Source of the DNA: Pseudohongiellaceae bacterium | GTDB lineage: Bacteria > Pseudomonadota > Gammaproteobacteria > Pseudomonadales > Pseudohongiellaceae | Direction: 5' to 3' | Assembly: GCA_044338855.1 (NCBI GenBank) | Contig: JBIIWP010000002.1 | Coordinates: 3,796 to 67,795 of the forward strand | Length of the DNA: 64,000 nucleotides | Part shown: positions 1 through 64,000 of the stretch, in pieces | Numbering within the stretch: the first letter of the stretch is position 1 | Layout of the letters: each line of letters opens with the position of its first letter | Program-made: the position numbers and the translations under genes | The notes under the pieces: model-generated | Seen by the model: the letters and a program-made list of their open reading frames with translations, nothing else | The model's database searches: none | What the model was told of the DNA's origin: nothing

Positions 1-1078
1 GTGGCACCAGCGCCGTGCGGAACGAGCCCATCAGCAACAACACCACCAGGCTGACCAGCAGGATCGTCTCGAACAGCGTGGTGAAAATCTCGCGCAGCGA
101 ATCGCGCATGTAGCGGGTACCGTCCTCGACAATGCGGATTTGCAGTCCCGCGGGCAGCGCCGCGTTTATCTCGGCGAGCCTCACATACAGCGCATCGCCG
201 ATTTCGATTTCGTTGGAGCCGGGCATGGGCCAGATCGCCAGATAGATCGTGGTGTCCTGATCAAGGCGGGCGATATCGCTGCCGCGCGTCTCACCGATCT
301 CAACACGCGCCACATCACCCAGACGCAGCACCGCGCCGCTGCGCTGCACCACCACCAGATTGCGAAAATCCTCCGCGGTCTGCAGCGTGGCATTGCTCAA
401 CAGGTTGTACTGCTGGGTGGCGTTCTCGGTCTTGCCTACGGTAGCGATGACGTTGTTGGCACGAATCGCCGCCAGCACTTCGTCGGCGCCCAGGTCCAGC
501 GCGGCCAGCCGCGCCGGATCGATCCACACACGCATGGCCGGCGCGCGGCCACCGGAGATATCCACCCGCTGCACGCCTTCGATGCCGGCCAGCAAGGGGT
601 TCACCTGGCGTTCCATGTAGTCCGTCAGTTCCTGGCGGCTCCAGCCCTCGCCCACCACGTCGAGATAGAACAGCGCGTTGGAGCGGTCGGCACGCACGAC
701 TGCGACGGCGGGATCTTCGGCGCCGTCCGGCAGTTCATAACTGATCTGGGCCAGGCGCGTGGTGAGCTCGGCCAGTGCGCGGGTGCTGTCGGCCTCCAGA
801 TCCAGCCAGGCGGTGACGCGGCTGCTGCCGGCTGTAGTTGTGGTATCGACATAATCCAAGCCGGGGATCGTCATCGCCACCTTTTCGATCGGCTCGGTGA
901 TGAAGCCCTGCACCACATCGGACGAAGCGCCGAAGTAAACCGTCGTGATCTGCAGCGACGTGCTTTCGATCTGCGGGAACTGCAGTACTGGTATCGCACG
1001 GGTCGCAAAGATGCCGGTCAGCAGGATGGCGATGGAAATGACCAGCGCCAGCGTGGGGCGCTTGACGAAGATGTCCAT
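1..1078 (-). CDS. RND (AcrB/HAE1-type) efflux permease, N-terminal ~359 codons; gene continues past the window start
   Basis: Absent from the ORF track because it has no stop in the window. Reverse translation from ATG at 1078-1076 gives MDIFVKRPTLALVISIAILLTGIFATRAIPVLQFPQIE..., a typical RND TM1 plus periplasmic porter start. Its ATG overlaps the TGA of the upstream adaptor gene (TGATG). Confidence 0.85.
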   Translation of the reverse strand, partial: MDIFVKRPTLALVISIAILLTGIFATRAIPVLQFPQIESTSLQITTVYFGASSDVVQGFITEPIEKVAMTIPGLDYVDTTTTAGSSRVTAWLDLEADSTRALAELTTRLAQISYELPDGAEDPAVAVVRADRSNALFYLDVVGEGWSRQELTDYMERQVNPLLAGIEGVQRVDISGGRAPAMRVWIDPARLAALDLGADEVLAAIRANNVIATVGKTENATQQYNLLSNATLQTAEDFRNLVVVQRSGAVLRLGDVARVEIGETRGSDIARLDQDTTIYLAIWPMPGSNEIEIGDALYVRLAEINAALPAGLQIRIVEDGTRYMRDSLREIFTTLFETILLVSLVVLLLMGSFRTALVP

Positions 1079-2193
1079 CAGGGGGCCTCTCCCGCCGCCA
1101 TGACGCGCTCACCGATGTAAACCTTGAGACCTTCATAGAGTTTGAAGGCCCCGGCGGCCGCAATGCGCGTGCCAGGCTGCAGGCCTGAGCCGTCTTCCAG
1201 CACGGCACCGGCCTCCGTTATGGCCCGCACGCGCACCTGACGGCGCTGGGCGCGCCAGACACCTTGTTCCTGTGCATCAGCATTCAGCTCAAAGACATAC
1301 TGCCCCAGCGGATCGTTCTGCAGCGCCTGCGCCGGCACCAGCAGCAGGGTTTCGCTGGTACCGACCGGTACTTGCAGTTCCACAATCGTGTGTGGCGCGT
1401 GGCGGCCGCCGTCGTTGCGTACACTGGCGCGATAGCCGCGGCTGCGGTTGGCTGCTTCCAGTATCGTGTTCTCGGCAATGATGGTCGCCGTGACCGGCGC
1501 GCTGCCGTCGTCACCGACGACGTCCACCACGAGCGTGGTGCCGGCGTTCAGGCGCGGATAGAACTGCGGCACCTGGAAGTCCACCCACATCTCGTCGCTG
1601 TCGCCGATCAGGCTGGTGATCAGCGTGTTCGCCTCCAGATACTGGCCGACCTCGAAGTTGTGCAGGCCTGCGAGACCAGCGAAGGGCGAGCGCAGCGTCT
1701 TCTTCTCGATAGTCCGTTCGAGCACGGTGATCTCCGCCTCGGTTGCCGTCAGCGTGGCGCGCGCCTGGTCCAGCAGTTCCTGCGTGGCAACGCGCTTCTC
1801 CAGCAGTTCCTGCTGGCGCTCGAACTGCAGCCGCGCCAATTCGGCGCGGGCGCGTGCCGCGCGCAGGTTGGCCTCTTCGACGGCGATGTCGAGCTGCAGC
1901 AGCACCTGACCGGCCGCCACGCGCGCGCCCGACACGAAATTCACCGCGACGATGGCGCCAGCCAGCTCGTTGCGCAGATCCAGCCGCCGCGGTGCCACCA
2001 GTTCGCCCATGACATTGAGCGTGGCCGCATACGGCATGGCGCCGACCTCCACCGCTTCCACGGTTTCGGCCGGTTCCGGATAGGCCTCACCGGCGGCAAT
2101 GCCGGCACGGATCTCGGCCACCTTGTACGCGGCCAGGCCACCGAAGACGGCGAGACAGATGCCCACGGTGAGTGACCACTTCAGGAAATTCAT
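1078..2193 (-). CDS. RND efflux periplasmic adaptor (membrane fusion protein, HlyD_D23 type)
   Basis: N-terminal anchor MNFLKWSLTVGICLAVFGGLAAY, a coiled-coil hairpin (LRAARARAELARLQFERQQELL) and a beta-barrel C-terminus. Translationally coupled to the RND permease. Confidence 0.85.
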   Translation of the reverse strand: MNFLKWSLTVGICLAVFGGLAAYKVAEIRAGIAAGEAYPEPAETVEAVEVGAMPYAATLNVMGELVAPRRLDLRNELAGAIVAVNFVSGARVAAGQVLLQLDIAVEEANLRAARARAELARLQFERQQELLEKRVATQELLDQARATLTATEAEITVLERTIEKKTLRSPFAGLAGLHNFEVGQYLEANTLITSLIGDSDEMWVDFQVPQFYPRLNAGTTLVVDVVGDDGSAPVTATIIAENTILEAANRSRGYRASVRNDGGRHAPHTIVELQVPVGTSETLLLVPAQALQNDPLGQYVFELNADAQEQGVWRAQRRQVRVRAITEAGAVLEDGSGLQPGTRIAAAGAFKLYEGLKVYIGERVMAAGEAP

Positions 2194-2366
2194 GTGCTGC
2201 GCTCCTTGGCTCCGCGGCGCCCGCTTGCGGGGCTGGGTGGGCGCCTGCAGCGCCCCACGGAAAGTACTGGCTTTACGAAAGGTTGCAGCATGCGGACTGC
2301 CACGGGCTGCAAACGGGGAGGAACTCTAGAGGAAACCGGCGGTGGCGGCCAGCAGGCAAGTGATTT

Positions 2367-3785
2367 TCACCACAGGCTGGCACTGAGCTCGACATAGAAA
2401 AAGTCCGAATCGCGTGCAGCCGCACCGGTGGCAGCGCGCTGACGTGCCTGCACGAAGTCCCCCAGCCACATGTGCGCATAACCCAGGGTCAGCGCCAGGT
2501 GCGGCAAGGGTGCCACGCGCGCGCGGAGGTCGAACTCGTCGCCAAGATCCCGGCCGCTGGCACCACTGGCGTCACGCGCTGCGGTACCGCCACCCAGCAG
2601 GTTCGGAAAGCGGTCGCGGGCACTGTCGAGGCGATAGCGGCTCAGACCGGCGTCCATGCGCAGGCCCGGCAGCGGCGTGAATTCCAGACGCAGTTTGTCG
2701 CTGATGAGATTCTCGAACACGATGTAGTCGTTGGCCGACCAGGGTCGCGCAAACCCGAAGTAGCGTTCGAAGCGGTTGTTTGCCGCATCGGTCGGCGAGC
2801 GGTCGCCTTCGGCCGCGGCGTGGAACCAGCTGAGTCGCGGCTGCCACGCGTGTTGCCAGCGATAGCCCAGCTCGGTGGTGAAGGCACGAGCATCCTGTCG
2901 GCGGCCGGCATCGCTGCCGTACTGCTCCAGCAGCGCCAGATCGTAGTCCACACCACTCGCAGCGATCCTGCCAAAGGCGCGCAGCCCCAGCGTGCGCACA
3001 TCACGCGCCACGAAGCCGTTGTCTGCCGCAGGGGTCTGGCGCAGGCGCAGGTAGTGGGGCTCCAGCACCGTCCATGCCGACCAGCGCCGCCAGGTGCCCA
3101 CCACCACATCGAGACGGCGCGCCGCGTCGCCATCGTCCTGCGTCGTGAGCTTGCGTTGTACGGGATGCAGGCGCATCGCGTCCAGTTGCCAGTCGTTGTG
3201 CTGGCTGCCGAGGGTCAGACGCAGGCCATCGAAGTTGTTGCTGGTATTGCGCCATTCATTGCGCGCCACGAGGCGCCGGTCCAGCAGCTCGAAGGCCAGG
3301 CGTCCGCCACGCAGACGCAGCGGGCGCGCGTTGCCGCGGGCATCTTCACCCAACAGCGCGGGCCACTGCAGCTCGGCAAAGGCCTGGATGGGCTCCACTT
3401 CGTTGACGTCGCGATCATCGCGCGCAAAGCGGCTGTGGTTGCGGCGCGCGTCTTCGATCTCCACCACGAACTTCAGCGGCGTATCCGGCAGCTGCAGGCC
3501 TGCATACAGTCGCGTACGCAGCAGCAGCGGATCGTCGAGTCCATTGGCCAGCGGGCGACGCAGGTCGTCGTCGCGGTATTCGTAGCGCAGTCGGTAGTCC
3601 AGGCCGAGCTCCAGCCAGGCCGGGCCTCCCTGCGTGCCGAGGTTGCGCACGTAGCGTGGCGGGTCGGTCTCGGGCTGGGTGCCGTAGCTGAACGAGTCGG
3701 CAAACCAGCTCTGCTGGGCTGCCACTGAAAAGGGTGCCAACAGCAGCATCAGGCTGCATGGCAGACGCAGGTAATTCAAAGACAT
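2367..3785 (-). CDS. Outer-membrane beta-barrel, alginate-export (AlgE-like) family
   Basis: ORF 2367..3797 starts at GTG. The internal ATG at 3785 gives the signal peptide MSLNYLRLPCSLMLLLAPFSVAAQQ. It has an alternating beta-strand pattern, a YRLRYEYRDDD motif and a C-terminal aromatic residue (ELSASLW). Family call is from memory. Confidence 0.5.
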   Translation of the reverse strand: MSLNYLRLPCSLMLLLAPFSVAAQQSWFADSFSYGTQPETDPPRYVRNLGTQGGPAWLELGLDYRLRYEYRDDDLRRPLANGLDDPLLLRTRLYAGLQLPDTPLKFVVEIEDARRNHSRFARDDRDVNEVEPIQAFAELQWPALLGEDARGNARPLRLRGGRLAFELLDRRLVARNEWRNTSNNFDGLRLTLGSQHNDWQLDAMRLHPVQRKLTTQDDGDAARRLDVVVGTWRRWSAWTVLEPHYLRLRQTPAADNGFVARDVRTLGLRAFGRIAASGVDYDLALLEQYGSDAGRRQDARAFTTELGYRWQHAWQPRLSWFHAAAEGDRSPTDAANNRFERYFGFARPWSANDYIVFENLISDKLRLEFTPLPGLRMDAGLSRYRLDSARDRFPNLLGGGTAARDASGASGRDLGDEFDLRARVAPLPHLALTLGYAHMWLGDFVQARQRAATGAAARDSDFFYVELSASLW

Positions 3786-3882
3786 GATGAGGGGCACTTC
3801 CGGGAAAGTGCCGCATTATGGCGGCTGCTGAAGCGCCGGCTAACCAACTATTCCTGCAAAGCTTAGCAGCAGAACGGGAAAC

Positions 3883-5214
3883 TCAGTGCTTCGCCAGCTC
3901 ATCTACGTTGATACTGTCCGGATCCTTGAAGGCGCGCTCCAGCTGGGCATGATCCAGCTGCCCCATCCAATGCGCCATCATCAGCGTGCCAATGCCGTTG
4001 CCGGCGAGGTTGGTCAGCGCGCGCGCCTCCGACATGAAGCGGTCGATACCGACGATCAGTGCAATGCCGGCCAGCGGGATCACGCTGTCGAACGCAGCGA
4101 GTGACGCTGCCAGCGTAACGAGCCCTGCTCCGGATACACCGGCCGCGCCGTTCGACGAGATTGTCATGAACAGCAACAGCCCGATCTGCGTCATCAGCGG
4201 CACATCGATGCCGAAGGCCTGGGCGATGAAAATCGCGCCCATCACCATGTAGATGGCGGTACCGTCGAGGTTGAACGAGTAACCGGTCGGAATCATGAGG
4301 CCGGCCACCACACGTGGCACGCCGGCCGCTTCCATTTTGGCCAGCATGCGCGGCAACACGGTCTCCGATGACGATGTGCCCAGCACGATCAGCAGCTCGT
4401 CCTTGATGTAGCGCAGGTAGCGCACGATGCTGAAGCCGGACCAGTAGCACACGGGACCGAGGATGAGAAAGAGATACAGGATGCAGCTGAGGTAGAACGT
4501 CAGCATGAACAGCCCCAGTGAGCCGAGAATCTGGGCGCCGTATTCCCCGATGGTGAAGGCCATGCCGCCCATGGCACCAAGCGGTGCCGTCCACATCACG
4601 ATGCGGATGATGCCGAACAACACGCCGGAAACCAGATCCAGCGCCTGCTCTGCGGCACGCGCCCGTTCGCCGCCCATGATCGCGATGGAACATCCTGTGA
4701 GCACGGCCAGCACCAGCACCTGCATCAGCTGCGTACCGACGAAGGCGCCGACGAAGGTGTCCGGTACCAGATCCAGCAGGAAGTCCGTCATGCTGGTACC
4801 GGCGACAGCGCCGGCACTGCGCAGCGTAGCCTCGGCTGCCGAAGCATCGAAGCTGGCCACATCGAGATCGAGCCCGGCACCAGGCTGCAACACGTTGACC
4901 ACAACGAGGCCGATGCCGATGGCGAAGACGGTGGTCAGGTTGTAGTAGATCACCGCACGCAGCGCGAGGCCCCCGGCGCGGGCCAGATCACCCATGCTGG
5001 CGATGCCAGCAGCCACGGTAGCGAAGATGGTAGGGGCGATCACCAGCTTCACCAGCTTGATGAAGAGATCCGCCATCCATTTCATGCTGGAGCCGATGGA
5101 CGGTGCGAGCACGCCGATAAGGATGCCGGTGCTGATACCGACAAGCACCCAGAAGTACAGGTGATGCCAAAGTGGCTTGCGTGCGGAGGGTTGGCTGGCT
5201 GGGGCCTGTGACAT
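3883..5214 (-). CDS. dctA: C4-dicarboxylate:cation symporter DctA (DAACS family)
   Basis: Colinear by eye with E. coli DctA: FIKLVKLVIAPTIFATV, LGTSSSETVLPRML, PTGYSFNLDGT, RFMSEARALTNLAGNG. Start chosen at ATG 5214 (MSQAP...); the ORF extends to 5292. Confidence 0.9.
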   Translation of the reverse strand: MSQAPASQPSARKPLWHHLYFWVLVGISTGILIGVLAPSIGSSMKWMADLFIKLVKLVIAPTIFATVAAGIASMGDLARAGGLALRAVIYYNLTTVFAIGIGLVVVNVLQPGAGLDLDVASFDASAAEATLRSAGAVAGTSMTDFLLDLVPDTFVGAFVGTQLMQVLVLAVLTGCSIAIMGGERARAAEQALDLVSGVLFGIIRIVMWTAPLGAMGGMAFTIGEYGAQILGSLGLFMLTFYLSCILYLFLILGPVCYWSGFSIVRYLRYIKDELLIVLGTSSSETVLPRMLAKMEAAGVPRVVAGLMIPTGYSFNLDGTAIYMVMGAIFIAQAFGIDVPLMTQIGLLLFMTISSNGAAGVSGAGLVTLAASLAAFDSVIPLAGIALIVGIDRFMSEARALTNLAGNGIGTLMMAHWMGQLDHAQLERAFKDPDSINVDELAKH

Positions 5215-5402
5215 GGCAGATATCCCGAAAAATGCAGCCGAAGAATAAGCAGATGCCCCGTCGGCGTCCAGCCTCGCCGCCCTTTCATACAATTGAATCT
5301 GCTAAGTAACGCTTACTTTCTTGGTTCGGGGTGCCTTGGGCGGTGGGTAGAGTGGCGGCCGTTGCTTGACTCTAAGCCCTTTTGAAGGACCCAGGACCCA
5401 AA

Positions 5403-7784
5403 ATGAAGAATGTCTACCGCTTCGCCGCGCTGGCACTGTCGTCCGGCGCAGCCCTCTCCGCATTCGCACAAACCGCTGCCGCACCGGCACTCGCTGCCCC
5501 TGCCGGCAACCTGCTGGTTGCTGCCAGTGGCATCGCCATTGAGGAAGTGCGCGTCACGTCCCGTCGCCGCGAGGAGCTGGCACAGGAAGTACCGATCCCC
5601 ATCACCGTGGTCAGCGGTGCACTGGTGGCCGACACCGGTGGCTTCAACGTGAACCGCATCAAGGAGCTGATCCCCTCGGTACAGCTGTACTCGTCGAACC
5701 CGCGCAACACCGCCATCAGTATCCGCGGCCAGGGCACCACCTTCGGTCTCACCAATGACGGCATCGATCCGGGTGTGGGCTTCTACATCGACGGCGTGTA
5801 CTTTGCGCGCCCTGCCATCACCACGCTGGACTTCATCGATGTGGATCGCATCGAAGTGCTGCGCGGCCCGCAGGGCACCTTGTATGGCAAGAACACCACG
5901 GCTGGCGCCTTCAACGTCACCACGCTGAAACCGCAGTTCGAGAATGACGCGCGCGTGGAATTGAGCGCGGGCAATTTTGATTTCGCGCAGATCAAGGGCA
6001 CAGTGACCGGCGGCCTCAGCGACAGCGTGGCCGGCCGCCTGTCGTTCACCTCCACCGAACGCGAAGGCAACATCAGGAACGTAGTGACGGGGCAGGATCT
6101 GAACAACCTGGAAAACTGGTCGCTGCGCGGCCAGCTGCTGTGGGAAGCCGGTGAAGGCACCGACGTGCGCCTCATCACCGAGCTGTCGCGTCAGGATCCC
6201 ACGGGCTATGCCCAGGTCTTCGCAGGTTCAGTCCCGAACAAGCGCTCCGCCTATCGCCAGTTTGAATCCATCATCGCCGATCTTGGCTATGCACCACCGA
6301 GCCGCGATCCCTTCGACCGTGTCGTGGACCACAACAGCGAATGGCGTTCGGGCAATGACATCGGCGGGGCTTCGCTGAACATCGACCACGAGATCTTCGG
6401 CGGCACGCTGACGTCCACCACGGCCTGGTACTTCTGGGACTGGCGTCCGTCCAACGACCGCGATTTCCTCGGGCTCAACGCGCTGGCGCTGTCCCAGGCA
6501 CCTTCCGACCATGAGCAGCTGACGCAGGAATTCCGCTGGGCCGGCGACCTCACCGACAGCGTAAGCGGCGTGTTCGGCGTGTTTGCCATCCAGCAGGAGC
6601 TGCAATCCGACCCCGTGCACCGCGAAGAGCTGGGCCCTGACCAGTGGCGTTTCGTGTCGCCCAATGCCGCCAGCGCAGCGCAGTACCGTACGCCCGGCCT
6701 GTTCGACGGCTTCGGCACCGACAGCAGCCCCGGTCTTGAAACCTTCAGCGCGGCGGTGTTCGGCCAACTGGATTGGCGCCTGGGTGACAACCTCAGCCTG
6801 CTGACCGGCCTGCGCTTCAATTATGACGAAAAGGATGTGAACTTCCAGCGCACCCGCAGCGGTGGCTCGGTACTCACGGACCCCGCCCTGCTGGCCCTGC
6901 GCAATGCGCAGTACAGCAACCAGAGCTTCACCTCGAAGATCGATGACGACAACGTCACCGGTACGCTGACACTTAACTACGCGCTGAACGATACCGTGAA
7001 TGTGTACGGCACCTACAGCACCGGCTTCAAGCCAGTGGGCCTCAACCTCGGTGGTCTCCCGACCGACGCTGGCCGAATCATGACTGAACTGGCCGTGATC
7101 AAGCCCGAGTACGTGCAGCACCATGAACTGGGCGTGAAGACGACTCCGCTGCCCAATGCCTGGCTGAACTTCGTTGCCTACCAGACCGATATCGAGGACT
7201 ACCAGGCGCAGGTACAAACAGCCGACATCGCGGTTAACCGCGGTTACCTCGCCAATGCCGAGGAAGTGAGGGTGCGTGGCTTCGAGATCGACGGTCGCAT
7301 CGTGTTCGGCAACTTGTCGCTGCAGGGTGCCTATGCATGGACTGATGGCAAGTACGAGTCCTTTACGAATGCACCGCTGCCGCTGGAAGAAGTGGGTTCG
7401 CCGGTGGCGTTCAAGGATATCAGCGGTGGCCTGCTGCCTGGTATCTCGAAGAATGCCGTATCGCTGAGTGGCGAGTACGCGCGCCCGTTGAACCTGCTGG
7501 GCACAAATGGCGAGTTCTTCGCCGGGGTGGACAGCTACTACCGTTCGGACTTCTCGTCGAGCCCGTCGCCGTCGCAGTTTCTCAACGTGGCCGGCTACAC
7601 CTTGCTGAATGCGCGTCTGGGCTTCCGCACTGACGACAGCTGGTCGGCCTTCCTGTGGTCACGCAACCTTACGGACAAGGACTACTTCGAACAGCTGCTG
7701 CCGGGTGCCGGCAACTATGGCCACTATGCCGCCGTCCTGGGTGATCCGCGTACCTGGGGAGCAACAGTGCGCTACACGTTCTGA
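5403..7784 (+). CDS. TonB-dependent outer-membrane receptor (paralog 1)
   Basis: Signal peptide MKNVYRFAALALSSGAALSAFAQ, plug motif VEVLRGPQGTLYGKNTTAGAFNV, and a ~790-aa barrel ending in VRYTF. Confidence 0.9.
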   Translation: MKNVYRFAALALSSGAALSAFAQTAAAPALAAPAGNLLVAASGIAIEEVRVTSRRREELAQEVPIPITVVSGALVADTGGFNVNRIKELIPSVQLYSSNPRNTAISIRGQGTTFGLTNDGIDPGVGFYIDGVYFARPAITTLDFIDVDRIEVLRGPQGTLYGKNTTAGAFNVTTLKPQFENDARVELSAGNFDFAQIKGTVTGGLSDSVAGRLSFTSTEREGNIRNVVTGQDLNNLENWSLRGQLLWEAGEGTDVRLITELSRQDPTGYAQVFAGSVPNKRSAYRQFESIIADLGYAPPSRDPFDRVVDHNSEWRSGNDIGGASLNIDHEIFGGTLTSTTAWYFWDWRPSNDRDFLGLNALALSQAPSDHEQLTQEFRWAGDLTDSVSGVFGVFAIQQELQSDPVHREELGPDQWRFVSPNAASAAQYRTPGLFDGFGTDSSPGLETFSAAVFGQLDWRLGDNLSLLTGLRFNYDEKDVNFQRTRSGGSVLTDPALLALRNAQYSNQSFTSKIDDDNVTGTLTLNYALNDTVNVYGTYSTGFKPVGLNLGGLPTDAGRIMTELAVIKPEYVQHHELGVKTTPLPNAWLNFVAYQTDIEDYQAQVQTADIAVNRGYLANAEEVRVRGFEIDGRIVFGNLSLQGAYAWTDGKYESFTNAPLPLEEVGSPVAFKDISGGLLPGISKNAVSLSGEYARPLNLLGTNGEFFAGVDSYYRSDFSSSPSPSQFLNVAGYTLLNARLGFRTDDSWSAFLWSRNLTDKDYFEQLLPGAGNYGHYAAVLGDPRTWGATVRYTF

Positions 7785-7790
7785 AAAAAC

Positions 7791-8555
7791 TCAAAGCGCC
7801 AGCACCAGACTGCTGGCCTCCACTGCCGCCTGTGCCGGCATCCCCGGCTTCAGGCCATGGCCTTGCGCGGCAAAGCCCACCAATTGCAGGCCACCGGGCA
7901 GCTCCAGCGTGAGCTCGGTGTCCTGGCGCGCCGTACCAACGCGCGCCACCACGCCATCCAGCACGTTGACCCCTTCTGCTGCTTTGATGCGAGCTGCAAT
8001 GCGCACAGCAGCTGCCTTGCACAGCAGCACCAGCGTCAGCTGTTCGGTAAGGCCAAGCAACTCCGCGCTTTCCCGCGTGATGAGAGACACCAGACGCTGG
8101 CCACCGGCGAGCTTGAGCTGCACCGCCACAGCTTCGCCACGTTTGGGCACACGTACCACCACGGCTGGCAGCTGGTTGCGCATGCTGGTGCGGAGGTTGA
8201 GCCGCTGCAGAGACTCCAGCACCGGCGCTGCGCCCGCCTTGCGCGAGAACTGCTGCAGCACCTGGTCTTTCATCGCCTGCATGCGCAGGGAGGCTTCCAG
8301 CAACTGCTCGCCTTGTTCGGTAAGACGCGCACCACCGCCGCCACTGCCGCCCACGGCTTTCTCGATGAGCGGCGCGCCCGCGAGGTTGCTGAGCGTCTCC
8401 AGTGCATGCCAGGCGGCCTTGTAGCTGATGCCGGCATCGCGTGCCGCCTGCGAAATGGAGCCCACCTCGCGAATCCGGCGCAGGATATCGATGCGCTTGT
8501 CTGCTGCGGTATGCCCCAGCGCGCTGTCGAGCGCTCCCTTCTTGTCCCTGCCCAT
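7791..8555 (-). CDS. modE: Molybdate-responsive transcriptional regulator ModE
   Basis: HTH DILRRIREVGSISQAARDAGISYKAAWHALETL plus GGSGGGGARLT, followed by two Mop/TOBE repeats (TSMRNQLPAVVV..., NVLDGVVARV...). Colinear with E. coli ModE. Confidence 0.85.
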   Translation of the reverse strand: MGRDKKGALDSALGHTAADKRIDILRRIREVGSISQAARDAGISYKAAWHALETLSNLAGAPLIEKAVGGSGGGGARLTEQGEQLLEASLRMQAMKDQVLQQFSRKAGAAPVLESLQRLNLRTSMRNQLPAVVVRVPKRGEAVAVQLKLAGGQRLVSLITRESAELLGLTEQLTLVLLCKAAAVRIAARIKAAEGVNVLDGVVARVGTARQDTELTLELPGGLQLVGFAAQGHGLKPGMPAQAAVEASSLVLAL

Positions 8556-8587
8556 GCTTGACCCCGATTTGATCGCGCTATACCTTT

Positions 8588-8612
8588 GCGCTATTCACGA
8601 CATGAATAGCGC
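8588..8612. promoter_or_regulatory. Perfect palindrome GCGCTATTCA-N5-TGAATAGCGC, candidate ModE operator (Mo-box-like)
   Basis: 10-bp perfect inverted repeat in the 66-bp modE / TonB-receptor divergent intergenic region. The CGCTAT...ATAGCG arms span 23 bp, similar to the CGnTATAT-N-ATATAnCG geometry of known ModE sites. Extra GCGCTAT copies lie at 8575-8581 and 8609-8615. Confidence 0.6.
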
Positions 8613-8621
8613 TATTGAAGC

Positions 8622-10979
8622 ATGTTTATCCTGCGTCGCTGCTTGCTGACCATCCCGGCCCTGCTGTTGCCGCTTGCTCTCGCGCCGGCAGCGTGCGGAG
8701 CGGAATCCGGCGAGGGTCCGCGTATCGAGACCATCGAAGTCTCGGCGCGCCTGCGCCGTGAGGACGCGCAGCGCGTGCCGCTGGCCATGTCCGTGGTCGG
8801 TGGCGACACGCTGCAGGCCACCAACACCATCAACGTGTCGCAACTGACACAGCTGGCGCCCAGCCTCAACTTCTCGTCGCCCAATCCGCGCAATACCGCG
8901 CTCACCATTCGCGGGCTCGGCAGCAGCGTGGTGGCTGTCGCCCAGGCCAATGACGGGCTGGAACCCGGCGTGGGCTTCTATGTGGATCAGGTGTACCACG
9001 CCAGGGCGGCCACGGCCGTGTTCGATTTTCTCGATCTCGAGCAGGTGGAAGTGCTGCGCGGCCCACAGGGCACACTGTTCGGCAAGAATACTACGGCTGG
9101 TGCCCTCAACATCAGCACCCGCAAGGCCAGCTTCACGCCGGACGCGGCTGTCGACCTCACCAGGGGCTCCTTCGGTTACGAGCAACTGCGCGTGTCGGTC
9201 AATGGACCACTCGTGGAGCAACGCCTGGCCGGGCGCCTGTCCCTGCTCAGCAACCGCCGCGATGGCCTGCTCCATAACACGCGCACTGGCCAGCGCCAGA
9301 ACGATGTGGACAACCAGGGTGTGCGCGGCCAACTGCGCTTCACGCCGTCGGCACGCTTTACGCTGGACCTTGCAGCAGACCACTACGTCATCGACAGCAA
9401 CTGCTGCACGCAGGTGCACCATGTCGTCGGCGCGAGCCTTCGTCCTGCTGCACGGCAGTATCCCGCGCTCGCTGCGGCGCAGGCCTATGCCCCTGCCTCT
9501 ACCGATCCCCATGCGCGCCTGACCAACATCGACGCTCCGCTGCAGGTGATGAGCAAGGAAGGCGGGCTGAGCGCCGTGGCGGCGTGGACCCTGGAGCGGC
9601 ATGTGCTGAGCTCCGTGAGCGCCTGGCGTTTCTGGGACTGGCTGGCTGCCAATGATCGCGACTTCACGGGGCTCGGCATCCAGACCCTGCAAGGCATTCC
9701 GTCGCGACAGGACCAGTACAGTCAGGAACTGCGCATCAGCAGCACCGGCGCTGACGGGTTCGACTATACCGCAGGGCTTTATGCCTTCACGCAACGCATC
9801 GAGGCACAACCGACCACGGCCTATGGCCCGCTCGCGGCATTCTGGCTGCTCGGCCCCGAACCGCAGATTCCCGCCAACCTGCTCGACGGTTACCGCAGTG
9901 ATGCCAGTACCCGCTTCGACTCCGACAGCTACGCCGTGTTCGCCGAAGGCGTGTTCCATCTGCCGGCCAATATCGATCTCGCGACCGGCCTGCGCTACAC
10001 CTGGGAAGACAAGCAAGGCCGCTTTTCCTCGGCAATCTCCGGAGGTCTTGCCACCAGCGACCCCGAGCTGCAACGTCGCCAGCGGTCGATACTGCATGCG
10101 CAGGACTATGCGGCAGCCGTGAGCGAAGACAACGTCTCCGGACGCCTCAACCTGTCCTGGCAGGGTCATGCGCAGTTCATGCCTTACCTGAGCTGGGCGC
10201 GCGGCTTCAAGTCCGGCGGCATCAACATGTCGGGGCTGCCGCTGACGCCGGACAACCTGCCCGCGCTGGCCACCGCCAGGATCGATCCGGAAGAAAACAC
10301 CACGCTGGAGATCGGCTTCAAGAGCCAGTGGCTGCAGGACCGCCTCAGCATCAACGTGGCCGGCTTCCGCACGCGCGTGCGCGACTTCCAGGCCAACGTG
10401 ATCGACAGCGGGCCCGGCGCGCTGCGTGGCTACCTCGCCAACATTCCCGAGGTGCGCGTGGATGGCGTGGAACTGGACCTGGCCTTGGCCCTCAGCGAGT
10501 CCCTGTCCGCAACGCTTTCCGGGGCGTGGACCGACGGGCGCTACCAACGCTATCCCAACGCGCCCTGCCCGCTCGAACGGACCGGCAGCCCGCTGGCCAC
10601 CTGCGATCTCTCCGGCACGCCACTGGCCGCGCTGCCGAAACAGGCGCTTTCGTTCGGCGCCCAGTACACGCGCCAGTTTGCCGCAGCGGGGCAGCGCGGA
10701 GAGCTGTGGCTGCGCGGCGATCTTGCCACCCGCAGCGCGATGAGCGGCGAAACCTCCAACTCGATCCATACCCGGCTGCCGGCACAGCAACTGGTGAACC
10801 TGATGCTGGGCTTCCGCAGCAGCGAAAACTGGGAGCTGACCCTGTGGTCGCGCAACCTGCTCGACGAGCAATACCTGCATAGCGTGACGGTGCAGGCCGG
10901 CAACTCCGGACTGGTGCTGGCCTTGCCGGGCGAGCCCCGCATCAATGGCATGACCCTGCGCCTGGTTTTCGGCAGCTGA
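8622..10979 (+). CDS. TonB-dependent outer-membrane receptor (paralog 2), divergent from modE
   Basis: Signal peptide MFILRRCLLTIPALLLPLALAPAACGA and plug motif VEVLRGPQGTLFGKNTTAGALNI. Clearly paralogous by eye to the 5403-7784 protein (PNPRNTA..IRG, DG..PGVGFY.D.VY.AR). Confidence 0.9.
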   Translation: MFILRRCLLTIPALLLPLALAPAACGAESGEGPRIETIEVSARLRREDAQRVPLAMSVVGGDTLQATNTINVSQLTQLAPSLNFSSPNPRNTALTIRGLGSSVVAVAQANDGLEPGVGFYVDQVYHARAATAVFDFLDLEQVEVLRGPQGTLFGKNTTAGALNISTRKASFTPDAAVDLTRGSFGYEQLRVSVNGPLVEQRLAGRLSLLSNRRDGLLHNTRTGQRQNDVDNQGVRGQLRFTPSARFTLDLAADHYVIDSNCCTQVHHVVGASLRPAARQYPALAAAQAYAPASTDPHARLTNIDAPLQVMSKEGGLSAVAAWTLERHVLSSVSAWRFWDWLAANDRDFTGLGIQTLQGIPSRQDQYSQELRISSTGADGFDYTAGLYAFTQRIEAQPTTAYGPLAAFWLLGPEPQIPANLLDGYRSDASTRFDSDSYAVFAEGVFHLPANIDLATGLRYTWEDKQGRFSSAISGGLATSDPELQRRQRSILHAQDYAAAVSEDNVSGRLNLSWQGHAQFMPYLSWARGFKSGGINMSGLPLTPDNLPALATARIDPEENTTLEIGFKSQWLQDRLSINVAGFRTRVRDFQANVIDSGPGALRGYLANIPEVRVDGVELDLALALSESLSATLSGAWTDGRYQRYPNAPCPLERTGSPLATCDLSGTPLAALPKQALSFGAQYTRQFAAAGQRGELWLRGDLATRSAMSGETSNSIHTRLPAQQLVNLMLGFRSSENWELTLWSRNLLDEQYLHSVTVQAGNSGLVLALPGEPRINGMTLRLVFGS

Positions 10980-10990
10980 AGGCGACGGGC

Positions 10991-11395
10991 TCAGCGTGGC
11001 GCAGTGTCATGCAGATTGCCCTGCGGATGCAGTATCTGCGCCGCCAGCCCAAGCTCAGCGGCGGCCCGTTGTAGACGCTGATCGCGGGTCCACAATCCTT
11101 GCGTGCCGCCAAGCGCCACTGAGGCCAGCAGGTGCGCATCCACCCACCCAATGCCTTTGCCCATCAGGCGCCGGCGCTCGATGAAGAACAAGGTCTCGGC
11201 ATTGCTGGCGCAGCGGCAAGGCGGCAACCGCTGCAGCAGGGACAGCACCTCTGAGCGGTTGCGCAAGTTGCCACAGGCGAGCTCGCCGAGTACCCAGGGA
11301 TGCATCAGCACCTCTCCCAGTTCCAGATGCCACACCAGCGCAGCATCCCGCGCGCGCAGGTGCTCGATCCACACGGACGTATCGACGAGGATCAT
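10991..11395 (-). CDS. vapC: Type II toxin VapC (PIN-domain ribonuclease)
   Basis: MILVDTSVWIEHL with the conserved Asp5 of PIN domains, ~130 aa. Has an ATGA overlap with the upstream small antitoxin gene. Confidence 0.8.
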   Translation of the reverse strand: MILVDTSVWIEHLRARDAALVWHLELGEVLMHPWVLGELACGNLRNRSEVLSLLQRLPPCRCASNAETLFFIERRRLMGKGIGWVDAHLLASVALGGTQGLWTRDQRLQRAAAELGLAAQILHPQGNLHDTAPR

Positions 11396-11589
11396 GCGCG
11401 GCCACCCTGACGACGAGGGACATCGTCGAGTTCCGGCTCACTGCCGCCGAGCAGCGCAAGACGTCGCGAACTTTCGCGCTCGATCAGGACTTCCAGTGCC
11501 AACCGCACCAGGGCGGTCTTTTCCGTCAGTCCCGTCAGGCGTCGGGCAGTTTCCAGCAGGTCTTCGTCCAGGTTGAGCGTCGTTCGCAT
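11392..11589 (-). CDS. vapB: Type II antitoxin VapB (DUF2191-like)
   Basis: MRTTLNLDEDLLETARRLTGLTEKTALVRLALEVLIERE is typical of VapB antitoxins. ATG at 11589 is preferred over the TTG at 11628 in the ORF track. Confidence 0.75.
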   Translation of the reverse strand: MRTTLNLDEDLLETARRLTGLTEKTALVRLALEVLIERESSRRLALLGGSEPELDDVPRRQGGRA

Positions 11590-11763
11590 GTCGATGGCCT
11601 CTTGAGATGCGCCTTTATAAGGCATCAAATGATGCTACCGTGAGACATCCATCGTCAAGCCGCCCCCGGAAATCAGGGTTGGCGGAGGCAGGAAGTTCTG
11701 GCCAAATAGGGTGAATGGTTGCGGCTTGCGCCGGCACCCGACTCCAGCTGCAGAGGTGTCATC

Positions 11764-12543
11764 GTGAAGAAGGCCCGCCTGGTGGTAGCACTGCTCGTGT
11801 TCTGCACGCTGGCCACCACGCTGTTCGCCCAACGCGGTTTCCGCCGCGGCATGATGGCTCCCACGCCCGGCCAGGCCGCAGCCGGCGCGCCAGCCGAGTG
11901 GACCTTCGCGCGTCTGGCCTATGACAGTGCAGGCATGCGCGGTGGCAGCTGGTGGGTGGACTACCCGGGTGCCGAGTATCACCTGTCGCAGGCAGTCGAT
12001 CGCCTCACGCTGGTCGACCCGCATGAAAGCGGGCATGTCATCAGCCCCGACGATGATGCGATCTTCGACTACCCCTGGCTCTACGCCGTGGAGCCCTGGA
12101 GCTGGAGCTTCAGCGATACCCAGGCGCGGCGCCTGCGCGAGTACTTCCTGCGCGGCGGCTTCATGATGGTGGACGACTTCCACGGCGAGCAGGAATGGCA
12201 GCTGTTCATGACCGGGCTGCGCAGGATCTTCCCGGACCGCGCGGTCGAAGACATCCCGGAGGAGGACGCCATAAACCTGATGCCATACCAGACCACCCAG
12301 CGCCTGCAGGTGCCAGGCCCCAACTACATGAGGGGCGGGCTAACCTACGAACGCAGCGACGGCATCACGCCACACTGGCGCGGCATCCGCGACGAGGATG
12401 GTCGCTGGATCGTGGTGATCTCGCACAACATCGACTACGGCGAAGGCTGGGAGCAGGCCGACACACCGGAGTATCCCGAGCCGTTTACACGGCAGGCCTA
12501 CGAGATCGGCATCAACTACCTGATCTACAGCCTGACACACTGA
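11764..12543 (+). CDS. Secreted DUF4159-domain protein
   Basis: GTG start preceded by GAGG. Signal peptide VKKARLVVALLVFCTLATTLFAQ, then FARLAYDS...GGSWWVDYPGAEYHL...YPWLYAVEP...LREYFLRGGFMMVDDFHG, which resembles the DUF4159 pattern as I recall it. Confidence 0.55.
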   Translation: MKKARLVVALLVFCTLATTLFAQRGFRRGMMAPTPGQAAAGAPAEWTFARLAYDSAGMRGGSWWVDYPGAEYHLSQAVDRLTLVDPHESGHVISPDDDAIFDYPWLYAVEPWSWSFSDTQARRLREYFLRGGFMMVDDFHGEQEWQLFMTGLRRIFPDRAVEDIPEEDAINLMPYQTTQRLQVPGPNYMRGGLTYERSDGITPHWRGIRDEDGRWIVVISHNIDYGEGWEQADTPEYPEPFTRQAYEIGINYLIYSLTH

Positions 12544-12557
12544 AAACAGCATGGCAC

Positions 12558-13622
12558 CTAGCCAGGCTTTGACCGATGACCAAGGCCGATCCACTTGGCC
12601 CCGCGCCCTTTGCCCAGCGGCATGATCAATCCTTCCGTTTTCATCGCTCGCAACACCAATCGCACCATGTCACGACTGACGCCGGGACAGGCCTCTTCAA
12701 TTTCGGAAATCGAGAATGGCAGATTGCGCTTGAGAATTTCAGCACGCACACGCTCACCCTTGGCACCGCGTCCGCGCCCGATTGTGCCAACCCGCTCCCC
12801 GAATTCCTTGTAGGCGCGCAGCAGTGCGCCCCAGAAGTAATCGAGCCATGGAGCAATGTTGTGTGCTGCTTCGTGCCAACCCTGTGAGCTCACTTCCAGC
12901 GTCTCGTAGTAACTCTCCTTCGACTCCTCGAAGATGCGCTCCAGGCTGATGAACCGCCCCACAGCGTAGTCGAAGTGGTAGAGCAGTTGCAGAGTGAGCA
13001 GCCGCGCCATGCGTCCGTTGCCATCGGGAAAGGGATGGATGCACAGGAAGTCGAGGATGGCCAGCGGCACCAGCACCAGGGGATCAGCCAGATGCTGATC
13101 CAGCGCGGTTCGATAGCGTGTGATGAGATCCGTCATCGCCATCGGAGTGAGATGCGCGGCCACGGGCTGGGAGCGGATACGCGTACTGCCATCAGGTTGT
13201 CGTTCGATGATGTCGTTGTTGGTGGCCTTCCAGTGGCCGCCTGGTTGGGGCATGTAGCGGTACAGGACGCTGTGCAGTTGGAGCACTGTGCCCTCGGACA
13301 AGGGCATCTGGGCACCGCTCTCATGGATGAGAGCCAGCGCATCACGATAGCCGGCTACTTCCTGCTCGGACCGGCTCTTGGGCACGGCGTTTTTGAGGAC
13401 CAGCGATTTCAGTCGCGCCGCAGAGACGACCACCCCTTCGAGTCGGTTGGATGACTCGGTCGACTCGACCACTGCAACCTGCCGCAAGTCACTGAGCACT
13501 TCGGGCGATTGGGCGACATACAACTGTTGCTTGCCCCGGTACTCGCCCAAGGCACGCAAGGTGGCCAGTTGCCGGGCATCAAAGCGCAGCTTGGCGAGGT
13601 AGTCGGGCGAGAGTGAGTGCAT
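12558..13622 (-). CDS. Fic family protein (class II, AMPylase-type core with C-terminal winged-helix)
   Basis: Canonical Fic motif HPFPDGNGRMARLL. An N-terminal inhibitory-helix motif SNRLEG matches (S/T)xxxE(G/N). C-terminal wHTH-like tail (ISEIEEACPGVSRDMVRLVLRAMKTEGLI). Confidence 0.85.
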   Translation of the reverse strand: MHSLSPDYLAKLRFDARQLATLRALGEYRGKQQLYVAQSPEVLSDLRQVAVVESTESSNRLEGVVVSAARLKSLVLKNAVPKSRSEQEVAGYRDALALIHESGAQMPLSEGTVLQLHSVLYRYMPQPGGHWKATNNDIIERQPDGSTRIRSQPVAAHLTPMAMTDLITRYRTALDQHLADPLVLVPLAILDFLCIHPFPDGNGRMARLLTLQLLYHFDYAVGRFISLERIFEESKESYYETLEVSSQGWHEAAHNIAPWLDYFWGALLRAYKEFGERVGTIGRGRGAKGERVRAEILKRNLPFSISEIEEACPGVSRDMVRLVLRAMKTEGLIMPLGKGRGAKWIGLGHRSKPG

Positions 13623-13642
13623 TTGCGCGTCACAGGTGGCGG

Positions 13643-13717
13643 AAATGGGGTAATCCTAGCCAATAATAGGGTATTTACCAAGCCAATTACCCCAATAAAA
13701 GACTGGTTACCCCATTT
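13643..13717. promoter_or_regulatory. Iterated TGGGGTAA(T) motif array / 11-bp inverted repeat in the fic-MFS divergent region
   Basis: AAATGGGGTAA (13643-13653) and its exact reverse complement TTACCCCATTT (13707-13717). A third inverted copy ATTACCCCA lies at 13686-13694 and a degenerate copy TAGGGTATT at 13667-13675, all within an AT-rich stretch. Confidence 0.5.
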
Positions 13718-13816
13718 ATTGCCACTCCCTGCCTTCCGCTTCTTTGGGTTCACGCATAGCTGGCAGCCTGTCACCCCATCGCCTATATTGCCGTGAAAAG
13801 TTAGAAGCGGTACCTC

Positions 13817-15010
13817 ATGAACACTCCCCCTGCGCTTTCCCCGACCAGCGGTCCTGGCTTGCGCCTGCTGCTGGCCATCCTCATCGTGGCACTGAACCTG
13901 CGTGGTGCCGTCACCAGCGTGGGGCCGCTGTTGGACCTGATCCAGGCGGAAATGGCGCTCTCATCCGCCGCGGCCGGCTTTCTGGCGTCACTGCCGCTGT
14001 TTGCTTTTGCGTTTGTCTCGCCTTATGCGGCGGTGCTGGCGCGGCGCATCGGCCTGGAGGCTGCGATCTTCACCTCCCTTCTGACTTTGCTGGCCGGCAT
14101 CGCGCTGCGTCATGTCGAAGGGCCGTTTTTCCTGTACACCGGCACGGCCTTCATCGGCATCGGCATCGCCATCAACAACGTGCTGTTGCCAGGCTTGTTG
14201 CGCCGCGAATTCCTGCTGCAGTTGCCGCTGGTCACGGCACTGTTCACGATGGTGCTGGTGACAGCGGGTGGACTCGGCTCCGCCCTGGCGATTCCGCTTG
14301 AATCCCTCGGAGGCTGGCGTCCATCGCTGCTGGCCTGGCTGCTGCCGGTGCTGATCGGCCTGGTGGTCTGGGCACCGCGCCTGCGTCACAACACGCGACC
14401 GCAGGCACCGCCGCAGGGGCGCACCTCGCTGTGGCGCAGTCCCATCGCGTGGCAGGTGAGCCTGTTCATGGCCTGCCAGTCCACCGCCTTTTACGTGATG
14501 ATCGCGTGGCTGCCGAGCCTGTTGGCCGATCTCGCCGGCATCAGCCCGGCACGCTCCGGCTGGATCCTCTTCATCTACCAGATCTTCGTGCTGGGCGGCG
14601 TCATGGGCGTGCCGGTGCTGGTACATCGCTTCGATGACCAGCGCTGGATCGGTGCCGGCTGCGCCAGCCTCATCTTCATCGGCTACGCGGGACTCTTGTT
14701 TGCTCCAGCCGACGCGCTGTTCTGGTTGAGCATCATGGGGGTCGGTGCCGGCGGTTCGCTGGTGCTGGCGATGACCTGGTTCGGCCTGCGCGCCAGCTCT
14801 ACCGGACAGGCAGTCGCCCTGTCCGGCATGGCACAGGCCATCGGCTACCTGGTGTCGGCGTTTGCGCCCATCCTCGTGGGTTGGCTGCACGACAGTACCG
14901 ACGGCTGGACCCTGCCGCTGCTGCTGATGCTGGGCTTTGCCGCTACCCAGGTCTGCATGGGTTTTCTGTCGGGCAGAAGGCGGACAATCGGGGAAGTTCA
15001 GCCGTTGTAG
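13817..15010 (+). CDS. MFS transporter, CynX/NimT-like
   Basis: 12 predicted TM segments. N-terminal LNLRGAVTSVGPLL motif typical of CynX-type MFS proteins. Confidence 0.75.
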   Translation: MNTPPALSPTSGPGLRLLLAILIVALNLRGAVTSVGPLLDLIQAEMALSSAAAGFLASLPLFAFAFVSPYAAVLARRIGLEAAIFTSLLTLLAGIALRHVEGPFFLYTGTAFIGIGIAINNVLLPGLLRREFLLQLPLVTALFTMVLVTAGGLGSALAIPLESLGGWRPSLLAWLLPVLIGLVVWAPRLRHNTRPQAPPQGRTSLWRSPIAWQVSLFMACQSTAFYVMIAWLPSLLADLAGISPARSGWILFIYQIFVLGGVMGVPVLVHRFDDQRWIGAGCASLIFIGYAGLLFAPADALFWLSIMGVGAGGSLVLAMTWFGLRASSTGQAVALSGMAQAIGYLVSAFAPILVGWLHDSTDGWTLPLLLMLGFAATQVCMGFLSGRRRTIGEVQPL

Positions 15011-15582
15011 ATGAGGCCGCCCTTGCTGGCGTACTCCTGCAGGATCGCTGCCGCATCGGCGCGCAACACGTCGCGCATTACCGTGATGCCGCGCTGCTCC
15101 AGCGCCTGCTGCCACTCGGGCAACTTGTCGCCTTCGTCAAAGCCGATGGCACGTGCATCCGCATCGCGCGCACCGCATACCAGCCGCGTGACGCCAGACC
15201 AGGGCACGGCGCCAAAACACATGGCACAGGGTTCCGTGCTGGTGACCAGCTCACAGTCGAACTTGCCAGCGTCACCCAGGTCGTAGCGGCCCAGCGCCTT
15301 CTGCGCGAGCGCAATCGCCACCATCTCGGCGTGCAGCAGCGAGCACTGCGCTGGCTCCACCAGGTTCACGCCCACGGACAGCAGTTCATGCTCCGGCCCG
15401 AATACGGCTGCTGCAAAAGGTCCACCGCTGCCGCGCCGTACCTGCTCGCGCGCGAGACCCAGCACGAACTGCATGCGGGCTTCCACACTGAAGAGAACGA
15501 GATTGGCAGGCACACGCTGGCGCACCCAATCAGGCAACTGGAAACTGAAGTCGGTGGCGGGCGAGGTGTTGTGCGGAGCCAA
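14998..15582 (-). CDS. CDA-fold nucleoside/nucleobase deaminase (zinc-dependent)
   Basis: Zinc motifs HAEMVAI and PCAMC, ~190 aa. Its convergent 3' end overlaps the MFS gene by 13 nt. Confidence 0.75.
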   Translation of the reverse strand: MAPHNTSPATDFSFQLPDWVRQRVPANLVLFSVEARMQFVLGLAREQVRRGSGGPFAAAVFGPEHELLSVGVNLVEPAQCSLLHAEMVAIALAQKALGRYDLGDAGKFDCELVTSTEPCAMCFGAVPWSGVTRLVCGARDADARAIGFDEGDKLPEWQQALEQRGITVMRDVLRADAAAILQEYASKGGLIYNG

Positions 15583-15602
15583 GGCCGGACCTTCCAGCAG
15601 GC

Positions 15603-16088
15603 TCAGGGCAACACCACTTCACCGATGAAATTTTCCGACATGAGGTAGCCGCGATACCAGATGCGGAACTTCATGTTGCGGGTCGGGCTGAACGGCGGTT
15701 TCAGCTCGCCGGTGAACAGCGGGACCTCGTCGCAGCCGCCTTCGCTGCGCTGCTCCAGGGTGCCGGAATGGATCTGCAGCGCGAGGTCGTAGTAGCCCAC
15801 CGGCGTGGTCAGCAGGTTGGTCTGCCGCAGCGTGGCGCGGATGCACTTGCGTCCCGAGTTGGTGACTGTGGGCGCGGTACTGATGCGGCGGTTGCCGGAA
15901 AGATCGACCGTAATCGGCAACCACAGGTTGTTGTCGGCAAGACGCGGCTGGCCCAACTGGATGCCACCCACGGACTGCAGGAATTCCCAGCTGACCGACG
16001 GATCGACCACGGCACGCATGGAAGTACTGGAGCAGGAACCCAGCAGCAGGGCTGCGGGCAGCAGGAACAGGGCGCTGAATGTCTTCAT
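15603..16088 (-). CDS. Lipoprotein of unknown function
   Basis: Signal peptide with lipobox MKTFSALFLLPAALLLGSC. No family recognised. Lies 20 nt upstream of the deaminase on the same strand. Confidence 0.6.
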   Translation of the reverse strand: MKTFSALFLLPAALLLGSCSSTSMRAVVDPSVSWEFLQSVGGIQLGQPRLADNNLWLPITVDLSGNRRISTAPTVTNSGRKCIRATLRQTNLLTTPVGYYDLALQIHSGTLEQRSEGGCDEVPLFTGELKPPFSPTRNMKFRIWYRGYLMSENFIGEVVLP

Positions 16089-16260
16089 CTTGGCTTTCCT
16101 GGTGAGGCTCCCCGGAGGAAGCGTGTGCGGGGATTATAGTGAATATGCGCTGACAGCACAGCGCGGCAGCAGACCAACACAGTAAGGTACCAGGGTTGGC
16201 TGGCTGTCAATTGCGGTAGTATTGCGCACCAATATCCCCGGGCAACAGGAACCTCCACAC

Positions 16261-18444
16261 ATGCCGACTTCGCGCCTTTCTTCTCTGGCCTCGTCACTGG
16301 CTTTGGCCGTCTGCAGCAGCATGTTACTGCAGGCCTGTGCGCCGGATTCGACACCGGCCCCCGCCGCACCTGAGCAGGCTGCTGCACCCGCAATGACAGC
16401 AGTTGCTGCGCTCGGCGCCAGCGGTCCCGACGCTGCGACGCTCGCCGCCGCAGCGAACAACGCAAGCGACTGGCTCAGCTATGGCCGCGACTACGCCGAG
16501 ACGCGCTTCAGCCCGCTGAACCAGATCAATGCCGACAATGTCACGCAACTGGGGCTCGCCTGGAGTTTTGACAGCGGCGAAGTGCGTGGCCACGAAGCGA
16601 CGCCACTGGTGCACGACGGCATCATTTACGCCACGCGCCCCTGGAGCAGCGTGTTCGCGCTGGACGCCCGCACCGGCGCACAGCTGTGGAACTTCGATCC
16701 GCAGGTAGACAAGAGCATGGGCTGGAAGGCCTGCTGCGATGTGGTGAACCGTGGTGTTGCGCTGTATGAAGGCAAGGTCTTCGTCGGCGCCCTCGACGGC
16801 CGCCTCATCGCACTCGATGCCCTTACCGGCGGCGTGCTGTGGGAAGTGCTGACGGTCGATCCCGAGCGCCCCTACACCATCACCGGTGCGCCACGGGTGG
16901 CTGACGGCAAGGTCATTATCGGCAACGGTGGCGCAGAACTGGGCTCGCGCGGTTACGTCACCGCCTACGACGCCAACACCGGTGCCGAGCAATGGCGCTT
17001 CTGGGTAGTACCAGGCAATCCTGCCGACGGCTTCGAGAATGAAGACATGGAGTTCGCTGCCACCACGTGGTCAGGCAACTGGTGGGAAGTGGGCGGAGGT
17101 GGCAATTCCTGGGATTCCATCATCTATGATCCCGAGGCGCGCCTCGTTTACGTCGGCACCGGCAACGGCGCGCCATGGAGCCACGAGCTGCGCAGCGAGG
17201 GTGTGGGTGACAATCTCTATCTGTCGTCCATCGTCGCGCTGCACGTAGACAGCGGCCGCGTGGCCTGGCACTACCAGACCACGCCCGCCGACAACTGGGA
17301 CTACACCGCCGTGCAACCGCTGATGCTGGCGGACATTCCCATCAACGGCGTGCTGCGCAAGGTCATCATGCAGGCGCCGAAGAACGGCTTTTTCTATGTC
17401 CTCGACAGAATCACCGGCGATCTCATTGCGGCTGACGCCTACGCCGAAGTGACCTGGGCCAGCGGTATCGACCTGGAGAGCGGCCGTCCGATCGAAACGC
17501 CGCAGGCGCGTTACGACAACGCCCTGAGCACCGTGATGCCCGGCCCCAGCGGCGCGCACAACTGGCATCCGATGTCGTTCAATCCGGTCACGGGTCTCGT
17601 GTACCTGCCCAGCATGCAGGGCACCTCGTTCCCCTACTCGGTCGAGGAAGGTTTCGTGCACCAGCCGGGCACCTGGAACATCGGCGTGAGCCGCAGCAAC
17701 TTCGCCAACCTCGAGCAGCGCCCGCAGGACCAGTATGCGGAAGGCACCGGCCCTGAGACGCGCTCGCCGGGAGCACTCATCGCCTGGGACCCGCTGACCC
17801 GCCAGCCGCGCTGGGTGGTGGACTATCCCTTCACGGTGAACGGCGGCACGCTGACCACGGCCGGTAATCTGGTGTTCCAGGGCGGCGCCGACGGCAAGCT
17901 GCGCGCGTTCACGGCGGATGCCGGTACTTTGCTGTGGGAAGTGGCGTTGGGCGTAGGCGTCATGGCGCCACCGATCACATATGAGCTCGACGGCGTGCAG
18001 TACCTCAGCGTTCTCGCAGGCTGGGGCGGTTCCGCTGGTCTGCTCAGTCCCGGCACCACTGGCACCTACAAAGGCGAAGGGCGTCTGTTCACGTTCGCAC
18101 TGGGTGGCGAGCAGGACTTTGAACCTGTGCGCGGACAGCCGCTGCCGGAACTGACCGCGATCGACTTCAATGACGACGCCGCGCTGCTGGCCCGTGGCGA
18201 AGACATCTACGGCCTGCGTTGCTCCGTCTGCCATGGCCGCAGCGCGGTGTCCGGTGGTTCCCTCGCCGATCTGCGTTATGCCAGCGCAGCCACCTACAAC
18301 ATTTTCCACGACATCGTGCGGCGCGGCGCCTACAGCGGGCTGGGCATGCCGAACTTCGGTGAGTTCATCACCGACGAGGATGCAGAGGCAGTCAAGCAGT
18401 GGTTGCTGGCGCGACGTGCTGCATTGATGGAGCAGGCACCATAG
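16261..18444 (+). CDS. PQQ-dependent quinohemoprotein alcohol dehydrogenase (type II ADH-like)
   Basis: Eight-bladed PQQ propeller signatures (DWLSYGRDY, GHEATPLV, W-rich repeats) and a C-terminal cytochrome c domain CSVCHG. The N-terminus has the lipobox LLQAC. ATG 16261 is preferred over the upstream start at 16222. Confidence 0.85.
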   Translation: MPTSRLSSLASSLALAVCSSMLLQACAPDSTPAPAAPEQAAAPAMTAVAALGASGPDAATLAAAANNASDWLSYGRDYAETRFSPLNQINADNVTQLGLAWSFDSGEVRGHEATPLVHDGIIYATRPWSSVFALDARTGAQLWNFDPQVDKSMGWKACCDVVNRGVALYEGKVFVGALDGRLIALDALTGGVLWEVLTVDPERPYTITGAPRVADGKVIIGNGGAELGSRGYVTAYDANTGAEQWRFWVVPGNPADGFENEDMEFAATTWSGNWWEVGGGGNSWDSIIYDPEARLVYVGTGNGAPWSHELRSEGVGDNLYLSSIVALHVDSGRVAWHYQTTPADNWDYTAVQPLMLADIPINGVLRKVIMQAPKNGFFYVLDRITGDLIAADAYAEVTWASGIDLESGRPIETPQARYDNALSTVMPGPSGAHNWHPMSFNPVTGLVYLPSMQGTSFPYSVEEGFVHQPGTWNIGVSRSNFANLEQRPQDQYAEGTGPETRSPGALIAWDPLTRQPRWVVDYPFTVNGGTLTTAGNLVFQGGADGKLRAFTADAGTLLWEVALGVGVMAPPITYELDGVQYLSVLAGWGGSAGLLSPGTTGTYKGEGRLFTFALGGEQDFEPVRGQPLPELTAIDFNDDAALLARGEDIYGLRCSVCHGRSAVSGGSLADLRYASAATYNIFHDIVRRGAYSGLGMPNFGEFITDEDAEAVKQWLLARRAALMEQAP

Positions 18445-18512
18445 TCTGAAGAGACCTCTGGCAATACGCTCAGTCGTCGAGAAAAGGCTCGGTCTTTACC
18501 AACGACTTCAGC

Positions 18513-19943
18513 TCACTGCAGCACGGCTGCTTCGATACCAAACCCGCTCAAGCTCATGGTGGCAGCATAGTAGGTAGCCAGCGCCACCTGGTGCGTCAGC
18601 GCCGCCTGAAGACGTTTGAGCTGGGCCTCGCCCACCTGGCGCTCACGCACGTTCAGCAGGAAAAAATCACTGATGCCCGCCGTAAACCGCTGCACTTCGG
18701 CTTCTGCGAGACGCCTGGATACCTCCAGCTCTTGCTGTGCGAGCACTTCCAGTTCCCGCGTGGCATCCAGATTAAGCAAGGCCTGACGTATATCGAGCCC
18801 CAACTGATCCTGCAGCTGGCGCATGGTGTGATCGATACCGTCCATCTCGGCACGCGCCGCTGCTGCCTTGCCGCTGGCGGTGCGGGTACGCAAGGGAACG
18901 CTGAAAACGAGTTTGGCTACATTGTCGGTACCCATCAGATTCACGGGCCCGCGACCAATGTCACGGGCCGCGTAGTACTCGAGGTCGACCTTGGGCTGCA
19001 TGCTGTTCAACGCAAGACGTTCGTCGAGTCCTGCCTGCTCGCGCGCTACTTCCAACTGGCGTATTTCCGGTCGCCTTTCGAGCACTGCCGCCACAATCTC
19101 AGGAATGGGACGCTCTAGCAGCTCTGACTGGTCGGGCGGCAACTCCAGCGTTGGCGCATAGACCGGCTGCTGCATACCGCCATCGACATCGCGCAGGTAC
19201 AACGCCAACTGCTGTGCCGCCATGTCGAGCTGGCGCTGGGCATCCACGACCAGACCCCGGCGCTGCAGGATGGCCTGGTCATTCTCAACCTGCAGGATTT
19301 CGGCAACGGCACCAGAGTCCACCTGCGTAGTCAAGGCTTCGCCGCGCGCATCGGCCAGCTGCAACAACTCCTCGTAAGCCGTCAGCAGGCGTGCCGCCAT
19401 GAGCCAGCGTGCGTAGGCAACATAGGCGGTTTCAAGGACATCCAGCTTTACGGCATTGAGTTCCTGCGAATCGGCCAGCAGTTCCAGCTGGCTTTCGATC
19501 ACGCTCGCACGACGCTCATCAATGTCGCGGTCACGCCACAGCGACAGGCCGACACCGGCGCGCGCTTCCCCGCCACTCAGCGTGAAACCTCCGTCCTCGT
19601 AGGTGGGAAAGTTGCCGTCGGAGATACGGTAGCCGGCGAAAGCACGGGCATTGAACAGGGGAAAGTTCTGTACGAGTCCGGCATCGCCACCGTGACCATC
19701 GTAATAGCCGCCAAGTCGCCCGCCCAGACTGCCGTCGATGCGCGGATCAAAGATACCTTCAGCCGCCATCACCAGCGCCTGACTGCTTTCTACCGAACTC
19801 TGCACCGCGAGGATGCGCGGCAGGTGGCGCAAGCTGCTGTCGAGCACCTGCTGCAAGGTCGTAGGCTCAGTGGCAGGCTGCGCCTGCAGCGGCAAGTGGC
19901 AAGAAACGAGGCCGAGCAAGACCAGTAACGCGCGCACCTTCAT
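18513..19943 (-). CDS. TolC-family outer-membrane efflux protein
   Basis: Signal peptide MKVRALLVLLGLVSCHLPLQA and two OEP-type repeats rich in coiled-coil sequence. Its start overlaps the HlyD stop (ATGA). Confidence 0.8.
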   Translation of the reverse strand: MKVRALLVLLGLVSCHLPLQAQPATEPTTLQQVLDSSLRHLPRILAVQSSVESSQALVMAAEGIFDPRIDGSLGGRLGGYYDGHGGDAGLVQNFPLFNARAFAGYRISDGNFPTYEDGGFTLSGGEARAGVGLSLWRDRDIDERRASVIESQLELLADSQELNAVKLDVLETAYVAYARWLMAARLLTAYEELLQLADARGEALTTQVDSGAVAEILQVENDQAILQRRGLVVDAQRQLDMAAQQLALYLRDVDGGMQQPVYAPTLELPPDQSELLERPIPEIVAAVLERRPEIRQLEVAREQAGLDERLALNSMQPKVDLEYYAARDIGRGPVNLMGTDNVAKLVFSVPLRTRTASGKAAAARAEMDGIDHTMRQLQDQLGLDIRQALLNLDATRELEVLAQQELEVSRRLAEAEVQRFTAGISDFFLLNVRERQVGEAQLKRLQAALTHQVALATYYAATMSLSGFGIEAAVLQ

Positions 19944-21082
19944 CTCGCAGCTCCCGTGTCGAGCACGCCACTGGCAGTGACGGCCGCATTGACCGGTGGA
20001 AAGTTGTTCATGCGGCGCCAGAGCTCATAGCCCAGCGGCACGGTCTCCAGCAGCACCCAGCCCTGTACGCTCGCGCCAAGGCGCACGAAGGATTCTGGTG
20101 GCCAGCCGCAATTGCCGGCCACGTTGAGGCCCGGGCGCATATCGACGCCGAAGCAGCCTGCTTCCAGCTTGTCCTCCGCCAGCAGCACGCGGAAGCTGCC
20201 ATCGACCCGGGCATTGGGTTCCACGAACACGACTTCGGCCGCGAAGGTGCCGACCGCGAATTCCGGCAGACCGCTGAACTGGAAGGCCGGCCAGCCATCG
20301 AACTGCAGGCGTGCCTTGCGTCCGGGATGCACGAGACCGATGTCGCGACCCTCCAGATAAATCTCCACTACCCGCTCCGTGCCGGCCGGCATGAAGGTCG
20401 CCAAGGCCTGACCGGCGCTGACCATCGTGGCGACGTCCCCGGCTTCCACATGCATGATGGTGCCGTAGCGCGGCGCCACCACCAACTGGCTGCCCTGACG
20501 CGACAGGTTCACTTCGGCATCGTTGACCTCGCCCTGCGCCTGTTCCTCGGTGATACGCAGTTGCTGCACACGGATCGAAGCCTGCTCGAGGTCGAGGCGC
20601 GAGGCCAGGCCATCGGCGAACAGCGACTCCCGACGCACCAGATCAAGGCCAGCCGTGCGCGTGGCGTCGCGTGCCGCCTCAAGCTTGCGCCTGGCAGCCT
20701 GCAGCTGCGCATCGAGGCGCGCTACCAGTTCATCGTCTACGTCCACGATGCGCACGAGGGGATCACCGGCTTTTACGGTGGATGCATCGCTTACATACCA
20801 TTCCGCGATACGTCCCGAGACCATGGCACTGATGTTCTGCACGCGGTCGCGCGGATCCAGTGTGGTCACCCGACCCGGTCCCGTGGTGGTCTGCACCCAG
20901 GGCATCAGGGCGAGAACTGCGCCTGTCAACAGCAGGGTGAGCAGTACCAACCAGGCGACGACACGCAGGACCCGCGGCAGGCGGATTTCCTGCAGCGCCG
21001 AGAATGCCGCAAGGTGCGGTGCGACGTAGGCATGGTCGAAGGAAAATTTTCCTGCGCGTTTTCTGTCATGAGCTGCAGCCAT
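19940..21082 (-). CDS. HlyD-family periplasmic adaptor (type I secretion / ABC-type tripartite efflux)
   Basis: Short cytoplasmic N-terminus, single TM (VVAWLVLLTLLLTGAVLALMPW), a lipoyl-like segment (ISAMVSGRIAEWYV...GDPLVRI) and a coiled coil. ATG 21082 lies 4 nt after the ABC stop. Confidence 0.8.
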   Translation of the reverse strand: MAAAHDRKRAGKFSFDHAYVAPHLAAFSALQEIRLPRVLRVVAWLVLLTLLLTGAVLALMPWVQTTTGPGRVTTLDPRDRVQNISAMVSGRIAEWYVSDASTVKAGDPLVRIVDVDDELVARLDAQLQAARRKLEAARDATRTAGLDLVRRESLFADGLASRLDLEQASIRVQQLRITEEQAQGEVNDAEVNLSRQGSQLVVAPRYGTIMHVEAGDVATMVSAGQALATFMPAGTERVVEIYLEGRDIGLVHPGRKARLQFDGWPAFQFSGLPEFAVGTFAAEVVFVEPNARVDGSFRVLLAEDKLEAGCFGVDMRPGLNVAGNCGWPPESFVRLGASVQGWVLLETVPLGYELWRRMNNFPPVNAAVTASGVLDTGAAR

Positions 21083-21086
21083 GGTC

Positions 21087-22757
21087 TCAGGCTCCTGTAT
21101 CGGCACTAAGAATGAGGTAATCATCATGCAGTTCCAGCTGCGTATCGGCGCCCGGAACTTCGCGCTGGCTGAATGCAATGAGGATGCGGCCGCTGCTGCG
21201 CCAGGCGTTGATAAAGGCCTCCAGATGCGGCCGCGAGAGGCAGTCGAATATCTGCGTCAGCACCAGTACCCGCGCCTCGCCGAGCAGGGCGTGCGCAAGT
21301 TTCACCCGCAGCGCCTGGTCCAGCAACAGTGGCGCGCCACTGTAGCTGAGCTCGGTGTCGAGTCCTTCCGGGAGCTCTCGCACGCAGGTATCGAGATCCA
21401 GCAAAGACAGCACCTCGTGCAGGCGCGACGGGGTCACGGTGCCACCCGCCAGAGCCAGGTAATCCCGCAGCGTCATCGGTACCAGGGTCTGGCGGTCCAG
21501 CACACACAGCAACGAGCGCTGCTGCGGCAGACTGCAGGAGAGCAGGTCGAGCTCGCCCAGCCACATGCCACCACCACGGACCTGCACATCGCGTTGCAGC
21601 AAGCCACAGAACAGATTCTGGATGCGACCGTTGGGGGCGGACGCTGCGACCACACTGCCGGGCGCCAGCTCCAGATTCAGCGTCATTTCGCCACGCACAG
21701 TCACTGCCTGCAGCTTGCGCAGCTGCAGGGCTCCCTGCGGGATCGCTGCCGGCGGCAGAATCACCAGCTTCTCGACCTCCACCTCATCCAGGCGATAAAG
21801 TTCTTCGGCCGCTGCACAAACGTCGTAGTAGTAACCAAGATAGCCTGAGAGCTGCGGCAGCGAATACAGGATGGCTGACATGATGAGTTCGGCCGCCACC
21901 AGTTGCCCCAGTGTCAGTTCACCGCGGATCACGAGCCAGCCGCCGATGGCCAGCAGTACGGCACTGGCCAGCGCATACAGCAGCAAAAAGCTCAGCAACT
22001 GGCGGAACCCATGGCGGAAGTGCGAGACCTGCGCATCCAGGTGGCTGCGGATCAAGCGTTCACTTTCCTGCAGGGCGGCGTCGGTGCAGTGCTGCGTCTT
22101 GAAGAAGGCATTGTTCACGGCAAGGCCCTGCAGCCAGGCTGCCGTGTCGTGCTTGGCTTGTGACAGCTCGAAAGAGGAGGTGATGGCCTTCCAGCTCCAC
22201 AGCTTCCACACCAGCCACAGCAGCAGCACCAGTCCGACACTGAAAATGAAAAAGTAGAAGTGGTACAGGGAGACCATGATGAAACCGATCACCCCCTGGA
22301 ACAGCAGCGTGAACCCGTTGCTGAGGATGTAGGGTACGTTCTTCTTCAGCGTCATGATGTCGAAGAAGCGGTTGAACAAGGCAGCACGCCGGCCCGGATC
22401 GAAGTAACCGATCTGCGCCAGGAGGCCAGTCATGGCGATCTCCGCCGTGATACGGGTAAAGAGGCGGCGGCTGAACAGCTCCATGGTCCAGGCACGCAGG
22501 GCGTACAGCACCCCTGACACCACCAGCAGCACGAACAACAGCACCCCGATACTGATAACGGCACTGAACAGACCGGTGTTGGACACGCTGTCGATCAGCA
22601 GTTGGACCGACAAGGGGATGGCCAGGGTCAACAGGGATATGGCTATGCTGTAGACCAGTACCACCCTGTAGAACGCACTCTCCGGTCCCAGCATGCGCGC
22701 AAACAAGCGCCTGAATGCTGCTGGCCCTGGTAACTCATGTGCTGCTGTTGCCGCCAT
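21087..22757 (-). CDS. ABC-exporter-like half transporter with a fully degenerate nucleotide-binding domain
   Basis: The N-terminal six-TM ABC_membrane-like region is intact. In the C-terminal NBD-like region Walker A reads AASAPNGRI, the signature reads LSYSG, Walker B reads VLVLTQ and the H-loop His is Gln. A GGGGGAG SD precedes the ATG. Confidence 0.75.
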   Translation of the reverse strand: MAATAAHELPGPAAFRRLFARMLGPESAFYRVVLVYSIAISLLTLAIPLSVQLLIDSVSNTGLFSAVISIGVLLFVLLVVSGVLYALRAWTMELFSRRLFTRITAEIAMTGLLAQIGYFDPGRRAALFNRFFDIMTLKKNVPYILSNGFTLLFQGVIGFIMVSLYHFYFFIFSVGLVLLLWLVWKLWSWKAITSSFELSQAKHDTAAWLQGLAVNNAFFKTQHCTDAALQESERLIRSHLDAQVSHFRHGFRQLLSFLLLYALASAVLLAIGGWLVIRGELTLGQLVAAELIMSAILYSLPQLSGYLGYYYDVCAAAEELYRLDEVEVEKLVILPPAAIPQGALQLRKLQAVTVRGEMTLNLELAPGSVVAASAPNGRIQNLFCGLLQRDVQVRGGGMWLGELDLLSCSLPQQRSLLCVLDRQTLVPMTLRDYLALAGGTVTPSRLHEVLSLLDLDTCVRELPEGLDTELSYSGAPLLLDQALRVKLAHALLGEARVLVLTQIFDCLSRPHLEAFINAWRSSGRILIAFSQREVPGADTQLELHDDYLILSADTGA

Positions 22758-22809
22758 TCACTCCCCCTGCGCCCAGCGCAATACCCAACTAAAAAGCTCA
22801 GGTATGGTA

Positions 22810-22860
22810 ATGAAGTCTTTTACTTCATGAATCCCGGTTCTTGATAGTTTTTTAATATCA
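22810..22860. promoter_or_regulatory. Two palindromes in the AT-rich region upstream of the exporter operon
   Basis: ATGAAGT-N5-ACTTCAT (22810-22828) and TGATA-N9-TATCA (22842-22860), within the 146-bp low-GC gap between the symporter stop and the ABC start. Confidence 0.4.
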
Positions 22861-22903
22861 CGCACGCACCAAATCAGGGCGCTTGCAGACCACTTTTCGT
22901 TGG

Positions 22904-24295
22904 TCAGACAACAGCTTGTCGGCGGGTCAGCCACAAGCCCGACACCATGCCGAATCCAGAGGCCAGCAAGCCCATGAACATCGCCGGGACCGGAAAGTCG
23001 GTCTGGCCGTAGGCAAACCACAGATATGCCAGCAGACCCAGCAGCATGGCGGCGAGGGCCGCTCCGGCCGAAGCGCGGGGCACAAACAGCGCGCACAGCA
23101 TCGGGACCAGGATGGATACGGCGCCCAGAATGGAGGACTCCGCGACAAGATCATAGATATTGCCGCTGTTCAGGGCCAGCACGGTGGCAATGATCGCCAT
23201 CACCAGTACCGACCCACGCGAGATCCACAGCAGTTCGCGGTCACTCGCCGCTGGCCGCAACAGCGGTTTGATGAGGTTTTCCGCCAGGATCGACGATGGC
23301 GCCAGCAGGGCGCCACTGCAGGTACTGAAGATGGCCGAAATCAGCGCGCCATAGAACAGTACCTGCAGCCACAGCGGCGCATGCAGCGACACCAGTGTCA
23401 GCAGCGCATTCTGCGTATCGCCCTGCAACAACTGCGGTTCCAGGCGCAGGACCACCAGCCCAAGGTACAGGGGCAGCAGCGCGAACAGCAGGTAGAGAAA
23501 AGCACCGCAGAAGGTGGAACGTACCGCGATCGTCTCGCTGCGCGCAGCGTTGGCGCGCTGGAAGATGTCCTGCGAGGCCAGTGAGCCCAGCCCCAGCGTC
23601 AACCAGGCTGCCGTCCAGTCCAGCCAGCTCATGCCGTTGGCAGCCGTCGGCACGAATTCGAAGAACTGCGCGCGCGGTGGCTCCATCAAGGTGGCGAAGC
23701 CCACACGATTGGTGAAGAACACACAGAGCAGCAGCAGTCCCGTGATGATCACGAGGCTCTGCACGAAGTCCGTCAGCGACACGGCCCACATGCCTCCGGC
23801 GCTGGTGTAGGCCGTAACGATCACGGCACTGAGCAAGAGGCCACTGTGCGGCGAAAGTCCGAACACTGTCTCGAACAGCAAGCTCAGCGCGATGAGCTGT
23901 GCTGCGATGTAACCGACGAAGGTAAGGATCATGCAGATGGCCGCGACGCTTTCGACGCGCGCGCCGTAATGCTGGCGGAACAGGTCGCCCAAAGTCAGCA
24001 GGTTGCGACGGTACAACGGCCGCACCAGGAACAAGGCAAACAGCACGAGACAGAGAAACCCGCCGAAGGGATCCTCGATGACACCGAGCAGCCCGTGCTG
24101 CATGAATTCGGCACTGGCGCCGAACACCGTTTCGGAGCCGAACCACAGTGCAAACAACGCCATGGAGCTCAGCATGAACGGCAAGCGGCGGCTGGCATTG
24201 ATGAAGTCGCCGCTGCCGCGGATCAGCGTGGCCGCGACGAGGCCAATGCACAGGGTGACAAGCAGGTACAGCGCGACGAAGAAGCCCAGAGACAT
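22904..24295 (-). CDS. Sodium:solute symporter family (SSF) transporter
   Basis: ~13 TM segments. GGMWAVSLTDFVQ resembles the SSF signature (compare PutP GGFLAVSWTDTVQ). ATG 24295 (MSLGFFVALYLL) lies 7 nt after the deacetylase stop. Confidence 0.8.
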   Translation of the reverse strand: MSLGFFVALYLLVTLCIGLVAATLIRGSGDFINASRRLPFMLSSMALFALWFGSETVFGASAEFMQHGLLGVIEDPFGGFLCLVLFALFLVRPLYRRNLLTLGDLFRQHYGARVESVAAICMILTFVGYIAAQLIALSLLFETVFGLSPHSGLLLSAVIVTAYTSAGGMWAVSLTDFVQSLVIITGLLLLCVFFTNRVGFATLMEPPRAQFFEFVPTAANGMSWLDWTAAWLTLGLGSLASQDIFQRANAARSETIAVRSTFCGAFLYLLFALLPLYLGLVVLRLEPQLLQGDTQNALLTLVSLHAPLWLQVLFYGALISAIFSTCSGALLAPSSILAENLIKPLLRPAASDRELLWISRGSVLVMAIIATVLALNSGNIYDLVAESSILGAVSILVPMLCALFVPRASAGAALAAMLLGLLAYLWFAYGQTDFPVPAMFMGLLASGFGMVSGLWLTRRQAVV

Positions 24296-24302
24296 GCAGC
24301 GC

Positions 24303-25031
24303 TCAGGCGTCGAAGAAGCGTTGCACGCGCCGCTGCAACAGTTCTTGCAACGACTGCTGCAGCTCATCGCGGCTGAAATGGTAGAAGCCTTCGGCGTAGC
24401 TTACCTGTCGCGGCAGGCTGAACGTACGCAGCCTGTTCATGGCTTCAACGATCTCGATGTAGTTGTTCTCATCGAGCTGGCTCAGGTACTGCATCATGAG
24501 CGCGCGCTTGCCGGGCATCTGCGCGGTGATGTCGACTAGGCGGTTGACGGGATTCTGCACGCTGATTTCATAGGCTATCGCTGCAGGTCGTTGTGCTTCC
24601 GGCAACTGTTGCAGCGCGGCCCACACCAGCAGCGCGGTGGCGCGATGATCCGGGTGCGGCTCGTACATGCCGGGAAGGAACACGCAAGCCGGTGCCCGCT
24701 CGCTGATCAGGTCGGCGAGTACGCGGACCAAGGCGTCCTGCGGCACGAGCCCGCGATCCGGTTCACCCAGGAAAAATACGCTGGCCAGGCCCAGGGCTGC
24801 TGCAACCGCCCACGCCTCACGTTGGCGCACGCGCACCAGATCATCCTGCTGACCACCAAGCGCACCATCGGTCATGATGACCAGATGTACCTGGATGCCG
24901 GCATCGCGCGCGCGCAACAAGGTCCCGCCCATGCCAAAGGTTTCGTCATCTGCGTGCGGAGCGAAGACCAGCCAGGGTCCCGGAGCAAGGTCGCTGACGC
25001 TGTAGGGAACGATGTGTGCTTCGCTGATCAT
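24303..25031 (-). CDS. PIG-L / LmbE family N-acetyl deacetylase
   Basis: PHADDETFGMGG and HPDH zinc-binding motifs. Start ATG 25031 forms an ATGA overlap with the upstream GNAT gene. Confidence 0.8.
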   Translation of the reverse strand: MISEAHIVPYSVSDLAPGPWLVFAPHADDETFGMGGTLLRARDAGIQVHLVIMTDGALGGQQDDLVRVRQREAWAVAAALGLASVFFLGEPDRGLVPQDALVRVLADLISERAPACVFLPGMYEPHPDHRATALLVWAALQQLPEAQRPAAIAYEISVQNPVNRLVDITAQMPGKRALMMQYLSQLDENNYIEIVEAMNRLRTFSLPRQVSYAEGFYHFSRDELQQSLQELLQRRVQRFFDA

Positions 25032-26011
25032 TGGAAATCCGTGTCTCCGGGCAACAGCCACCAGTGGTCACGCAGTTCAGCAGGCGCCGGACCGTCTGTC
25101 CAGATGTTGGTGGGAATGCTGACACCCATGTCGCGCTCGGTCCGGCCTTGTGTGGGCAGGCAGTCAGTGAAGGCGGCGGAGCACCAGGTCAGCACGCGCG
25201 CGCAGCCCAATGCCGCAGCTTCTGCCTGGGCAAGCGCCAGCAAGGTCGGGAAACTGCCCGGCGCGCCCAGCAGGTCCATCAGCATGCAGCTGTCGCCGTC
25301 ATGCCGCAGGACGAACACGCCAGCTACTGCCCCGGTGAGGCGCGCGCGGCAGAGCACCACGCGATACTGTCGTTCAGGATGCTCGAGGTAGCGCCAACGT
25401 AGCCAGGCGGGCGTTTTGCTGCCGACGATGTGCTGGGCAAAGCCTTGCTGCAGTTGCTGCCACGCCTGGTCCAGCGCGGCCTCATGGCGGGGAAAATCCG
25501 CTGCAGTAATCATGGTGCGGCGATACAGGTGCTGCGACCAGTGGCGCGCGGCGGGCCAGGCGAGCTCCAGTACTTCGCCAACCGGCGCATAAAAGCCGAG
25601 CAGCTCAGCCAGCTTCATTACGCGGCGATTGGGAAAACCGTAGGCCAGCGGGTAGGGCTTGCCGTAGCCCAGGTAGTGTTGGGCGAATCCGGTGAAGGCG
25701 AGGTAGAAGGGACTGCCACTGCGCACAGCATGGCGCTCACTGGGCGCCACCATGACATCCGTGATCTGCACGGCAGCTGTCTCCTTGCCTTGCCACAGCA
25801 CCTTGCGACCCATACCACCGTAGTGTGCAACGAGTCGCTCGCCGTCGAACACCAGCGTGGCACAGCCGGTGTCACGGGCATATTTCCACTGCCACAGCGC
25901 GGCGCTCATCTCCTGCCCGAATACCTCGTGGAACAGGGCACGCACCTGCGCCGCATCCCCTGCTTGCAGGGTACGGCATGTATAGAGCTTGGTACTGACA
26001 GGAGCGGACAC
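25028..26011 (-). CDS. GNAT-fold acyltransferase (~327 aa, two-lobed)
   Basis: N-terminal pattern LQAGDAAQVRALFHEVFG...WQWKY...GERLVAHYGG...QITDVMVAP is typical of GNAT/Acetyltransf-type proteins as I recall them. No precise subfamily assignable. Confidence 0.55.
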   Translation of the reverse strand: MSAPVSTKLYTCRTLQAGDAAQVRALFHEVFGQEMSAALWQWKYARDTGCATLVFDGERLVAHYGGMGRKVLWQGKETAAVQITDVMVAPSERHAVRSGSPFYLAFTGFAQHYLGYGKPYPLAYGFPNRRVMKLAELLGFYAPVGEVLELAWPAARHWSQHLYRRTMITAADFPRHEAALDQAWQQLQQGFAQHIVGSKTPAWLRWRYLEHPERQYRVVLCRARLTGAVAGVFVLRHDGDSCMLMDLLGAPGSFPTLLALAQAEAAALGCARVLTWCSAAFTDCLPTQGRTERDMGVSIPTNIWTDGPAPAELRDHWWLLPGDTDFQ

Positions 26012-26116
26012 GCCGGGCTTTGACCTTCGCTGCTGGAGGGTGCGGTGGCTGGCGTACCTGGACGCAAGCGCAGCCAGTTAGCCAGATACCTGCAAGCCTG
26101 TAAACCGACGCCGGAC

Positions 26117-28429
26117 TCAGCGCTTGTGCAGCGCATCCTGCAGTAACGAGCCAAAACTGCCAGGACCCTTGGCAGCGGGCTCCGGTACCCGCTTGGGCTG
26201 GGCCGGTTTGCCCGAGTGCTGACCTCTCCCCGCGCTGCCGGCACTGCCCGCAGCAGCCGGTTGCGGCTTGTCGTCCAGGCGCATGGTGAGGCTGATGCGC
26301 TTGCGCTTCTCGTCTACCTCCAGCACTTTTACGCGCACCACATCACCGGTTTTGACCACGCTGTGCGGGTCCTTCACGAAGGTGTTGGACAGCATGGAGA
26401 TGTGCACCAGACCATCCTGATGCACGCCAACGTCGACGAAAGCACCGAAGTTGGTCACGTTGGTAACGGCGCCTTCGAGGATCATGCCGGGCGTAAGGTC
26501 ACGGATCTCGGTGACGCCTTCCATGAAGTCGGCCGACTTGAACTCGGGGCGCGGGTCGCGACCCGGTTTTTCCAGTTCCTGCAGGATGTCCTTCACGGTG
26601 GGCAGGCCTGCCTTGTCCGTCACGAAGTCGGTTGCATTCAGGCCACGCAGGAAACTCGTGTTGCCCATGATCTGTTCAATGTTCTTGCCGGTTTTCGTGA
26701 TGATCTTTTCGACCACGCCGTAGGACTCGGGATGCACGGAGGAGGCATCGAGCGGATTGCTGCCGCCGGTGATGCGCAGGAAGCCAGCGGCCTGTTCAAA
26801 GGCCTTGTCGCCAAGACGCGGTACGGCCTTGAGTGCGGTCCGCGATGCAAAGGCACCGTGCTGGTTGCGATGCACCACTATGTTGGTGGCGATGGAAGAG
26901 GACAGGCCCGATACGCGACGCAGCAGCGCGGCTGAGGCCATGTTCACGTCTACGCCCACCGCGTTCACGCAATCCTCCACCACAGCATCGAGGCTTTGGC
27001 CGAGTTTTACCTGGCTGACATCGTGCTGGTACTGCCCCACACCAATCGATTTTGGCTCGATCTTGACGAGCTCGGCCAAGGGGTCCTGCAAGCGGCGTGC
27101 GATGGAGATGGCACCGCGCACCGTCACGTCCAGATCGGGGAACTCCTCGCGCGCGATGTCGGACGCGGAGTACACAGAAGCACCGGCTTCGTTCACCACC
27201 ATCTTCTTGAGCTTGAATTCAGGATGACGCTTCATCAGGTCGCCGGCCAGCTTGTCGGTTTCACGCGAAGCAGTGCCGTTGCCAATGCTGATCAGCTGGA
27301 TGTCGAACTGCTTGCACAGCTTCGCCAGCGTGGCGATGGAGCCATCCCAGTCATTGCGCGGCGCGTGCGGAAAAATTGCGGTATCCGCCAGATACTTGCC
27401 GGTGTGATCGATAACAGCCACTTTCACGCCCGTACGCAGGCCGGGGTCGAGGCCAAGAATGGCCTTGTGGCCGGCCGGTGCCGACAGCATGATGGCCTTG
27501 AGGTTGGCGGCGAATACGCGAATGGCTTCGAGCTCGCTGTTCTCGCGCAAGGCACCCATCAGATCGGTCTCCATGCGCAGGTGCAGCTTCACCTTCCAGG
27601 TCCAGCGCACAACTTCGTTCAGCCACTTGTCAGCCTTACGGCCCTTGTCGCTGATCTGCACATGCTGCGCGACGATGGCTTCACAGGGATCGCTCTGGCC
27701 TTCTGCAAGACCTTGCACGCCGATGCTGGCGTTCAGCATGCCTTCGTGGCGGCCGCGGAACACGGCGAGCGCACGGTGCGAGGGAACCTTGGACAGCAGT
27801 TCCGCATAGGCGAAGTAGTCGCGGAACTTCTCTGCCTCGGTTTCCTTGCCGGCGATGACACTGCTGCGCAGTTCGCCGTGCTGCTGGAGAAATTCGCGCA
27901 GCTTGCCGGCCAGTTGGGCGTCCTCACTGAAGCGCTCCATCAGGATGTAGCGTGCGCCTTCCAGCACCGCCTTCACATCAGCGAAGCCCTGCTCGACATT
28001 GATATAGCCCTCGGCAGCAAGCTGCGGATCGGTGTCGGGCTCGGCATACAAGAGGTTCGCCAGTGGCTCGATGCCGGCTTCGATGGCCTTCAGCCCTTTG
28101 CTGGTGCGTTTGGGCTTGTAGGGCAGGTAAAGATCTTCCAGTTCGGTCTTGGTGGCAGCGGCCTTGATCAGCTTCGCCAGCTCCGGTGTCAGCTTCTGCT
28201 GTTCGTCGATGCTCTTGAGAATGCTGTCGCGACGCTCTTCCAGTTCGCGCAGGTAGCGCAGGCGGTCTTCCAGGTTGCGTAACTGCAGGTCGTCGAGTCC
28301 ATCGGTGGCCTCCTTGCGGTAACGCGAGATGAAGGGCACGGTGGAGCCTTCGTCCAGCAGCGCTACGGCGGCAATGACCTGCGAGGGTTTGACGGAAAGT
28401 TCGGCGGCGATTGTGGCGATGATATCCAT
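26117..28429 (-). CDS. tex: Transcription accessory protein Tex (S1 RNA-binding domain protein)
   Basis: [16 protein letters not shown]-terminal motif, a YqgF/HhH region and a C-terminal S1 domain ([26 protein letters not shown]). Confidence 0.9.
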
Positions 28430-28840
28430 ACTGCTACTTCGTGTTGCGGGGGCTCGGCAGGCCGTGCCCGGGACTGAAAGGAGCCTGCATTTTCAGGGCT
28501 GGGCGCGGGGGAGTAAAGCGGCAAGAACGAGGTTCTACCCAGATTCAGGAGGCTCGCGGCTTGACTTGCCAAATGAGATGGAACTGGAGTGCTGCGGTGG
28601 CAGTCGAGCGGCTTGAGGAGCCAGTGACCGGTTCTTCTCGCCAAGTTCGCCAAGGGGCCAAGGCGCCAAGAGTGATGTGATTGATTCAACCATGGCGCCA
28701 GCTTGAACATTCGGGATGCGTGAGCGAATAACTGCTGCCCCTCCCAGAATCCCCCACGAAACAAAGGTAACCTCGGCGCTCGAAGCCCACCCCACCCGAC
28801 CAGCGCAACAGTCCTTCAGGTAGAGCTGAATTCCGGACAT

Positions 28841-28868
28841 AAAAAACCCGGATCTCTCCGGGTTTTTT
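28841..28868. terminator. Bidirectional rho-independent terminator
   Basis: AAAAAA-CCCGGA-TCTC-TCCGGG-TTTTTT, 28 nt downstream of the ligM-like stop. Confidence 0.8.
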
Positions 28869-28895
28869 CGAGCGTGAGGAACAAGCCTGAGCTTG

Positions 28896-30335
<1,440 letters not shown>

Positions 30336-30498
30336 TTACACGGTAGAGGGTGCCTTTGCAATCTGCGGAACCCCCGAGACAACTGCGTTACCACCCGGAA
30401 TCCCGACCATCCGCAGGGTTTATTTTTGAACGAAAGCCAACCTTTTGACGACCCTGATGGTGGCCGTCGCTCGCCTGAAAATTCTACTCTTTTTGAGA

Positions 30499-31929
30499 CT
30501 AGGCGGCCGGACTGAAGCCCAGCAGTGACTTGTACTCCAGGAACTCGCCAAAGGCCTGGTCCCCGAACTCGCGACCGTTGCCAGAGTGCTTGTAGCCTCC
30601 GAACGGCACGTTCAGGTCCAGCCCTGCATTGTTCAGACTGATGTACCCGGCACGGATGCGTGCGGCTATGGCACGGGCGTGGCCGATGTCCTTGCTGTGG
30701 ACGTAGCCCCCCAGGCCATACTCGGTGTCGTTTGCGATCTCGATCGCCTCGTCTTCGGTGTCGTAGCCGATGATGCTCAGCACCGGACCAAAGATTTCTT
30801 CCCTGGCGATCTCCATGTCGTTCTCCACGTCACGGAAGACCGTAGGCTTGACGTAATAGCCCTTGTCGAGTCCTTCCGGTTTGCCCGGACCACCGGTCAC
30901 GAGGCGGGCCCCTGCGTTGATGCCACTGGTTATGAGTTGCTGGATCTTGTTCCACTGGGCCTGCGAGATAACTGGTCCCATGCGGCTGTCGGCAGCGGGA
31001 TCACCCGGTTTCCAGGTCTCCGCGGCGTCCTTCGCGATGGCGCAGACCTCATCCATCAGCGCATTGGGCACCAGCATGCGTGTAGGTGCCCGGCAGCTTT
31101 GCCCGGAATTCATCATGATGCCGTTGATGCCGCCGGTGACCGCAGCCTTTAGGTCGGCGTCGGCCAGCACGATGTTGGGCGACTTGCCGCCAAGTTCCTG
31201 ATGCACGCGCTTCACGGTCTTTGCCGCAGCCTGTGCCACCTGGATGCCGGCGCGGGTGGAGCCGGTGATGGAGATCATGTCGACCTTCGGGTGCTCGGCC
31301 AGCGCCTGGCCCACAACAGGGCCTTCGCCCTGCACAAGGTTGAAAACACCGGTGGGAACGCCTGCGGCATGCAGTATCTCGGCGAAGATCTGCCCGGAAA
31401 ACGGTGCGATTTCGGAGGGCTTGAGCACTACGGTGCAGCCAGTGGCCAGAGCCGGCGCAACCTTGGCGCAGATCTGGTGGATGGGCCAGTTCCATGGCGT
31501 GATGAAAGCGCAAACCCCGATCGGTTCCTGGATCACGCGGCTGGTGCCGCGATCTTCTTCGAAGCTGTAGGTTTCCAGAATGCGGCGCGCGGTCTTGAAG
31601 TGATTGACGCCGATCGCGGCCTGGGTGCCGTGGGCCAGCCACTTGGGCGCGCCCATTTCTTCCATGATGGCGTCACCAAGTTCAGGCACGCGCTTTTCAA
31701 ATTCGGCGATGATGCGGTCGAGTAAAGCGAGGCGCTCTTCCCGCGTGGTGCGCGAGTAGCTGCCAAAGGCCTTGGCGGCAGCCTGCACGGCCTTGTCCAC
31801 ATCGGCGGCAGATCCAAGGCTGATGTGCCCGGCAACTGCCTCGGTTGCCGGATTGCTGACATCAAGGGTACTTGCGGTAACGGGATCGACCCATTGCCCG
31901 TTGATGTAGAACTGCTTGTATTCCCGCAT
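30499..31929 (-). CDS. NAD(P)-dependent aldehyde dehydrogenase
   Basis: ALDH catalytic motifs ELGGKSP and SGQSCRAPTR. ATG 31929 (MREYKQFYINGQWVD) is preferred; the upstream ORF extension to 32052 runs into a REP element. Confidence 0.85.
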   Translation of the reverse strand: MREYKQFYINGQWVDPVTASTLDVSNPATEAVAGHISLGSAADVDKAVQAAAKAFGSYSRTTREERLALLDRIIAEFEKRVPELGDAIMEEMGAPKWLAHGTQAAIGVNHFKTARRILETYSFEEDRGTSRVIQEPIGVCAFITPWNWPIHQICAKVAPALATGCTVVLKPSEIAPFSGQIFAEILHAAGVPTGVFNLVQGEGPVVGQALAEHPKVDMISITGSTRAGIQVAQAAAKTVKRVHQELGGKSPNIVLADADLKAAVTGGINGIMMNSGQSCRAPTRMLVPNALMDEVCAIAKDAAETWKPGDPAADSRMGPVISQAQWNKIQQLITSGINAGARLVTGGPGKPEGLDKGYYVKPTVFRDVENDMEIAREEIFGPVLSIIGYDTEDEAIEIANDTEYGLGGYVHSKDIGHARAIAARIRAGYISLNNAGLDLNVPFGGYKHSGNGREFGDQAFGEFLEYKSLLGFSPAA

Positions 31930-32014
31930 TTCTGGTACGTCTCCGGCACTGCAAAAGGGGCGCAAGTATAAACGCCATGCCGGACCTTGGCCATTCCATG
32001 CCTGGTGTAACACC

Positions 32015-32078
32015 GTAGGGGCGGGCGCGGGGGTAAGAGTCAATCGGACCACGGGCGGGCGCGGCGGCCCGCCCCTAC
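32015..32078. repeat. REP-type extragenic palindrome pair (GTAGGGGCGGGC...GCCCGCCCCTAC)
   Basis: GTAGGGGCGGGCGCGGGGG-taagaGTCAATCGGACCACGGGCGGGCGCGG-CGGCCCGCCCCTAC. The same modules recur at 54666-54774. Confidence 0.8.
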
Positions 32079-32557
32079 AGGGCGAGGTGGGAGGTCTGAA
32101 GGATCAGCCAGGCGAAGCTGCCGGCAACGGCGTCGTCGAGCATGATGCCGAGACCACCGTGGATGTGGCGGTCGAGGTAATTGATCGGGAAGGGTTTGAG
32201 GATGTCGAACAGGCGGAACAGCAGGAAGCCGGCAAGCAGCCACTGCCAGCCTTCCGGCGCGGCCACCATGGTGAGCCAGAAGCCCACGAACTCGTCCCAG
32301 ACGATGCCGCCGTGGTCGTGAACACCCAGATCGCGCGAGGTGCGCTCGCACAGCCAGATGCCGACGCCAAACGCCAGCACCACTGCCAGCAGGTACAGTG
32401 CCAGCGGCAGTTGCGCCAGCAGCAGATACAAGGGCACCGCTGCCAGGGTACCGAAGGTTCCGGGGGCGACCGGTGCAGCGCCACTGCCCAGCCCGAAGGC
32501 CAAAAAATGCACAGGATTGCGGAACACGGACGCGGGTGCCTGGTTCATTCTTTTCAT
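32075..32557 (-). CDS. pgpA: Phosphatidylglycerophosphatase A
   Basis: FLAFGLGSGAAPVAPGTFGTLAAVPLY...GVHDHGGIVWDEFVGFW...ILKPFPI, typical PgpA. Follows thiL as in many gammaproteobacteria. Confidence 0.9.
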   Translation of the reverse strand: MKRMNQAPASVFRNPVHFLAFGLGSGAAPVAPGTFGTLAAVPLYLLLAQLPLALYLLAVVLAFGVGIWLCERTSRDLGVHDHGGIVWDEFVGFWLTMVAAPEGWQWLLAGFLLFRLFDILKPFPINYLDRHIHGGLGIMLDDAVAGSFAWLILQTSHLAL

Positions 32558-32567
32558 GGGCGGCTGC

Positions 32568-33551
32568 TCAACGGAAATGCTCGAAGCCGGCCACGTCGAA
32601 GGCGAGCGCGCGACCACTCAGGTCCAGCACCTCGACGCCCTCCCCCTTGCTGACCTGGCCGATGCGGCTTACGCGTACGCCGGTCTTGCGGGCGGCAGCA
32701 GCGATGGCTTTGCGCTTGCCGGGAGCGGCCGTGAAGATCAATTCGTAGTCGTCGCCAGCCGTCATGGCGAGGCGGAACACTTCACTGGAATCGCGGTTGC
32801 GCGTCAGTACGCCGGCCAACGGTATCGCCGCAATGTCCACGCTGATCTTGACCTTGCTGGCGGCGGCCAGCCGCGACAGATCGATGAGCAGGCCATCAGA
32901 AACATCCTGCATTGCACCCACCCGCTTGTGCAGTGCCTGCCCCAGCGCCAGGCGCGGCTCGGGCCGGTAATAGGCGTCCATCAGTTCCTGCCTCTGCATC
33001 GAATCCAGCCCGGGACATTGGCCTTGCAACAACTCCAGCGCCAAACCAGCGCGTCCCGGCTCGCCCGAGACATAGACGTCATGGCCCGGTCGTGCCTTGC
33101 TGCGCAGCAAGGCCTCGCCCGTCGGCACCAACCCCTGGACCTGGATGGCGATCTGCAGCGGCCCACGCGCAAGGTTGCCGCCAATAAGCGGACAGCCATA
33201 ACGTTGCGAACTTTCCCGCAGGCCTCGCACAAAAGCACCGAGCCATGGCTCATCGATGGCAGGCAGGGTGAGGCCCAACATGAAACAGTGGGGAACGGCG
33301 CCCATCGCCGCGAGGTCGCTGAGGTTCACGGCCAGCGCGCGCTGCGCCACCAGATCGGCCGGTGCGTTGGGAGGGAAGTGCACACCTTCCACCAGTACGT
33401 CCATGCTCAGCGCCAGTTGCTGGCCACGCGGGACAGTGATCAGCGCGCAGTCGTCACCGATGCCCAGTACCACGCCCTTGTGCGCAGCGGGATCCGCGGC
33501 CAGTCCAGCTTGCTGGAAATAGCGCGCGATGATGTCGAATTCACTTGGCAT
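32568..33551 (-). CDS. thiL: Thiamine-monophosphate kinase
   Basis: MPSEFDIIARYF...GIGDDCALI...MDVLVEGVHF...AVNLSDLAAMGA. The start overlaps the nusB 3' end by 11 nt. Confidence 0.9.
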   Translation of the reverse strand: MPSEFDIIARYFQQAGLAADPAAHKGVVLGIGDDCALITVPRGQQLALSMDVLVEGVHFPPNAPADLVAQRALAVNLSDLAAMGAVPHCFMLGLTLPAIDEPWLGAFVRGLRESSQRYGCPLIGGNLARGPLQIAIQVQGLVPTGEALLRSKARPGHDVYVSGEPGRAGLALELLQGQCPGLDSMQRQELMDAYYRPEPRLALGQALHKRVGAMQDVSDGLLIDLSRLAAASKVKISVDIAAIPLAGVLTRNRDSSEVFRLAMTAGDDYELIFTAAPGKRKAIAAAARKTGVRVSRIGQVSKGEGVEVLDLSGRALAFDVAGFEHFR

Positions 33552-33987
33552 TGATTTCCAGCGCACGCAGTTGCTGCGCCGCCTTGTCGAGCACACCGTT
33601 GACGAACTTGTGGCTTTCGGCGGCGCCGTATTTCTTGGCAAGCTCTACGCATTCGTTGATGACAACCTTGTAAGGTACGTCGATGCGCCTGGCCAACTCG
33701 AAGCTGCCAAGGCGCAGGATGCCGATCTCGATCGGATCAAGCTGCGTGACATCCCGGTCGACGATGTGTGGGAGGAACAACACATCGATTTCCTGCGGAA
33801 TCTCGATGATGGTACTGAGCGCATGATGAAAGTAGTCCCAGTCCACCTTGCGGCCGTTGTCGGCGCGGAACTCGGCTTCGATCTGATCTGCCGGGCTCTG
33901 TGACAGCTGCCATTGGTACAGGGCCTGAACCAGCAGGTCGCGTGCACGCTTGCGGTGGGAAATCGGAACGGCGCCGTGCTTGCTCAT
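33541..33987 (-). CDS. nusB: Transcription antitermination factor NusB
   Basis: RKRARDLLVQALYQWQLS...INECVELAKKYG...FVNGVLDK. ATG 33987 preferred. Confidence 0.9.
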   Translation of the reverse strand: MSKHGAVPISHRKRARDLLVQALYQWQLSQSPADQIEAEFRADNGRKVDWDYFHHALSTIIEIPQEIDVLFLPHIVDRDVTQLDPIEIGILRLGSFELARRIDVPYKVVINECVELAKKYGAAESHKFVNGVLDKAAQQLRALEINAK

Positions 33988-34018
33988 GCGGTGGTTCTCG
34001 TTGGGAGCTGCGCCATGT

Positions 34019-34495
34019 TCAGGCATCGAGCTTGCGCAGCAGGCTGCACAGTTCGATGGCGGTCATGGCAGCGTCAGCGCCCTTGTTGCCGGCCTTGGTG
34101 CCAGCACGTTCGATGGCCTGCTCGATACTGTCGGTGGTCAGCACGCCGAACACGACGGGTAGGTTGGCACTCATGCCTACCTGGCCGAGGCCCTTGGCGC
34201 ATTCGCCGGCCACGTAGTCGAAATGGGGTGTGCCACCACGGATCACGGCGCCCAGCGCGATGATCGCATCGTACTTGCCGGACTCGGCGAGGCGCTTGGC
34301 CACCAGCGGCAACTCCCAGGCACCGGGCACTTTCACCACGGTGATGTTCTTGTCGGAAACGCCATGGCGGCTCAGTGTGTCAATGGCACCAGCCTGCAGG
34401 CTGTCCACGATGAAACTATTGAAGCGCGCCACGACGATGGCGTAGTTGGCAGAGCCGGCGCTGAAATCGCCTTCGATGGTCTTGATGGTGCTCAT
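34019..34495 (-). CDS. ribH: 6,7-dimethyl-8-ribityllumazine synthase
   Basis: [11 protein letters not shown]...VPGAWELP...[17 protein letters not shown]...GVLTT. Confidence 0.92.
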
Positions 34496-34537
34496 CGTCT
34501 TTCCTTCTTTGGCTGTTTGCGTTTTACGGATTGCGTT

Positions 34538-35656
34538 TCATTCTTCGCGAGAGATGTATTCCACCACTTCCAGCTCGAAACCGGAGATGGCGTACTTGGT
34601 AGGGTAGCTGAGCAGGCGCAGCTTGGTGACACCGAGATCACGCAGGATCTGCGAGCCGGTACCCACCGTGAGATAGTTGCCTTGCGGCGCAGGGCGCGGT
34701 ATGCCGCCTTCGGCTTGCGCCTTGATGCGCTCGAGCTGCTCGACCACATCTCCACTGCCCACATCGTTGGCCAATACTACCACAACGCCCCGGCCTTCCC
34801 GGGCGATGCGCGCCATGGCCTGGTGCAGCGACCAGCTTGGACGCACGGGATTGGCGACACCGAGCAGATCCCGCACGGTATCGGTGACAAGGACGCGCGC
34901 CATGACCGGCTCCGGCGTCTGGATGTCACCTTTCACCAGCGCAAGATGCGTCTGCTTGCCGGCTTCATGCAGGCCACGGTAGCAGTACACCTCAAACTCG
35001 CCATGCTCGGTTGGCAGGCGGTAGCTGTGCGTGCGCTCCACGGTTTTCTCGGTGTTCATGCGGTGGTGGATCAGGTCCATGATGGTGCCGATCTTCAACC
35101 CGTGCTGTTGTGCGAACTTCTCGAGGTCGGCGCGGCGTGCCATGGTGCCGTCGGCATTCATCACTTCGCAGATCGCTGCCGCCGGCGTAAAGCCGGCAAG
35201 ACGCGCAAGGTCGCAACCGGCTTCAGTATGCCCGGCGCGACGCAGCACGCCACCGTCCTTCGCCATTACCGGAAAGATGTGGCCAGGCGTGACGAGATCA
35301 ACGGGCCTCGCATCGCGCGCCACGGCTGCCTGGATGGTGCGGGCACGATCCGCTGCGGAAATGCCGGTAGTCACGCCTTCAGCAGCTTCGATGGAAATGG
35401 TGAAATTGCAGCCGAACGGTGTCTGGTTGTTCTGCACCATCGGCACCAGGTTCAACTGGCGGCAGCGCTCCTGCGTCAGTGTCAGGCAGATGAGCCCACG
35501 TGCATGCGTGGCCATGAAGTTGATGTCATCGGCGCGGATGCAATCCGCCGCGATGACAAGATCGCCTTCGTTCTCGCGGTCCTCGTCATCCATCAGGACA
35601 ACCATCTTGCCCTGGCGGAAGTCCTCGAGGATTTCTTCGATCGTGTTCAGTTGCAT
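34538..35656 (-). CDS. ribB: 3,4-dihydroxy-2-butanone-4-phosphate synthase fused to a degenerate GTP cyclohydrolase II-like domain (RibBA/RibBX type)
   Basis: DHBP synthase motifs MDDEDRENEGDLV and TGISAADRA. The C-terminal domain lacks the HSEC...CDCG zinc/cysteine motifs (it reads ARVLVTDTVRDLLG). Confidence 0.88.
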   Translation of the reverse strand: MQLNTIEEILEDFRQGKMVVLMDDEDRENEGDLVIAADCIRADDINFMATHARGLICLTLTQERCRQLNLVPMVQNNQTPFGCNFTISIEAAEGVTTGISAADRARTIQAAVARDARPVDLVTPGHIFPVMAKDGGVLRRAGHTEAGCDLARLAGFTPAAAICEVMNADGTMARRADLEKFAQQHGLKIGTIMDLIHHRMNTEKTVERTHSYRLPTEHGEFEVYCYRGLHEAGKQTHLALVKGDIQTPEPVMARVLVTDTVRDLLGVANPVRPSWSLHQAMARIAREGRGVVVVLANDVGSGDVVEQLERIKAQAEGGIPRPAPQGNYLTVGTGSQILRDLGVTKLRLLSYPTKYAISGFELEVVEYISREE

Positions 35657-35690
35657 GCTGCGTTCCAGTCGCCGCGGCGACCCCAGGTTG

Positions 35691-36347
35691 TCAATATTTT
35701 GCCGTGAAGCCCGCCGCAGCGAGCTTTTCCAGAGTCAGTCCTTCGTAAGTACTGCCGCCGCCACTCAGCAGGCGCTCCAGATAACGTGCGATCACATCCA
35801 CTTCCAGATTGACGCGACGACCGGCCTTGTACAGATGCAGCGTAGTGCGCTGTGCGGTATGCGGAATGATGTTCACGCCGAACTCGTTGTCGCTGACCTC
35901 ATTGACCGTCAGGCTGGTGCCGTCGATGCAAATGGAGCCCTTGTGCGCGATGTAGCGCGCCAGCTCCGGCGGAACGCGGAACACCAGTCGCTCGCTGCGC
36001 CCATCGGCGCGGCGGCTCACGAGCTCACCCACGCCATCCACATGGCCACTGACGATATGTCCACCGAGGCGACTTTCCGGCGTCAGCGCCTTCTCGAGAT
36101 TCACCAGTTCGCCCTGCTGCCAGGCCCCCATCGTGGTGCAGGCCAGCGTCTCGCGCGACACGTCAGCCACGAAGGCCTGCGGCTGCAGCTCTACCACGGT
36201 CAGGCAGATGCCGCTGACAGCAATGCTGTCGCCCAGCTGCACATCGGCGAAATCCAGCCCGGGGCTCATTATGGTCAGGCGCCAGTCACCCCCGGAGATC
36301 CGGATGGCGCCAACAGTGCCAGTGGTTGCGATGATGCCGGTGAACAA
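35691..36347 (-). CDS. ribE: Riboflavin synthase (alpha chain)
   Basis: MFTGIIATTGTV... duplicated lumazine-binding repeats (GDSIAVSGICLTV / GSICIDGTSLTV). Confidence 0.9.
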   Translation of the reverse strand: MFTGIIATTGTVGAIRISGGDWRLTIMSPGLDFADVQLGDSIAVSGICLTVVELQPQAFVADVSRETLACTTMGAWQQGELVNLEKALTPESRLGGHIVSGHVDGVGELVSRRADGRSERLVFRVPPELARYIAHKGSICIDGTSLTVNEVSDNEFGVNIIPHTAQRTTLHLYKAGRRVNLEVDVIARYLERLLSGGGSTYEGLTLEKLAAAGFTAKY

Positions 36348-36380
36348 GGGAGCGCCTCGACTGCCAGGACCCGCACGCCT

Positions 36381-37433
36381 TCACGCAGACGGGTCGATTT
36401 CGGGAAGGGCGCGAATTCTACAGTCTTTTCCGAGCATTGCCACGTCGGCAAAGCGCAGCGCGATACGCTGGGACAAGTGCTCCAGTCCGGGCAACAGGGC
36501 CATGGGGCGGCCCTCGTGACCCAGCAGGCTGGGCGCGATGTAGACGAGCAACTCGTCCACCAGACCGGCCACCAGCAGGGCGCCACTGAGGACGGGGCCA
36601 GCCTCGACCAGCAACTCGTTGCAGCTGTGCTCCTGGGCAAGATGGCGCAGCAGCGCCTCGAGGTCGACCCGGTCGCCAGGCCCGGGGAACGCTGTGGTCG
36701 TCGCCAGCAGCAGGGGGCCGCCATCGCTGCGCAGTTGCGCCGTTACTGGTACGCGCCCGTGGCTGTCCACTACCACGCGTAAAGGCTGGGAACCGCGAAA
36801 TTCAGGAAGCCGCACATTCAGGCGCGGATCATCTGCCAGTACCGTGCCGCTGCCCGTAAGAATGGCGCAACTGCGGGCTCGCCAGCGCTGCACATCGGCA
36901 CGCGCTTCCGGCCCCGTGATCCACTGGCTTTCGCCGTTGGCCATGGCAGTGCGGCCATCAAGGCTCATGCCGAGCTTGCAGCGCACCCAGGGCAGGCCTT
37001 GACGCATGCGCTTGTTGAAACCGGGATTGACTGTTGCAGCCTGCGCTTCCAGCAAGGGCCCGCGCACGCGGATGCCAGCCTCGCGCAGGATCTGCAGACC
37101 CTTGCCAGCCACAAGTGGATTAGGGTCCTGCATGCCGTAGACAACTTCAGTCACGCCTGCGCGCACCAAAGCCTCGACGCAGGGACCTGTGCGCCCCTGG
37201 TGCGCGCAGGGTTCCAGCGATACATACACCGTGGCCCCACGTGCACGTTCCCCGGCCTGCGCCAGCGCCATGACTTCGGCATGGGCTTGACCAGCCACCT
37301 GATGCCAGCCCTCGCCAACTACGCCAGTGCCGTGCGCGATGACGCAACCCACTGCCGGATTGGGGCGACAGGTGTGGCGCCCCAGTTCGGCGAGCTGGAA
37401 GCAGCGCTGCATGAAGTCGGTGTCGGTGCTCAC
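36381..37433 (-). CDS. ribD: Bifunctional pyrimidine deaminase / uracil reductase RibD
   Basis: HAEVMAL and EPCAHQGRTGPC deaminase motifs plus a C-terminal reductase domain. Confidence 0.9.
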   Translation of the reverse strand: MSTDTDFMQRCFQLAELGRHTCRPNPAVGCVIAHGTGVVGEGWHQVAGQAHAEVMALAQAGERARGATVYVSLEPCAHQGRTGPCVEALVRAGVTEVVYGMQDPNPLVAGKGLQILREAGIRVRGPLLEAQAATVNPGFNKRMRQGLPWVRCKLGMSLDGRTAMANGESQWITGPEARADVQRWRARSCAILTGSGTVLADDPRLNVRLPEFRGSQPLRVVVDSHGRVPVTAQLRSDGGPLLLATTTAFPGPGDRVDLEALLRHLAQEHSCNELLVEAGPVLSGALLVAGLVDELLVYIAPSLLGHEGRPMALLPGLEHLSQRIALRFADVAMLGKDCRIRALPEIDPSA

Positions 37434-37486
37434 GGTGGCAAGGGCCTGATCGCGACGGTGGGACGGGCGGGCACGGGGGCCCGCTC

Positions 37487-37957
37487 CTACGGGGTGTTGT
37501 TGTTGCTGTCCTGCGAGATGCGGTCGATCTCCTCACGGAATTCGTTGAGGTCCTTGAAACTGCGGTAGACCGAGGCGAATCGCACATAGGCCACTTCGTC
37601 GAGGCGGTGCAGTTCTGACATTACCAGCTCACCAACCATTTTGCTGGGGACTTCGCGCTCACCGCTGGCACGCAGCTTGTGGTTGATGTGGGAGATCGCC
37701 TCCTCCACCTTTTCGGCACTGACGGGGCGCTTCTCCAGAGCCTTCAGCATCCCGGAGCGCAGCTTGTCTTCGTTGAAGGGCTCACGTTCCCCATTCTGTT
37801 TTACCAGGCGCGGCATCACCAGTTCGGCACTCTCGAAGGTAGTAAAGCGCTCGGCACAAGTGATGCACTCGCGCCGGCGTCTTACCTGATTGCCTTCGGC
37901 CACCAGACGCGAATCAATTACCTTGGTATCCACAGCGTTACAGAAAGGGCAATGCAT
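37487..37957 (-). CDS. nrdR: Transcriptional repressor NrdR
   Basis: [17 protein letters not shown] zinc ribbon plus an ATP-cone. Confidence 0.93.
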
Positions 37958-38008
37958 GGCGTCGGCTCTGTCAGGTAGCTATCGGGGTAGTCCCGGGAAA
38001 AGGGCGAC

Positions 38009-39265
<1,257 letters not shown>

Positions 39266-39366
39266 GCTTTCCTCAGTCTGGGCTTACCGGGTAGAATTCC
39301 GGCCCTGCATTCTACCCCAATTCCTGCGCTTTTTTTGGCCCACACTTTTCAACTCCCGGTACTGTT

Positions 39367-41031
39367 ATGGCCCAATTCGTCTACACCATGAACCGCGTCG
39401 GCAAGGTCGTGCCGCCGAAGCGCGAGATCCTCAAGGACATCTCCCTGTCCTTCTTCCCCGGCGCCAAGATCGGCGTACTGGGCCTCAACGGCTCCGGCAA
39501 ATCCACGCTGCTGCGCATCATGGCGGGCATCGACAAGGAGCACAACGGCGAGGCCCGGCCGCAGCCCGACCTGAAGATCGGCTATCTGCCGCAGGAACCA
39601 CAGCTGGACGAAAGCCGCACGGTGAAGGAAAACGTCGAAGACGGCATCCGCGAAATCAAGGATCTGATCGACGAATTCAACGCCATCAGCGACAAGTTCG
39701 CCGAGCCCATGAGCGACGACGAAATGAACGCGCTGCTGGAACGCCAGGGCGTGCTGCAAGGCGAAATTGACGCAAAAGGCGGCTGGGACATCGACCGCAC
39801 CCTCGAGATCGCCGCCGATGCGCTGCGCCTGCCGCCCTGGGACGCCGTGGTGAAGAACCTTTCCGGTGGCGAGAAGCGTCGTGTGGCGCTGTGCCGCCTG
39901 CTGTTGTCGAACCCCGACATGCTGCTGCTCGATGAGCCCACCAACCATCTGGATGCACTGTCCGTGGCCTGGCTCGAACGCTTCCTGAAGGATTTCACCG
40001 GCACCGTCGTTGCCATCACGCACGATCGCTACTTCCTCGACAATGCTGCCGGCTGGATTCTCGAACTCGACCGCGGCTACGGCATTCCCTACGAAGGCAA
40101 CTACACCGCATGGCTGGAAACCAAGGAAAAGCGCCTTGAAACCGAAGCCAAGCAGCAGGCCTCGCTGGACAAGGCCGTGAAGTCCGAACTGGAGTGGGTA
40201 CGCCAGAATCCGAAAGGTCGTCAGGCCAAGAGCAAGGCGCGTCTCGCCCGCTTCGAGGAAATGCAGTCGAAGGAATTCCAGGGGCGCAACGAAACGCTCG
40301 AGCTCTACATTCCGCCGGGCCCACGTCTTGGCGAAAAGGTTATCGAAGTGGAGCACCTGTGCAAGGGCTTCGGCGAACGCATGCTGATCAACGACCTCAA
40401 CTTCAACATCCCGCGCGGCTCCATCGTCGGCATCATCGGCGGCAACGGCGCCGGCAAAACCACTTTCCTGCGCATGCTGGTGGGCCAGGAACAGCCGGAC
40501 AGCGGCAGCATCACGTTGGGTGACACCGTGAACCTCGCGTACGTGGACCAGAGCCGTGACTCGCTCAATGGCGACAACACCGTATGGAAGGAAATCTCCG
40601 ACGGCCAGGACACGCTGAAGATCGGCAACTACGAAGTCGCCTCGCGCGCCTACGTGGGCCGTTTCAACTTCAAGGGCAACGACCAGCAGAAGCTGGTGCG
40701 TGAACTGTCGGGTGGCGAGCGCAATCGCGTACACCTGGCCAAGCTGCTGAAGCGCGGCGCCAACGTTGTGATGCTCGACGAACCCACCAACGACCTCGAC
40801 GTCGAAACGCTGCGGGCATTGGAAGAAGCGCTGCTGGCCTTCCCCGGCACCGTCATCGTGGTGTCGCACGATCGCTGGTTCCTCGATCGCATCGCCACGC
40901 ACATCCTGGCCTTCGAAGGCGAGAGTGAAGTGGTGTTCCACGAGGGCAACTACAGCGACTACGAAGAAGACCGCAAGAAGCGCAAGGGTGACATGGAGCC
41001 CACGCGCGTGAAGTACAAGCGCCTGATCTGA
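39367..41031 (+). CDS. ettA: Energy-dependent translational throttle protein EttA (ABC-F)
   Basis: MAQFVYTMNRVGKVVPPKREILKDISLSF. Two NBDs (GLNGSGKSTLL/LSGGEKRR and GGNGAGKTTF/LSGGERNR), no TM domain. Confidence 0.93.
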   Translation: MAQFVYTMNRVGKVVPPKREILKDISLSFFPGAKIGVLGLNGSGKSTLLRIMAGIDKEHNGEARPQPDLKIGYLPQEPQLDESRTVKENVEDGIREIKDLIDEFNAISDKFAEPMSDDEMNALLERQGVLQGEIDAKGGWDIDRTLEIAADALRLPPWDAVVKNLSGGEKRRVALCRLLLSNPDMLLLDEPTNHLDALSVAWLERFLKDFTGTVVAITHDRYFLDNAAGWILELDRGYGIPYEGNYTAWLETKEKRLETEAKQQASLDKAVKSELEWVRQNPKGRQAKSKARLARFEEMQSKEFQGRNETLELYIPPGPRLGEKVIEVEHLCKGFGERMLINDLNFNIPRGSIVGIIGGNGAGKTTFLRMLVGQEQPDSGSITLGDTVNLAYVDQSRDSLNGDNTVWKEISDGQDTLKIGNYEVASRAYVGRFNFKGNDQQKLVRELSGGERNRVHLAKLLKRGANVVMLDEPTNDLDVETLRALEEALLAFPGTVIVVSHDRWFLDRIATHILAFEGESEVVFHEGNYSDYEEDRKKRKGDMEPTRVKYKRLI

Positions 41032-41038
41032 GACTGAC

Positions 41039-41707
41039 TCAGAGATCGAACTGTTTGCGCAGCGCCGCCATGCGCCTGAGGTTTTCTTCAGGGCTGAGCG
41101 GTGCAGGCAGGTTATCCGGCAGGGCGCGCCGGACCGGCAACTGCAGTTGCTCACCCGTCATCACGCGATGACAGAGCTGGCTGTAGTTGTAGTCGAACAA
41201 GGGAAACACCTGTGCCTGCGTCTCCGATGCGAGCGCATGCCAGCCGGTGTGCTCCGCCGCGAGGAATACAGCGGGATGTGACCATTGGTACAGGGACTTC
41301 GGTTCTGGTGCACAGCAGGCTTCCACGTAGGCTGCCTGCGCAGTGGGCAAGCCAAACAGATCGTGGGCGTTTTCACAGGCCTGCACGATGGCAGCCAGTG
41401 TGGGCAGGTACTCGGAATTGCGCACCACATGACGCACTGCCCGCAGGATCACGTCCGGCGAGTACTCACCCAGCACGCCCAGCCAGTACTTCTTGGCCAG
41501 CACCAGCGCGCCGTCAGCGGCAAAGGCCTTGTGGAACTGGTTGTGGTAGGCCAGCGCCAGCTCGGCAAACACCTGGTTGATCGCATCGACATGGTCACGC
41601 CCGCCAGCTGCAGCCTTTGGAGGGGCGTTTTCGCCGGAGCGCAATTGGCGCTTGCCGGACGCTTGCGCCGGCACAAGGCCGGCAAGACTCTGATCGACGT
41701 GTTTCAT
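41039..41707 (-). CDS. Phage lambda replication protein P-like protein (orphan)
   Basis: Colinear by eye with lambda P as recalled: INQVFAEL..., W...YSPDVILRAVRHV...EYLPTLAAIVQAC, GLPT...Y.EAC...WSHPAVF, GEQLQLP...LP. ATG 41707 chosen; the longer ORF to 42118 is a shadow extension. Confidence 0.5.
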   Translation of the reverse strand: MKHVDQSLAGLVPAQASGKRQLRSGENAPPKAAAGGRDHVDAINQVFAELALAYHNQFHKAFAADGALVLAKKYWLGVLGEYSPDVILRAVRHVVRNSEYLPTLAAIVQACENAHDLFGLPTAQAAYVEACCAPEPKSLYQWSHPAVFLAAEHTGWHALASETQAQVFPLFDYNYSQLCHRVMTGEQLQLPVRRALPDNLPAPLSPEENLRRMAALRKQFDL

Positions 41708-41857
41708 GCCTGGCATTCTAGGCTGGACTCCATGGCATGGCCAGCAAAGAGGACAAGGCCGATCAGGTGACCTCACTCCCTTTGGGCCGGCCGACTTGTC
41801 ACACTGGGGCACCTCCTTTATCTTGCCAGCCCTTGCCCAGCCGCGGAGTCCAGCCCC

Positions 41858-42997
41858 ATGAACAAGTGCCACAGCATCGCAGACCTGCGCGCCCGCGCCC
41901 GCCGTCGCCTGCCGCGCGTGATGTTCGACTACATTGACGGCGCCGCCGAAGACGAAGTGACGATGGCACGCAACAGCGCCGGCTTTGGCGACTATGCGCT
42001 GGTGCCGCGCGTGCTCCGGGACGTGAGCAGTATCAAGCTCGACACCACAATCCAGGGCATTCCGTCCAAACTGCCACTGGTACTCTCTCCCACGGGTGGC
42101 ACCCGCCTGTTCCACCACGAAGGCGAGCTGGCAACGTCCGCCGCTGCAGCGGCGGCTGGCCTCATCTTCACGCTGTCATCGATGTCCACCTACGACATCG
42201 AGACCGTAGGCGCCAACACCACGGGGCCCAAGTGGTTCCAGATCTATGTATGGAAAGATCGCGGCGTGGTGAAGGAATTCATCGAACGCGCGCGCAGCAG
42301 CGGCTACCAGGCCCTGGTGCTTACCGTGGACGTGCAGACCTCCGGCCAGCGCGAGCGTGACCTGCGCAACGGCTTCACCCTGCCGCCGAAGTTCACGCTG
42401 TCATCACTGTTCGACATGGCGCTGCATCCCTGGTGGTGGTGGACCACGCTGACCAAGCCACCCATCACGCTGGCCAATGTCGCCGGCAAAGCCATGGGCG
42501 TGCAGAACGCCACGTCGATGGGCCAGTATGCAGCGAGCCAGCTCGACCCGACGGTGGATTTCGATGACCTGGCGTGGATGATCGAACAGTGGAAAGGTCC
42601 CTTTCTGGTGAAAGGCGTGAGTTCACCGCAGGATGCCAAGCGTATCGCCGACCTCGGCGCCACCGGTGTGATCGTGTCGAACCACGGCGGACGCCAGCTC
42701 GACCAGTCGATCGCCGCGATCGATGCACTGCCTGCCATCGTTGAAGCCGTGGATGGCAAGGCAGAAGTGTTGCTGGACGGTGGCATACGGCGCGGTACCG
42801 ACATCATCAAGGCGCTGAGCCTTGGCGCCCGCGCCTGCATGATGGGACGCCCCTTCCTCTACGGACTGGCCGCCGGTGGCCAACCTGGCGCGGCGCGCGC
42901 CATCGATATCCTTGGCAGCGAGCTGAAACGCTCGATGATGCTGCTGGGCTGCGACGATATCCACGCCCTGAACCCGTCTTTCGTGCAGCGCCGCTGA
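41858..42997 (+). CDS. FMN-dependent alpha-hydroxy-acid dehydrogenase/oxidase (LldD/glycolate oxidase family)
   Basis: DLRARARRRLPRVMFDYIDGAAEDE, WFQIYV, VSNHGGRQLD. Confidence 0.85.
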   Translation: MNKCHSIADLRARARRRLPRVMFDYIDGAAEDEVTMARNSAGFGDYALVPRVLRDVSSIKLDTTIQGIPSKLPLVLSPTGGTRLFHHEGELATSAAAAAAGLIFTLSSMSTYDIETVGANTTGPKWFQIYVWKDRGVVKEFIERARSSGYQALVLTVDVQTSGQRERDLRNGFTLPPKFTLSSLFDMALHPWWWWTTLTKPPITLANVAGKAMGVQNATSMGQYAASQLDPTVDFDDLAWMIEQWKGPFLVKGVSSPQDAKRIADLGATGVIVSNHGGRQLDQSIAAIDALPAIVEAVDGKAEVLLDGGIRRGTDIIKALSLGARACMMGRPFLYGLAAGGQPGAARAIDILGSELKRSMMLLGCDDIHALNPSFVQRR

Positions 42998-43030
42998 CCA
43001 GCGCTGCCCCGGGAGTGGCGCCAGCCTGCT

Positions 43031-43690
43031 TCAGCTGCGGTTGCGGCTGGCCAGCGCTGCCTGTGCGGCATGTTGTTCCCGCAGGAGCTCGCGCGTGACC
43101 TCGCGATTCGCCACCCTGAGGTACCACTCTGCGAGTCCCGGCACTTCCTCCAGCATGTCCCAGTCGTAGACGAGTCGGGTCAGGCGATTGCTGAGCGTGA
43201 AGGAGTGGAACACGAAGATGTCGGCGGCGGTGAACGTCTCGCCGCAGATCCACGGCCGGAAGTGCACCAGGCGCCCCAGCGCCGCAAGCCCTTTGTGTGC
43301 CGCAGGCCGGCTGTGTGCCTTGACGGATTCCGGCACCTCGCGCCCGAACAGGGCGCCAATGAGATTGTGGGCAGGTGTCTCGACGTACAGCTCCTGGGTC
43401 TTGATGAGTTGGCGCACCTTGGCACGCGCAAAGGGATCTTGCGGAAACAAGGCCTGTCGCGGGAAGGCATCGTCGAGATAGTCAAGGATGGCGTCAGTTT
43501 CGCTGATGAAACCATGCTCTGTTTCCAGCACCGGCACCTTGCCCATCGGGCTTTTGGCCAGGAATTCGGGTTCCTGGCTGGGCCGTACTTCCACCACCTC
43601 GAAGTCGAGGCCTTTCTCCAGCATGGCGTGCTTCACCATGTTGAAATAATTGCTGAGGGGCATGCCGTAGAGTTTCATGTGCAGACTCAT
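43031..43690 (-). CDS. Glutathione S-transferase family protein
   Basis: MKLYG...KSPMGKVPVLE thioredoxin-like N-domain plus a helical C-domain. ATG 43690 forms an ATGA overlap with the lhr stop; the alternative ATG is at 43678. Confidence 0.75.
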   Translation of the reverse strand: MSLHMKLYGMPLSNYFNMVKHAMLEKGLDFEVVEVRPSQEPEFLAKSPMGKVPVLETEHGFISETDAILDYLDDAFPRQALFPQDPFARAKVRQLIKTQELYVETPAHNLIGALFGREVPESVKAHSRPAAHKGLAALGRLVHFRPWICGETFTAADIFVFHSFTLSNRLTRLVYDWDMLEEVPGLAEWYLRVANREVTRELLREQHAAQAALASRNRS

Positions 43691-46600
43691 GTTTTCCCGA
43701 TATAGGCGCGCAGACGTGGCGGATAGTGACGCCGCTGCAAAAGTTGCTGGTATTCCCACTGGTTCTCTTCATGCGCAGGCTGCAGGCAGCGCGCCGTGTC
43801 CTTTTCCAGCACGGCAACAGGCACTCCGTCCTCAAACAGGATGCGGTTGCCCGACAGATGCGGCACGCGCTTTTCCGGCAGCAGAGTACCCAGCAGGTTC
43901 AGCGGATCGGTGGCATTCAGGACAATGCGGACAGGACTGCGCTGCACACCAGCTCTTTCCTGCTCCTGCTGCCAGAACTTGTGGCGCCGCCGCAGGGCAT
44001 CAACGGTGTCTGCCAGCGCAAACTGTTCACCGCCGACACCAGCGATGAAACGGCCACCGCGGATGTCGCCGCGCAATTCCATACGCCGCAGCTTCAGCAG
44101 CAGCTGGCGCCAGGGTGGCGCGTTCTGCTCGCGCTCGAGCACACGGCGGCTCAGCACGCCCCAGCGCTGCAGATAAATGCCAACAAGACGCTCAAGCTGC
44201 GCATCGTCCAGTTGGTTACCGTCTGGTGTTCCCGGCAAGTTCAGCAGCGACCAGCGGCCGGCATCCTCTATGCCATAGATGGCGCGGCGACGCTCGTGGC
44301 TGCCCACCTTGGGTTTGTTCGCATCAGGGGTAAGCAAGGCTCGCAGTCCGGTGAAGTTGTCGCTGGTCACCAACCCACTGCTGACAAGCTCGGCCAGCGC
44401 CTGTTCCACTTGCACGGACATGAGCCCGCACATGCGGACAAGGTCAGTAAAGAAACTGGCTCCACGCTGTACCAGATGTCCATGCACCAGTAATGCTGCC
44501 GATGACAGTCCCGCTGGCCCGGCCGCATCCTTCGCGCTGGCGCCTGCCTCTGTCCCGCTGGAGTCCGGGCGCCGTGACGGGACGTCCTCCTGCGAGGCCA
44601 GCAACTGCCATAGATCAAGATTGCAGCGCGCCACGAGGTTCAGTGGCGTGCTCTTGATTGGACCGCTCTTGCGAGTCTCCCCGCTGTGCTCGCGCGGCTG
44701 CAGGATGCGGCCCCAGCACAACTGGCCGCTGATGCACAGCTGGTCGAGCCACGCGGGATCATAGTTCGGCAGTCGCGCCGGCAGGATGTCTGCCTCCCAC
44801 GCAGTAGCCGGAGCGGTAACGCCATCGAGCTGCTGCAGGATGCGCGCCAGCGTCTGTGCCGTGACAGCGGCAGGCAGTGCTTCGCGACCGACTGCCTGGA
44901 TGTCGTGCAGCTCGAACAAGTACTGCATGTACACCTGCAACGACACCGGCTTGATACTCTCCCGGTGTGCGTCGATGGTGTAGCGATGGATGCGCTGCAA
45001 TAGGCGACGCTCACACCACTCTTTTTCCTGCAAGCCACCTTGCTGCGTGCACGTCTTGTCAGGCGTTGCACCAGTGAGTGGCGTGTAATGGCCCTGGAAA
45101 GCAAAACCTTCCATTTCCAGCGCCAGCAAGGCCTGCTGCGTACTGCTGACACTCAGGCCGAGGGGCGCACCCAGCACGGAAGCGCGCACGGGGCCAAGGC
45201 CTTCGAGACGGCCACGCACAATCTCGACCAGCGCGGCCTCGTGGGTCCAGACCTGTTGCGCCAATGCTTCCGGCAACTGCACAACGGGCTTGAAGTTCCA
45301 GTCACCGTCCAGTGCAGCAAACTGCGGTTGGCGCTCACTGGCTATCCACAGCTTGAGTTTGCCGTGGCGCGCCTGCGTCACGCGATTCTGCTTCAGCAAG
45401 GGCTCGAGCAGCGGCGACACATCGGGCTGCCCGTCATTGCCCTGCACTTCCGCATCAGACATGAAGCCCAGCAGCATCAGCGCCTCGTGCAGTTCGTCGG
45501 GGCTGCGTACCCAGGGCCAGGCTTCCTCCTTCACACGTTCGATCGCCGTGATGTCCAGTGCGCTGAAGTCTTCGGTCTCGGCCGGATCGATCCAGCTGCG
45601 GTTGCGGATGGCCAGCGTGCGACGCTCTTCGAAAGGCGCATCGTCGAGGAAGGCATAAGGCCGCGCGTTGATGATCTCCTGCGCGAAGGGCGAGGGCTCG
45701 CGCAGGTCACGCGCCACCAGTTCCACCTGATTGTTCTCGATGCGGCGCACGATCTCTTCGAGCTCCTCGATGTCCATTGCTTCGCTGAGACAATCGTTGA
45801 TGGTCTGTTGCACCAGCGGATGTTGCGGCACTTCGCGGGGGCCACTGATGTTTTCGAGGCAGGCGAGCTGATCCGGAAATACCTGCGCCACGAAGTCTTC
45901 GGCGGCCATGCGCTGGAACTGCGGGGGTACACGCTTGCCGTTGCGGTTGCGCTGCACCGCCAGGGCGCGGCTGGCATTCCAGCGCCAGCGCACCTCGAAC
46001 ATCGGCGCATCCAGCAGCGCCTGCACGAGGATGTCGCGCACCGTGGCGCTCTGCAGGTAACGGAACACCTCGGCCAGTTCGAAGCTGTGCACGGAACCCA
46101 GCGAGATGACGATGCTGTCTTCATTCGCCGCTGCCTGCAGCTCGAAGTTAAAGCTGCGGCAGAAGCGCTTGCGCAGGGCCAGACCCCAGGCCTTGTTGAC
46201 GCGCGAACCGAAGGGCGCGTGGATGACGAGATGCATGTCGCCCACTTCGTCGAAGAAGCGCTCCATCACCAGGCAGTCTCGCGTGGGCATTACGTTCAAG
46301 GCGCGGCTGCCGGTGAACAAATAGGCCGCGAGCTGCTCGGCTGCACCGGGGTCGAGCCTTACCTCGTCCTGCAGCCACTGCTGGCCTGCTGCCAGCGATA
46401 CTTCGAAGCGCAGCTGCAATTCGCTGCGCAGGCGTGACACCGATTCCGACAATTCACGTGAACGGCCTGGCCCCTCGCCGATCCAGAACGGCAGCGTGGG
46501 CGGCTGGCCCTGTGCATCAGCCACGCGCACCTTGAGTCCGTCGATCTTCAGCAGGCGCCAGCTGTGATTGCCAAGACTGAACACATCGCCGGGAATCGCT

Positions 46601-48198
46601 TCGAGTGCAAAGTCTTCGTTCAACGAACCCACCACGATGTCCTCTGGATCGAGCACGACCTGGTAGTCGAACATGTCGGGGATGGCGCCGCCGTTGGTCA
46701 AGGCCATGAGGCGCGCGCCCTTGCGTGCCCGTACGCGTTCATTGATCTGGTCGTAGTGCACAAGCGTGCCGCTGCGGCCGCGCCGGGTGCTGTAGCCCTC
46801 TGCCAGCATGCGCACGATGGCCTCGAACTCGCTGCGCGTGAGATTACGATAGCTCCAGGAACGACTGACCCAGGCCCACAGTTCGTCCAGGCTGGCGTCG
46901 AGGCCCGCGTCTTCGAGACTGCCCAGCTCTGCCACAAGCTGCTGTGACAATATGTCGAGCGGTTTTTCCGGGATCACGATGCGATCCAGTTCGCCACGGC
47001 GGATGCTGTCGATCAGCGCCGTGCATTCCACCAGGTCATCGCGCGTGAGCGGAAACAGGATGCCTTTTGGAAGCCCGCCGACGAAGTGCCCGCTGCGGCC
47101 AACACGTTGGAGGAAGGCCGCAATGCGCTTGGGGGAGCTGAACTGTACTACGAGCTCCACGGCACCCACGTCGATACCCAGCTCCATAGACGCCGTGGCC
47201 ACGAGCACCTTGAGCTGACCGTGCTTGAGGCGCTGCTCGGCGTCGAAGCGCAGTTCCTTGCTCATGCTGCCGTGGTGCGAGCTGACATGTTCGGCGCCGA
47301 TGCGATTGGCCAGTGCCAGCCCCAGACGCTCAGCCAGACGCCGCGTGTTGACGAAGACCAGCGTAGTCCGATGCGCTTCGACCAGTTGCACCAAACGCTC
47401 GTATAGCTCATCCCAGACCTCATTGCTCATCAGTGCAGAGAGCGGTGAGCGGGGTACTTCAATTTTTATATCCAGCTGGCGGCGATGGCCGCTGTCGACG
47501 ATTACACAGTCATCGTCCCCATCGGGTCTGCCCACCAGGTACTGCGCGACGCGCTCGATGGGCTTCTGCGTGGCCGACAGACCGATACGCTGCAGGGGCT
47601 GCGGCAAGAGGTTCTGCAGGCGTTCCAGCGACAGCGACAGGTGTGCGCCGCGCTTGTCGCCGAGCAGGGCATGGATCTCGTCGATGATGACGCTGCGCAC
47701 CGTGGACAGCAGCTTGCGGCCGCCCTTGCTGGTCAGCAGCAGGTACAAGGACTCCGGCGTGGTGACGAGGATGTGCGGAGGACGCTTCACCATTTGCTGA
47801 CGTTGCTGCTGCGGGGTATCGCCGCTGCGCACGGCCACGCGGATGTCCACCGGCGGCAGGCCCAGCAGCTGCAATTCCTCGGCAATGCCGGCCAGTGGCA
47901 CGTTGAGGTTGCGCTGGATGTCGTTTCCCAGCGCCTTCAGCGGCGACACGTACAGTACCGTGGTCGCGTCAGGCAGACTGCCGCACTCAAGCCCCTGCTG
48001 CACCAGCTCATTGATCGCGACAAAGAAGGCGGCCAGGGTCTTGCCACTGCCAGTGGGCGCGGCGACCAGCGTGTGCTTGCCCGCCAGAATGGCGGGCCAG
48101 GCATCCAGCTGCGGCAGTGTGGGCTCACCCAGGGCGCGGGCAAACCACCCGCGGACAGCGGGATGGAAGCCCTGCAAGGGATCTAGCCTGGCGTTCAT
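43687..48198 (-). CDS. lhr: Lhr-type large ATP-dependent DNA helicase (~1503 aa)
   Basis: AAPTGSGKTLAAF Walker A, IIDEIHAL DExH box, and DEAD_assoc and Lhr C-terminal regions. ATG 48198 (MNARLDPLQGFHPAVRGWF) chosen; the 1702-aa ORF in the track has a 199-codon shadow extension. Confidence 0.88.
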   Translation of the reverse strand: MNARLDPLQGFHPAVRGWFARALGEPTLPQLDAWPAILAGKHTLVAAPTGSGKTLAAFFVAINELVQQGLECGSLPDATTVLYVSPLKALGNDIQRNLNVPLAGIAEELQLLGLPPVDIRVAVRSGDTPQQQRQQMVKRPPHILVTTPESLYLLLTSKGGRKLLSTVRSVIIDEIHALLGDKRGAHLSLSLERLQNLLPQPLQRIGLSATQKPIERVAQYLVGRPDGDDDCVIVDSGHRRQLDIKIEVPRSPLSALMSNEVWDELYERLVQLVEAHRTTLVFVNTRRLAERLGLALANRIGAEHVSSHHGSMSKELRFDAEQRLKHGQLKVLVATASMELGIDVGAVELVVQFSSPKRIAAFLQRVGRSGHFVGGLPKGILFPLTRDDLVECTALIDSIRRGELDRIVIPEKPLDILSQQLVAELGSLEDAGLDASLDELWAWVSRSWSYRNLTRSEFEAIVRMLAEGYSTRRGRSGTLVHYDQINERVRARKGARLMALTNGGAIPDMFDYQVVLDPEDIVVGSLNEDFALEAIPGDVFSLGNHSWRLLKIDGLKVRVADAQGQPPTLPFWIGEGPGRSRELSESVSRLRSELQLRFEVSLAAGQQWLQDEVRLDPGAAEQLAAYLFTGSRALNVMPTRDCLVMERFFDEVGDMHLVIHAPFGSRVNKAWGLALRKRFCRSFNFELQAAANEDSIVISLGSVHSFELAEVFRYLQSATVRDILVQALLDAPMFEVRWRWNASRALAVQRNRNGKRVPPQFQRMAAEDFVAQVFPDQLACLENISGPREVPQHPLVQQTINDCLSEAMDIEELEEIVRRIENNQVELVARDLREPSPFAQEIINARPYAFLDDAPFEERRTLAIRNRSWIDPAETEDFSALDITAIERVKEEAWPWVRSPDELHEALMLLGFMSDAEVQGNDGQPDVSPLLEPLLKQNRVTQARHGKLKLWIASERQPQFAALDGDWNFKPVVQLPEALAQQVWTHEAALVEIVRGRLEGLGPVRASVLGAPLGLSVSSTQQALLALEMEGFAFQGHYTPLTGATPDKTCTQQGGLQEKEWCERRLLQRIHRYTIDAHRESIKPVSLQVYMQYLFELHDIQAVGREALPAAVTAQTLARILQQLDGVTAPATAWEADILPARLPNYDPAWLDQLCISGQLCWGRILQPREHSGETRKSGPIKSTPLNLVARCNLDLWQLLASQEDVPSRRPDSSGTEAGASAKDAAGPAGLSSAALLVHGHLVQRGASFFTDLVRMCGLMSVQVEQALAELVSSGLVTSDNFTGLRALLTPDANKPKVGSHERRRAIYGIEDAGRWSLLNLPGTPDGNQLDDAQLERLVGIYLQRWGVLSRRVLEREQNAPPWRQLLLKLRRMELRGDIRGGRFIAGVGGEQFALADTVDALRRRHKFWQQEQERAGVQRSPVRIVLNATDPLNLLGTLLPEKRVPHLSGNRILFEDGVPVAVLEKDTARCLQPAHEENQWEYQQLLQRRHYPPRLRAYIGKT

Positions 48199-48354
48199 CT
48201 GACGGGTCCTGGCGTTAGTCCTGGCCCCGCGGTCATTGGCACAGCGCGGGGTGTTCAATGTGGAAAAATCGAGGAAAACCGGAACTCCCTGACGTGGTCC
48301 CGGACTTGCCGTTATAGTAGACCCATCCCCGCACCCCGACCAAGGCCCCGTTCC

Positions 48355-49815
48355 ATGCGCCTGAGCATCAAGTACAAGCTGTTCCTCGTGATCCTCTCGG
48401 CCCACTTCCTGATGTATCTGGCCATGTACAGTGCCGGTTACTACAACTTCCAGCGTGGCTTCCTCGACTACATCAGCCGCATCGAGGAGCGCCAGGTGCC
48501 GGCACTGGTGCAAGGACTTGAAGACTTCTACGAACGCACCGGCTCGTGGGATCCCTTGCGCCAGACCGGCGGCAAGTTCGCCGATCTCATCCGCGACAGC
48601 ATCGAGAGCTCCACCGACCCCCAACTGATCGCAATGCGACAGAACCGGCGTCCCACGCCAATCGCATTTTCGCCCAACGACTGGTACTACACCTCCGAAT
48701 ACAGCCCGGCACGCCCCTACCTGCACTTGCTGGACGCCGACCAGAGCATCCTGCTTGGCGATCCCGCAGCGTTCTCGCCGCTGGCCACACTGCATCCAGT
48801 CAACGTGCGTGGCTCGATCGTGGGCTATCTCGGTGTCACCAGCCGCCAGGAGCTGTCGGAACAGGCTGACCTGCTGTTTGCCCAGCAGCAGCAGAATTCC
48901 TTTTTCATGCTCGCCGTGTTCATGGTCTTTGTCTCGGCCCTCATCGCCTTCCCCGTGGCCATTTACCTGACCCGCCCGGTGATGGAAGTGGTAAAAGGCA
49001 CGCGCGCGCTTGCCAACGGTGACTATGCCTCCCGCATCCCGGTGCGCGGCTCCGACGAGCTAAGCCAATTGTCGAACGATTTCAACGTACTGGCCCAGAC
49101 CCTGGACCAGAACCGTACGGCGCGCCAGCAGTGGATTGCCGACATATCGCACGAGCTGCGCACGCCGCTGGCCATCCTTCAGGGCGAACTGGAATCCGTC
49201 CAGGACGGCATCCGCCCGATGAACCAGGACACGATGGAATCGCTGCACAACGAAGTAGTTCATCTCAATACGCTGGTGAACGACCTGCACGAACTGTCGC
49301 TGTCGGATCTCGGCGCGCTGGTCTACCAGAAGCAGACCATCGACGTCAGCGAGATCCTGGAGCAGGCCGTTGACATGCACCAGCAGATGGCTGCCAAGCA
49401 CCAACTGCGTTTGAACCTGCACATCCAGAGCCCGCACCCGAACGACGAGATCATGATGCTGGGCGATCCCAACCGCCTGCAGCAACTGTTCGACAACCTG
49501 CTCAGCAACGCCTGCCGCTACACCGATCCAGGCGGCGAAATCCAGGTATTCATGCGGGAGCAGAACGGCAATGTGGTCATCGAACACTTCGATTCAGCCC
49601 CGGGTGTCAGCGAGAACGACCTCGCGCACCTCTTCGAGCGCCTCTATCGCGTGGAAACCTCGCGTAATCGGGCCAAGGGTGGCTCAGGACTGGGCCTCAC
49701 CATTTGCCAGAACATCGTACAGGCGCACGAAGGCAGCATCGTGGCAGACCACTCTCCGCTGGGCGGACTCAAGCTCACCATCACGCTGCCGCGCCGCGTG
49801 AAACCGGTCGTATGA
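48355..49815 (+). CDS. Sensor histidine kinase (BaeS-like)
   Basis: Two TM segments, HAMP, H-box SHELRTPLAIL, N-box DNLLSNACRYT, G-box GSGLGLTICQNIV. Confidence 0.85.
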   Translation: MRLSIKYKLFLVILSAHFLMYLAMYSAGYYNFQRGFLDYISRIEERQVPALVQGLEDFYERTGSWDPLRQTGGKFADLIRDSIESSTDPQLIAMRQNRRPTPIAFSPNDWYYTSEYSPARPYLHLLDADQSILLGDPAAFSPLATLHPVNVRGSIVGYLGVTSRQELSEQADLLFAQQQQNSFFMLAVFMVFVSALIAFPVAIYLTRPVMEVVKGTRALANGDYASRIPVRGSDELSQLSNDFNVLAQTLDQNRTARQQWIADISHELRTPLAILQGELESVQDGIRPMNQDTMESLHNEVVHLNTLVNDLHELSLSDLGALVYQKQTIDVSEILEQAVDMHQQMAAKHQLRLNLHIQSPHPNDEIMMLGDPNRLQQLFDNLLSNACRYTDPGGEIQVFMREQNGNVVIEHFDSAPGVSENDLAHLFERLYRVETSRNRAKGGSGLGLTICQNIVQAHEGSIVADHSPLGGLKLTITLPRRVKPVV

Positions 49816-49893
49816 ACGCCCGGGGTGCGGATTTGCCGCAACCCGGAGCAATCAGTAGACTAGACGAGCAAAACCAAAGGAAAACCCAAGTCC

Positions 49894-50565
49894 ATGCCGC
49901 AACATATCCTGATTGTCGAAGATGAAGTGAAACTGGCCACGCTGCTGCAGGATTACCTGATACAGAGCGGCTTTGAGGCGACAGTCATCCACGACGGTTC
50001 GGAAGTGGAACCCTGGCTGGTGTCGCACCAACCCAGCCTGATCCTGCTGGACCTGATGCTGCCCGGCAAGAGCGGCATGGAGATCTGCAAGGAAATCCGC
50101 AAGACCTCGGCACTGCCGGTCATCATGATCACCGCCAAGGTGGACGAAATCGACCGTCTGCTGGGTCTGGAACTCGGTGCCGATGACTACATCTGCAAGC
50201 CTTTCAGCCCGCGTGAGGTAGTGGCACGTGTGCGCGCCGTGCTGCGTCGCAGCGAAGGCATGGACAAGCCCTCCGACAAAGGCCTCGTCCTCGACATCGA
50301 CACCTACAAGGCCACCATCAATGGCCAGGACCTGCACCTCACCGCCGTCGAGTTCCAGTTGCTCAAGGTACTGTCTGACCAGCCTGGCCGCATCTTTACG
50401 CGCAGCGTGCTGGTCGACAAGATCTACTCGGACGGCCGCGTGGTGAGCGACCGCACCATCGACAGTCACATCAAGAAACTGCGCAAGAAGATCGCTGTCC
50501 AGCTGCCCGACCAGGAGCTGATCCACTCGCTCTACGCAGTCGGCTACAAATTCGAGTGGCAGTAA
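49894..50565 (+). CDS. OmpR-family response regulator (BaeR-like)
   Basis: ILIVEDE...DLMLPG...ITAKVDEIDRLLGLELGADDYICKPFSPREVVARV, very close by eye to E. coli BaeR. Kinase-then-regulator order as in baeSR. Confidence 0.85.
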   Translation: MPQHILIVEDEVKLATLLQDYLIQSGFEATVIHDGSEVEPWLVSHQPSLILLDLMLPGKSGMEICKEIRKTSALPVIMITAKVDEIDRLLGLELGADDYICKPFSPREVVARVRAVLRRSEGMDKPSDKGLVLDIDTYKATINGQDLHLTAVEFQLLKVLSDQPGRIFTRSVLVDKIYSDGRVVSDRTIDSHIKKLRKKIAVQLPDQELIHSLYAVGYKFEWQ

Positions 50566-50588
50566 AGGCCAACGCTCCGGAGTACCCC

Positions 50589-51854
50589 ATGATCAAACGT
50601 CACCCTCCCCTGTCCGGCATGCTCCAACGGGGGCTCCTGCTGTGCCTGTTTGTCTTGCCGATCGGCTGCGCAACCACTGCGGCAGGACAGCCGGAAAACA
50701 CGGTTGCCGAAGCAAGCGTGGATTTCAGCACCTGGCTGGCCGATCTCAAAGCAGAAGCCCGTTCGAGCGGCATCAGTGACAGCACGGTTGAACTCGCTTT
50801 TGCCGATGTGACGAGCCCGTTGGACCGCGTGCTGGAACTCGACCGCAGCCAACCCGAGTTCATGCAGACCTTCTCAGGCTACATGCAAAACCGCATGAGC
50901 CAGCAGCGCATCGAGCGCGGCCGCCGTATGCTGGAAGAGCATGCAGAATTGTTTGCCCGCCTGCAGGCTGAATACGGCGTGCAGCCGCAGTACCTCGTGT
51001 CGTTCTGGGCGCTGGAAAGCAACTTCGGCGATTTCACCGGCGGCTTCTCGGTCGTGAACGCTCTGGCCACACTGGCCTGGAATCCGCGCCGCGCCGACTT
51101 CTTCCGTGCGGAATTGCTGGCTGCACTGCGCATCATCGACGACGGCCACATCGCTGCCGACCGCATGACCGGCTCCTGGGCCGGTGCCATGGGCCAGTGC
51201 CAGTTCATGCCGTCCACGTTCGCGTCCTATGCCAGAGACGGAGACGGCGACGGCAAGATTGATATCTGGGGCTCGGTACCGGACGTGATGACCTCGGCTG
51301 CAAACTACCTGTCGCGTGCGGGCTGGAAAGAAGGGGAGCGCTGGGGCCGCGAAGTGCTGCTGCCGCCCGGCTTCGATTTCGCCCTGTCGGGCACCGGCGT
51401 GCGCAAGAGCGTTACCGAATGGGATGCGCTGGGTGTGCGCCGCGCCGACGGCACGCCATTGGGCACTGCCGCGATGGAAGCCTCCGTGATCGTACCTGCA
51501 GGCGCGAACGGCCCGGCCTTCCTTGCCTATGACAACTTCCGTACCACGATGGTGTGGAACCGCTCCACGTTCTACGCCATCTCCGTGGGCCATCTGGCCG
51601 ACCGCTTCATGGGCGAACCCGACATCCAGCACATGCCGGCCACGGCAGAGCAGGCGCTGGCCCGCAACGACGTCATGGAAATGCAGGAGTTACTGAACCG
51701 TCTGGGTCATGACGTCGGCGAGCCCGACGGCATCCTCGGCACCCGCACACGCGAAGGGGTGCGACTGTTCCAGCTGGCGAACGACATTCCGGCAGACGGC
51801 TACGCATCGCACGACATGCTGCTCGCGCTGCGCGAGCAGTTGTCCACGCGCTGA
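50589..51854 (+). CDS. Lytic murein transglycosylase (MltB/SLT_2 family) with a C-terminal peptidoglycan-binding domain
   Basis: Lipobox LPIGC, then ALESNFG and GAMGQCQFMPSTF. C-terminal PG_binding_1-like segment LLNRLGHDVGEPDGILGTRTREGVRLFQ. Confidence 0.85.
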   Translation: MIKRHPPLSGMLQRGLLLCLFVLPIGCATTAAGQPENTVAEASVDFSTWLADLKAEARSSGISDSTVELAFADVTSPLDRVLELDRSQPEFMQTFSGYMQNRMSQQRIERGRRMLEEHAELFARLQAEYGVQPQYLVSFWALESNFGDFTGGFSVVNALATLAWNPRRADFFRAELLAALRIIDDGHIAADRMTGSWAGAMGQCQFMPSTFASYARDGDGDGKIDIWGSVPDVMTSAANYLSRAGWKEGERWGREVLLPPGFDFALSGTGVRKSVTEWDALGVRRADGTPLGTAAMEASVIVPAGANGPAFLAYDNFRTTMVWNRSTFYAISVGHLADRFMGEPDIQHMPATAEQALARNDVMEMQELLNRLGHDVGEPDGILGTRTREGVRLFQLANDIPADGYASHDMLLALREQLSTR

Positions 51855-51863
51855 GCCGACTGG

Positions 51864-52586
51864 CTACTCTGCGGCGCCTTCACCACTGGCATCGGCTTCA
51901 GCGCGGGCTATGAGATTGACCAGTTGGCTGACGGCACGCGGGGTGTTTACCGGCATGCCATTGATGTAGAGGCTGGGCGTAGCGCGCACACCGGCACGCG
52001 TGCCACCGCGCTGGTCGGCGACGATCTTGTCACGCACCTCGGGCAGTTCGGCATCGGCACGCAAGCGTTCCACATCCAGCCCCAGTTGCGCTGCCAGTGC
52101 CTCGATCACAGAAGCAGCGTTTTCAGTGCTGCTCCACAGCGCTTGTTCAGCATAAAGCAGGCTGTACATTTCCCAGAACTTGTCCTGACGCGCGGCTGCT
52201 TCAGCATAACGCGCGGCAAGAAACGCATGCTGGTGAGTATCCAGCGGGTAATGTCGGAACACGTACTGCACGCGCTCGCTGATCTGCCGCCAGGCGCGCG
52301 CCACCACGTCGGCCTCCTCCTTGCACGCGGGGCACTGGAAGTCGCCGTACACCACCATTGTGACCGGCGCCTCGCGGGAGCCCAGCACATGATCGGTGGC
52401 ACTCACTTGTCCTGGTGATGGCGCTGCCACACCGCGGCTGTAACCCTGGAAAAGCACGAACAGCACCAGTGGCACCAGCAGCAGGGCAGCGATCCTGAAT
52501 GCAATGCCGCCCAACTTCTGTTTGCGCTTCGCCTGTTCCTGCTTTTCTTCGCGGATGCGCCGCTGTTCTTCCTTCTTGCTGCTCAT
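51864..52586 (-). CDS. DsbA-family thiol:disulfide oxidoreductase, membrane-anchored
   Basis: Charged N-terminus MSSKKEEQRRIREEKQEQAKRKQK, one TM segment, and a thioredoxin fold with a CPAC active site. ATG 52586 chosen. Confidence 0.75.
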   Translation of the reverse strand: MSSKKEEQRRIREEKQEQAKRKQKLGGIAFRIAALLLVPLVLFVLFQGYSRGVAAPSPGQVSATDHVLGSREAPVTMVVYGDFQCPACKEEADVVARAWRQISERVQYVFRHYPLDTHQHAFLAARYAEAAARQDKFWEMYSLLYAEQALWSSTENAASVIEALAAQLGLDVERLRADAELPEVRDKIVADQRGGTRAGVRATPSLYINGMPVNTPRAVSQLVNLIARAEADASGEGAAE

Positions 52587-52803
52587 GGCACCAGCCTTGC
52601 TGTAGTTGTCGTATGCCGGGGCAGGATAAAGCAGGGTCCGGCAGGCGACAAGCGCCGCCCCGTTGCGGCAACCCGTGCAAACAAAAAGGTTCCAGTTGAA
52701 ACATTTCATCAAATTAAAAAGTTCGAGTAGTATTGGACTGCGCAAGGCAATCGCACGAGAAGATCCGGGTTTCTGGACCAAAGATGCACAGACAGTGCAA
52801 GCG

Positions 52804-52841
52804 ATAGCCCAAAAATAGACCAAAAATAGCCCCCAAAAAAA
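52804..52841. repeat. Phased A-tract triple repeat (ATAGnCC(n)AAAAA x3, ~11-bp period) upstream of the secreted-protein operon
   Basis: ATAGCCCAAAAATAGACCAAAAATAGCCCCCAAAAAAA. ATAG occurs at 52804, 52815 and 52826. The array lies 42-79 bp upstream of ATG 52883. Confidence 0.6.
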
Positions 52842-52882
52842 CAACTATCGCGCTCCAACAATCACTTCCAGAGGAGACCACT

Positions 52883-53263
52883 ATGCTTGCTCGTTTGCTG
52901 TTGCTTGCAGCCTTTCTAGGCTTGTCAGCCCCCTTGCTGGCCCAGACCGGCCATCCGGCCAAAGGATCCTGGTCCGGCGATCTTTTTGTCGGCGATTCCG
53001 ACAAATCCCGTGTGCGCTTGCTCATCGACGCCCGGAACGGCGAACTCAGCGGAACCGTCAATCCCGGGCGCAACGCTGCAGACATGAGCAGCATCGAACT
53101 CGATGCCGCCAGCTGGACCATGACCATCCGCGCTGTCCAACCCGACGGTGAATTGGTGCTGACCGGTACCTTGAGCAATCTCGGGTCCTGGAACAACCGC
53201 AAGTACATCGGGACCTGGACCAAGGGTGCAGAGAAAGGCACCTTCGACTTTACCCTGAATTGA
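52883..53263 (+). CDS. Small secreted protein, unknown function (126 aa)
   Basis: GAGGAG SD and signal peptide MLARLLLLAAFLGLSAPLLAQ. The beta-rich sequence ends in GTWTKGAEKGTFDFTLN. No family recognised. Confidence 0.7.
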   Translation: MLARLLLLAAFLGLSAPLLAQTGHPAKGSWSGDLFVGDSDKSRVRLLIDARNGELSGTVNPGRNAADMSSIELDAASWTMTIRAVQPDGELVLTGTLSNLGSWNNRKYIGTWTKGAEKGTFDFTLN

Positions 53264-53313
53264 ACCAACCCCAATTTTGTGCCCGGCACCAACCGGGATT
53301 GCGGAGAAACCAC

Positions 53314-53772
53314 ATGAGAAAGCCAACCGTATTTTCGAAACTGACCACCCTGGCATCCTTTGTCACGCTCGCTGGCGCCCTTGGCGCTTCCGTGCAGGCA
53401 CTGGCCCACCACTCCTTCGCCGCCGAATTCGATGGCAGCAAGCCCATCGAACTGCGTGGTGTCGTCACCAAGGTGGAATGGACCAATCCCCACACCTACT
53501 TCTTTATCGAAGTGGAGAATGATGCCGGCGAATATGAAGAGTGGGCCCTGGAGATGGGCAGCCCCAACGGCCTGATGCGCCGCGGCTGGACTCGCAACAC
53601 GCTGGAAATCGGCACCGACGTAATGATTCGCGGTACCCGCGCACGCGATGGCAGCTTCAAGGGCAACGCCACTACTGTAGTGCTCGTTGAAGGCTGCCAG
53701 CGTCTCTTTACTGGCACCAGCCAGGACGATTTCAAGGAATCGGATCAGCCGGAAGAAAAGTGCGAGTTCTGA
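53314..53772 (+). CDS. Secreted DUF6152-like protein (152 aa)
   Basis: GGAGA SD. The signal peptide ends in VQALA, and the predicted mature N-terminus is HHSFAAEFD...VEWTNPH. This resembles DUF6152 as I recall it. Confidence 0.65.
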   Translation: MRKPTVFSKLTTLASFVTLAGALGASVQALAHHSFAAEFDGSKPIELRGVVTKVEWTNPHTYFFIEVENDAGEYEEWALEMGSPNGLMRRGWTRNTLEIGTDVMIRGTRARDGSFKGNATTVVLVEGCQRLFTGTSQDDFKESDQPEEKCEF

Positions 53773-53812
53773 GCACGCCGCGGCCAACCATCAACGATCA
53801 GAGGGGATCAAC

Positions 53813-54601
53813 TTGAAAACCGCAATCAAACTGGCCTTACTGGCCACGACCCTGGCAGCAACGCATGCCATGGCACAAGCACCTGCAGCCGACCAGCCAC
53901 GCACGCCAACGCCACGCCTGGCCGACGGCACCGTGGATCTTGGCGGCGACGGCGTCTGGAATCAGCGCTGGATCACCGACTTTGCCCGCCAGATGCCCGG
54001 CTACAAGGACGGCGACCTGCCACCCATGCTGCCGTGGACGCTGGCAATGTACGAATACAACAAGGCCAACAGTGTGAAGTTCGACCCGCAGGGTTTCTGT
54101 CTGCCGCCGGGTGGCCCACGCGCAATGGGCACGCCGTATCCGTCGGAGATCCTCCAGGACGACGACCGTATCATCATCATTTTTGAGGGTGGCGGACACG
54201 TCTGGCGCGAGATTCACATGGACGGCCGTCCGCTGCCGCCGCTGGAAGAGCTTAACGAAACCTACTTCGGCTATTCCACTGGCCGCTGGGAAGGCGACAC
54301 TCTGGTGGTGGAAGCGCACGGCTTCAACGAAAAGACCTGGATCGACTTCGGCGGTCGTATGCACACCAACCAACTGAAGACCACCGAGTACTTCACGCGT
54401 CCCTATAAAGAAGTGCTGCACTACCGTGCCGTCATCGACGATCCCGGTGCCTATTCCGAACCATGGGAAGTCGAGTGGGACATCGCATGGGAGGAAGGCC
54501 AGGAGTTGCAGGATTACATCTGCCAGGAGAACAACCAGTTCATCATCGACCTGCATGACGACCTGGGGCAGCCCTTCTTCGGCAAGAGCAAGGGGCTCTG
54601 A
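53813..54601 (+). CDS. Secreted protein, unknown function (262 aa)
   Basis: TTG start 6 nt after GAGGGG. Signal peptide LKTAIKLALLATTLAATHAMA. Conserved-looking core GYSTGRWEGDTLVVEAHGFNEKTWID. No family recognised. Confidence 0.65.
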   Translation: MKTAIKLALLATTLAATHAMAQAPAADQPRTPTPRLADGTVDLGGDGVWNQRWITDFARQMPGYKDGDLPPMLPWTLAMYEYNKANSVKFDPQGFCLPPGGPRAMGTPYPSEILQDDDRIIIIFEGGGHVWREIHMDGRPLPPLEELNETYFGYSTGRWEGDTLVVEAHGFNEKTWIDFGGRMHTNQLKTTEYFTRPYKEVLHYRAVIDDPGAYSEPWEVEWDIAWEEGQELQDYICQENNQFIIDLHDDLGQPFFGKSKGL

Positions 54602-54633
54602 TCCTCGCCCGGCGACAAGACCTGCAAACAATA

Positions 54634-54659
54634 AGCCCGGCTCTGCCGGGCTTTTTTTT
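54634..54659 (+). terminator. Rho-independent terminator of the secreted-protein operon
   Basis: AGCCCGG-CTCTG-CCGGGCT followed by T8. Confidence 0.8.
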
Positions 54660-54665
54660 GACTCC

Positions 54666-54774
54666 GTAGGGGCGGGCCCCCGCGCCCGCCCGTGTCTGGG
54701 CGTCAATCGAACCACGGGCGGGCGCGGGGCAAGAGTCAATCGCACCACGGGCGGGCGCGGGGGCCCGCCCCTAC
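54666..54774. repeat. REP cluster (same family as 32015-32078), with two GTCAATCGnACCACGGGCGGGCGCGG modules flanked by inverted GTAGGGGCGGGC arms
   Basis: Direct sequence comparison with 32015-32078. The arms are GTAGGGGCGGGCCCCCGCGCCCGCCC ... GGGCGGGCGCGGGGGCCCGCCCCTAC. Confidence 0.85.
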
Positions 54775-56594
54775 GAGATAATGAGGAGCTCGCGCTGGCG
54801 TTCCTGCTGCTGCGTGTGCCACATCGTCGCGTAGAGCCCCTGCTCCGCCAGCAGCTGCTGGTGCGAGCCACTCTCCACGATGCGACCCTGCTCCAGCACG
54901 ATGATGCGATCGGCGTCCACTACGGTGGACAGTCGGTGTGCGATGACGAGGCTGGTATGGCCGCGTGCCACTTCGCGCAGCGCTTCCAGAATGCCGCGTT
55001 CGGTCTTGCTGTCCAGCGCCGAAGTGGCCTCATCAAACACCAGGATGGCGGGATTCTTGAGAATGGTGCGGGCAATCGCCACACGCTGCTTCTCACCGCC
55101 GGACAACTTCAGTCCGCGCTCGCCAACCAGTGTCTCGCCCCCCTGCGGCAGCTGTGCAATGAATGCGTCCAGGTGCGCGAGGCGGATTGCTTCCTGCACG
55201 TCCGTGTCACTGGCGTCTGGACGTCCGTAGCGGACGTTGTTGAAGATGCTGTCGTTGAACAGCACGGTGTCCTGCGGGACGATGCCGATGGCACGGCGCA
55301 GTGACAGCAAATCGAGCTCGCGGATGTCATGGCCGCCCACGCGGATCGCGCCGCCACTGCAGTCGTAGAAGCGGAACAGCAGCTTCACCAGCGTGGACTT
55401 GCCGGAACCGCTCGCGCCCACCACCGCTACCTTTTCGCCCGGCGCGATGCTGAAGCTGACGTCGGCCAGGATCTGGCGCTCGGGGTTGTAGGCAAAGTTC
55501 ACGTGGCTGAACTCGACGCCGGGCTTGCCCTGCGGCAAGGGCTGCGCACCGTCGTGTTGTTGCACGACGGGCTTCACCCACATCAGCCCGAACAGGTTCT
55601 CGATGTTGGCCAAAGCTCCCTTGATCTCCCGATACACGAAGCCAAGGAAGTTGAGCGGGATGAACAACTGCATCATGAAAGTATTCACCAGCACAAAGTC
55701 GCCCAGGCTCATACTGCCGTCGGCCACACCGCGTGCCGCCAGCCACAGCATCGCCGTCATCGACGCAGCCACGATGAAGGCCTGGCCGCAGTTCAGCACG
55801 AACAGACTCAGACGGCTGTTGCGCTTGGCGACTTCCCAGCTCGCCAGTTCCTTGTCGTACAAGTCGGATTCGTGCTGCTCGTTGGTAAAGTACTTCACCG
55901 TCTCGTAGTTCAGCAGGCTGTCGATCGCGCGGTTGCTGGTAGCAGAATCAGCCTGGTTCATCTCACGCACGAAGCGCGTGCGCTTCTCGGTCGCAATGAC
56001 CGAAAACACCACATACACCACCAGCGCCACCAGGATGACAGCGGCGAAAGCAACGCCATAGTTGGCGAGGAAGATACCGATTACCACCAGCAGTTCGAAC
56101 ACCGTTGGCAGGATGTTGAAGATCATGAAGCGCAGCAGGAAGCTGATGCCCGAGGTACCACGCTCGATATCACGCGAGAGTCCGCCGGTGCGGCGATTCA
56201 GATGGAAGTCGAGATCAAGGCCGTGCAGATGTTCGAAGGTCTGCAGGCTGATACGGCGGATGGTGCGTTCAGTGACGCGTCCAAACAACGCATCACGCAC
56301 CTCGTTCAGCAGCACATTGAGGAAGCGCGCCACACCGTATGCGAGGATCAGCAGCACAGGTATCAGCACCAGCCCCGGTACCTGCACGCCTGTGCCACCC
56401 ACCTGCGCATCGAGGTCGTCCACGATGTACTTCAGCAGGAACGGCAGGCTGATGGTGGCAAGCTTGCCCAGTGCCAGCGTGAGAAAGGCCAGGCTTACGC
56501 GCGCCTTGTACTCCAGCAGATAGGGCAGCAGCAGACGCAGGACATGCCATTTCATGTCCATGCCTTCGATATCGGTGTATCTTGGTTTGGGCAC
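54771..56594 (-). CDS. ABCB-type exporter, permease/ATPase fusion (Atm1/HMT1-like)
   Basis: Six-TM domain plus a canonical NBD: GASGSGKST, LSGGEKQR, ILVFDEATSALD, IAHR. The start could also be an internal Met (56561 or 56555). Confidence 0.8.
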   Translation of the reverse strand: MPKPRYTDIEGMDMKWHVLRLLLPYLLEYKARVSLAFLTLALGKLATISLPFLLKYIVDDLDAQVGGTGVQVPGLVLIPVLLILAYGVARFLNVLLNEVRDALFGRVTERTIRRISLQTFEHLHGLDLDFHLNRRTGGLSRDIERGTSGISFLLRFMIFNILPTVFELLVVIGIFLANYGVAFAAVILVALVVYVVFSVIATEKRTRFVREMNQADSATSNRAIDSLLNYETVKYFTNEQHESDLYDKELASWEVAKRNSRLSLFVLNCGQAFIVAASMTAMLWLAARGVADGSMSLGDFVLVNTFMMQLFIPLNFLGFVYREIKGALANIENLFGLMWVKPVVQQHDGAQPLPQGKPGVEFSHVNFAYNPERQILADVSFSIAPGEKVAVVGASGSGKSTLVKLLFRFYDCSGGAIRVGGHDIRELDLLSLRRAIGIVPQDTVLFNDSIFNNVRYGRPDASDTDVQEAIRLAHLDAFIAQLPQGGETLVGERGLKLSGGEKQRVAIARTILKNPAILVFDEATSALDSKTERGILEALREVARGHTSLVIAHRLSTVVDADRIIVLEQGRIVESGSHQQLLAEQGLYATMWHTQQQERQRELLIIS

Positions 56595-56609
56595 GGGGCC
56601 CTCCCGAAT

Positions 56610-58493
56610 TCAGCCCAGGTCAGCCAGGCGCTCGCGGATGGAAGCTTCGATGCCGCGCGCATCGAGACCACATTTGGCCAACAGGTCGACGGCGCGACCG
56701 TGTTCCAGAAAGATGTCGGGCAGGCCGAGATTGAGCACTGGCACCGGCAAGTCATGAGCCTGCAGCAACTCGTTGACGCCGGAACCGGCGCCACCGTTCA
56801 CGGCGTTCTCCTCGATGGTGACCAGCAGTCGATGGGAGCAGGCGACATGCGCCAGTAACGCTTCATCGAGGGGCTTCACAAACCGCATGTCCACCAGCGT
56901 GGCGTTCAGTGCCTCCGCCGCGGGCCACGCCGCCTGCAGCAGCGTGCCAAACACGAGGATGGCAACATCCTTACCCGCACGCAGCTCGCGCGCCTTGCCG
57001 ATTTCCAGCAAGTGCAACTCCGGGTCCAGCGCGCAACCTGTAGCCTTGCCACGCGGATAGCGCACCGCTGCAGGCCCCTGATAGTGGTAACCGGTAAACA
57101 GCATGTGGCGCTGCTCGTTCTCGTCGCTTGGCGCCATCACCACCATATTGGGGATGCAGCGCAGATAACTCAGGTCGAAGCTGCCGGCGTGCGTGGGACC
57201 GTCTTCGCCCACGAGGCCAGCACGGTCGATGGCAAACAACACATCGAGGTTCTGCAGCGCCACGTCGTGCACCAGTTGATCGTATGCACGCTGCAGGAAG
57301 GTAGAGTAGATCGCCACCACAGGCTTGAGACCGTCGCAGGCCATGCCCGCTGCAAACGTTACCGCATGCTGCTCCGCAATTGCCACGTCGAAAAAGCGCT
57401 CGGGAAACTTCGCTTCGAACCCGCGCATGCCGGAGCCTTCGCCCATGGCAGGCGTGACCGCCATCAGCTGCGATTCACGCGGCGCCATCTCGCACAGCCA
57501 GTCGCCGAAGACCTTCGAATACGTTGGCGTGGCGTCAGGCTGCGAGGTTTTCTCCGCAGCCGACGCGAGCTTGTTCAGTGCATGCATGCCATAGGGATCT
57601 TCCTCGGCCGGCCGGTAGCCCTTGCCCTTGCGCGTTACCACATGCAGCAGGCGCGGGCCCTTCAGATTCTTGACGTTCTGCAGGATGTCGATGAGACCGT
57701 GCAAGTCGTGGCCGTCGACGAGACCAATATAGTTGAAACCCAGCTCCTCGAAGATGGTGGCAGGCGACACCATGCCTTTCATGTATTCCTCGGCACGGTG
57801 CGCAGCCTTCCAGGCCGGCGGTAGCGCCGACAATACTTTCTTGCTGCCGGCGCGCAGGAAGTTGTAGGGCTTGCTGGCCCACATGCGTGCAAAGTAACTC
57901 GAGAGGCCGCCGACATTGCGCGAGATCGACATGTTGTTGTCGTTGAGGATCACGAGAATGTCGCCGTCCAGCTCGCCGGCGTGGTTCAGTGCCTCGAAGG
58001 CCATGCCGGCCGTCATGGCGCCGTCGCCGATCACGGCCACGACCTTGCGCTGGCTCTGCTGACTCTGCGCTGCCAGCATCATCCCGAGCGCAGCGCTGAT
58101 GGAGGTGCTGGAGTGGCCCACACCAAAGGTGTCGTACCCGCTTTCAGCACGGCTGTTGAAGGCGGCCAATCCGCCCTGCTGGCGTATCGTGAGCATCTGC
58201 TCGCGGCGACCCGTCAGGATCTTGTGAGGGTAGCTTTGGTGCCCCACGTCCCACACGAGGCGGTCATCGGGCGTATTGAACACATAATGCAGTGCGATGG
58301 TGAGTTCCACGACACCAAGGCCGGCGCCAAAGTGACCACCCGTCTTGCCCACGCTGTAGAGGAGGAATTCGCGCAGTTGGCGCGCTACTTCCACCAACTG
58401 CTCCGGGGCCAGCGCACGCAGGTCCGCAGGACAGTCGATGCTGTCCAGCAGGGGTGTGCCAGGGCGTGTCAGCGGGATCTGGTCGAACATCAC
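56610..58493 (-). CDS. dxs: 1-deoxy-D-xylulose-5-phosphate synthase
   Basis: [30 protein letters not shown], and full-length colinearity with Dxs. Confidence 0.95.
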
Positions 58494-58539
58494 GTCAGGT
58501 TGCGAAGGTACAGGAAGAAGGGCGGCATTCTAGCGTAGT

Positions 58540-59439
58540 TCAGGACTCGCGCTCCACGATGTATCGGGTCAGGGCAGCCAGCGTGTGCGTATCGCCGTCG
58601 AGCTCATCCAGCACGGCCAGCGCCTGTTCGAGCGTGTCCTGCAAGCGCCGGCGGGCGCCATCGAGACCAAGCAGCGAGGTATACGTCGGTTTGTTGAGCC
58701 GCGCATCCTTGCCCTGCTGCTTGCCGCTGACGGCGGTCGTGGCTGTTACGTCGAGGATGTCGTCGCGGATCTGGAAGGCAAGACCAGCGAAACCGGCAAA
58801 ACGGCGCAGGATCCCGAGTTGTGCCGGCGTGGCCACGTTGCTGCTGAGCGCCCCCACCAGCACGCTGGCTGTAATCAGGGCACCGGTCTTGAGCCGGTGC
58901 ATGTGGCCAAGGCTGGCTTCGTTGAGCAACGAACCCGCGGCTGCGATGTCGATGGCCTGGCCGCCGACCATGCCCTGCTGCCCGCTGGCGCGGGCCAGCT
59001 CCGCCAGCATCTGCAGGCGGATGCGATCACCGCAGGCCAGCTCCCGCGATGTGGCGAGCAGCTCGAAAGCCAGCGCCTGCAAGGCATCGCCGGCCAGAAT
59101 CGCGGTGGCCTCGTCAAAGGCGACATGACAGGTGGGCTTGCCGCGCCGCAGCACATCGTCATCCATCGCCGGCAGATCGTCGTGGATCAGGGAATAGGCG
59201 TGGATCAGTTCGATGGCGGCGGCTGGAATATCGGCCTGTTCGGGCGCGGCGCCCAGCGCACCGGCACTGGCATAGGCCAGCAGCGGACGCAGGCGCTTGC
59301 CACCATTGAGCACGGCATAGCGCATGGCATCGGCGAGACGAACCGGCACCTGCTGGCCACGCAGAACCCGGCGCAGTACCTGCTCGCTGCGTTGTTGGTG
59401 CTGCAGCAGAAGGACCTTGAAGGAGGTGGAGGCGGACAC
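58540..59439 (-). CDS. ispA: Farnesyl diphosphate synthase
   Basis: LIHDDLPAMDDD (FARM) and FQIRDDILD (SARM). Confidence 0.92.
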   Translation of the reverse strand: MSASTSFKVLLLQHQQRSEQVLRRVLRGQQVPVRLADAMRYAVLNGGKRLRPLLAYASAGALGAAPEQADIPAAAIELIHAYSLIHDDLPAMDDDVLRRGKPTCHVAFDEATAILAGDALQALAFELLATSRELACGDRIRLQMLAELARASGQQGMVGGQAIDIAAAGSLLNEASLGHMHRLKTGALITASVLVGALSSNVATPAQLGILRRFAGFAGLAFQIRDDILDVTATTAVSGKQQGKDARLNKPTYTSLLGLDGARRRLQDTLEQALAVLDELDGDTHTLAALTRYIVERES

Positions 59440-59444
59440 GGGTC

Positions 59445-59708
59445 TTACTTCACCTGGTCAGCGTCGTCAGCATCGCTGGCGTCCGCATAGGGTTCCGATT
59501 CGGGCAGCTCACCTGCCTTTACCAGGATCTGTACTTTCTGCTCAGCCTGATCCAGCGCCTTTTGGCATTCACGCGTAAGCTTGATGCCCTGCTCGAAGGC
59601 CTTCAGCGATTCCTCGAGGCTCAGATTGCCTTCTTCCATCGCTTCCACCAGGGTTTCGAGGCTGGCCAAGGCTTCCTCGAAATCGAGGGATTTGCTCTTT
59701 TTTGTCAT
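59445..59708 (-). CDS. xseB: Exodeoxyribonuclease VII small subunit
   Basis: [40 protein letters not shown]. Confidence 0.9.
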
Positions 59709-59974
59709 ATTTCAGGGTCCGTGCGGTCTGGTGCAATGGTAATACCGGGCCGAGGTGAATGCACTGTTAAGGATGGATTCAGTCCTGCGGGAACATACTT
59801 CGTCCGAACCTGCAGGAAACGGATTGCCAGCAGCCAAGGTTGCAGACAGGAGTCAAACATCATGGCACAATCGCCCGGCCCGGCACGGGGTAGTTACTCC
59901 AGAATCATGCCCAAACCGCCGTGCTGTTGACCAGAGTGTTAAACAAACCGAAACGAAAGATGGGGACTACTATC

Positions 59975-60445
59975 ATGAAGAAGATTGCATTTACCGGAGC
60001 TGTACTGCTGAGCTCACTGGTATCCTTCACCGCGATCGCTGCACAGCCTTCGCCTGAAGAACAGGCTGCTGCTGCAGTCGCAAACCGTCAGGCCGTATTC
60101 AAGCTGCTGGCCGTTTCCAACGGCGCACTCGGCGGCATGGCTCGCGGCGCACCGTACGATGCTGCTGCTGCCAAACTGGGTACCGAACGCGTAATCATGC
60201 TGGCTGGCATGATTCCCGAACTGTTCTCACAGGACACCACCAGCTTCGCCAACATCACCACCCGTTCCGCCACCACCATCTGGGCCAGCAAGGCTGACTT
60301 CGATGCTCTGGCTGCCGACCTGGTGACTGGTGCTACCGAAGCCCTGGGCATCCTGGAAGCACAGGGTGAAGCCGGTGTACGCGCTGCAGTTGGCGCCATC
60401 GGTCCGAAGTGTGGCGCTTGCCACGACCGCTTCCGCGTGGATTGA
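59975..60445 (+). CDS. Cytochrome c' (class II c-type cytochrome)
   Basis: Signal peptide MKKIAFTGAVLLSSLVSFTAIAA, a four-helix-bundle-type sequence, and a C-terminal CGACHDRFR heme site. Confidence 0.8.
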   Translation: MKKIAFTGAVLLSSLVSFTAIAAQPSPEEQAAAAVANRQAVFKLLAVSNGALGGMARGAPYDAAAAKLGTERVIMLAGMIPELFSQDTTSFANITTRSATTIWASKADFDALAADLVTGATEALGILEAQGEAGVRAAVGAIGPKCGACHDRFRVD

Positions 60446-60481
60446 TCGCCAGCGCGAAACGCAAGTACGACACGTTAGAAC

Positions 60482-60512
60482 AAAAAAAGCCCCGCATTGC
60501 GGGGCTTTTTTT
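60482..60512. terminator. Bidirectional rho-independent terminator between convergent cytochrome genes
   Basis: A7-GCCCCGC-ATT-GCGGGGC-T7. Confidence 0.85.
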
Positions 60513-60523
60513 GTTCAGTGTCT

Positions 60524-60541
60524 GTAGGGGCGGACCCCTAC
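60524..60541. repeat. Minimal REP-like hairpin GTAGGGG-CGGA-CCCCTAC
   Basis: Shares the GTAGGGGCGG arm with the REPs at 32015 and 54666. Confidence 0.55.
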
Positions 60542-60548
60542 GCGCCTG

Positions 60549-61415
60549 TCATTCAATGTCGCGCATGAAGAAGGCGGTATAGGCGTCCTGGTCTTCCGGC
60601 GTGAGTTTGCTGGTGTGCTCGATCACTTCGGCCATCTCGCCACCGACGAAATCGAAGCTGGCGGTCATGCCCAGCTGCAGCAGGCCCATGAAATCTTCTT
60701 CGGTCCAGGAACCGATGCCATCGGGACCGCGGCTGATATCCGGTGCGATGCCTTCAGCACCGGCAAATTCCTGACTCAACTGCATCATGCCCAACGCATT
60801 GCGCGGGGTGTGACACTCGCCACAGTGGCCCAAAGCACGCGCCAGATAGGCGCCGCGCTGTACCAGCGGATCATCGCCCACAGCCGGGGCTTCACCTTCC
60901 AGCATATCGGCCATGATCCCCCACCCCGCCATCATCCAGCTGAACTGCCAGGCCGGCAGATCATGCGGGGCATTCTCATGCGCCACCGCCGGCAGCGACA
61001 TGACGTAAGCGGCGAGATCCAGCACGTCCTCGTCAGTCATGTCCTTGTAGGTACGGTAGGGGAATGCCGGCCAGTAGAAGCCACCGGACGGCGAACGGCC
61101 ATGCTTGAGCGCCAGCAGGAAGTCGCGACCGGTCCAGCCGCCGATGCCGGTTTCGGGATCGGGGGTGATGTTGGGCACGTGGAAAGTACCGCCGAACGGT
61201 GATTCGATTTCGTAGCCACCGACCGGGGCATCGGTGCCCTCGGGCTGGTGACAGGCCGCGCAACCGCCGGCGTTATAAATGTATTCACCGCGCGCGATCG
61301 CTGCAGGATCGGTGGATATCTCCGGGTTACCCACGGAAGGCAGGCCGAAGACCCAATACAGCAAGCCCAGCGCGACGACGGCGACGACCGCCAAGGGGAT
61401 AGTTTTCTTGTTCAT
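60549..61415 (-). CDS. Membrane-anchored diheme cytochrome c
   Basis: N-terminal TM segment and two CxxCH sites (CAACHQ, CGECHT). Confidence 0.8.
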   Translation of the reverse strand: MNKKTIPLAVVAVVALGLLYWVFGLPSVGNPEISTDPAAIARGEYIYNAGGCAACHQPEGTDAPVGGYEIESPFGGTFHVPNITPDPETGIGGWTGRDFLLALKHGRSPSGGFYWPAFPYRTYKDMTDEDVLDLAAYVMSLPAVAHENAPHDLPAWQFSWMMAGWGIMADMLEGEAPAVGDDPLVQRGAYLARALGHCGECHTPRNALGMMQLSQEFAGAEGIAPDISRGPDGIGSWTEEDFMGLLQLGMTASFDFVGGEMAEVIEHTSKLTPEDQDAYTAFFMRDIE

Positions 61416-61495
61416 CGATGGTTTCCTGATCGTTGGATAAACCTGGGTTGGAAAAATTCGGAGGCGAAATTAGCAAGCAAATATGCAAGTAAAGG

Positions 61496-62545
61496 TCATG
61501 CGACCTTTGACTTACGCGACGCACCCGAGCCGCCCGAGCCACTCGTACCGGAGGCCTGCTCCGCCTGTTGCCGCGCGCGTTGGGCCAGCTTGGCGGCCTT
61601 GCGCTTCGCAATTACCTCGGCAGCATCGCCGCCCAGATGCGCTTCGCCGCGCGCCCGGGCCAGCTCGACCTGGTGCTGACGCTCGCGGAAATGCCCGAGT
61701 TCCTCGGCGCTGTGGCGGCCGTGACAGTGCGGACAGCTTACCCCTTTTTCATACAGTGGGCTCGCCTTGTCAGCCTCGGTGACAGGCAGGCGACAGGCAT
61801 GGCATTGGTCGTAGGCGCCTTTTTGCAGCTGATGATTTACGGCCACGCGATTGTCGAACACGAAGCACTCACCCTGCCATAACGACTCATCTGCGGGCAC
61901 ATCCTCCAGATATTTGAGAATGCCGCCTTTCAAATGATAGACCTCGTCGAAGCCCTGCTCTTTGAGGTAAGCCGTGGATTTCTCGCAGCGGATGCCGCCC
62001 GTGCAGAACATCGCAACCTTCTTGTGTTTGGCCGGATCCAGATGCTGCTTTACCCAGGCCGGGAATTCGCGAAAGGATTCGGTGTGCGGATTCACGGCGC
62101 CCTTGAAGCTGCCAATGTCCACTTCATAGTCGTTGCGCGTATCCACCAGCAGCACGTCGGGCTGCGAAATCAGCGCGTTCCAGTCCCCGGCCTCGATGTG
62201 CGTGCCCACCTTGCGCAGGGGATCGATACCCTCCACGCCCATGGTCACAATCTCCTTCTTGAGCTTGACCTTGGTACGGTAGAACGGGATTGCGGTGTCG
62301 AAGGACTCTTTGGAGTCGAGCTCCGCGAGGCGCGGATCCTGACGCAACCTGGCCAGTACGGCATCGATGCCGGCGCGGGTGCCGGCGATGGTGCCATTGA
62401 TGCCTTCGGAGGCCAGCAGCAACGTGCCCTTCACCCCGTGCTGCTGCATGCATTCAAGCAAAGGCTGCTGCAGCCTCTGATAATCGTCCAGCCGGACGAA
62501 GTGGTAGAGCGCGCACACGACGATGCGCTGGTCCTGAGTGTTCAT
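61496..62545 (-). CDS. trhO: Rhodanese-domain tRNA U34 hydroxylase TrhO (YceA family)
   Basis: VCALYHFV...GINGT..., rhodanese active-site loop CTGGIRCEK, and a C-terminal CPHC zinc motif. ATG 62545 chosen. Confidence 0.85.
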
Positions 62546-62607
62546 GGGTTCACCGATGCGGGCCGAAGCGTAAGTCCGGAGCAAACGTTGGTTTGAAAGT
62601 GCGCGGA

Positions 62608-63303
62608 TTATAAGGAAAGGGGCTCCAGATTCACATGCGCCGCGGCTTGATCCAGATCATCCGGGTCGGCCAGAAAGGGAATACTGCCGATGCACGGGAA
62701 CGGCAATGCCTCATGCAGCGTCTGCAGATTCTCCGCAATCAGCGCCATGTCCGGGTCGCGCTGCGTGGCGATCCAGCCGGCAATCGTCAGGCCGTCACGC
62801 ACGATGGCCTCGGCCGTAAGCAGCGCATGGTTGAGGCAGCCGAGCTTCATGCCCACCACCAGGATCACCGGCAGGTTCAGCGCGCGCGCCAGGTCCGACA
62901 TGAACTCACGGTCGCTGAGTGGCACGCGCCAGCCGCCGGCACCTTCGATCAGCGTAAGATCGGCGCGCTTCATCAGCACGCCCTGGCAAAAGCCCGAGAT
63001 GCGCTGTACCTGCAGACGCTTGCCTGCCTGTGCGGCAGCGAGGTGCGGCGATACCGCTGCCGGAAGGCACACGGGATTGACCTGCTCATAGCTCAGCACC
63101 ACCGATGCAGCACGCTGCAACCTCAGGGCATCGTCATTGCGCATTCCCTGCTCCGTCTGCCCGGCGCCAGCCGCCACGGGCTTCATGCCGATGGTACTGT
63201 GCCCCTTTTTTGCCGCCGCATGCAGCAAAGTGCAGCTGACGAAGGTCTTGCCGCAGTCTGTATCGGTGCCGGCGACGAAGAATTTACGCGGGATCGGTTT
63301 CAT
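62608..63303 (-). CDS. bioD: Dethiobiotin synthase
   Basis: [16 protein letters not shown]-loop and EGAGGW. ATG 63303 chosen. Overlaps the bioC 3' end by 20 nt. Confidence 0.88.
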
Positions 63304-64000
63304 GTGGACGCTCGAGGACGAGATAGAAGACTTCCCAGGTGAGGGGAATGCAGCCCGCCGCCGTGGCACCGGCAGCAAACAGATCGGCCGCCCGGCGGAA
63401 CAACCGCGGCGACGTGAGGCCTTGGGCCTGCGCACGATTCATGTTGTGGGCGCCGATGTTCTTGAGGCTGCGGCTGATAGCCTGCAGGGACGCGACTTCT
63501 TCGACGATCAATTCGCGCTGCACGCGACATGTGAACCCGGCGTGCCGCGCCTGCTGCGCCAGACTTTCGGCTGCCTCAAATGTATTGACGTGTGTGTAGG
63601 CATCGACCGCAGCCCATGCGGCACGTACTTCGCGCAAGCTCGCAGGCCCGAAGGTGGACAGCAGCACTGTGGCACCCGGTCGCGTCACGCGCATCAGTTC
63701 ACCGAACAGCTGTGCGTAATCGCGGCACCACTGGATAGCCAGACTGGATACGACGAGATCCAGTGCAGCGTTGCCCAATGGCAGGGCTTCGGCATCGGCA
63801 CACAGCAGGCGCGCCTCAGGTACGCGCTGCGCGGTGGCCTGCAACATGGGCTCGGCAATATCCAGCGCCAACAGCGCTGCCTGCGGCCAGCGCTGTTGCA
63901 AGGCAAACGTACAATAGCCGGTGCCACAACCCATATCGAGCATGGCTTGCGGAGCGCCATGCCGGGGCAACAGGGAGAGCAGCTGTGTCGCTACCCGCCG
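63284..64000 (-). CDS. bioC: Malonyl-ACP O-methyltransferase BioC (5' end beyond the window)
   Basis: SAM motif LDMGCGTG. The frame stays open to position 64000 (..RRVATQLLSLLPRHGAPQAMLDMGCGTG), matching the position of this motif ~40 aa into BioC. Confidence 0.8.
   Translation of the reverse strand, partial: RRVATQLLSLLPRHGAPQAMLDMGCGTGYCTFALQQRWPQAALLALDIAEPMLQATAQRVPEARLLCADAEALPLGNAALDLVVSSLAIQWCRDYAQLFGELMRVTRPGATVLLSTFGPASLREVRAAWAAVDAYTHVNTFEAAESLAQQARHAGFTCRVQRELIVEEVASLQAISRSLKNIGAHNMNRAQAQGLTSPRLFRRAADLFAAGATAAGCIPLTWEVFYLVLERPHETDPA

Follow-up and report, generated by a model that had tools for sequence, protein, structure and literature searches.

The spacer between a modE gene and the gene of a TonB-dependent receptor (TBDR-A) holds a long perfect palindrome, and the question raised by this locus is whether an outer-membrane receptor has here been placed under the control of molybdate. 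In the textbook view molybdate passes the outer membrane passively, and all specificity lies in ModABC. We analysed the locus within a window of 64,000 nt (contig C184:3796-67795) from an assembly of 3.19 Mb in 190 contigs with 60.8% G+C, and a population of the organism is present in many lake-water metagenomes. The explanation that we find best, with a probability of about 0.72 for the whole of it, is that the palindrome serves the adjoining ModE as its operator, that molybdenum-loaded ModE would repress both the receptor gene and modE, and that the receptor would import molybdenum or tungsten. Here we infer the binding of ModE, the direction of regulation and the substrate of the receptor from sequence. 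The features on which the argument draws are collected in Table 1.

Table 1. Features of the locus and Mo-box-like sites at receptor and modA genes of related genomes. G000 is the genome that carries the window locus; G001-G019 are members of the same genus.
Feature	Position	Strand	Description
Paralogous receptor TBDR-B	5403-7784	+	convergent with modE
modE	7791-8555	-	254 aa; full-length molybdate-responsive regulator; start codon at 8553-8555 (reverse complement)
Divergent control region common to modE and the receptor gene	8556-8621		66 bp; GCTTGACCCCGATTTGATCGCGCTATACCTTTGCGCTATTCACGACATGAATAGCGCTATTGAAGC
Candidate sigma-70 promoter of the receptor gene	8558-8586	+	TTGACC (8558-8563), 17 nt, TACCTT (8581-8586); weak candidate read by eye
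Extra GCGCTAT half-site	8575-8581	+	direct repeat, 13 bp upstream of left arm; inverted partner absent
Perfect 10-N5-10 inverted repeat	8588-8612		GCGCTATTCA (8588-8597), cgaca (8598-8602), TGAATAGCGC (8603-8612)
Palindrome core	8589-8611		CGCTATTC-N7-GAATAGCG; 23 bp
Extra GCGCTAT half-site	8609-8615	+	overlaps right arm; direct repeat, 21 bp from left arm; inverted partner absent
TonB-dependent receptor gene, TBDR-A	8622-10979	+	785 aa; ATG at 8622
modABC of the window genome	contig C81, about 2951-5484
G013 receptor site			CGTTATAT-TCAAATGG-ATATATCG; 24 bp
G006 receptor site			CGTTATAT-TTTTTTGA-ATATATCG; 24 bp
G018 receptor site			CGTTATAT-TCAAAAAT-ACATAACG; 24 bp
G014 receptor site, tandem copy 1			CGCTATAT-TCAACAGG-ATATAGAC; 24 bp
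G014 receptor site, tandem copy 2			CGCTATAT-TCAAATGG-ATATAGAA; 24 bp
G011 receptor site			CGCTATTC-CGTTGAT-GAATAGCC; 23 bp
G004 receptor site			CGCTATAC-TAAAAAG-GAATAGCG; 23 bp
G019 receptor site			degenerate TATAT-N8-ATACA within a larger palindrome; variant
Nevskia MAG receptor site			CGTTATAT-GCTCATGT-ATATAACG; 24 bp
Hyphomonadaceae MAG receptor site			CGTTATAG-TCTAGTCC-ATATAACG; 24 bp; 135 nt before start codon
Sphingobium aromaticivastans receptor site			TGCTATAT-ACGATTAT-ATATAGCG; 24 bp
Novosphingobium sp. FKTRR1 receptor site			GGCTATAT-ATGATCGT-ATATAGCG; 24 bp
Blastomonas natatoria receptor site			CTATAT-N8-ATATAG; 24 bp
Sphingomonas receptor site, two genomes			CGTTATGT-N9-ATATAACG; 25 bp
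G013 and G006 modA site			CGCTATAT-TGGATCGG-GAATAACG
G018 modA site			CGATATAT-CCAAAAAG-ATACAGCG
Nevskia MAG modA site			CGATATAT-AAAGCACC-TAATATCG

The two genes that flank the spacer are what the first-pass annotation had called them. The modE product carries a ModE-type winged helix-turn-helix and Mop/TOBE domains (Pfam HTH_1 and TOBE; NCBIfam PRK10676, ModE_repress and Mop), with the PRK10676 alignment covering positions 18-252 of 263 at a score under the equivalog cut-off, and its alignment with E. coli ModE runs from end to end (residues 18-253 against 1o7l, E 1e-27). The molybdate ligands of E. coli ModE are S126, R128, T163, S166, K183 and A184 (PMC11672702), and in the alignment to 1o7l all six positions are kept in the window protein (TSMRNQ, ITRESA, CKAA), which in this way combines the winged helix-turn-helix at its N-terminus, the two Mop/TOBE domains and the ligand set that mark the ModE family. 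It is also the sole significant match of a ModE_repress profile search of the genome, and the palindrome adjoins the gene of this single full-length ModE, its expected cognate regulator. The product of the gene on the other side has the parts of a TonB-dependent receptor, namely a Plug domain (49-161) and a 22-strand-type barrel (TonB_dep_Rec_b-barrel, 338-746; both Pfam), together with a signal peptide and a TonB-box-like ETIEVSA read from the sequence. A single TGA had been flagged as possible selenocysteine in three receptor homologues, and in the two that were translated (L004 and L011) it is the terminal stop, so that the idea was rejected.

Every coordinate given in the first-pass annotation for the 10-N5-10 palindrome and its spacer proved correct, including the 9 nt that separate the end of the palindrome from the receptor ATG, and the two extra GCGCTAT half-sites are in the sequence as described. 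At 48%, the spacer has a lower G+C content than the window as a whole (62.5%). The likeness to a ModE operator that had been claimed is real in the arms and imperfect in the geometry. The published E. coli-type consensus is atCGnTATATA-N6-TATATAnCGat, that is, CGnTATAT-N8-ATATAnCG with 24 bp from CG to CG (PMC545781), against which the window site is laid out as CGCTATTCA-N5-TGAATAGCG. The CGnTAT...ATAnCG arms of a Mo-box are perfect (CGCTAT-N11-ATAGCG, filling the core), but the site has TAT-N11-ATA, 23 bp and TATTC cores where the canonical box has TAT-N12-ATA, 24 bp and TATAT. At the right-arm half-site, TGAATAGCGCTATTGA forms a second palindrome of 16 bp with one mismatch, as read from the sequence. 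The extra half-sites could contribute to cooperative binding, or they could be what is left of a tandem box like that of G014.

The site stands out at every scale that was searched. Allowing up to three mismatches, the palindrome pattern occurs once in the 64-kb window and in 0 of 100 shuffles. GCGCTAT is found seven times in the 64 kb, where 7.7 are expected by chance, and four of the seven lie inside 41 bp, so that the signal rests in the clustering and not in the total. A whole-genome search for ModE sites, as the first-pass annotation had proposed, was done by pattern and returned the palindrome as the only perfect CGCTATTC-N7-GAATAGCG match in 3.19 Mb; the next best matches have three mismatches, are as frequent as those of the reversed control pattern, and lie in coding DNA in all four cases examined. 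Candidates for other ModE targets were set aside, as the remaining perfect genome matches to CGnTAT-N10..14-ATAnCG lie inside coding DNA, e.g. in a flhA-like gene, and matches to CGCTATTC-N6..9-GAATAGCG with up to three mismatches are as frequent as those of the reversed control.

A perfect inverted repeat so close to a start codon could also act in the RNA, as a hairpin of the 5′ leader that masks the ribosome-binding region. The transcript could form a perfect 10-bp stem ending 9 nt before the AUG, and the minimum free energy of the segment 8570-8640 is -18.5 kcal/mol. The folding z-score is only -1.2, however, and 25 of 200 shuffles match the region in stability. The window has four distinct loci where an inverted repeat with arms of 10 bp is perfect, including one at 63870 and the spacer palindrome, and two of the four are terminator-like hairpins (A-run, GC-stem, T-run). 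A search of positions 1-20000 of the window for Rfam RNA families, with E up to 1, gave none. A strain variant of the spacer, seen in one lake metagenome run, differs by substitutions at 8571, 8572 and 8599, none of the three in the palindrome arms or the extra half-sites; this pattern fits constraint but by itself falls short of significance (p about 0.16).

What separates a protein site from an RNA helix, and both from a chance palindrome, is the comparison with receptor orthologues, whose sites were read by hand and complemented with pattern counts. All TBDR-A orthologues in the genus, at 46-51% identity, have a box 11-35 nt upstream of the start, that of G019 in degenerate form. A genus-wide scan with the 24-bp pattern and one mismatch gave 10 places, among them a box at a receptor fragment of G001, versus one place for the reversed control. 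For orthologues outside the genus, GTDB representative genomes were scanned with the receptor alignment, and box-bearing orthologues were found in several further lineages (Table 1); over all lineages these are 46-52% identical to TBDR-A. The boxes, in the genus and in the other orders, lie 8-50 nt before the start codon except in the Hyphomonadaceae MAG, and for most of them any conceivable -10 element would coincide with the box or lie upstream of it. Orthologues in Caulobacterales (Brevundimonas and Phenylobacterium, 45-46% identity) have unrelated palindromes in place of the Mo-box, and in relatives of 34-42% identity from Acidobacteriota and Bacteroidota the searched patterns gave no site at the equivalent position.

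The orthologous sites have A+T-rich arms of 8 nt and non-complementary spacers of 7-9 nt. Their arm sequence is kept from one orthologue to the next and the arms do not covary, while the spacers differ. As it is the sequence of the arms that is kept and not their pairing, these sites fit recognition by a protein and do not fit a helix in RNA, which speaks against the leader hairpin. The same comparative data effectively exclude that the palindrome is a functionless product of chance, a reading that would also have to account for its absence from 100 shuffles, its uniqueness in the genome and the clustered half-sites. We conclude that the palindrome is very probably a binding site for ModE, a conclusion drawn from its arms, its neighbours and its counterparts in relatives.

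Spacing of the two half-sites varies by lineage, since the 23-bp geometry of the window site recurs at the receptor gene of G011 and at both the receptor gene and modE of G004, and a 25-bp form is found in Sphingomonas. The receptor gene has a modE-type gene beside it in no fewer than five different arrangements. In the window a full-length modE is divergent from the receptor gene; in G014 and G001 short genes for a ModE N-domain take this divergent position; in Sphingomonas sp. R86520 a full-length modE begins 3 nt past the receptor stop in the same operon; and in Sphingobium an HTH_1 gene lies just upstream of the receptor. Within the genus a full-length ModE is found only in the window genome and in G004 (52% identity to each other), and both have the 23-bp class of site before the receptor, whereas the members with canonical 24-bp boxes have only proteins of 120-200 aa with a match to the N-domain of ModE. 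The class of operator may thus follow the type of regulator, though the sample is small, two genomes versus five, and G011 is an exception.

No ModE homologue was found in the G011 assembly, despite its 23-bp receptor box, and this genome is an argument for the idea that a regulator other than ModE binds the palindrome. Against that idea, the motif fits both the ModE consensus and the modA operators of relatives. We consider it very unlikely that either such a regulator or the leader hairpin explains the palindrome.

A Mo-box was found upstream of modA in four of the genomes with a receptor box, G013, G006, G018 and the Nevskia MAG. The right arm of the G013 and G006 modA operators, GAATAACG, is of the same TATTC half-site type as the window (GAATA on the right). 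Mo-boxes at orthologous receptor genes and at the modA genes of relatives lend support to the control of the receptor by ModE that the first-pass annotation had deduced from the geometry. The autoregulation of modE that it thought probable is made plausible by the common spacer, and is supported by G004, where modE is itself preceded by a 23-bp site, CGCTATTC-CTGAATG-GCATAACA, about 40 nt upstream of its ATG. Its suggestion to look for a ModE site upstream of modABC as well gave a negative result, as the region upstream of modA in the window genome was searched for a Mo-box and has none; none is evident before modA in G004 and G014 either. With modABC lacking a box, ModE appears to act in the window genome only on the receptor gene and on itself, and its regulation of the receptor thus appears to be local.

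How such a switch could work depends on where transcription starts. The predicted start site of the candidate receptor promoter lies within the left arm of the palindrome. The modE promoter, on the opposite strand, would have to lie within the palindrome or just beyond it. With both placed in this way, a ModE dimer on the palindrome would block both promoters. A sigma-70 consensus scan of 8400-8750 detected no promoter, a search of RNA runs returned none that contains the locus, and the overlap of operator and promoter is argued from distance.

We suggest the following mechanism. With molybdate or tungstate in good supply, a dimer of ModE would bind the oxyanion in its Mop domains, and the loaded dimer would close its pair of winged-helix domains on the two half-sites, CGCTATTC. 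The bound site would then extend over the receptor promoter around its start and over the promoter of modE in its upstream part, with repression of both genes as the result. When molybdenum is scarce, as would be usual in lake water, ModE would leave the DNA and the receptor would be made. The receptor would spend TonB energy on carrying a molybdenum or tungsten species, as free oxyanion or in chelated form, through the outer membrane, and the cargo would be handed to periplasmic ModA and the ModBC importer, which are encoded elsewhere in the genome. One source on lake water gives molybdenum there as typically below 20 nM (PMC3440940), and we count a lake habitat with low molybdenum as support for a ModE operator at this place.

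Repression at high and expression of the receptor at low molybdenum would be the most economical reading, and the modA sites found in relatives offer a parallel. Alternatively, ModE-molybdate could activate the receptor gene, with the receptor serving a need that arises when molybdenum is available and not scavenging. E. coli ModE activates moaA, dmsA and napF. The regulator can act as activator or repressor (PMC12327845), which leaves room for activation at the window site too. The position of the site is nevertheless that of a repressor, 9 nt before the ATG and in orthologues mostly at or downstream of the -10 element, and it mirrors the position of the modA sites in the same genomes. For these reasons we find activation quite unlikely.

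The cargo of the receptor is a separate question. The link to molybdenum or tungsten comes from regulation and gene linkage, and the substrate would be molybdate, tungstate or a molybdenum chelate. Active uptake of molybdenum or tungsten through the outer membrane, which the first-pass annotation had put forward, would be a reasonable reading of this link. Compared with the NCBIfam equivalogs, TBDR-A gave only matches far below the cut-offs and reached none of the characterised metal or siderophore subfamilies (ZnuD, OprC/copper, FhuA, FepA, BtuB and others). Its best family matches are sub-threshold ones to siderophore and haem receptor models, and its nearest PDB structures are siderophore receptors, which are related to it only in a generic and remote way, the best E being 6e-14 for a match across the plug. 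The receptor gene has no neighbours for the synthesis of a metallophore. It could therefore be argued that ModE controls the receptor and that the cargo is something other than molybdenum or tungsten, either another nutrient whose need depends on molybdenum status, or iron or a siderophore for molybdenum-cofactor and Fe-S enzymes; the siderophore and haem receptor matches just mentioned, and a sequence in which no oxyanion site can be identified, would fit such a role. On the other hand, the spacer has by eye no Fur-box-like sequence, the receptor is tied to modE and Mo-boxes across several orders, and modA carries the same box. Other receptors under the control of a metal sensor, moreover, transport the metal that is sensed, as ZnuD under Zur and FrpB4 under NikR do. 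We consider a different cargo unlikely and think it probable that receptors of this family carry molybdenum through the outer membrane, as judged from the genes and boxes that accompany it.

TBDR-A is thus a predicted target of ModE. Its paralogue TBDR-B, 37% identical to it and 47% identical to the L010 group, lacks a Mo-box and has a conserved leader that differs from that of TBDR-A; we regard TBDR-B as context and not as a shown member of the ModE regulon. The points that speak against a ModE operator at the palindrome are the 23-bp spacing, the TATTC core, the modABC operon without a box, G011, with its box and no ModE, the other palindromes of the Caulobacterales orthologues, and the negative promoter scan.

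The nearest known system is the modA operator of E. coli, which shares with the window a full-length regulator, conserved molybdate ligands and an inverted repeat with CGnTAT...ATAnCG arms that overlies an uptake gene's promoter or leader; the E. coli logic, in which the molybdate-bound dimer represses uptake, would be expected to hold for the window too. The differences are a span of 23 instead of 24 bp, TATTC instead of TATAT, and a TonB-dependent receptor instead of modABC as the target, and furthermore the control region is common to the receptor gene and the window modE, for which autoregulation is probable, while modABC has no box. To our knowledge the regulon of MopA and MopB in Rhodobacter capsulatus includes no TonB-dependent receptor, and its Mo-boxes have the canonical geometry. 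MopA and MopB are ModE-family repressors with Mo-boxes at several promoters (anfA, mopA-modABCD and others; PMC12327845), and, as may be the case in the window, the promoter of one of the regulator genes itself carries a Mo-box.

Several TonB-dependent receptors are known to answer to a sensor of their substrate: ZnuD (Zur, zinc), FrpB4 (NikR, nickel), OprC/NosA (copper) and BtuB (a B12 riboswitch). In all of these, as we propose for the window, a cytoplasmic sensor represses an energised receptor for a scarce nutrient and an ABC importer completes the uptake; their substrates have been shown by experiment, whereas that of TBDR-A is deduced, and TBDR-A has no close relative among them. We know of no demonstrated case of TonB-dependent transport of an oxyanion or an oxyanion chelate. 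The catecholate 'molybdophores' of Azotobacter vinelandii have been proposed as a route for molybdenum across the outer membrane. TonB-dependent receptors of this species are switched on when molybdenum and vanadium are absent, in a VnfA1-dependent manner (PMC9542535), so that control runs via VnfA1 there, where in the window it would run by a ModE box on the receptor gene. In Pseudomonas aeruginosa the outer-membrane protein IcmP works with secreted ModA (PMC11734730), but IcmP, unlike TBDR-A, is not a TonB-dependent receptor. The A. vinelandii molybdophores and the P. aeruginosa ModA/IcmP pair have in common with the role proposed for TBDR-A that molybdenum acquisition goes beyond passive diffusion through porins.

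ModE, its operators and the control of TonB-dependent receptors by sensors of zinc, nickel, copper and B12 are thus already known. A full-text literature search, with Studholme & Pau 2003 and RegPrecise outside its scope, turned up neither a TonB-dependent receptor under the control of ModE nor TonB-dependent molybdenum uptake. What the comparisons above support is a 23-bp ModE operator that would place a TonB-dependent receptor, and probably modE, under molybdate control.

As a tentative extension, which we hold to be possible but would not bet on, the receptor family could supply the step at the outer membrane that is missing from high-affinity uptake of molybdenum or tungsten in freshwater and soil Proteobacteria, importing the free oxyanion or a small molybdenum complex with energy from TonB. 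Operator geometry (23, 24 or 25 bp) might then have co-evolved with the type of regulator, full-length ModE or a stand-alone N-domain, and in the window genome ModE might have become a dedicated local switch, with modABC gone from its regulon. The 23-, 24- and 25-bp operator classes with their differing regulator architectures form a natural series on the spacing that a winged-helix dimer tolerates. If the proposed role of the receptor is correct, many environmental bacteria would pay TonB energy to capture molybdenum or tungsten at the low-nanomolar levels of freshwater, and this would bear on the molybdenum limitation of nitrate assimilation and of other processes that depend on molybdoenzymes.

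Most members of the genus (we refer here to genomes G013, G006, G018, G014, G001 and G009) encode ModE only as a stand-alone N-terminal wHTH protein of about 126 aa, without a Mop domain. Despite this Mop-less ModE, canonical 24-bp Mo-boxes, the predicted ModE operators, are found on both modA and the receptor in this group, and where ModE consists of the wHTH alone a separate Mop protein may act as the molybdate sensor. In another genome of the genus, G011, a 23-bp box precedes the receptor, the divergent neighbor is katG, and no ModE homologue was detectable in this marker-complete assembly.

The receptor of Blastomonas natatoria DSM 3183 (locus L026) also carries a Mo-box. No match to modA (TIGR01256) at E up to 1e-20 was obtained in this genome, and molybdate may enter the cytoplasm of this strain through another transporter. 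Upstream of two other receptor orthologues (loci L024 and L004) we find variant palindromes, which may represent a further operator variant; close to their start codons, both orthologues also have a GTATCCAAA motif in common. In G004, a Mo-box-like 24-mer is present in two identical copies, 155 bp apart, where two open reading frames meet (locus L117). Taken together, these frames resemble one split TonB-dependent receptor. The arrangement may stem from an insertion or a duplication, or it may be an artefact of assembly.

Positions of the operator-like elements, leaders and genes compared
Feature	Locus	Position	Strand
Stand-alone ModE wHTH gene (example)	L138	1438-1818	minus
23-bp box CGCTATTCCGTTGATGAATAGCC before receptor	L006 (G011)	1440-1462	
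Region with palindrome CGTATGAA-N6-TTCATACG upstream of receptor orthologue	L024	2340-2500	
Region with palindrome ACGGATAT-A-ATATCCGT upstream of receptor orthologue	L004	1410-1455	
CGCTATCTACCGGTTTATATACCG, two copies	L117 (G004:C100:22477-22655)	1501-1524 and 1656-1679	
TBDR-B conserved leader	window	5285-5402	
Leader of TBDR-B relative	L010	3855-3990	minus
Leader of TBDR-B relative	L011	140-256	
Leader of TBDR-B relative	L013	640-735	
TBDR-A	window	8622-10979	

The paralogous receptor of the window, TBDR-B, shares a conserved leader with its 47%-identical relatives, with the pattern CTGCTAAGnAAnGC ... TTTCTTGGTTC ... ~20 nt ... TA(C/G)AGTGGCG ... This leader contains no Mo-box and gave no Rfam match. 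The TBDR-B leader is not spaced like a sigma-70 promoter, and a sigma-54-like TGGCG-N7-TCGCA, seen in the leaders of the relatives, is shifted in that of the window.

At least 24 metagenome runs from lakes contain the modE/receptor locus. In one of these (X15), a co-occurring strain variant of the lake population differs at 8343, 8538, 8571, 8572 and 8599 (within window 8300-8900), and a second variant differs in several receptor codons (8649-8723).

TBDR-A, the receptor divergent from modE, contains an adjacent cysteine pair, C261-C262, and a CP(L)...C pair, C649 and C661. Both pairs are invariant in seven TBDR-A orthologues and also occur in the L010 group of TBDR-B relatives, and both are lost in TBDR-B of the window. 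These cysteines may form loop disulfides or may contribute to a ligand site.

Follow-up and report, generated by a model that had tools for sequence, protein, structure and literature searches.

Can a tripartite export system built around an ABC transporter work when its ABC component has lost every motif that contacts nucleotide? The question is raised by three tightly packed minus-strand genes in the window, the 64,000-nucleotide stretch of DNA that was analysed. The first gene (21087..22757, 556 aa) encodes an ABC-exporter-fold pseudo-ATPase, which comprises a type IV exporter transmembrane domain (TMD) and a pseudo-nucleotide-binding domain (pseudo-NBD). The second (19940..21082, 380 aa) encodes a HlyD-type periplasmic adaptor, and the third (18513..19943, 476 aa) encodes an outer-membrane factor (OMF) of the OEP/TolC family with a signal peptide-like N-terminus. 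Between the TGA stop of the ABC gene and the ATG of the adaptor gene lie 4 nt (gacc), and the adaptor stop overlaps the start of the outer-membrane gene as ATGA. These frames and junctions agree with the first-pass annotation, and its reading of a TolC/HlyD/ABC operon whose ABC component lacks a competent ATP site is borne out by HMM, alignment, structure prediction and comparative evidence. Upstream of the ABC gene, a 146-nt gap contains an AT-rich block, GTGATATTAAAAAACTATCAA (22841..22861, minus strand), which bears a TGATA/TATCA dyad and whose columns are invariant in an alignment of the window with loci L014, L015 and L016. A simple scan of this gap returned no match to the sigma-70 consensus, and the block may serve the trio as a promoter or operator.

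The ABC protein retains the complete type IV exporter fold, including the coupling-helix motifs. Pfam ABC_membrane matches it with 39 bits (cut-off 28), and its AF2 model is confident (pLDDT 89.8, pTM 0.80) and aligns to TM287/288, PCAT1, HlyB, MsbA and PrtD with a Foldseek TM-score of 0.83, consistent with the earlier claim of an intact six-TM domain. The TMD (residues ~20-325; 21783..22700, minus strand) is predicted to form six long helices and contains a canonical ICL1 motif and a GGWLV...GQLVAAE block in TM5-TM6. In this domain, 96 of the 306 columns are conserved at ≥90%. The conserved residues, E290 included, are all common to Walker-A-bearing relatives, and the degree of conservation of the TMD interior and of the coupling-helix motifs matches that in these relatives, which have an ATP site.

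The pseudo-NBD (residues ~340-556; 21090..21740, minus strand) keeps the RecA-like and helical-subdomain fold without an ATP-binding motif. Its pLDDT is 86-97, and it can be aligned to the NBDs of TM288 and of an internal control, the ABCB-type exporter at 54771-56594. Scored with the same Pfam tool, the control reaches 141 bits for ABC_membrane and 110.8 bits for ABC_tran and carries the canonical motifs ascribed to it (GASGSGKST / LSGGEKQR / ILVFDEATS), whereas the 556-aa protein has no Pfam match to ABC_tran at E≤0.1. Weak ABC_tran matches occur in 28 of 72 family members. Motif registers were set by HMMER alignment to TM288 and by MAFFT alignment with the control, and family columns were counted over 121 sequences. 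In these alignments, the ABC protein lacks the A-loop aromatic residue, Walker A, the Q-loop Gln, LSGGQ, the Walker B Asp-Glu and the H-loop His.

The Walker A (P-loop) equivalent, A371-L382, reads AASAPNGRIQNL (21612..21647, minus strand) by both methods. The GxxGxGK[ST] register falls on S373-L382 (SAPNGRIQNL), with neither Lys nor a Gly-rich loop, and the substitution had been placed correctly at 21621-21647. The Walker A Lys column holds Q, L, R or F across the family and K in none of its sequences. R414 (21516..21518, minus strand) occupies the Q-loop Gln position within a family D-R motif, and Arg is found there in 119 of 121 sequences. The Walker B equivalent VLVLTQ (V497-Q502, 21252-21269), also as first read, has T501 and Q502 in place of Asp-Glu; together with D505 it spans 21243..21269 (minus strand). 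The Asp column varies among G/E/T/N/D/S and the Glu column among Q/D/H/E; 120 of the 121 sequences share D505, part of a D-x-h-[DE] motif that resembles a D-loop. For the signature and the H-loop, the first-pass annotation was right about the loss and less so about the position. It had read the signature as LSYSG (470-474), which lies 7 residues upstream in an X-loop-like TELSYSG; the TM288 and control alignments agree on LLLDQ (L477-Q481; 21315..21329, minus strand), in which the signature Ser is absent. The family consensus at this position, L-[ST]-x-x-[QE], is kept by most members. The H-loop equivalent IAFSQR (I527-R532; 21162..21179, minus strand; family motif Y-F-T-x-R) contains no His, nor does any His occur within ±4 residues of this position. 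The replacing residue, formerly given as Gln, is F529 by HMMER or Q531 by MAFFT, and the best-aligned column holds His in only 11 of 121 sequences. The corrected registers rescue no canonical motif.

This state extends throughout the family. Among the homologues collected (120 at 40-100% identity, and 72 representatives reaching ~28% identity), the P-loop is missing in all those examined (>120, down to ~28% identity), and the degenerate ABC state is widespread in marine Proteobacteria. In a TMD-only tree, a single clade free of Walker-A-bearing members unites 58 of 63 short degenerate representatives. The dN/dS values, which are approximate because dS is ~0.9-1.4, are 0.13-0.23 for the pseudo-NBD, 0.06-0.10 for the TMD, 0.085-0.13 for the adaptor and ~0.095 for the OMF. 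Conservation within the pseudo-NBD is inverted. The former P-loop, where conservation within the domain is lowest, drifts freely in the family, with indels, a majority frequency of 0.40 and no column at ≥0.9. Conversely, conservation is retained in the X-loop, the signature helix and the D-loop-like elements; for the first two, the majority frequency is 0.67 with 8 of 29 columns at ≥0.9, and their block (465-493) is conserved like the TMD. In canonical exporters, the conserved elements, including the positions of the Q-loop Arg and the D-loop-like Asp, make contact with the coupling helices of the TMD and with the NBD opposite. These comparisons show that the loss of all six nucleotide-contacting motifs is old, is shared by the whole family and persists under purifying selection; on the tree it is a single ancient event. 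The ABC protein must therefore work without canonical ATP binding. We found no curated model or paper that describes such an ABC-fold pump without an ATP site.

The first-pass annotation had also considered very recent decay, that is, a strain-specific, dying pseudogene of a normal type I secretion system (T1SS) ABC transporter. Nothing beyond the degenerate motifs themselves favours this reading, and it is refuted: the reading frame of 556 codons is unbroken, the fold is modelled with confidence, the same state recurs in all homologues from 87% to ~28% identity, the degenerate proteins group in one clade, and the pseudo-NBD is constrained at the dN/dS given above.

The nearest relatives are uncharacterised T1SS-like ABC-MFP-OMF trios with ABC proteins of ~700-770 aa (e.g. 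P0244/L017 and P0223/L018). Walker A GxxGxGK[ST] is retained in these proteins, as is a near-canonical LSxGQ; they pass Pfam ABC_tran and carry an extra N-terminal domain of ~170-200 aa with no Pfam or PDB match. They share with the window ABC protein the conserved TMD residues, the Arg at the Q-loop position and D-x-h-D after Walker B; their loci share a homologous adaptor and OMF and a single ABC gene. The catalytic Glu is missing in 43 of 61 Walker-A-bearing relatives, and Asp-Glu and His are both retained in only 7 of these 61 (7 of 133 full-length representatives). Because the relatives keep Walker A yet mostly lack the catalytic Glu, the clade forms an NBD degeneration series.

The window trio resembles HlyB/HlyD/TolC, PrtDEF and LssB/LssD in its ABC, membrane-fusion-protein and outer-membrane-factor layout, in its type IV exporter fold (Foldseek matches HlyB 8dck_A and PrtD 5l22_B) and in the top NCBIfam profiles of its ABC protein (LssB, HlyB and PrtD). 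The adaptor, with an N-terminal TM anchor and lipoyl, coiled-coil and β-barrel regions, matches Pfam HlyD_3, HlyD_D23 and Biotin_lipoyl_2; its best PDB relatives are HlyD (8dck_C), the closest solved one, EmrA and MacA. The outer-membrane factor matches OEP with 103 bits in three stretches. The adaptor gene accompanies the ABC gene in every locus, and the outer-membrane gene is present in every locus of sufficient length. However, all curated T1SS models score the window protein far below cut-off (e.g. 70.8 vs 693 bits), the system lacks an ATP site and a C39/CLD domain, and the adaptor is short (380 aa), with a cytoplasmic tail that is not conserved throughout. As previously noted for the window operon itself, neither it nor its flanks contain a further ABC exporter, a C39 domain, an RTX repeat or a GG-leader ORF.

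The reading that we tentatively favour is a conserved tripartite export module in which the ABC component is a pseudo-ATPase, plausibly a nucleotide-free homodimer facilitator that feeds the adaptor/TolC-like duct. Such a module would descend from a T1SS-like ABC system whose ABC component turned pseudo-ATPase. A homodimer is suggested solely by the missing neighbouring partner within the examined loci. Since Walker A and the signature are both lost, both composite sites of any dimer would be defective under established ABC architecture. The pseudo-NBDs would then mediate dimerisation and transmission without nucleotide instead of acting as a motor, and the TMD pair would hand a substrate from the cytoplasm or inner membrane on to the duct. 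The duct vents to the medium, and downhill efflux would therefore be effectively irreversible without ATP, in the manner of a relief valve. A TAP D-loop mutant is a passive facilitator, and this mutant, CFTR and SUR illustrate that the ABC exporter fold translocates or conducts without a hydrolysis power stroke (TAP: PMC4242082). However, all of them require nucleotide binding, and no nucleotide site is recognisable in the window protein; that gating of the TAP facilitator still needed nucleotide counts against the favoured explanation.

A different arrangement, in which the pseudo-ABC is an obligate heterodimer subunit that relies for ATP binding and hydrolysis on a canonical ABC half-transporter from another genomic site, appears fairly unlikely. 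Heterodimers in which one site is degenerate are common among type IV exporters (PMC7756269), and in TM287/288, TmrAB, BmrCD and TAP1/2 the Walker B Glu, the H-loop and the signature likewise have non-catalytic replacements, in only one of two composite sites. TM287/288 is the top sequence and fold match of the pseudo-ABC, and the window contains one canonical ABCB-type exporter (54771-56594), although this protein is ~24-25% identical to the pseudo-ABC and its gene adjoins dxs as an independent gene. The L-[ST]-x-x-[QE] of most members could face a partner's Walker A, a possible residual role that counts against the nucleotide-free facilitator; LLLDQ of the window protein lacks even its Ser. 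In known heterodimeric ABC exporters the partners are normally encoded by adjacent genes, and degenerate subunits of the TM287/288 type still bind ATP via an intact Walker A. These subunits also retain a canonical signature, whereas the pseudo-ABC has none of the motifs, which would impair both composite sites, and has no adjacent partner. No second type IV ABC gene was found within ±8-10 kb of the trio in 15 distinct degenerate-family loci at 28-87% identity (L001-L009, L011, L012/13, L014, L016, L019/20 and L021), nor near the two Walker-A-bearing relatives L017 and L018.

Were the pseudo-NBD gated by nucleotide or another cytoplasmic ligand at a non-canonical site, like an ATP-gated facilitator, the conserved basic and acidic residues R414, R422, K486 and D505 could make such a site, and the frequent lack of the catalytic Glu in Walker-A-bearing relatives suggests that binding without hydrolysis is stable in the clade. 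This is unlikely, given a P-loop region with indels and no conserved residue, the absence of the A-loop aromatic, Walker A Lys, Walker B Asp and His, and the lack of an ABC_tran match in the window protein. A non-transport role is also unlikely. The protein would then nucleate or gate the duct as a static scaffold, plug or sensor, for example as a constitutively outward-facing dimer through which periplasmic or outer-leaflet substrates are channelled, or as a signalling receptor. CFTR and SUR are ABC proteins repurposed as channel or regulator and offer a precedent. The AF2 monomer fits ATP-bound outward-facing/occluded structures (Foldseek rmsd 3.5-3.9 Å, TMq 0.83-0.84) better than inward-facing ones (5-6.5 Å, 0.69-0.76), but this state preference is weak evidence. 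Adaptor conservation exceeds that of the ABC protein (61 vs 45%), and S163-Y165-H166 in a periplasmic turn of the ABC protein and PWVQTT..DRVQ..VSGRI in the adaptor are invariant. Conversely, the conserved TMD interior and coupling-helix motifs argue for a moving transporter, and a static plug needs no pseudo-NBD held at dN/dS ~0.2.

The favoured facilitator resembles EmrAB-TolC (MFS), AcrAB-TolC (RND) and the AaeAB 'relief valve' in combining an adaptor and a TolC duct with a non-ATP drive, and its adaptor resembles EmrA and MacA. Those pumps have MFS, RND and PET inner-membrane folds with known proton-coupling residues, whereas the window system has an ABC-fold component with no coupling site identified. 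Proton-motive force may be an alternative energy source; no family-specific charged TMD residue marking a new coupling-ion site was seen relative to Walker-A-bearing relatives, which counts against the favoured explanation. The aaeR-aaeXAB locus has a LysR-type local regulator, and loci of distant family members similarly carry LysR or HTH regulators directly upstream. Because of these regulators and the absence of cargo genes, the substrate of the trio is probably a small molecule.

The trio is encoded on the minus strand by an ABC-like gene (21087-22757; 556 aa), an HlyD-type adaptor gene (19940-21082; 380 aa) and an outer-membrane factor (OMF) gene of the OEP/TolC family (18513-19943; 476 aa). 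The ABC-like gene and the adaptor gene meet at TGA-gacc-ATG with a 4-nt gap, and the adaptor and OMF genes share an ATGA overlap; ORF calls and sequence agree with the arrangement described in the first-pass annotation. The adaptor matches the Pfam families HlyD_3, HlyD_D23 and Biotin_lipoyl_2, and the OMF matches OEP with 103 bits. The profile-HMM search that had been proposed for the domains of the 556-aa protein finds ABC_membrane (PF00664; 39 bits, cut-off 28) at residues 33-297, a domain that is present in 72/72 family members, and no match to ABC_tran (PF00005) even at E<=0.1. In the same Pfam search, the ABCB exporter at 54771-56594, chosen as an internal control for its canonical motifs, retains these motifs and scores 141 bits for ABC_membrane and 110.8 bits for ABC_tran, so the miss in the 556-aa protein is not a tool artefact.

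An AlphaFold2 model of the 556-aa protein, built on a 72-sequence alignment, has a mean pLDDT of 89.8 and a pTM of 0.80, with a pLDDT of 86-97 in the C-terminal domain. The model superposes on TM287/288, PCAT1, HlyB, MsbA, TmrAB and PrtD with a TM-score of 0.83, up to 0.84, over 550-570 columns at only 15-20% identity. Six long helices with intracellular coupling helices form the transmembrane domain (TMD). Residues 11-547 align to TM288 and other type IV exporters (phmmer against PDB sequences), and the alignments of full-length NCBIfam profiles for T1SS and MsbA extend to residue ~519, with scores far below the cut-offs. As modelled, the C-terminal domain (residues ~340-556; the pseudo-NBD) is a true NBD homologue that retains the RecA-like fold and the helical subdomain. 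The protein thus combines a PF00664 TMD bearing coupling helices with a C-terminal NBD fold, as type IV exporters do. In contrast, MacB of MacAB-TolC is a type VII protein with four TM helices, a large periplasmic domain and an N-terminal NBD; the 556-aa protein carries its TMD at the N-terminus, has no periplasmic domain and does not share the MacB fold.

Motif registers were taken from two independent alignments, HMMER to TM288 and MAFFT. The Walker A motif GxxGxGK[ST] is replaced by SAPNGRIQNL (S373-L382), which has neither the Lys nor the Gly-rich loop. The signature LSGGQ reads LLLDQ (L477-Q481), and Walker B (hhhhDE) reads VLVLTQ (V497-Q502), with T501 and Q502 in place of Asp-Glu. The Q-loop Gln is R414, and the A-loop aromatic is Thr, where the family has Arg, Ala or Lys. 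No His lies near the H-loop position, which corresponds to F529 in the HMMER alignment or Q531 in the MAFFT alignment. By these two alignments, every nucleotide-contacting motif is absent from the protein, which bears out the first-pass annotation in its claim that all catalytic motifs are substituted and in its reading of Walker B. Its signature, LSYSG, was mis-registered by 7 residues into an upstream X-loop-like TELSYSG, and its H-loop was right in the missing His but uncertain in the Gln register. It had named mis-registration as a possible error; two registers were indeed wrong, yet the motif loss is unchanged. The loss extends through the family. Across 121 sequences, the Walker A Lys column holds Gln, Leu, Arg or Phe and never Lys, the P-loop carries indels, and a Walker A regular expression matches none of the short representatives. 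The signature position has the consensus L-[ST]-x-x-[QE], with both Gly gone; the Walker B Asp column holds Gly, Glu, Thr, Asn, Asp or Ser, and the Glu column Gln, Asp, His or Glu. New near-invariant residues are found (R414 in 119/121, D505 in 120/121, G396 and L487), together with a Y-F-T-x-R motif at the H-loop.

Homologues of the 556-aa protein number at least 1123 in a word-indexed search. The best 120 of these are 40-100% identical and ~555-590 aa long, are mostly annotated with PF00664 only, and occur in Pseudohongiellaceae, Wenzhouxiangellaceae, Glaciecola, Kordiimonas and Erythrobacter. By its closest named relatives, the window falls within or close to Pseudohongiellaceae. An exhaustive representative search returned 985 clusters at E<=1e-30, and no ~555-aa representative bears a P-loop, down to ~28% identity. 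In a neighbour-joining tree built on the TMD alone, one clade holds 58 of the 63 short degenerate representatives and no Walker-A-bearing protein; the remaining five nest among Walker-A-bearing sequences, a placement that indicates additional independent losses. Against three orthologues of 76-87% identity, Nei-Gojobori dN/dS comes to 0.06-0.10 in the TMD and 0.13-0.23 in the pseudo-NBD; the adaptor has 0.085-0.13 and the OMF ~0.095. These values are approximate because dS is ~0.9-1.4. Compared with the TMD, the pseudo-NBD is relaxed about two-fold, yet clearly constrained. Within it, the P-loop region ranks among the parts with the lowest conservation (majority frequency 0.40, no column >=0.9), and the block comprising the X-loop and signature helix (465-493) matches the TMD in conservation (0.67; 8/29 columns >=0.9). 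Judged by column frequencies, this is the reverse of the pattern in a working NBD; in ABC structures, the elements conserved here make contact with the coupling helices and with the opposite NBD. Very recent decay, which the first-pass annotation had offered as one explanation, is refuted: the degenerate motifs are shared by the homologues, and purifying selection on the pseudo-NBD leaves a pseudogene next to no probability. The finding is solid at the levels of sequence, structure and evolution.

The next-nearest relatives form a sister clade of ~700-770-aa proteins with ~30-37% identity and genuine ABC_tran domains (P0183, P0198, P0218, P0223 and P0244 among them; loci L017, 352-2601, and L018, 5242-7398). 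Their best matches are the LssB, HlyB, NHLM and PrtD models, all sub-threshold. Their N-terminal domain of ~170-200 aa has no Pfam or PDB sequence match, and its candidacy as a C39-like domain was rejected on this ground. These Walker-A-bearing relatives occupy trios of the same layout, each with one ABC gene and with adaptors and OMFs homologous to those of the degenerate family. Every conserved TMD residue is common to both groups, and the Q-loop position again holds Arg. Most members keep Walker A without the catalytic Glu or the Q-loop Gln. Among 133 full-length representatives, the Walker A Lys, Asp-Glu and His occur together in 7, Lys and Asp-Glu in 11, and Lys with Asp only, lacking the catalytic Glu, in 43; 72 have no P-loop (in 11 of them, a Lys falls in the aligned column by chance). 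The Q-loop Gln is found at the aligned position in 0/133, and a canonical [LVFY]SGG[QEM] signature in 0/150 representatives. The state counts and these two absences mark the window's family as the extreme of a clade-wide ATPase erosion in which the tripartite architecture is unchanged.

The trio descends from, and works like, T1SS-type tripartite ABC exporters, with which it shares the grouping of ABC, adaptor and OMF genes. The scores differ sharply from those of curated T1SS components (TIGR01846, TIGR01842, TIGR03375, TIGR01843 and TIGR01844): the ABC protein reaches 63.6-70.8 bits against cut-offs of 510-725, the adaptor 63.9 bits against 208.65, and the OMF 17.3 bits against 225. Unlike a T1SS, the trio also has no identifiable cargo in the window. 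It lacks the defining features of an ATPase and falls short of every curated T1SS cut-off, so it should not be filed under T1SS ABC ATPases. Public annotations call the homologues 'ABC transporter ATP-binding protein' or 'transmembrane domain-containing protein', the former being misleading for the degenerate family, and none of the curated Pfam or NCBIfam models captures the pseudo-NBD. No account of an ABC exporter that lacks both sites within a tripartite system emerged from the open-access literature; in the reviews searched, on tripartite pumps and on degenerate sites, the only cases named are single degenerate sites and degenerate C39 domains.

The trio recurs at nine loci from Pseudohongiellaceae, Glaciecola and other gammaproteobacteria (L001-L009), where stop and start codons usually overlap, in L011 from Kordiimonas, in L012/13 (4.1-Mb contig), in the close relatives L014 and L016, and in the degenerate members of greatest distance (L019/20 and L021). 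No second type IV ABC gene lies within 8-10 kb on either side at 15 degenerate-family loci; besides the trio, the only ABC systems at L021 are a MalK-type importer, which is unrelated, and an ABC-2 exporter. The second canonical half-transporter gene that normally adjoins in heterodimeric exporters is thus missing from this span at all 15. In the window, neither an RTX nonapeptide in coding frame, nor a small GG-leader ORF, nor a C39 domain was found, in line with what the first-pass annotation reported for partner and cargo genes; a cargo might be encoded elsewhere. At the same divergence, the adaptor retains 61% identity, compared with 45% for the ABC protein, and among solved structures it is nearest to HlyD, EmrA and MacA. 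Its membrane-proximal segment PWVQTT...DRVQ...VSGRI is invariant in the window and in L001-L021. S163, Y165 and H166 in the periplasmic TM3-TM4 turn of the ABC protein are invariant as well, and these two elements may form a contact pair. The adaptor's cytoplasmic tail was rejected as a conserved partner of the pseudo-NBD, being only semi-conserved and truncated in distant members.

A nucleotide-free homodimeric facilitator that feeds the adaptor/TolC-like duct is the reading tentatively favoured here, at a probability not far below even. The pseudo-NBD would still dimerise and transmit without binding nucleotide, because the TMD and coupling motifs are intact and the NBD-TMD and NBD-NBD contact elements are selectively kept. 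Venting through the duct to the medium would make downhill efflux effectively one-way, like a relief valve, a model in keeping with the local transcription regulators and the absence of cargo genes. A D-loop mutant of TAP acts as a passive facilitator, and an ABC exporter fold can thus translocate without hydrolysis (PMC4242082). Coupling to the proton motive force (PMF) could also supply the energy; comparison with the Walker-A-bearing relatives revealed no family-specific TMD coupling residue, and E290, like all other conserved TMD residues, is shared with them and was discarded as a new membrane-embedded charged coupling site. A broader reading, in which the family is the end point of an intra-clade T1SS-like series from hydrolysis-competent through Walker-A-only binding to nucleotide-free proteins, and comprises the first transporters of ABC-exporter fold to operate an envelope-spanning export duct without any nucleotide, with pseudo-NBDs for passive dimerisation and transmission and a flux driven by the substrate gradient or the PMF, is possible but held at somewhat less than even confidence.

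Pairing with an ABC protein encoded in trans is unlikely: with Walker A and the signature both missing, the two composite sites of any dimer would be crippled, and no partner gene adjoins the trio at any locus examined, for which reasons a homodimer is likelier than a heterodimer. The conserved fold could instead serve as a static scaffold, channel or sensor, which we regard as rather improbable, and gating by a ligand in a non-canonical manner seems more doubtful still. ATP-driven NBD dimerisation is the defining feature of ABC exporters. A large selected family that keeps the fold and the partners and has lost the ATP site raises the question of what TMD and coupling helices can do without a motor, and the graded natural series, from the full catalytic set to Walker A only to none, allows the steps of the cycle that need binding, hydrolysis or neither to be dissected. 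A passive or PMF-driven relief valve would represent a new energisation class for tripartite efflux; a required trans partner would imply an unrecognised kind of split ABC system.

No neighbouring gene is conserved across the trio loci. In distant members, a regulator lies directly upstream of the ABC gene, either a divergent LysR-type gene (L011, 8692-9597; L012/13, 8491-9549 in L012) or a small HTH_24 gene (L021, 7671-7982), which hints at small-molecule-responsive control. In the window, the AT-rich block GTGATATTAAAAAACTATCAA (22841-22861, minus strand), which contains a TGATA-N9-TATCA dyad (22842-22860) and precedes the ABC start codon by ~85-105 nt, is invariant in three relatives of 76-87% identity, where the flanking intergenic sequence diverges, and may be a promoter or operator; a sigma-70/terminator scan around the operon gave no convincing signal. 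The 146-nt gap containing this block parts the ABC gene from three mutually overlapping minus-strand genes (22904-26011) that encode a sodium:solute symporter (SSF; 22904-24367) directly upstream, a PIG-L/LmbE-type deacetylase (24303-25061) and a GNAT-like acetyltransferase (25028-26011). Their synteny with Tex and the trio holds only at >=76% identity, and they are missing from loci of 28-47% identity; the gap and this close-relative-only synteny rule them out as part of the system, and they resemble an operon of their own for uptake and deacetylation. Six Pseudohongiellaceae loci have a ~150-aa HIT-like protein just upstream of the ABC gene (among them L001, 9300-9743; L003, 3852-4334; L007, 5673-6137; L009, 9381-9845), with purE and purK nearby. 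It was rejected as cargo or regulator given its HAHIFPR motif and its absence from the window, and because the window has no copy it probably reflects, like purE and purK, lineage synteny. A 1702-aa ORF at 43687-48795 (minus strand), considered as giant T1SS cargo, is a Lhr-type large helicase. The plus-strand ORF at 39367-41031 has two tandem NBD-like matches to the NBD of the control exporter and no ABC_membrane-like match; its layout is soluble and ABC-F-like, and a partnership with the trio is improbable. Convergent with the trio, a quinohaemoprotein PQQ alcohol dehydrogenase is encoded at 16222-18444 on the plus strand, and the region 2367-10979 encodes two TonB-dependent receptors, an Alginate_exp-family porin and a sodium:dicarboxylate symporter.
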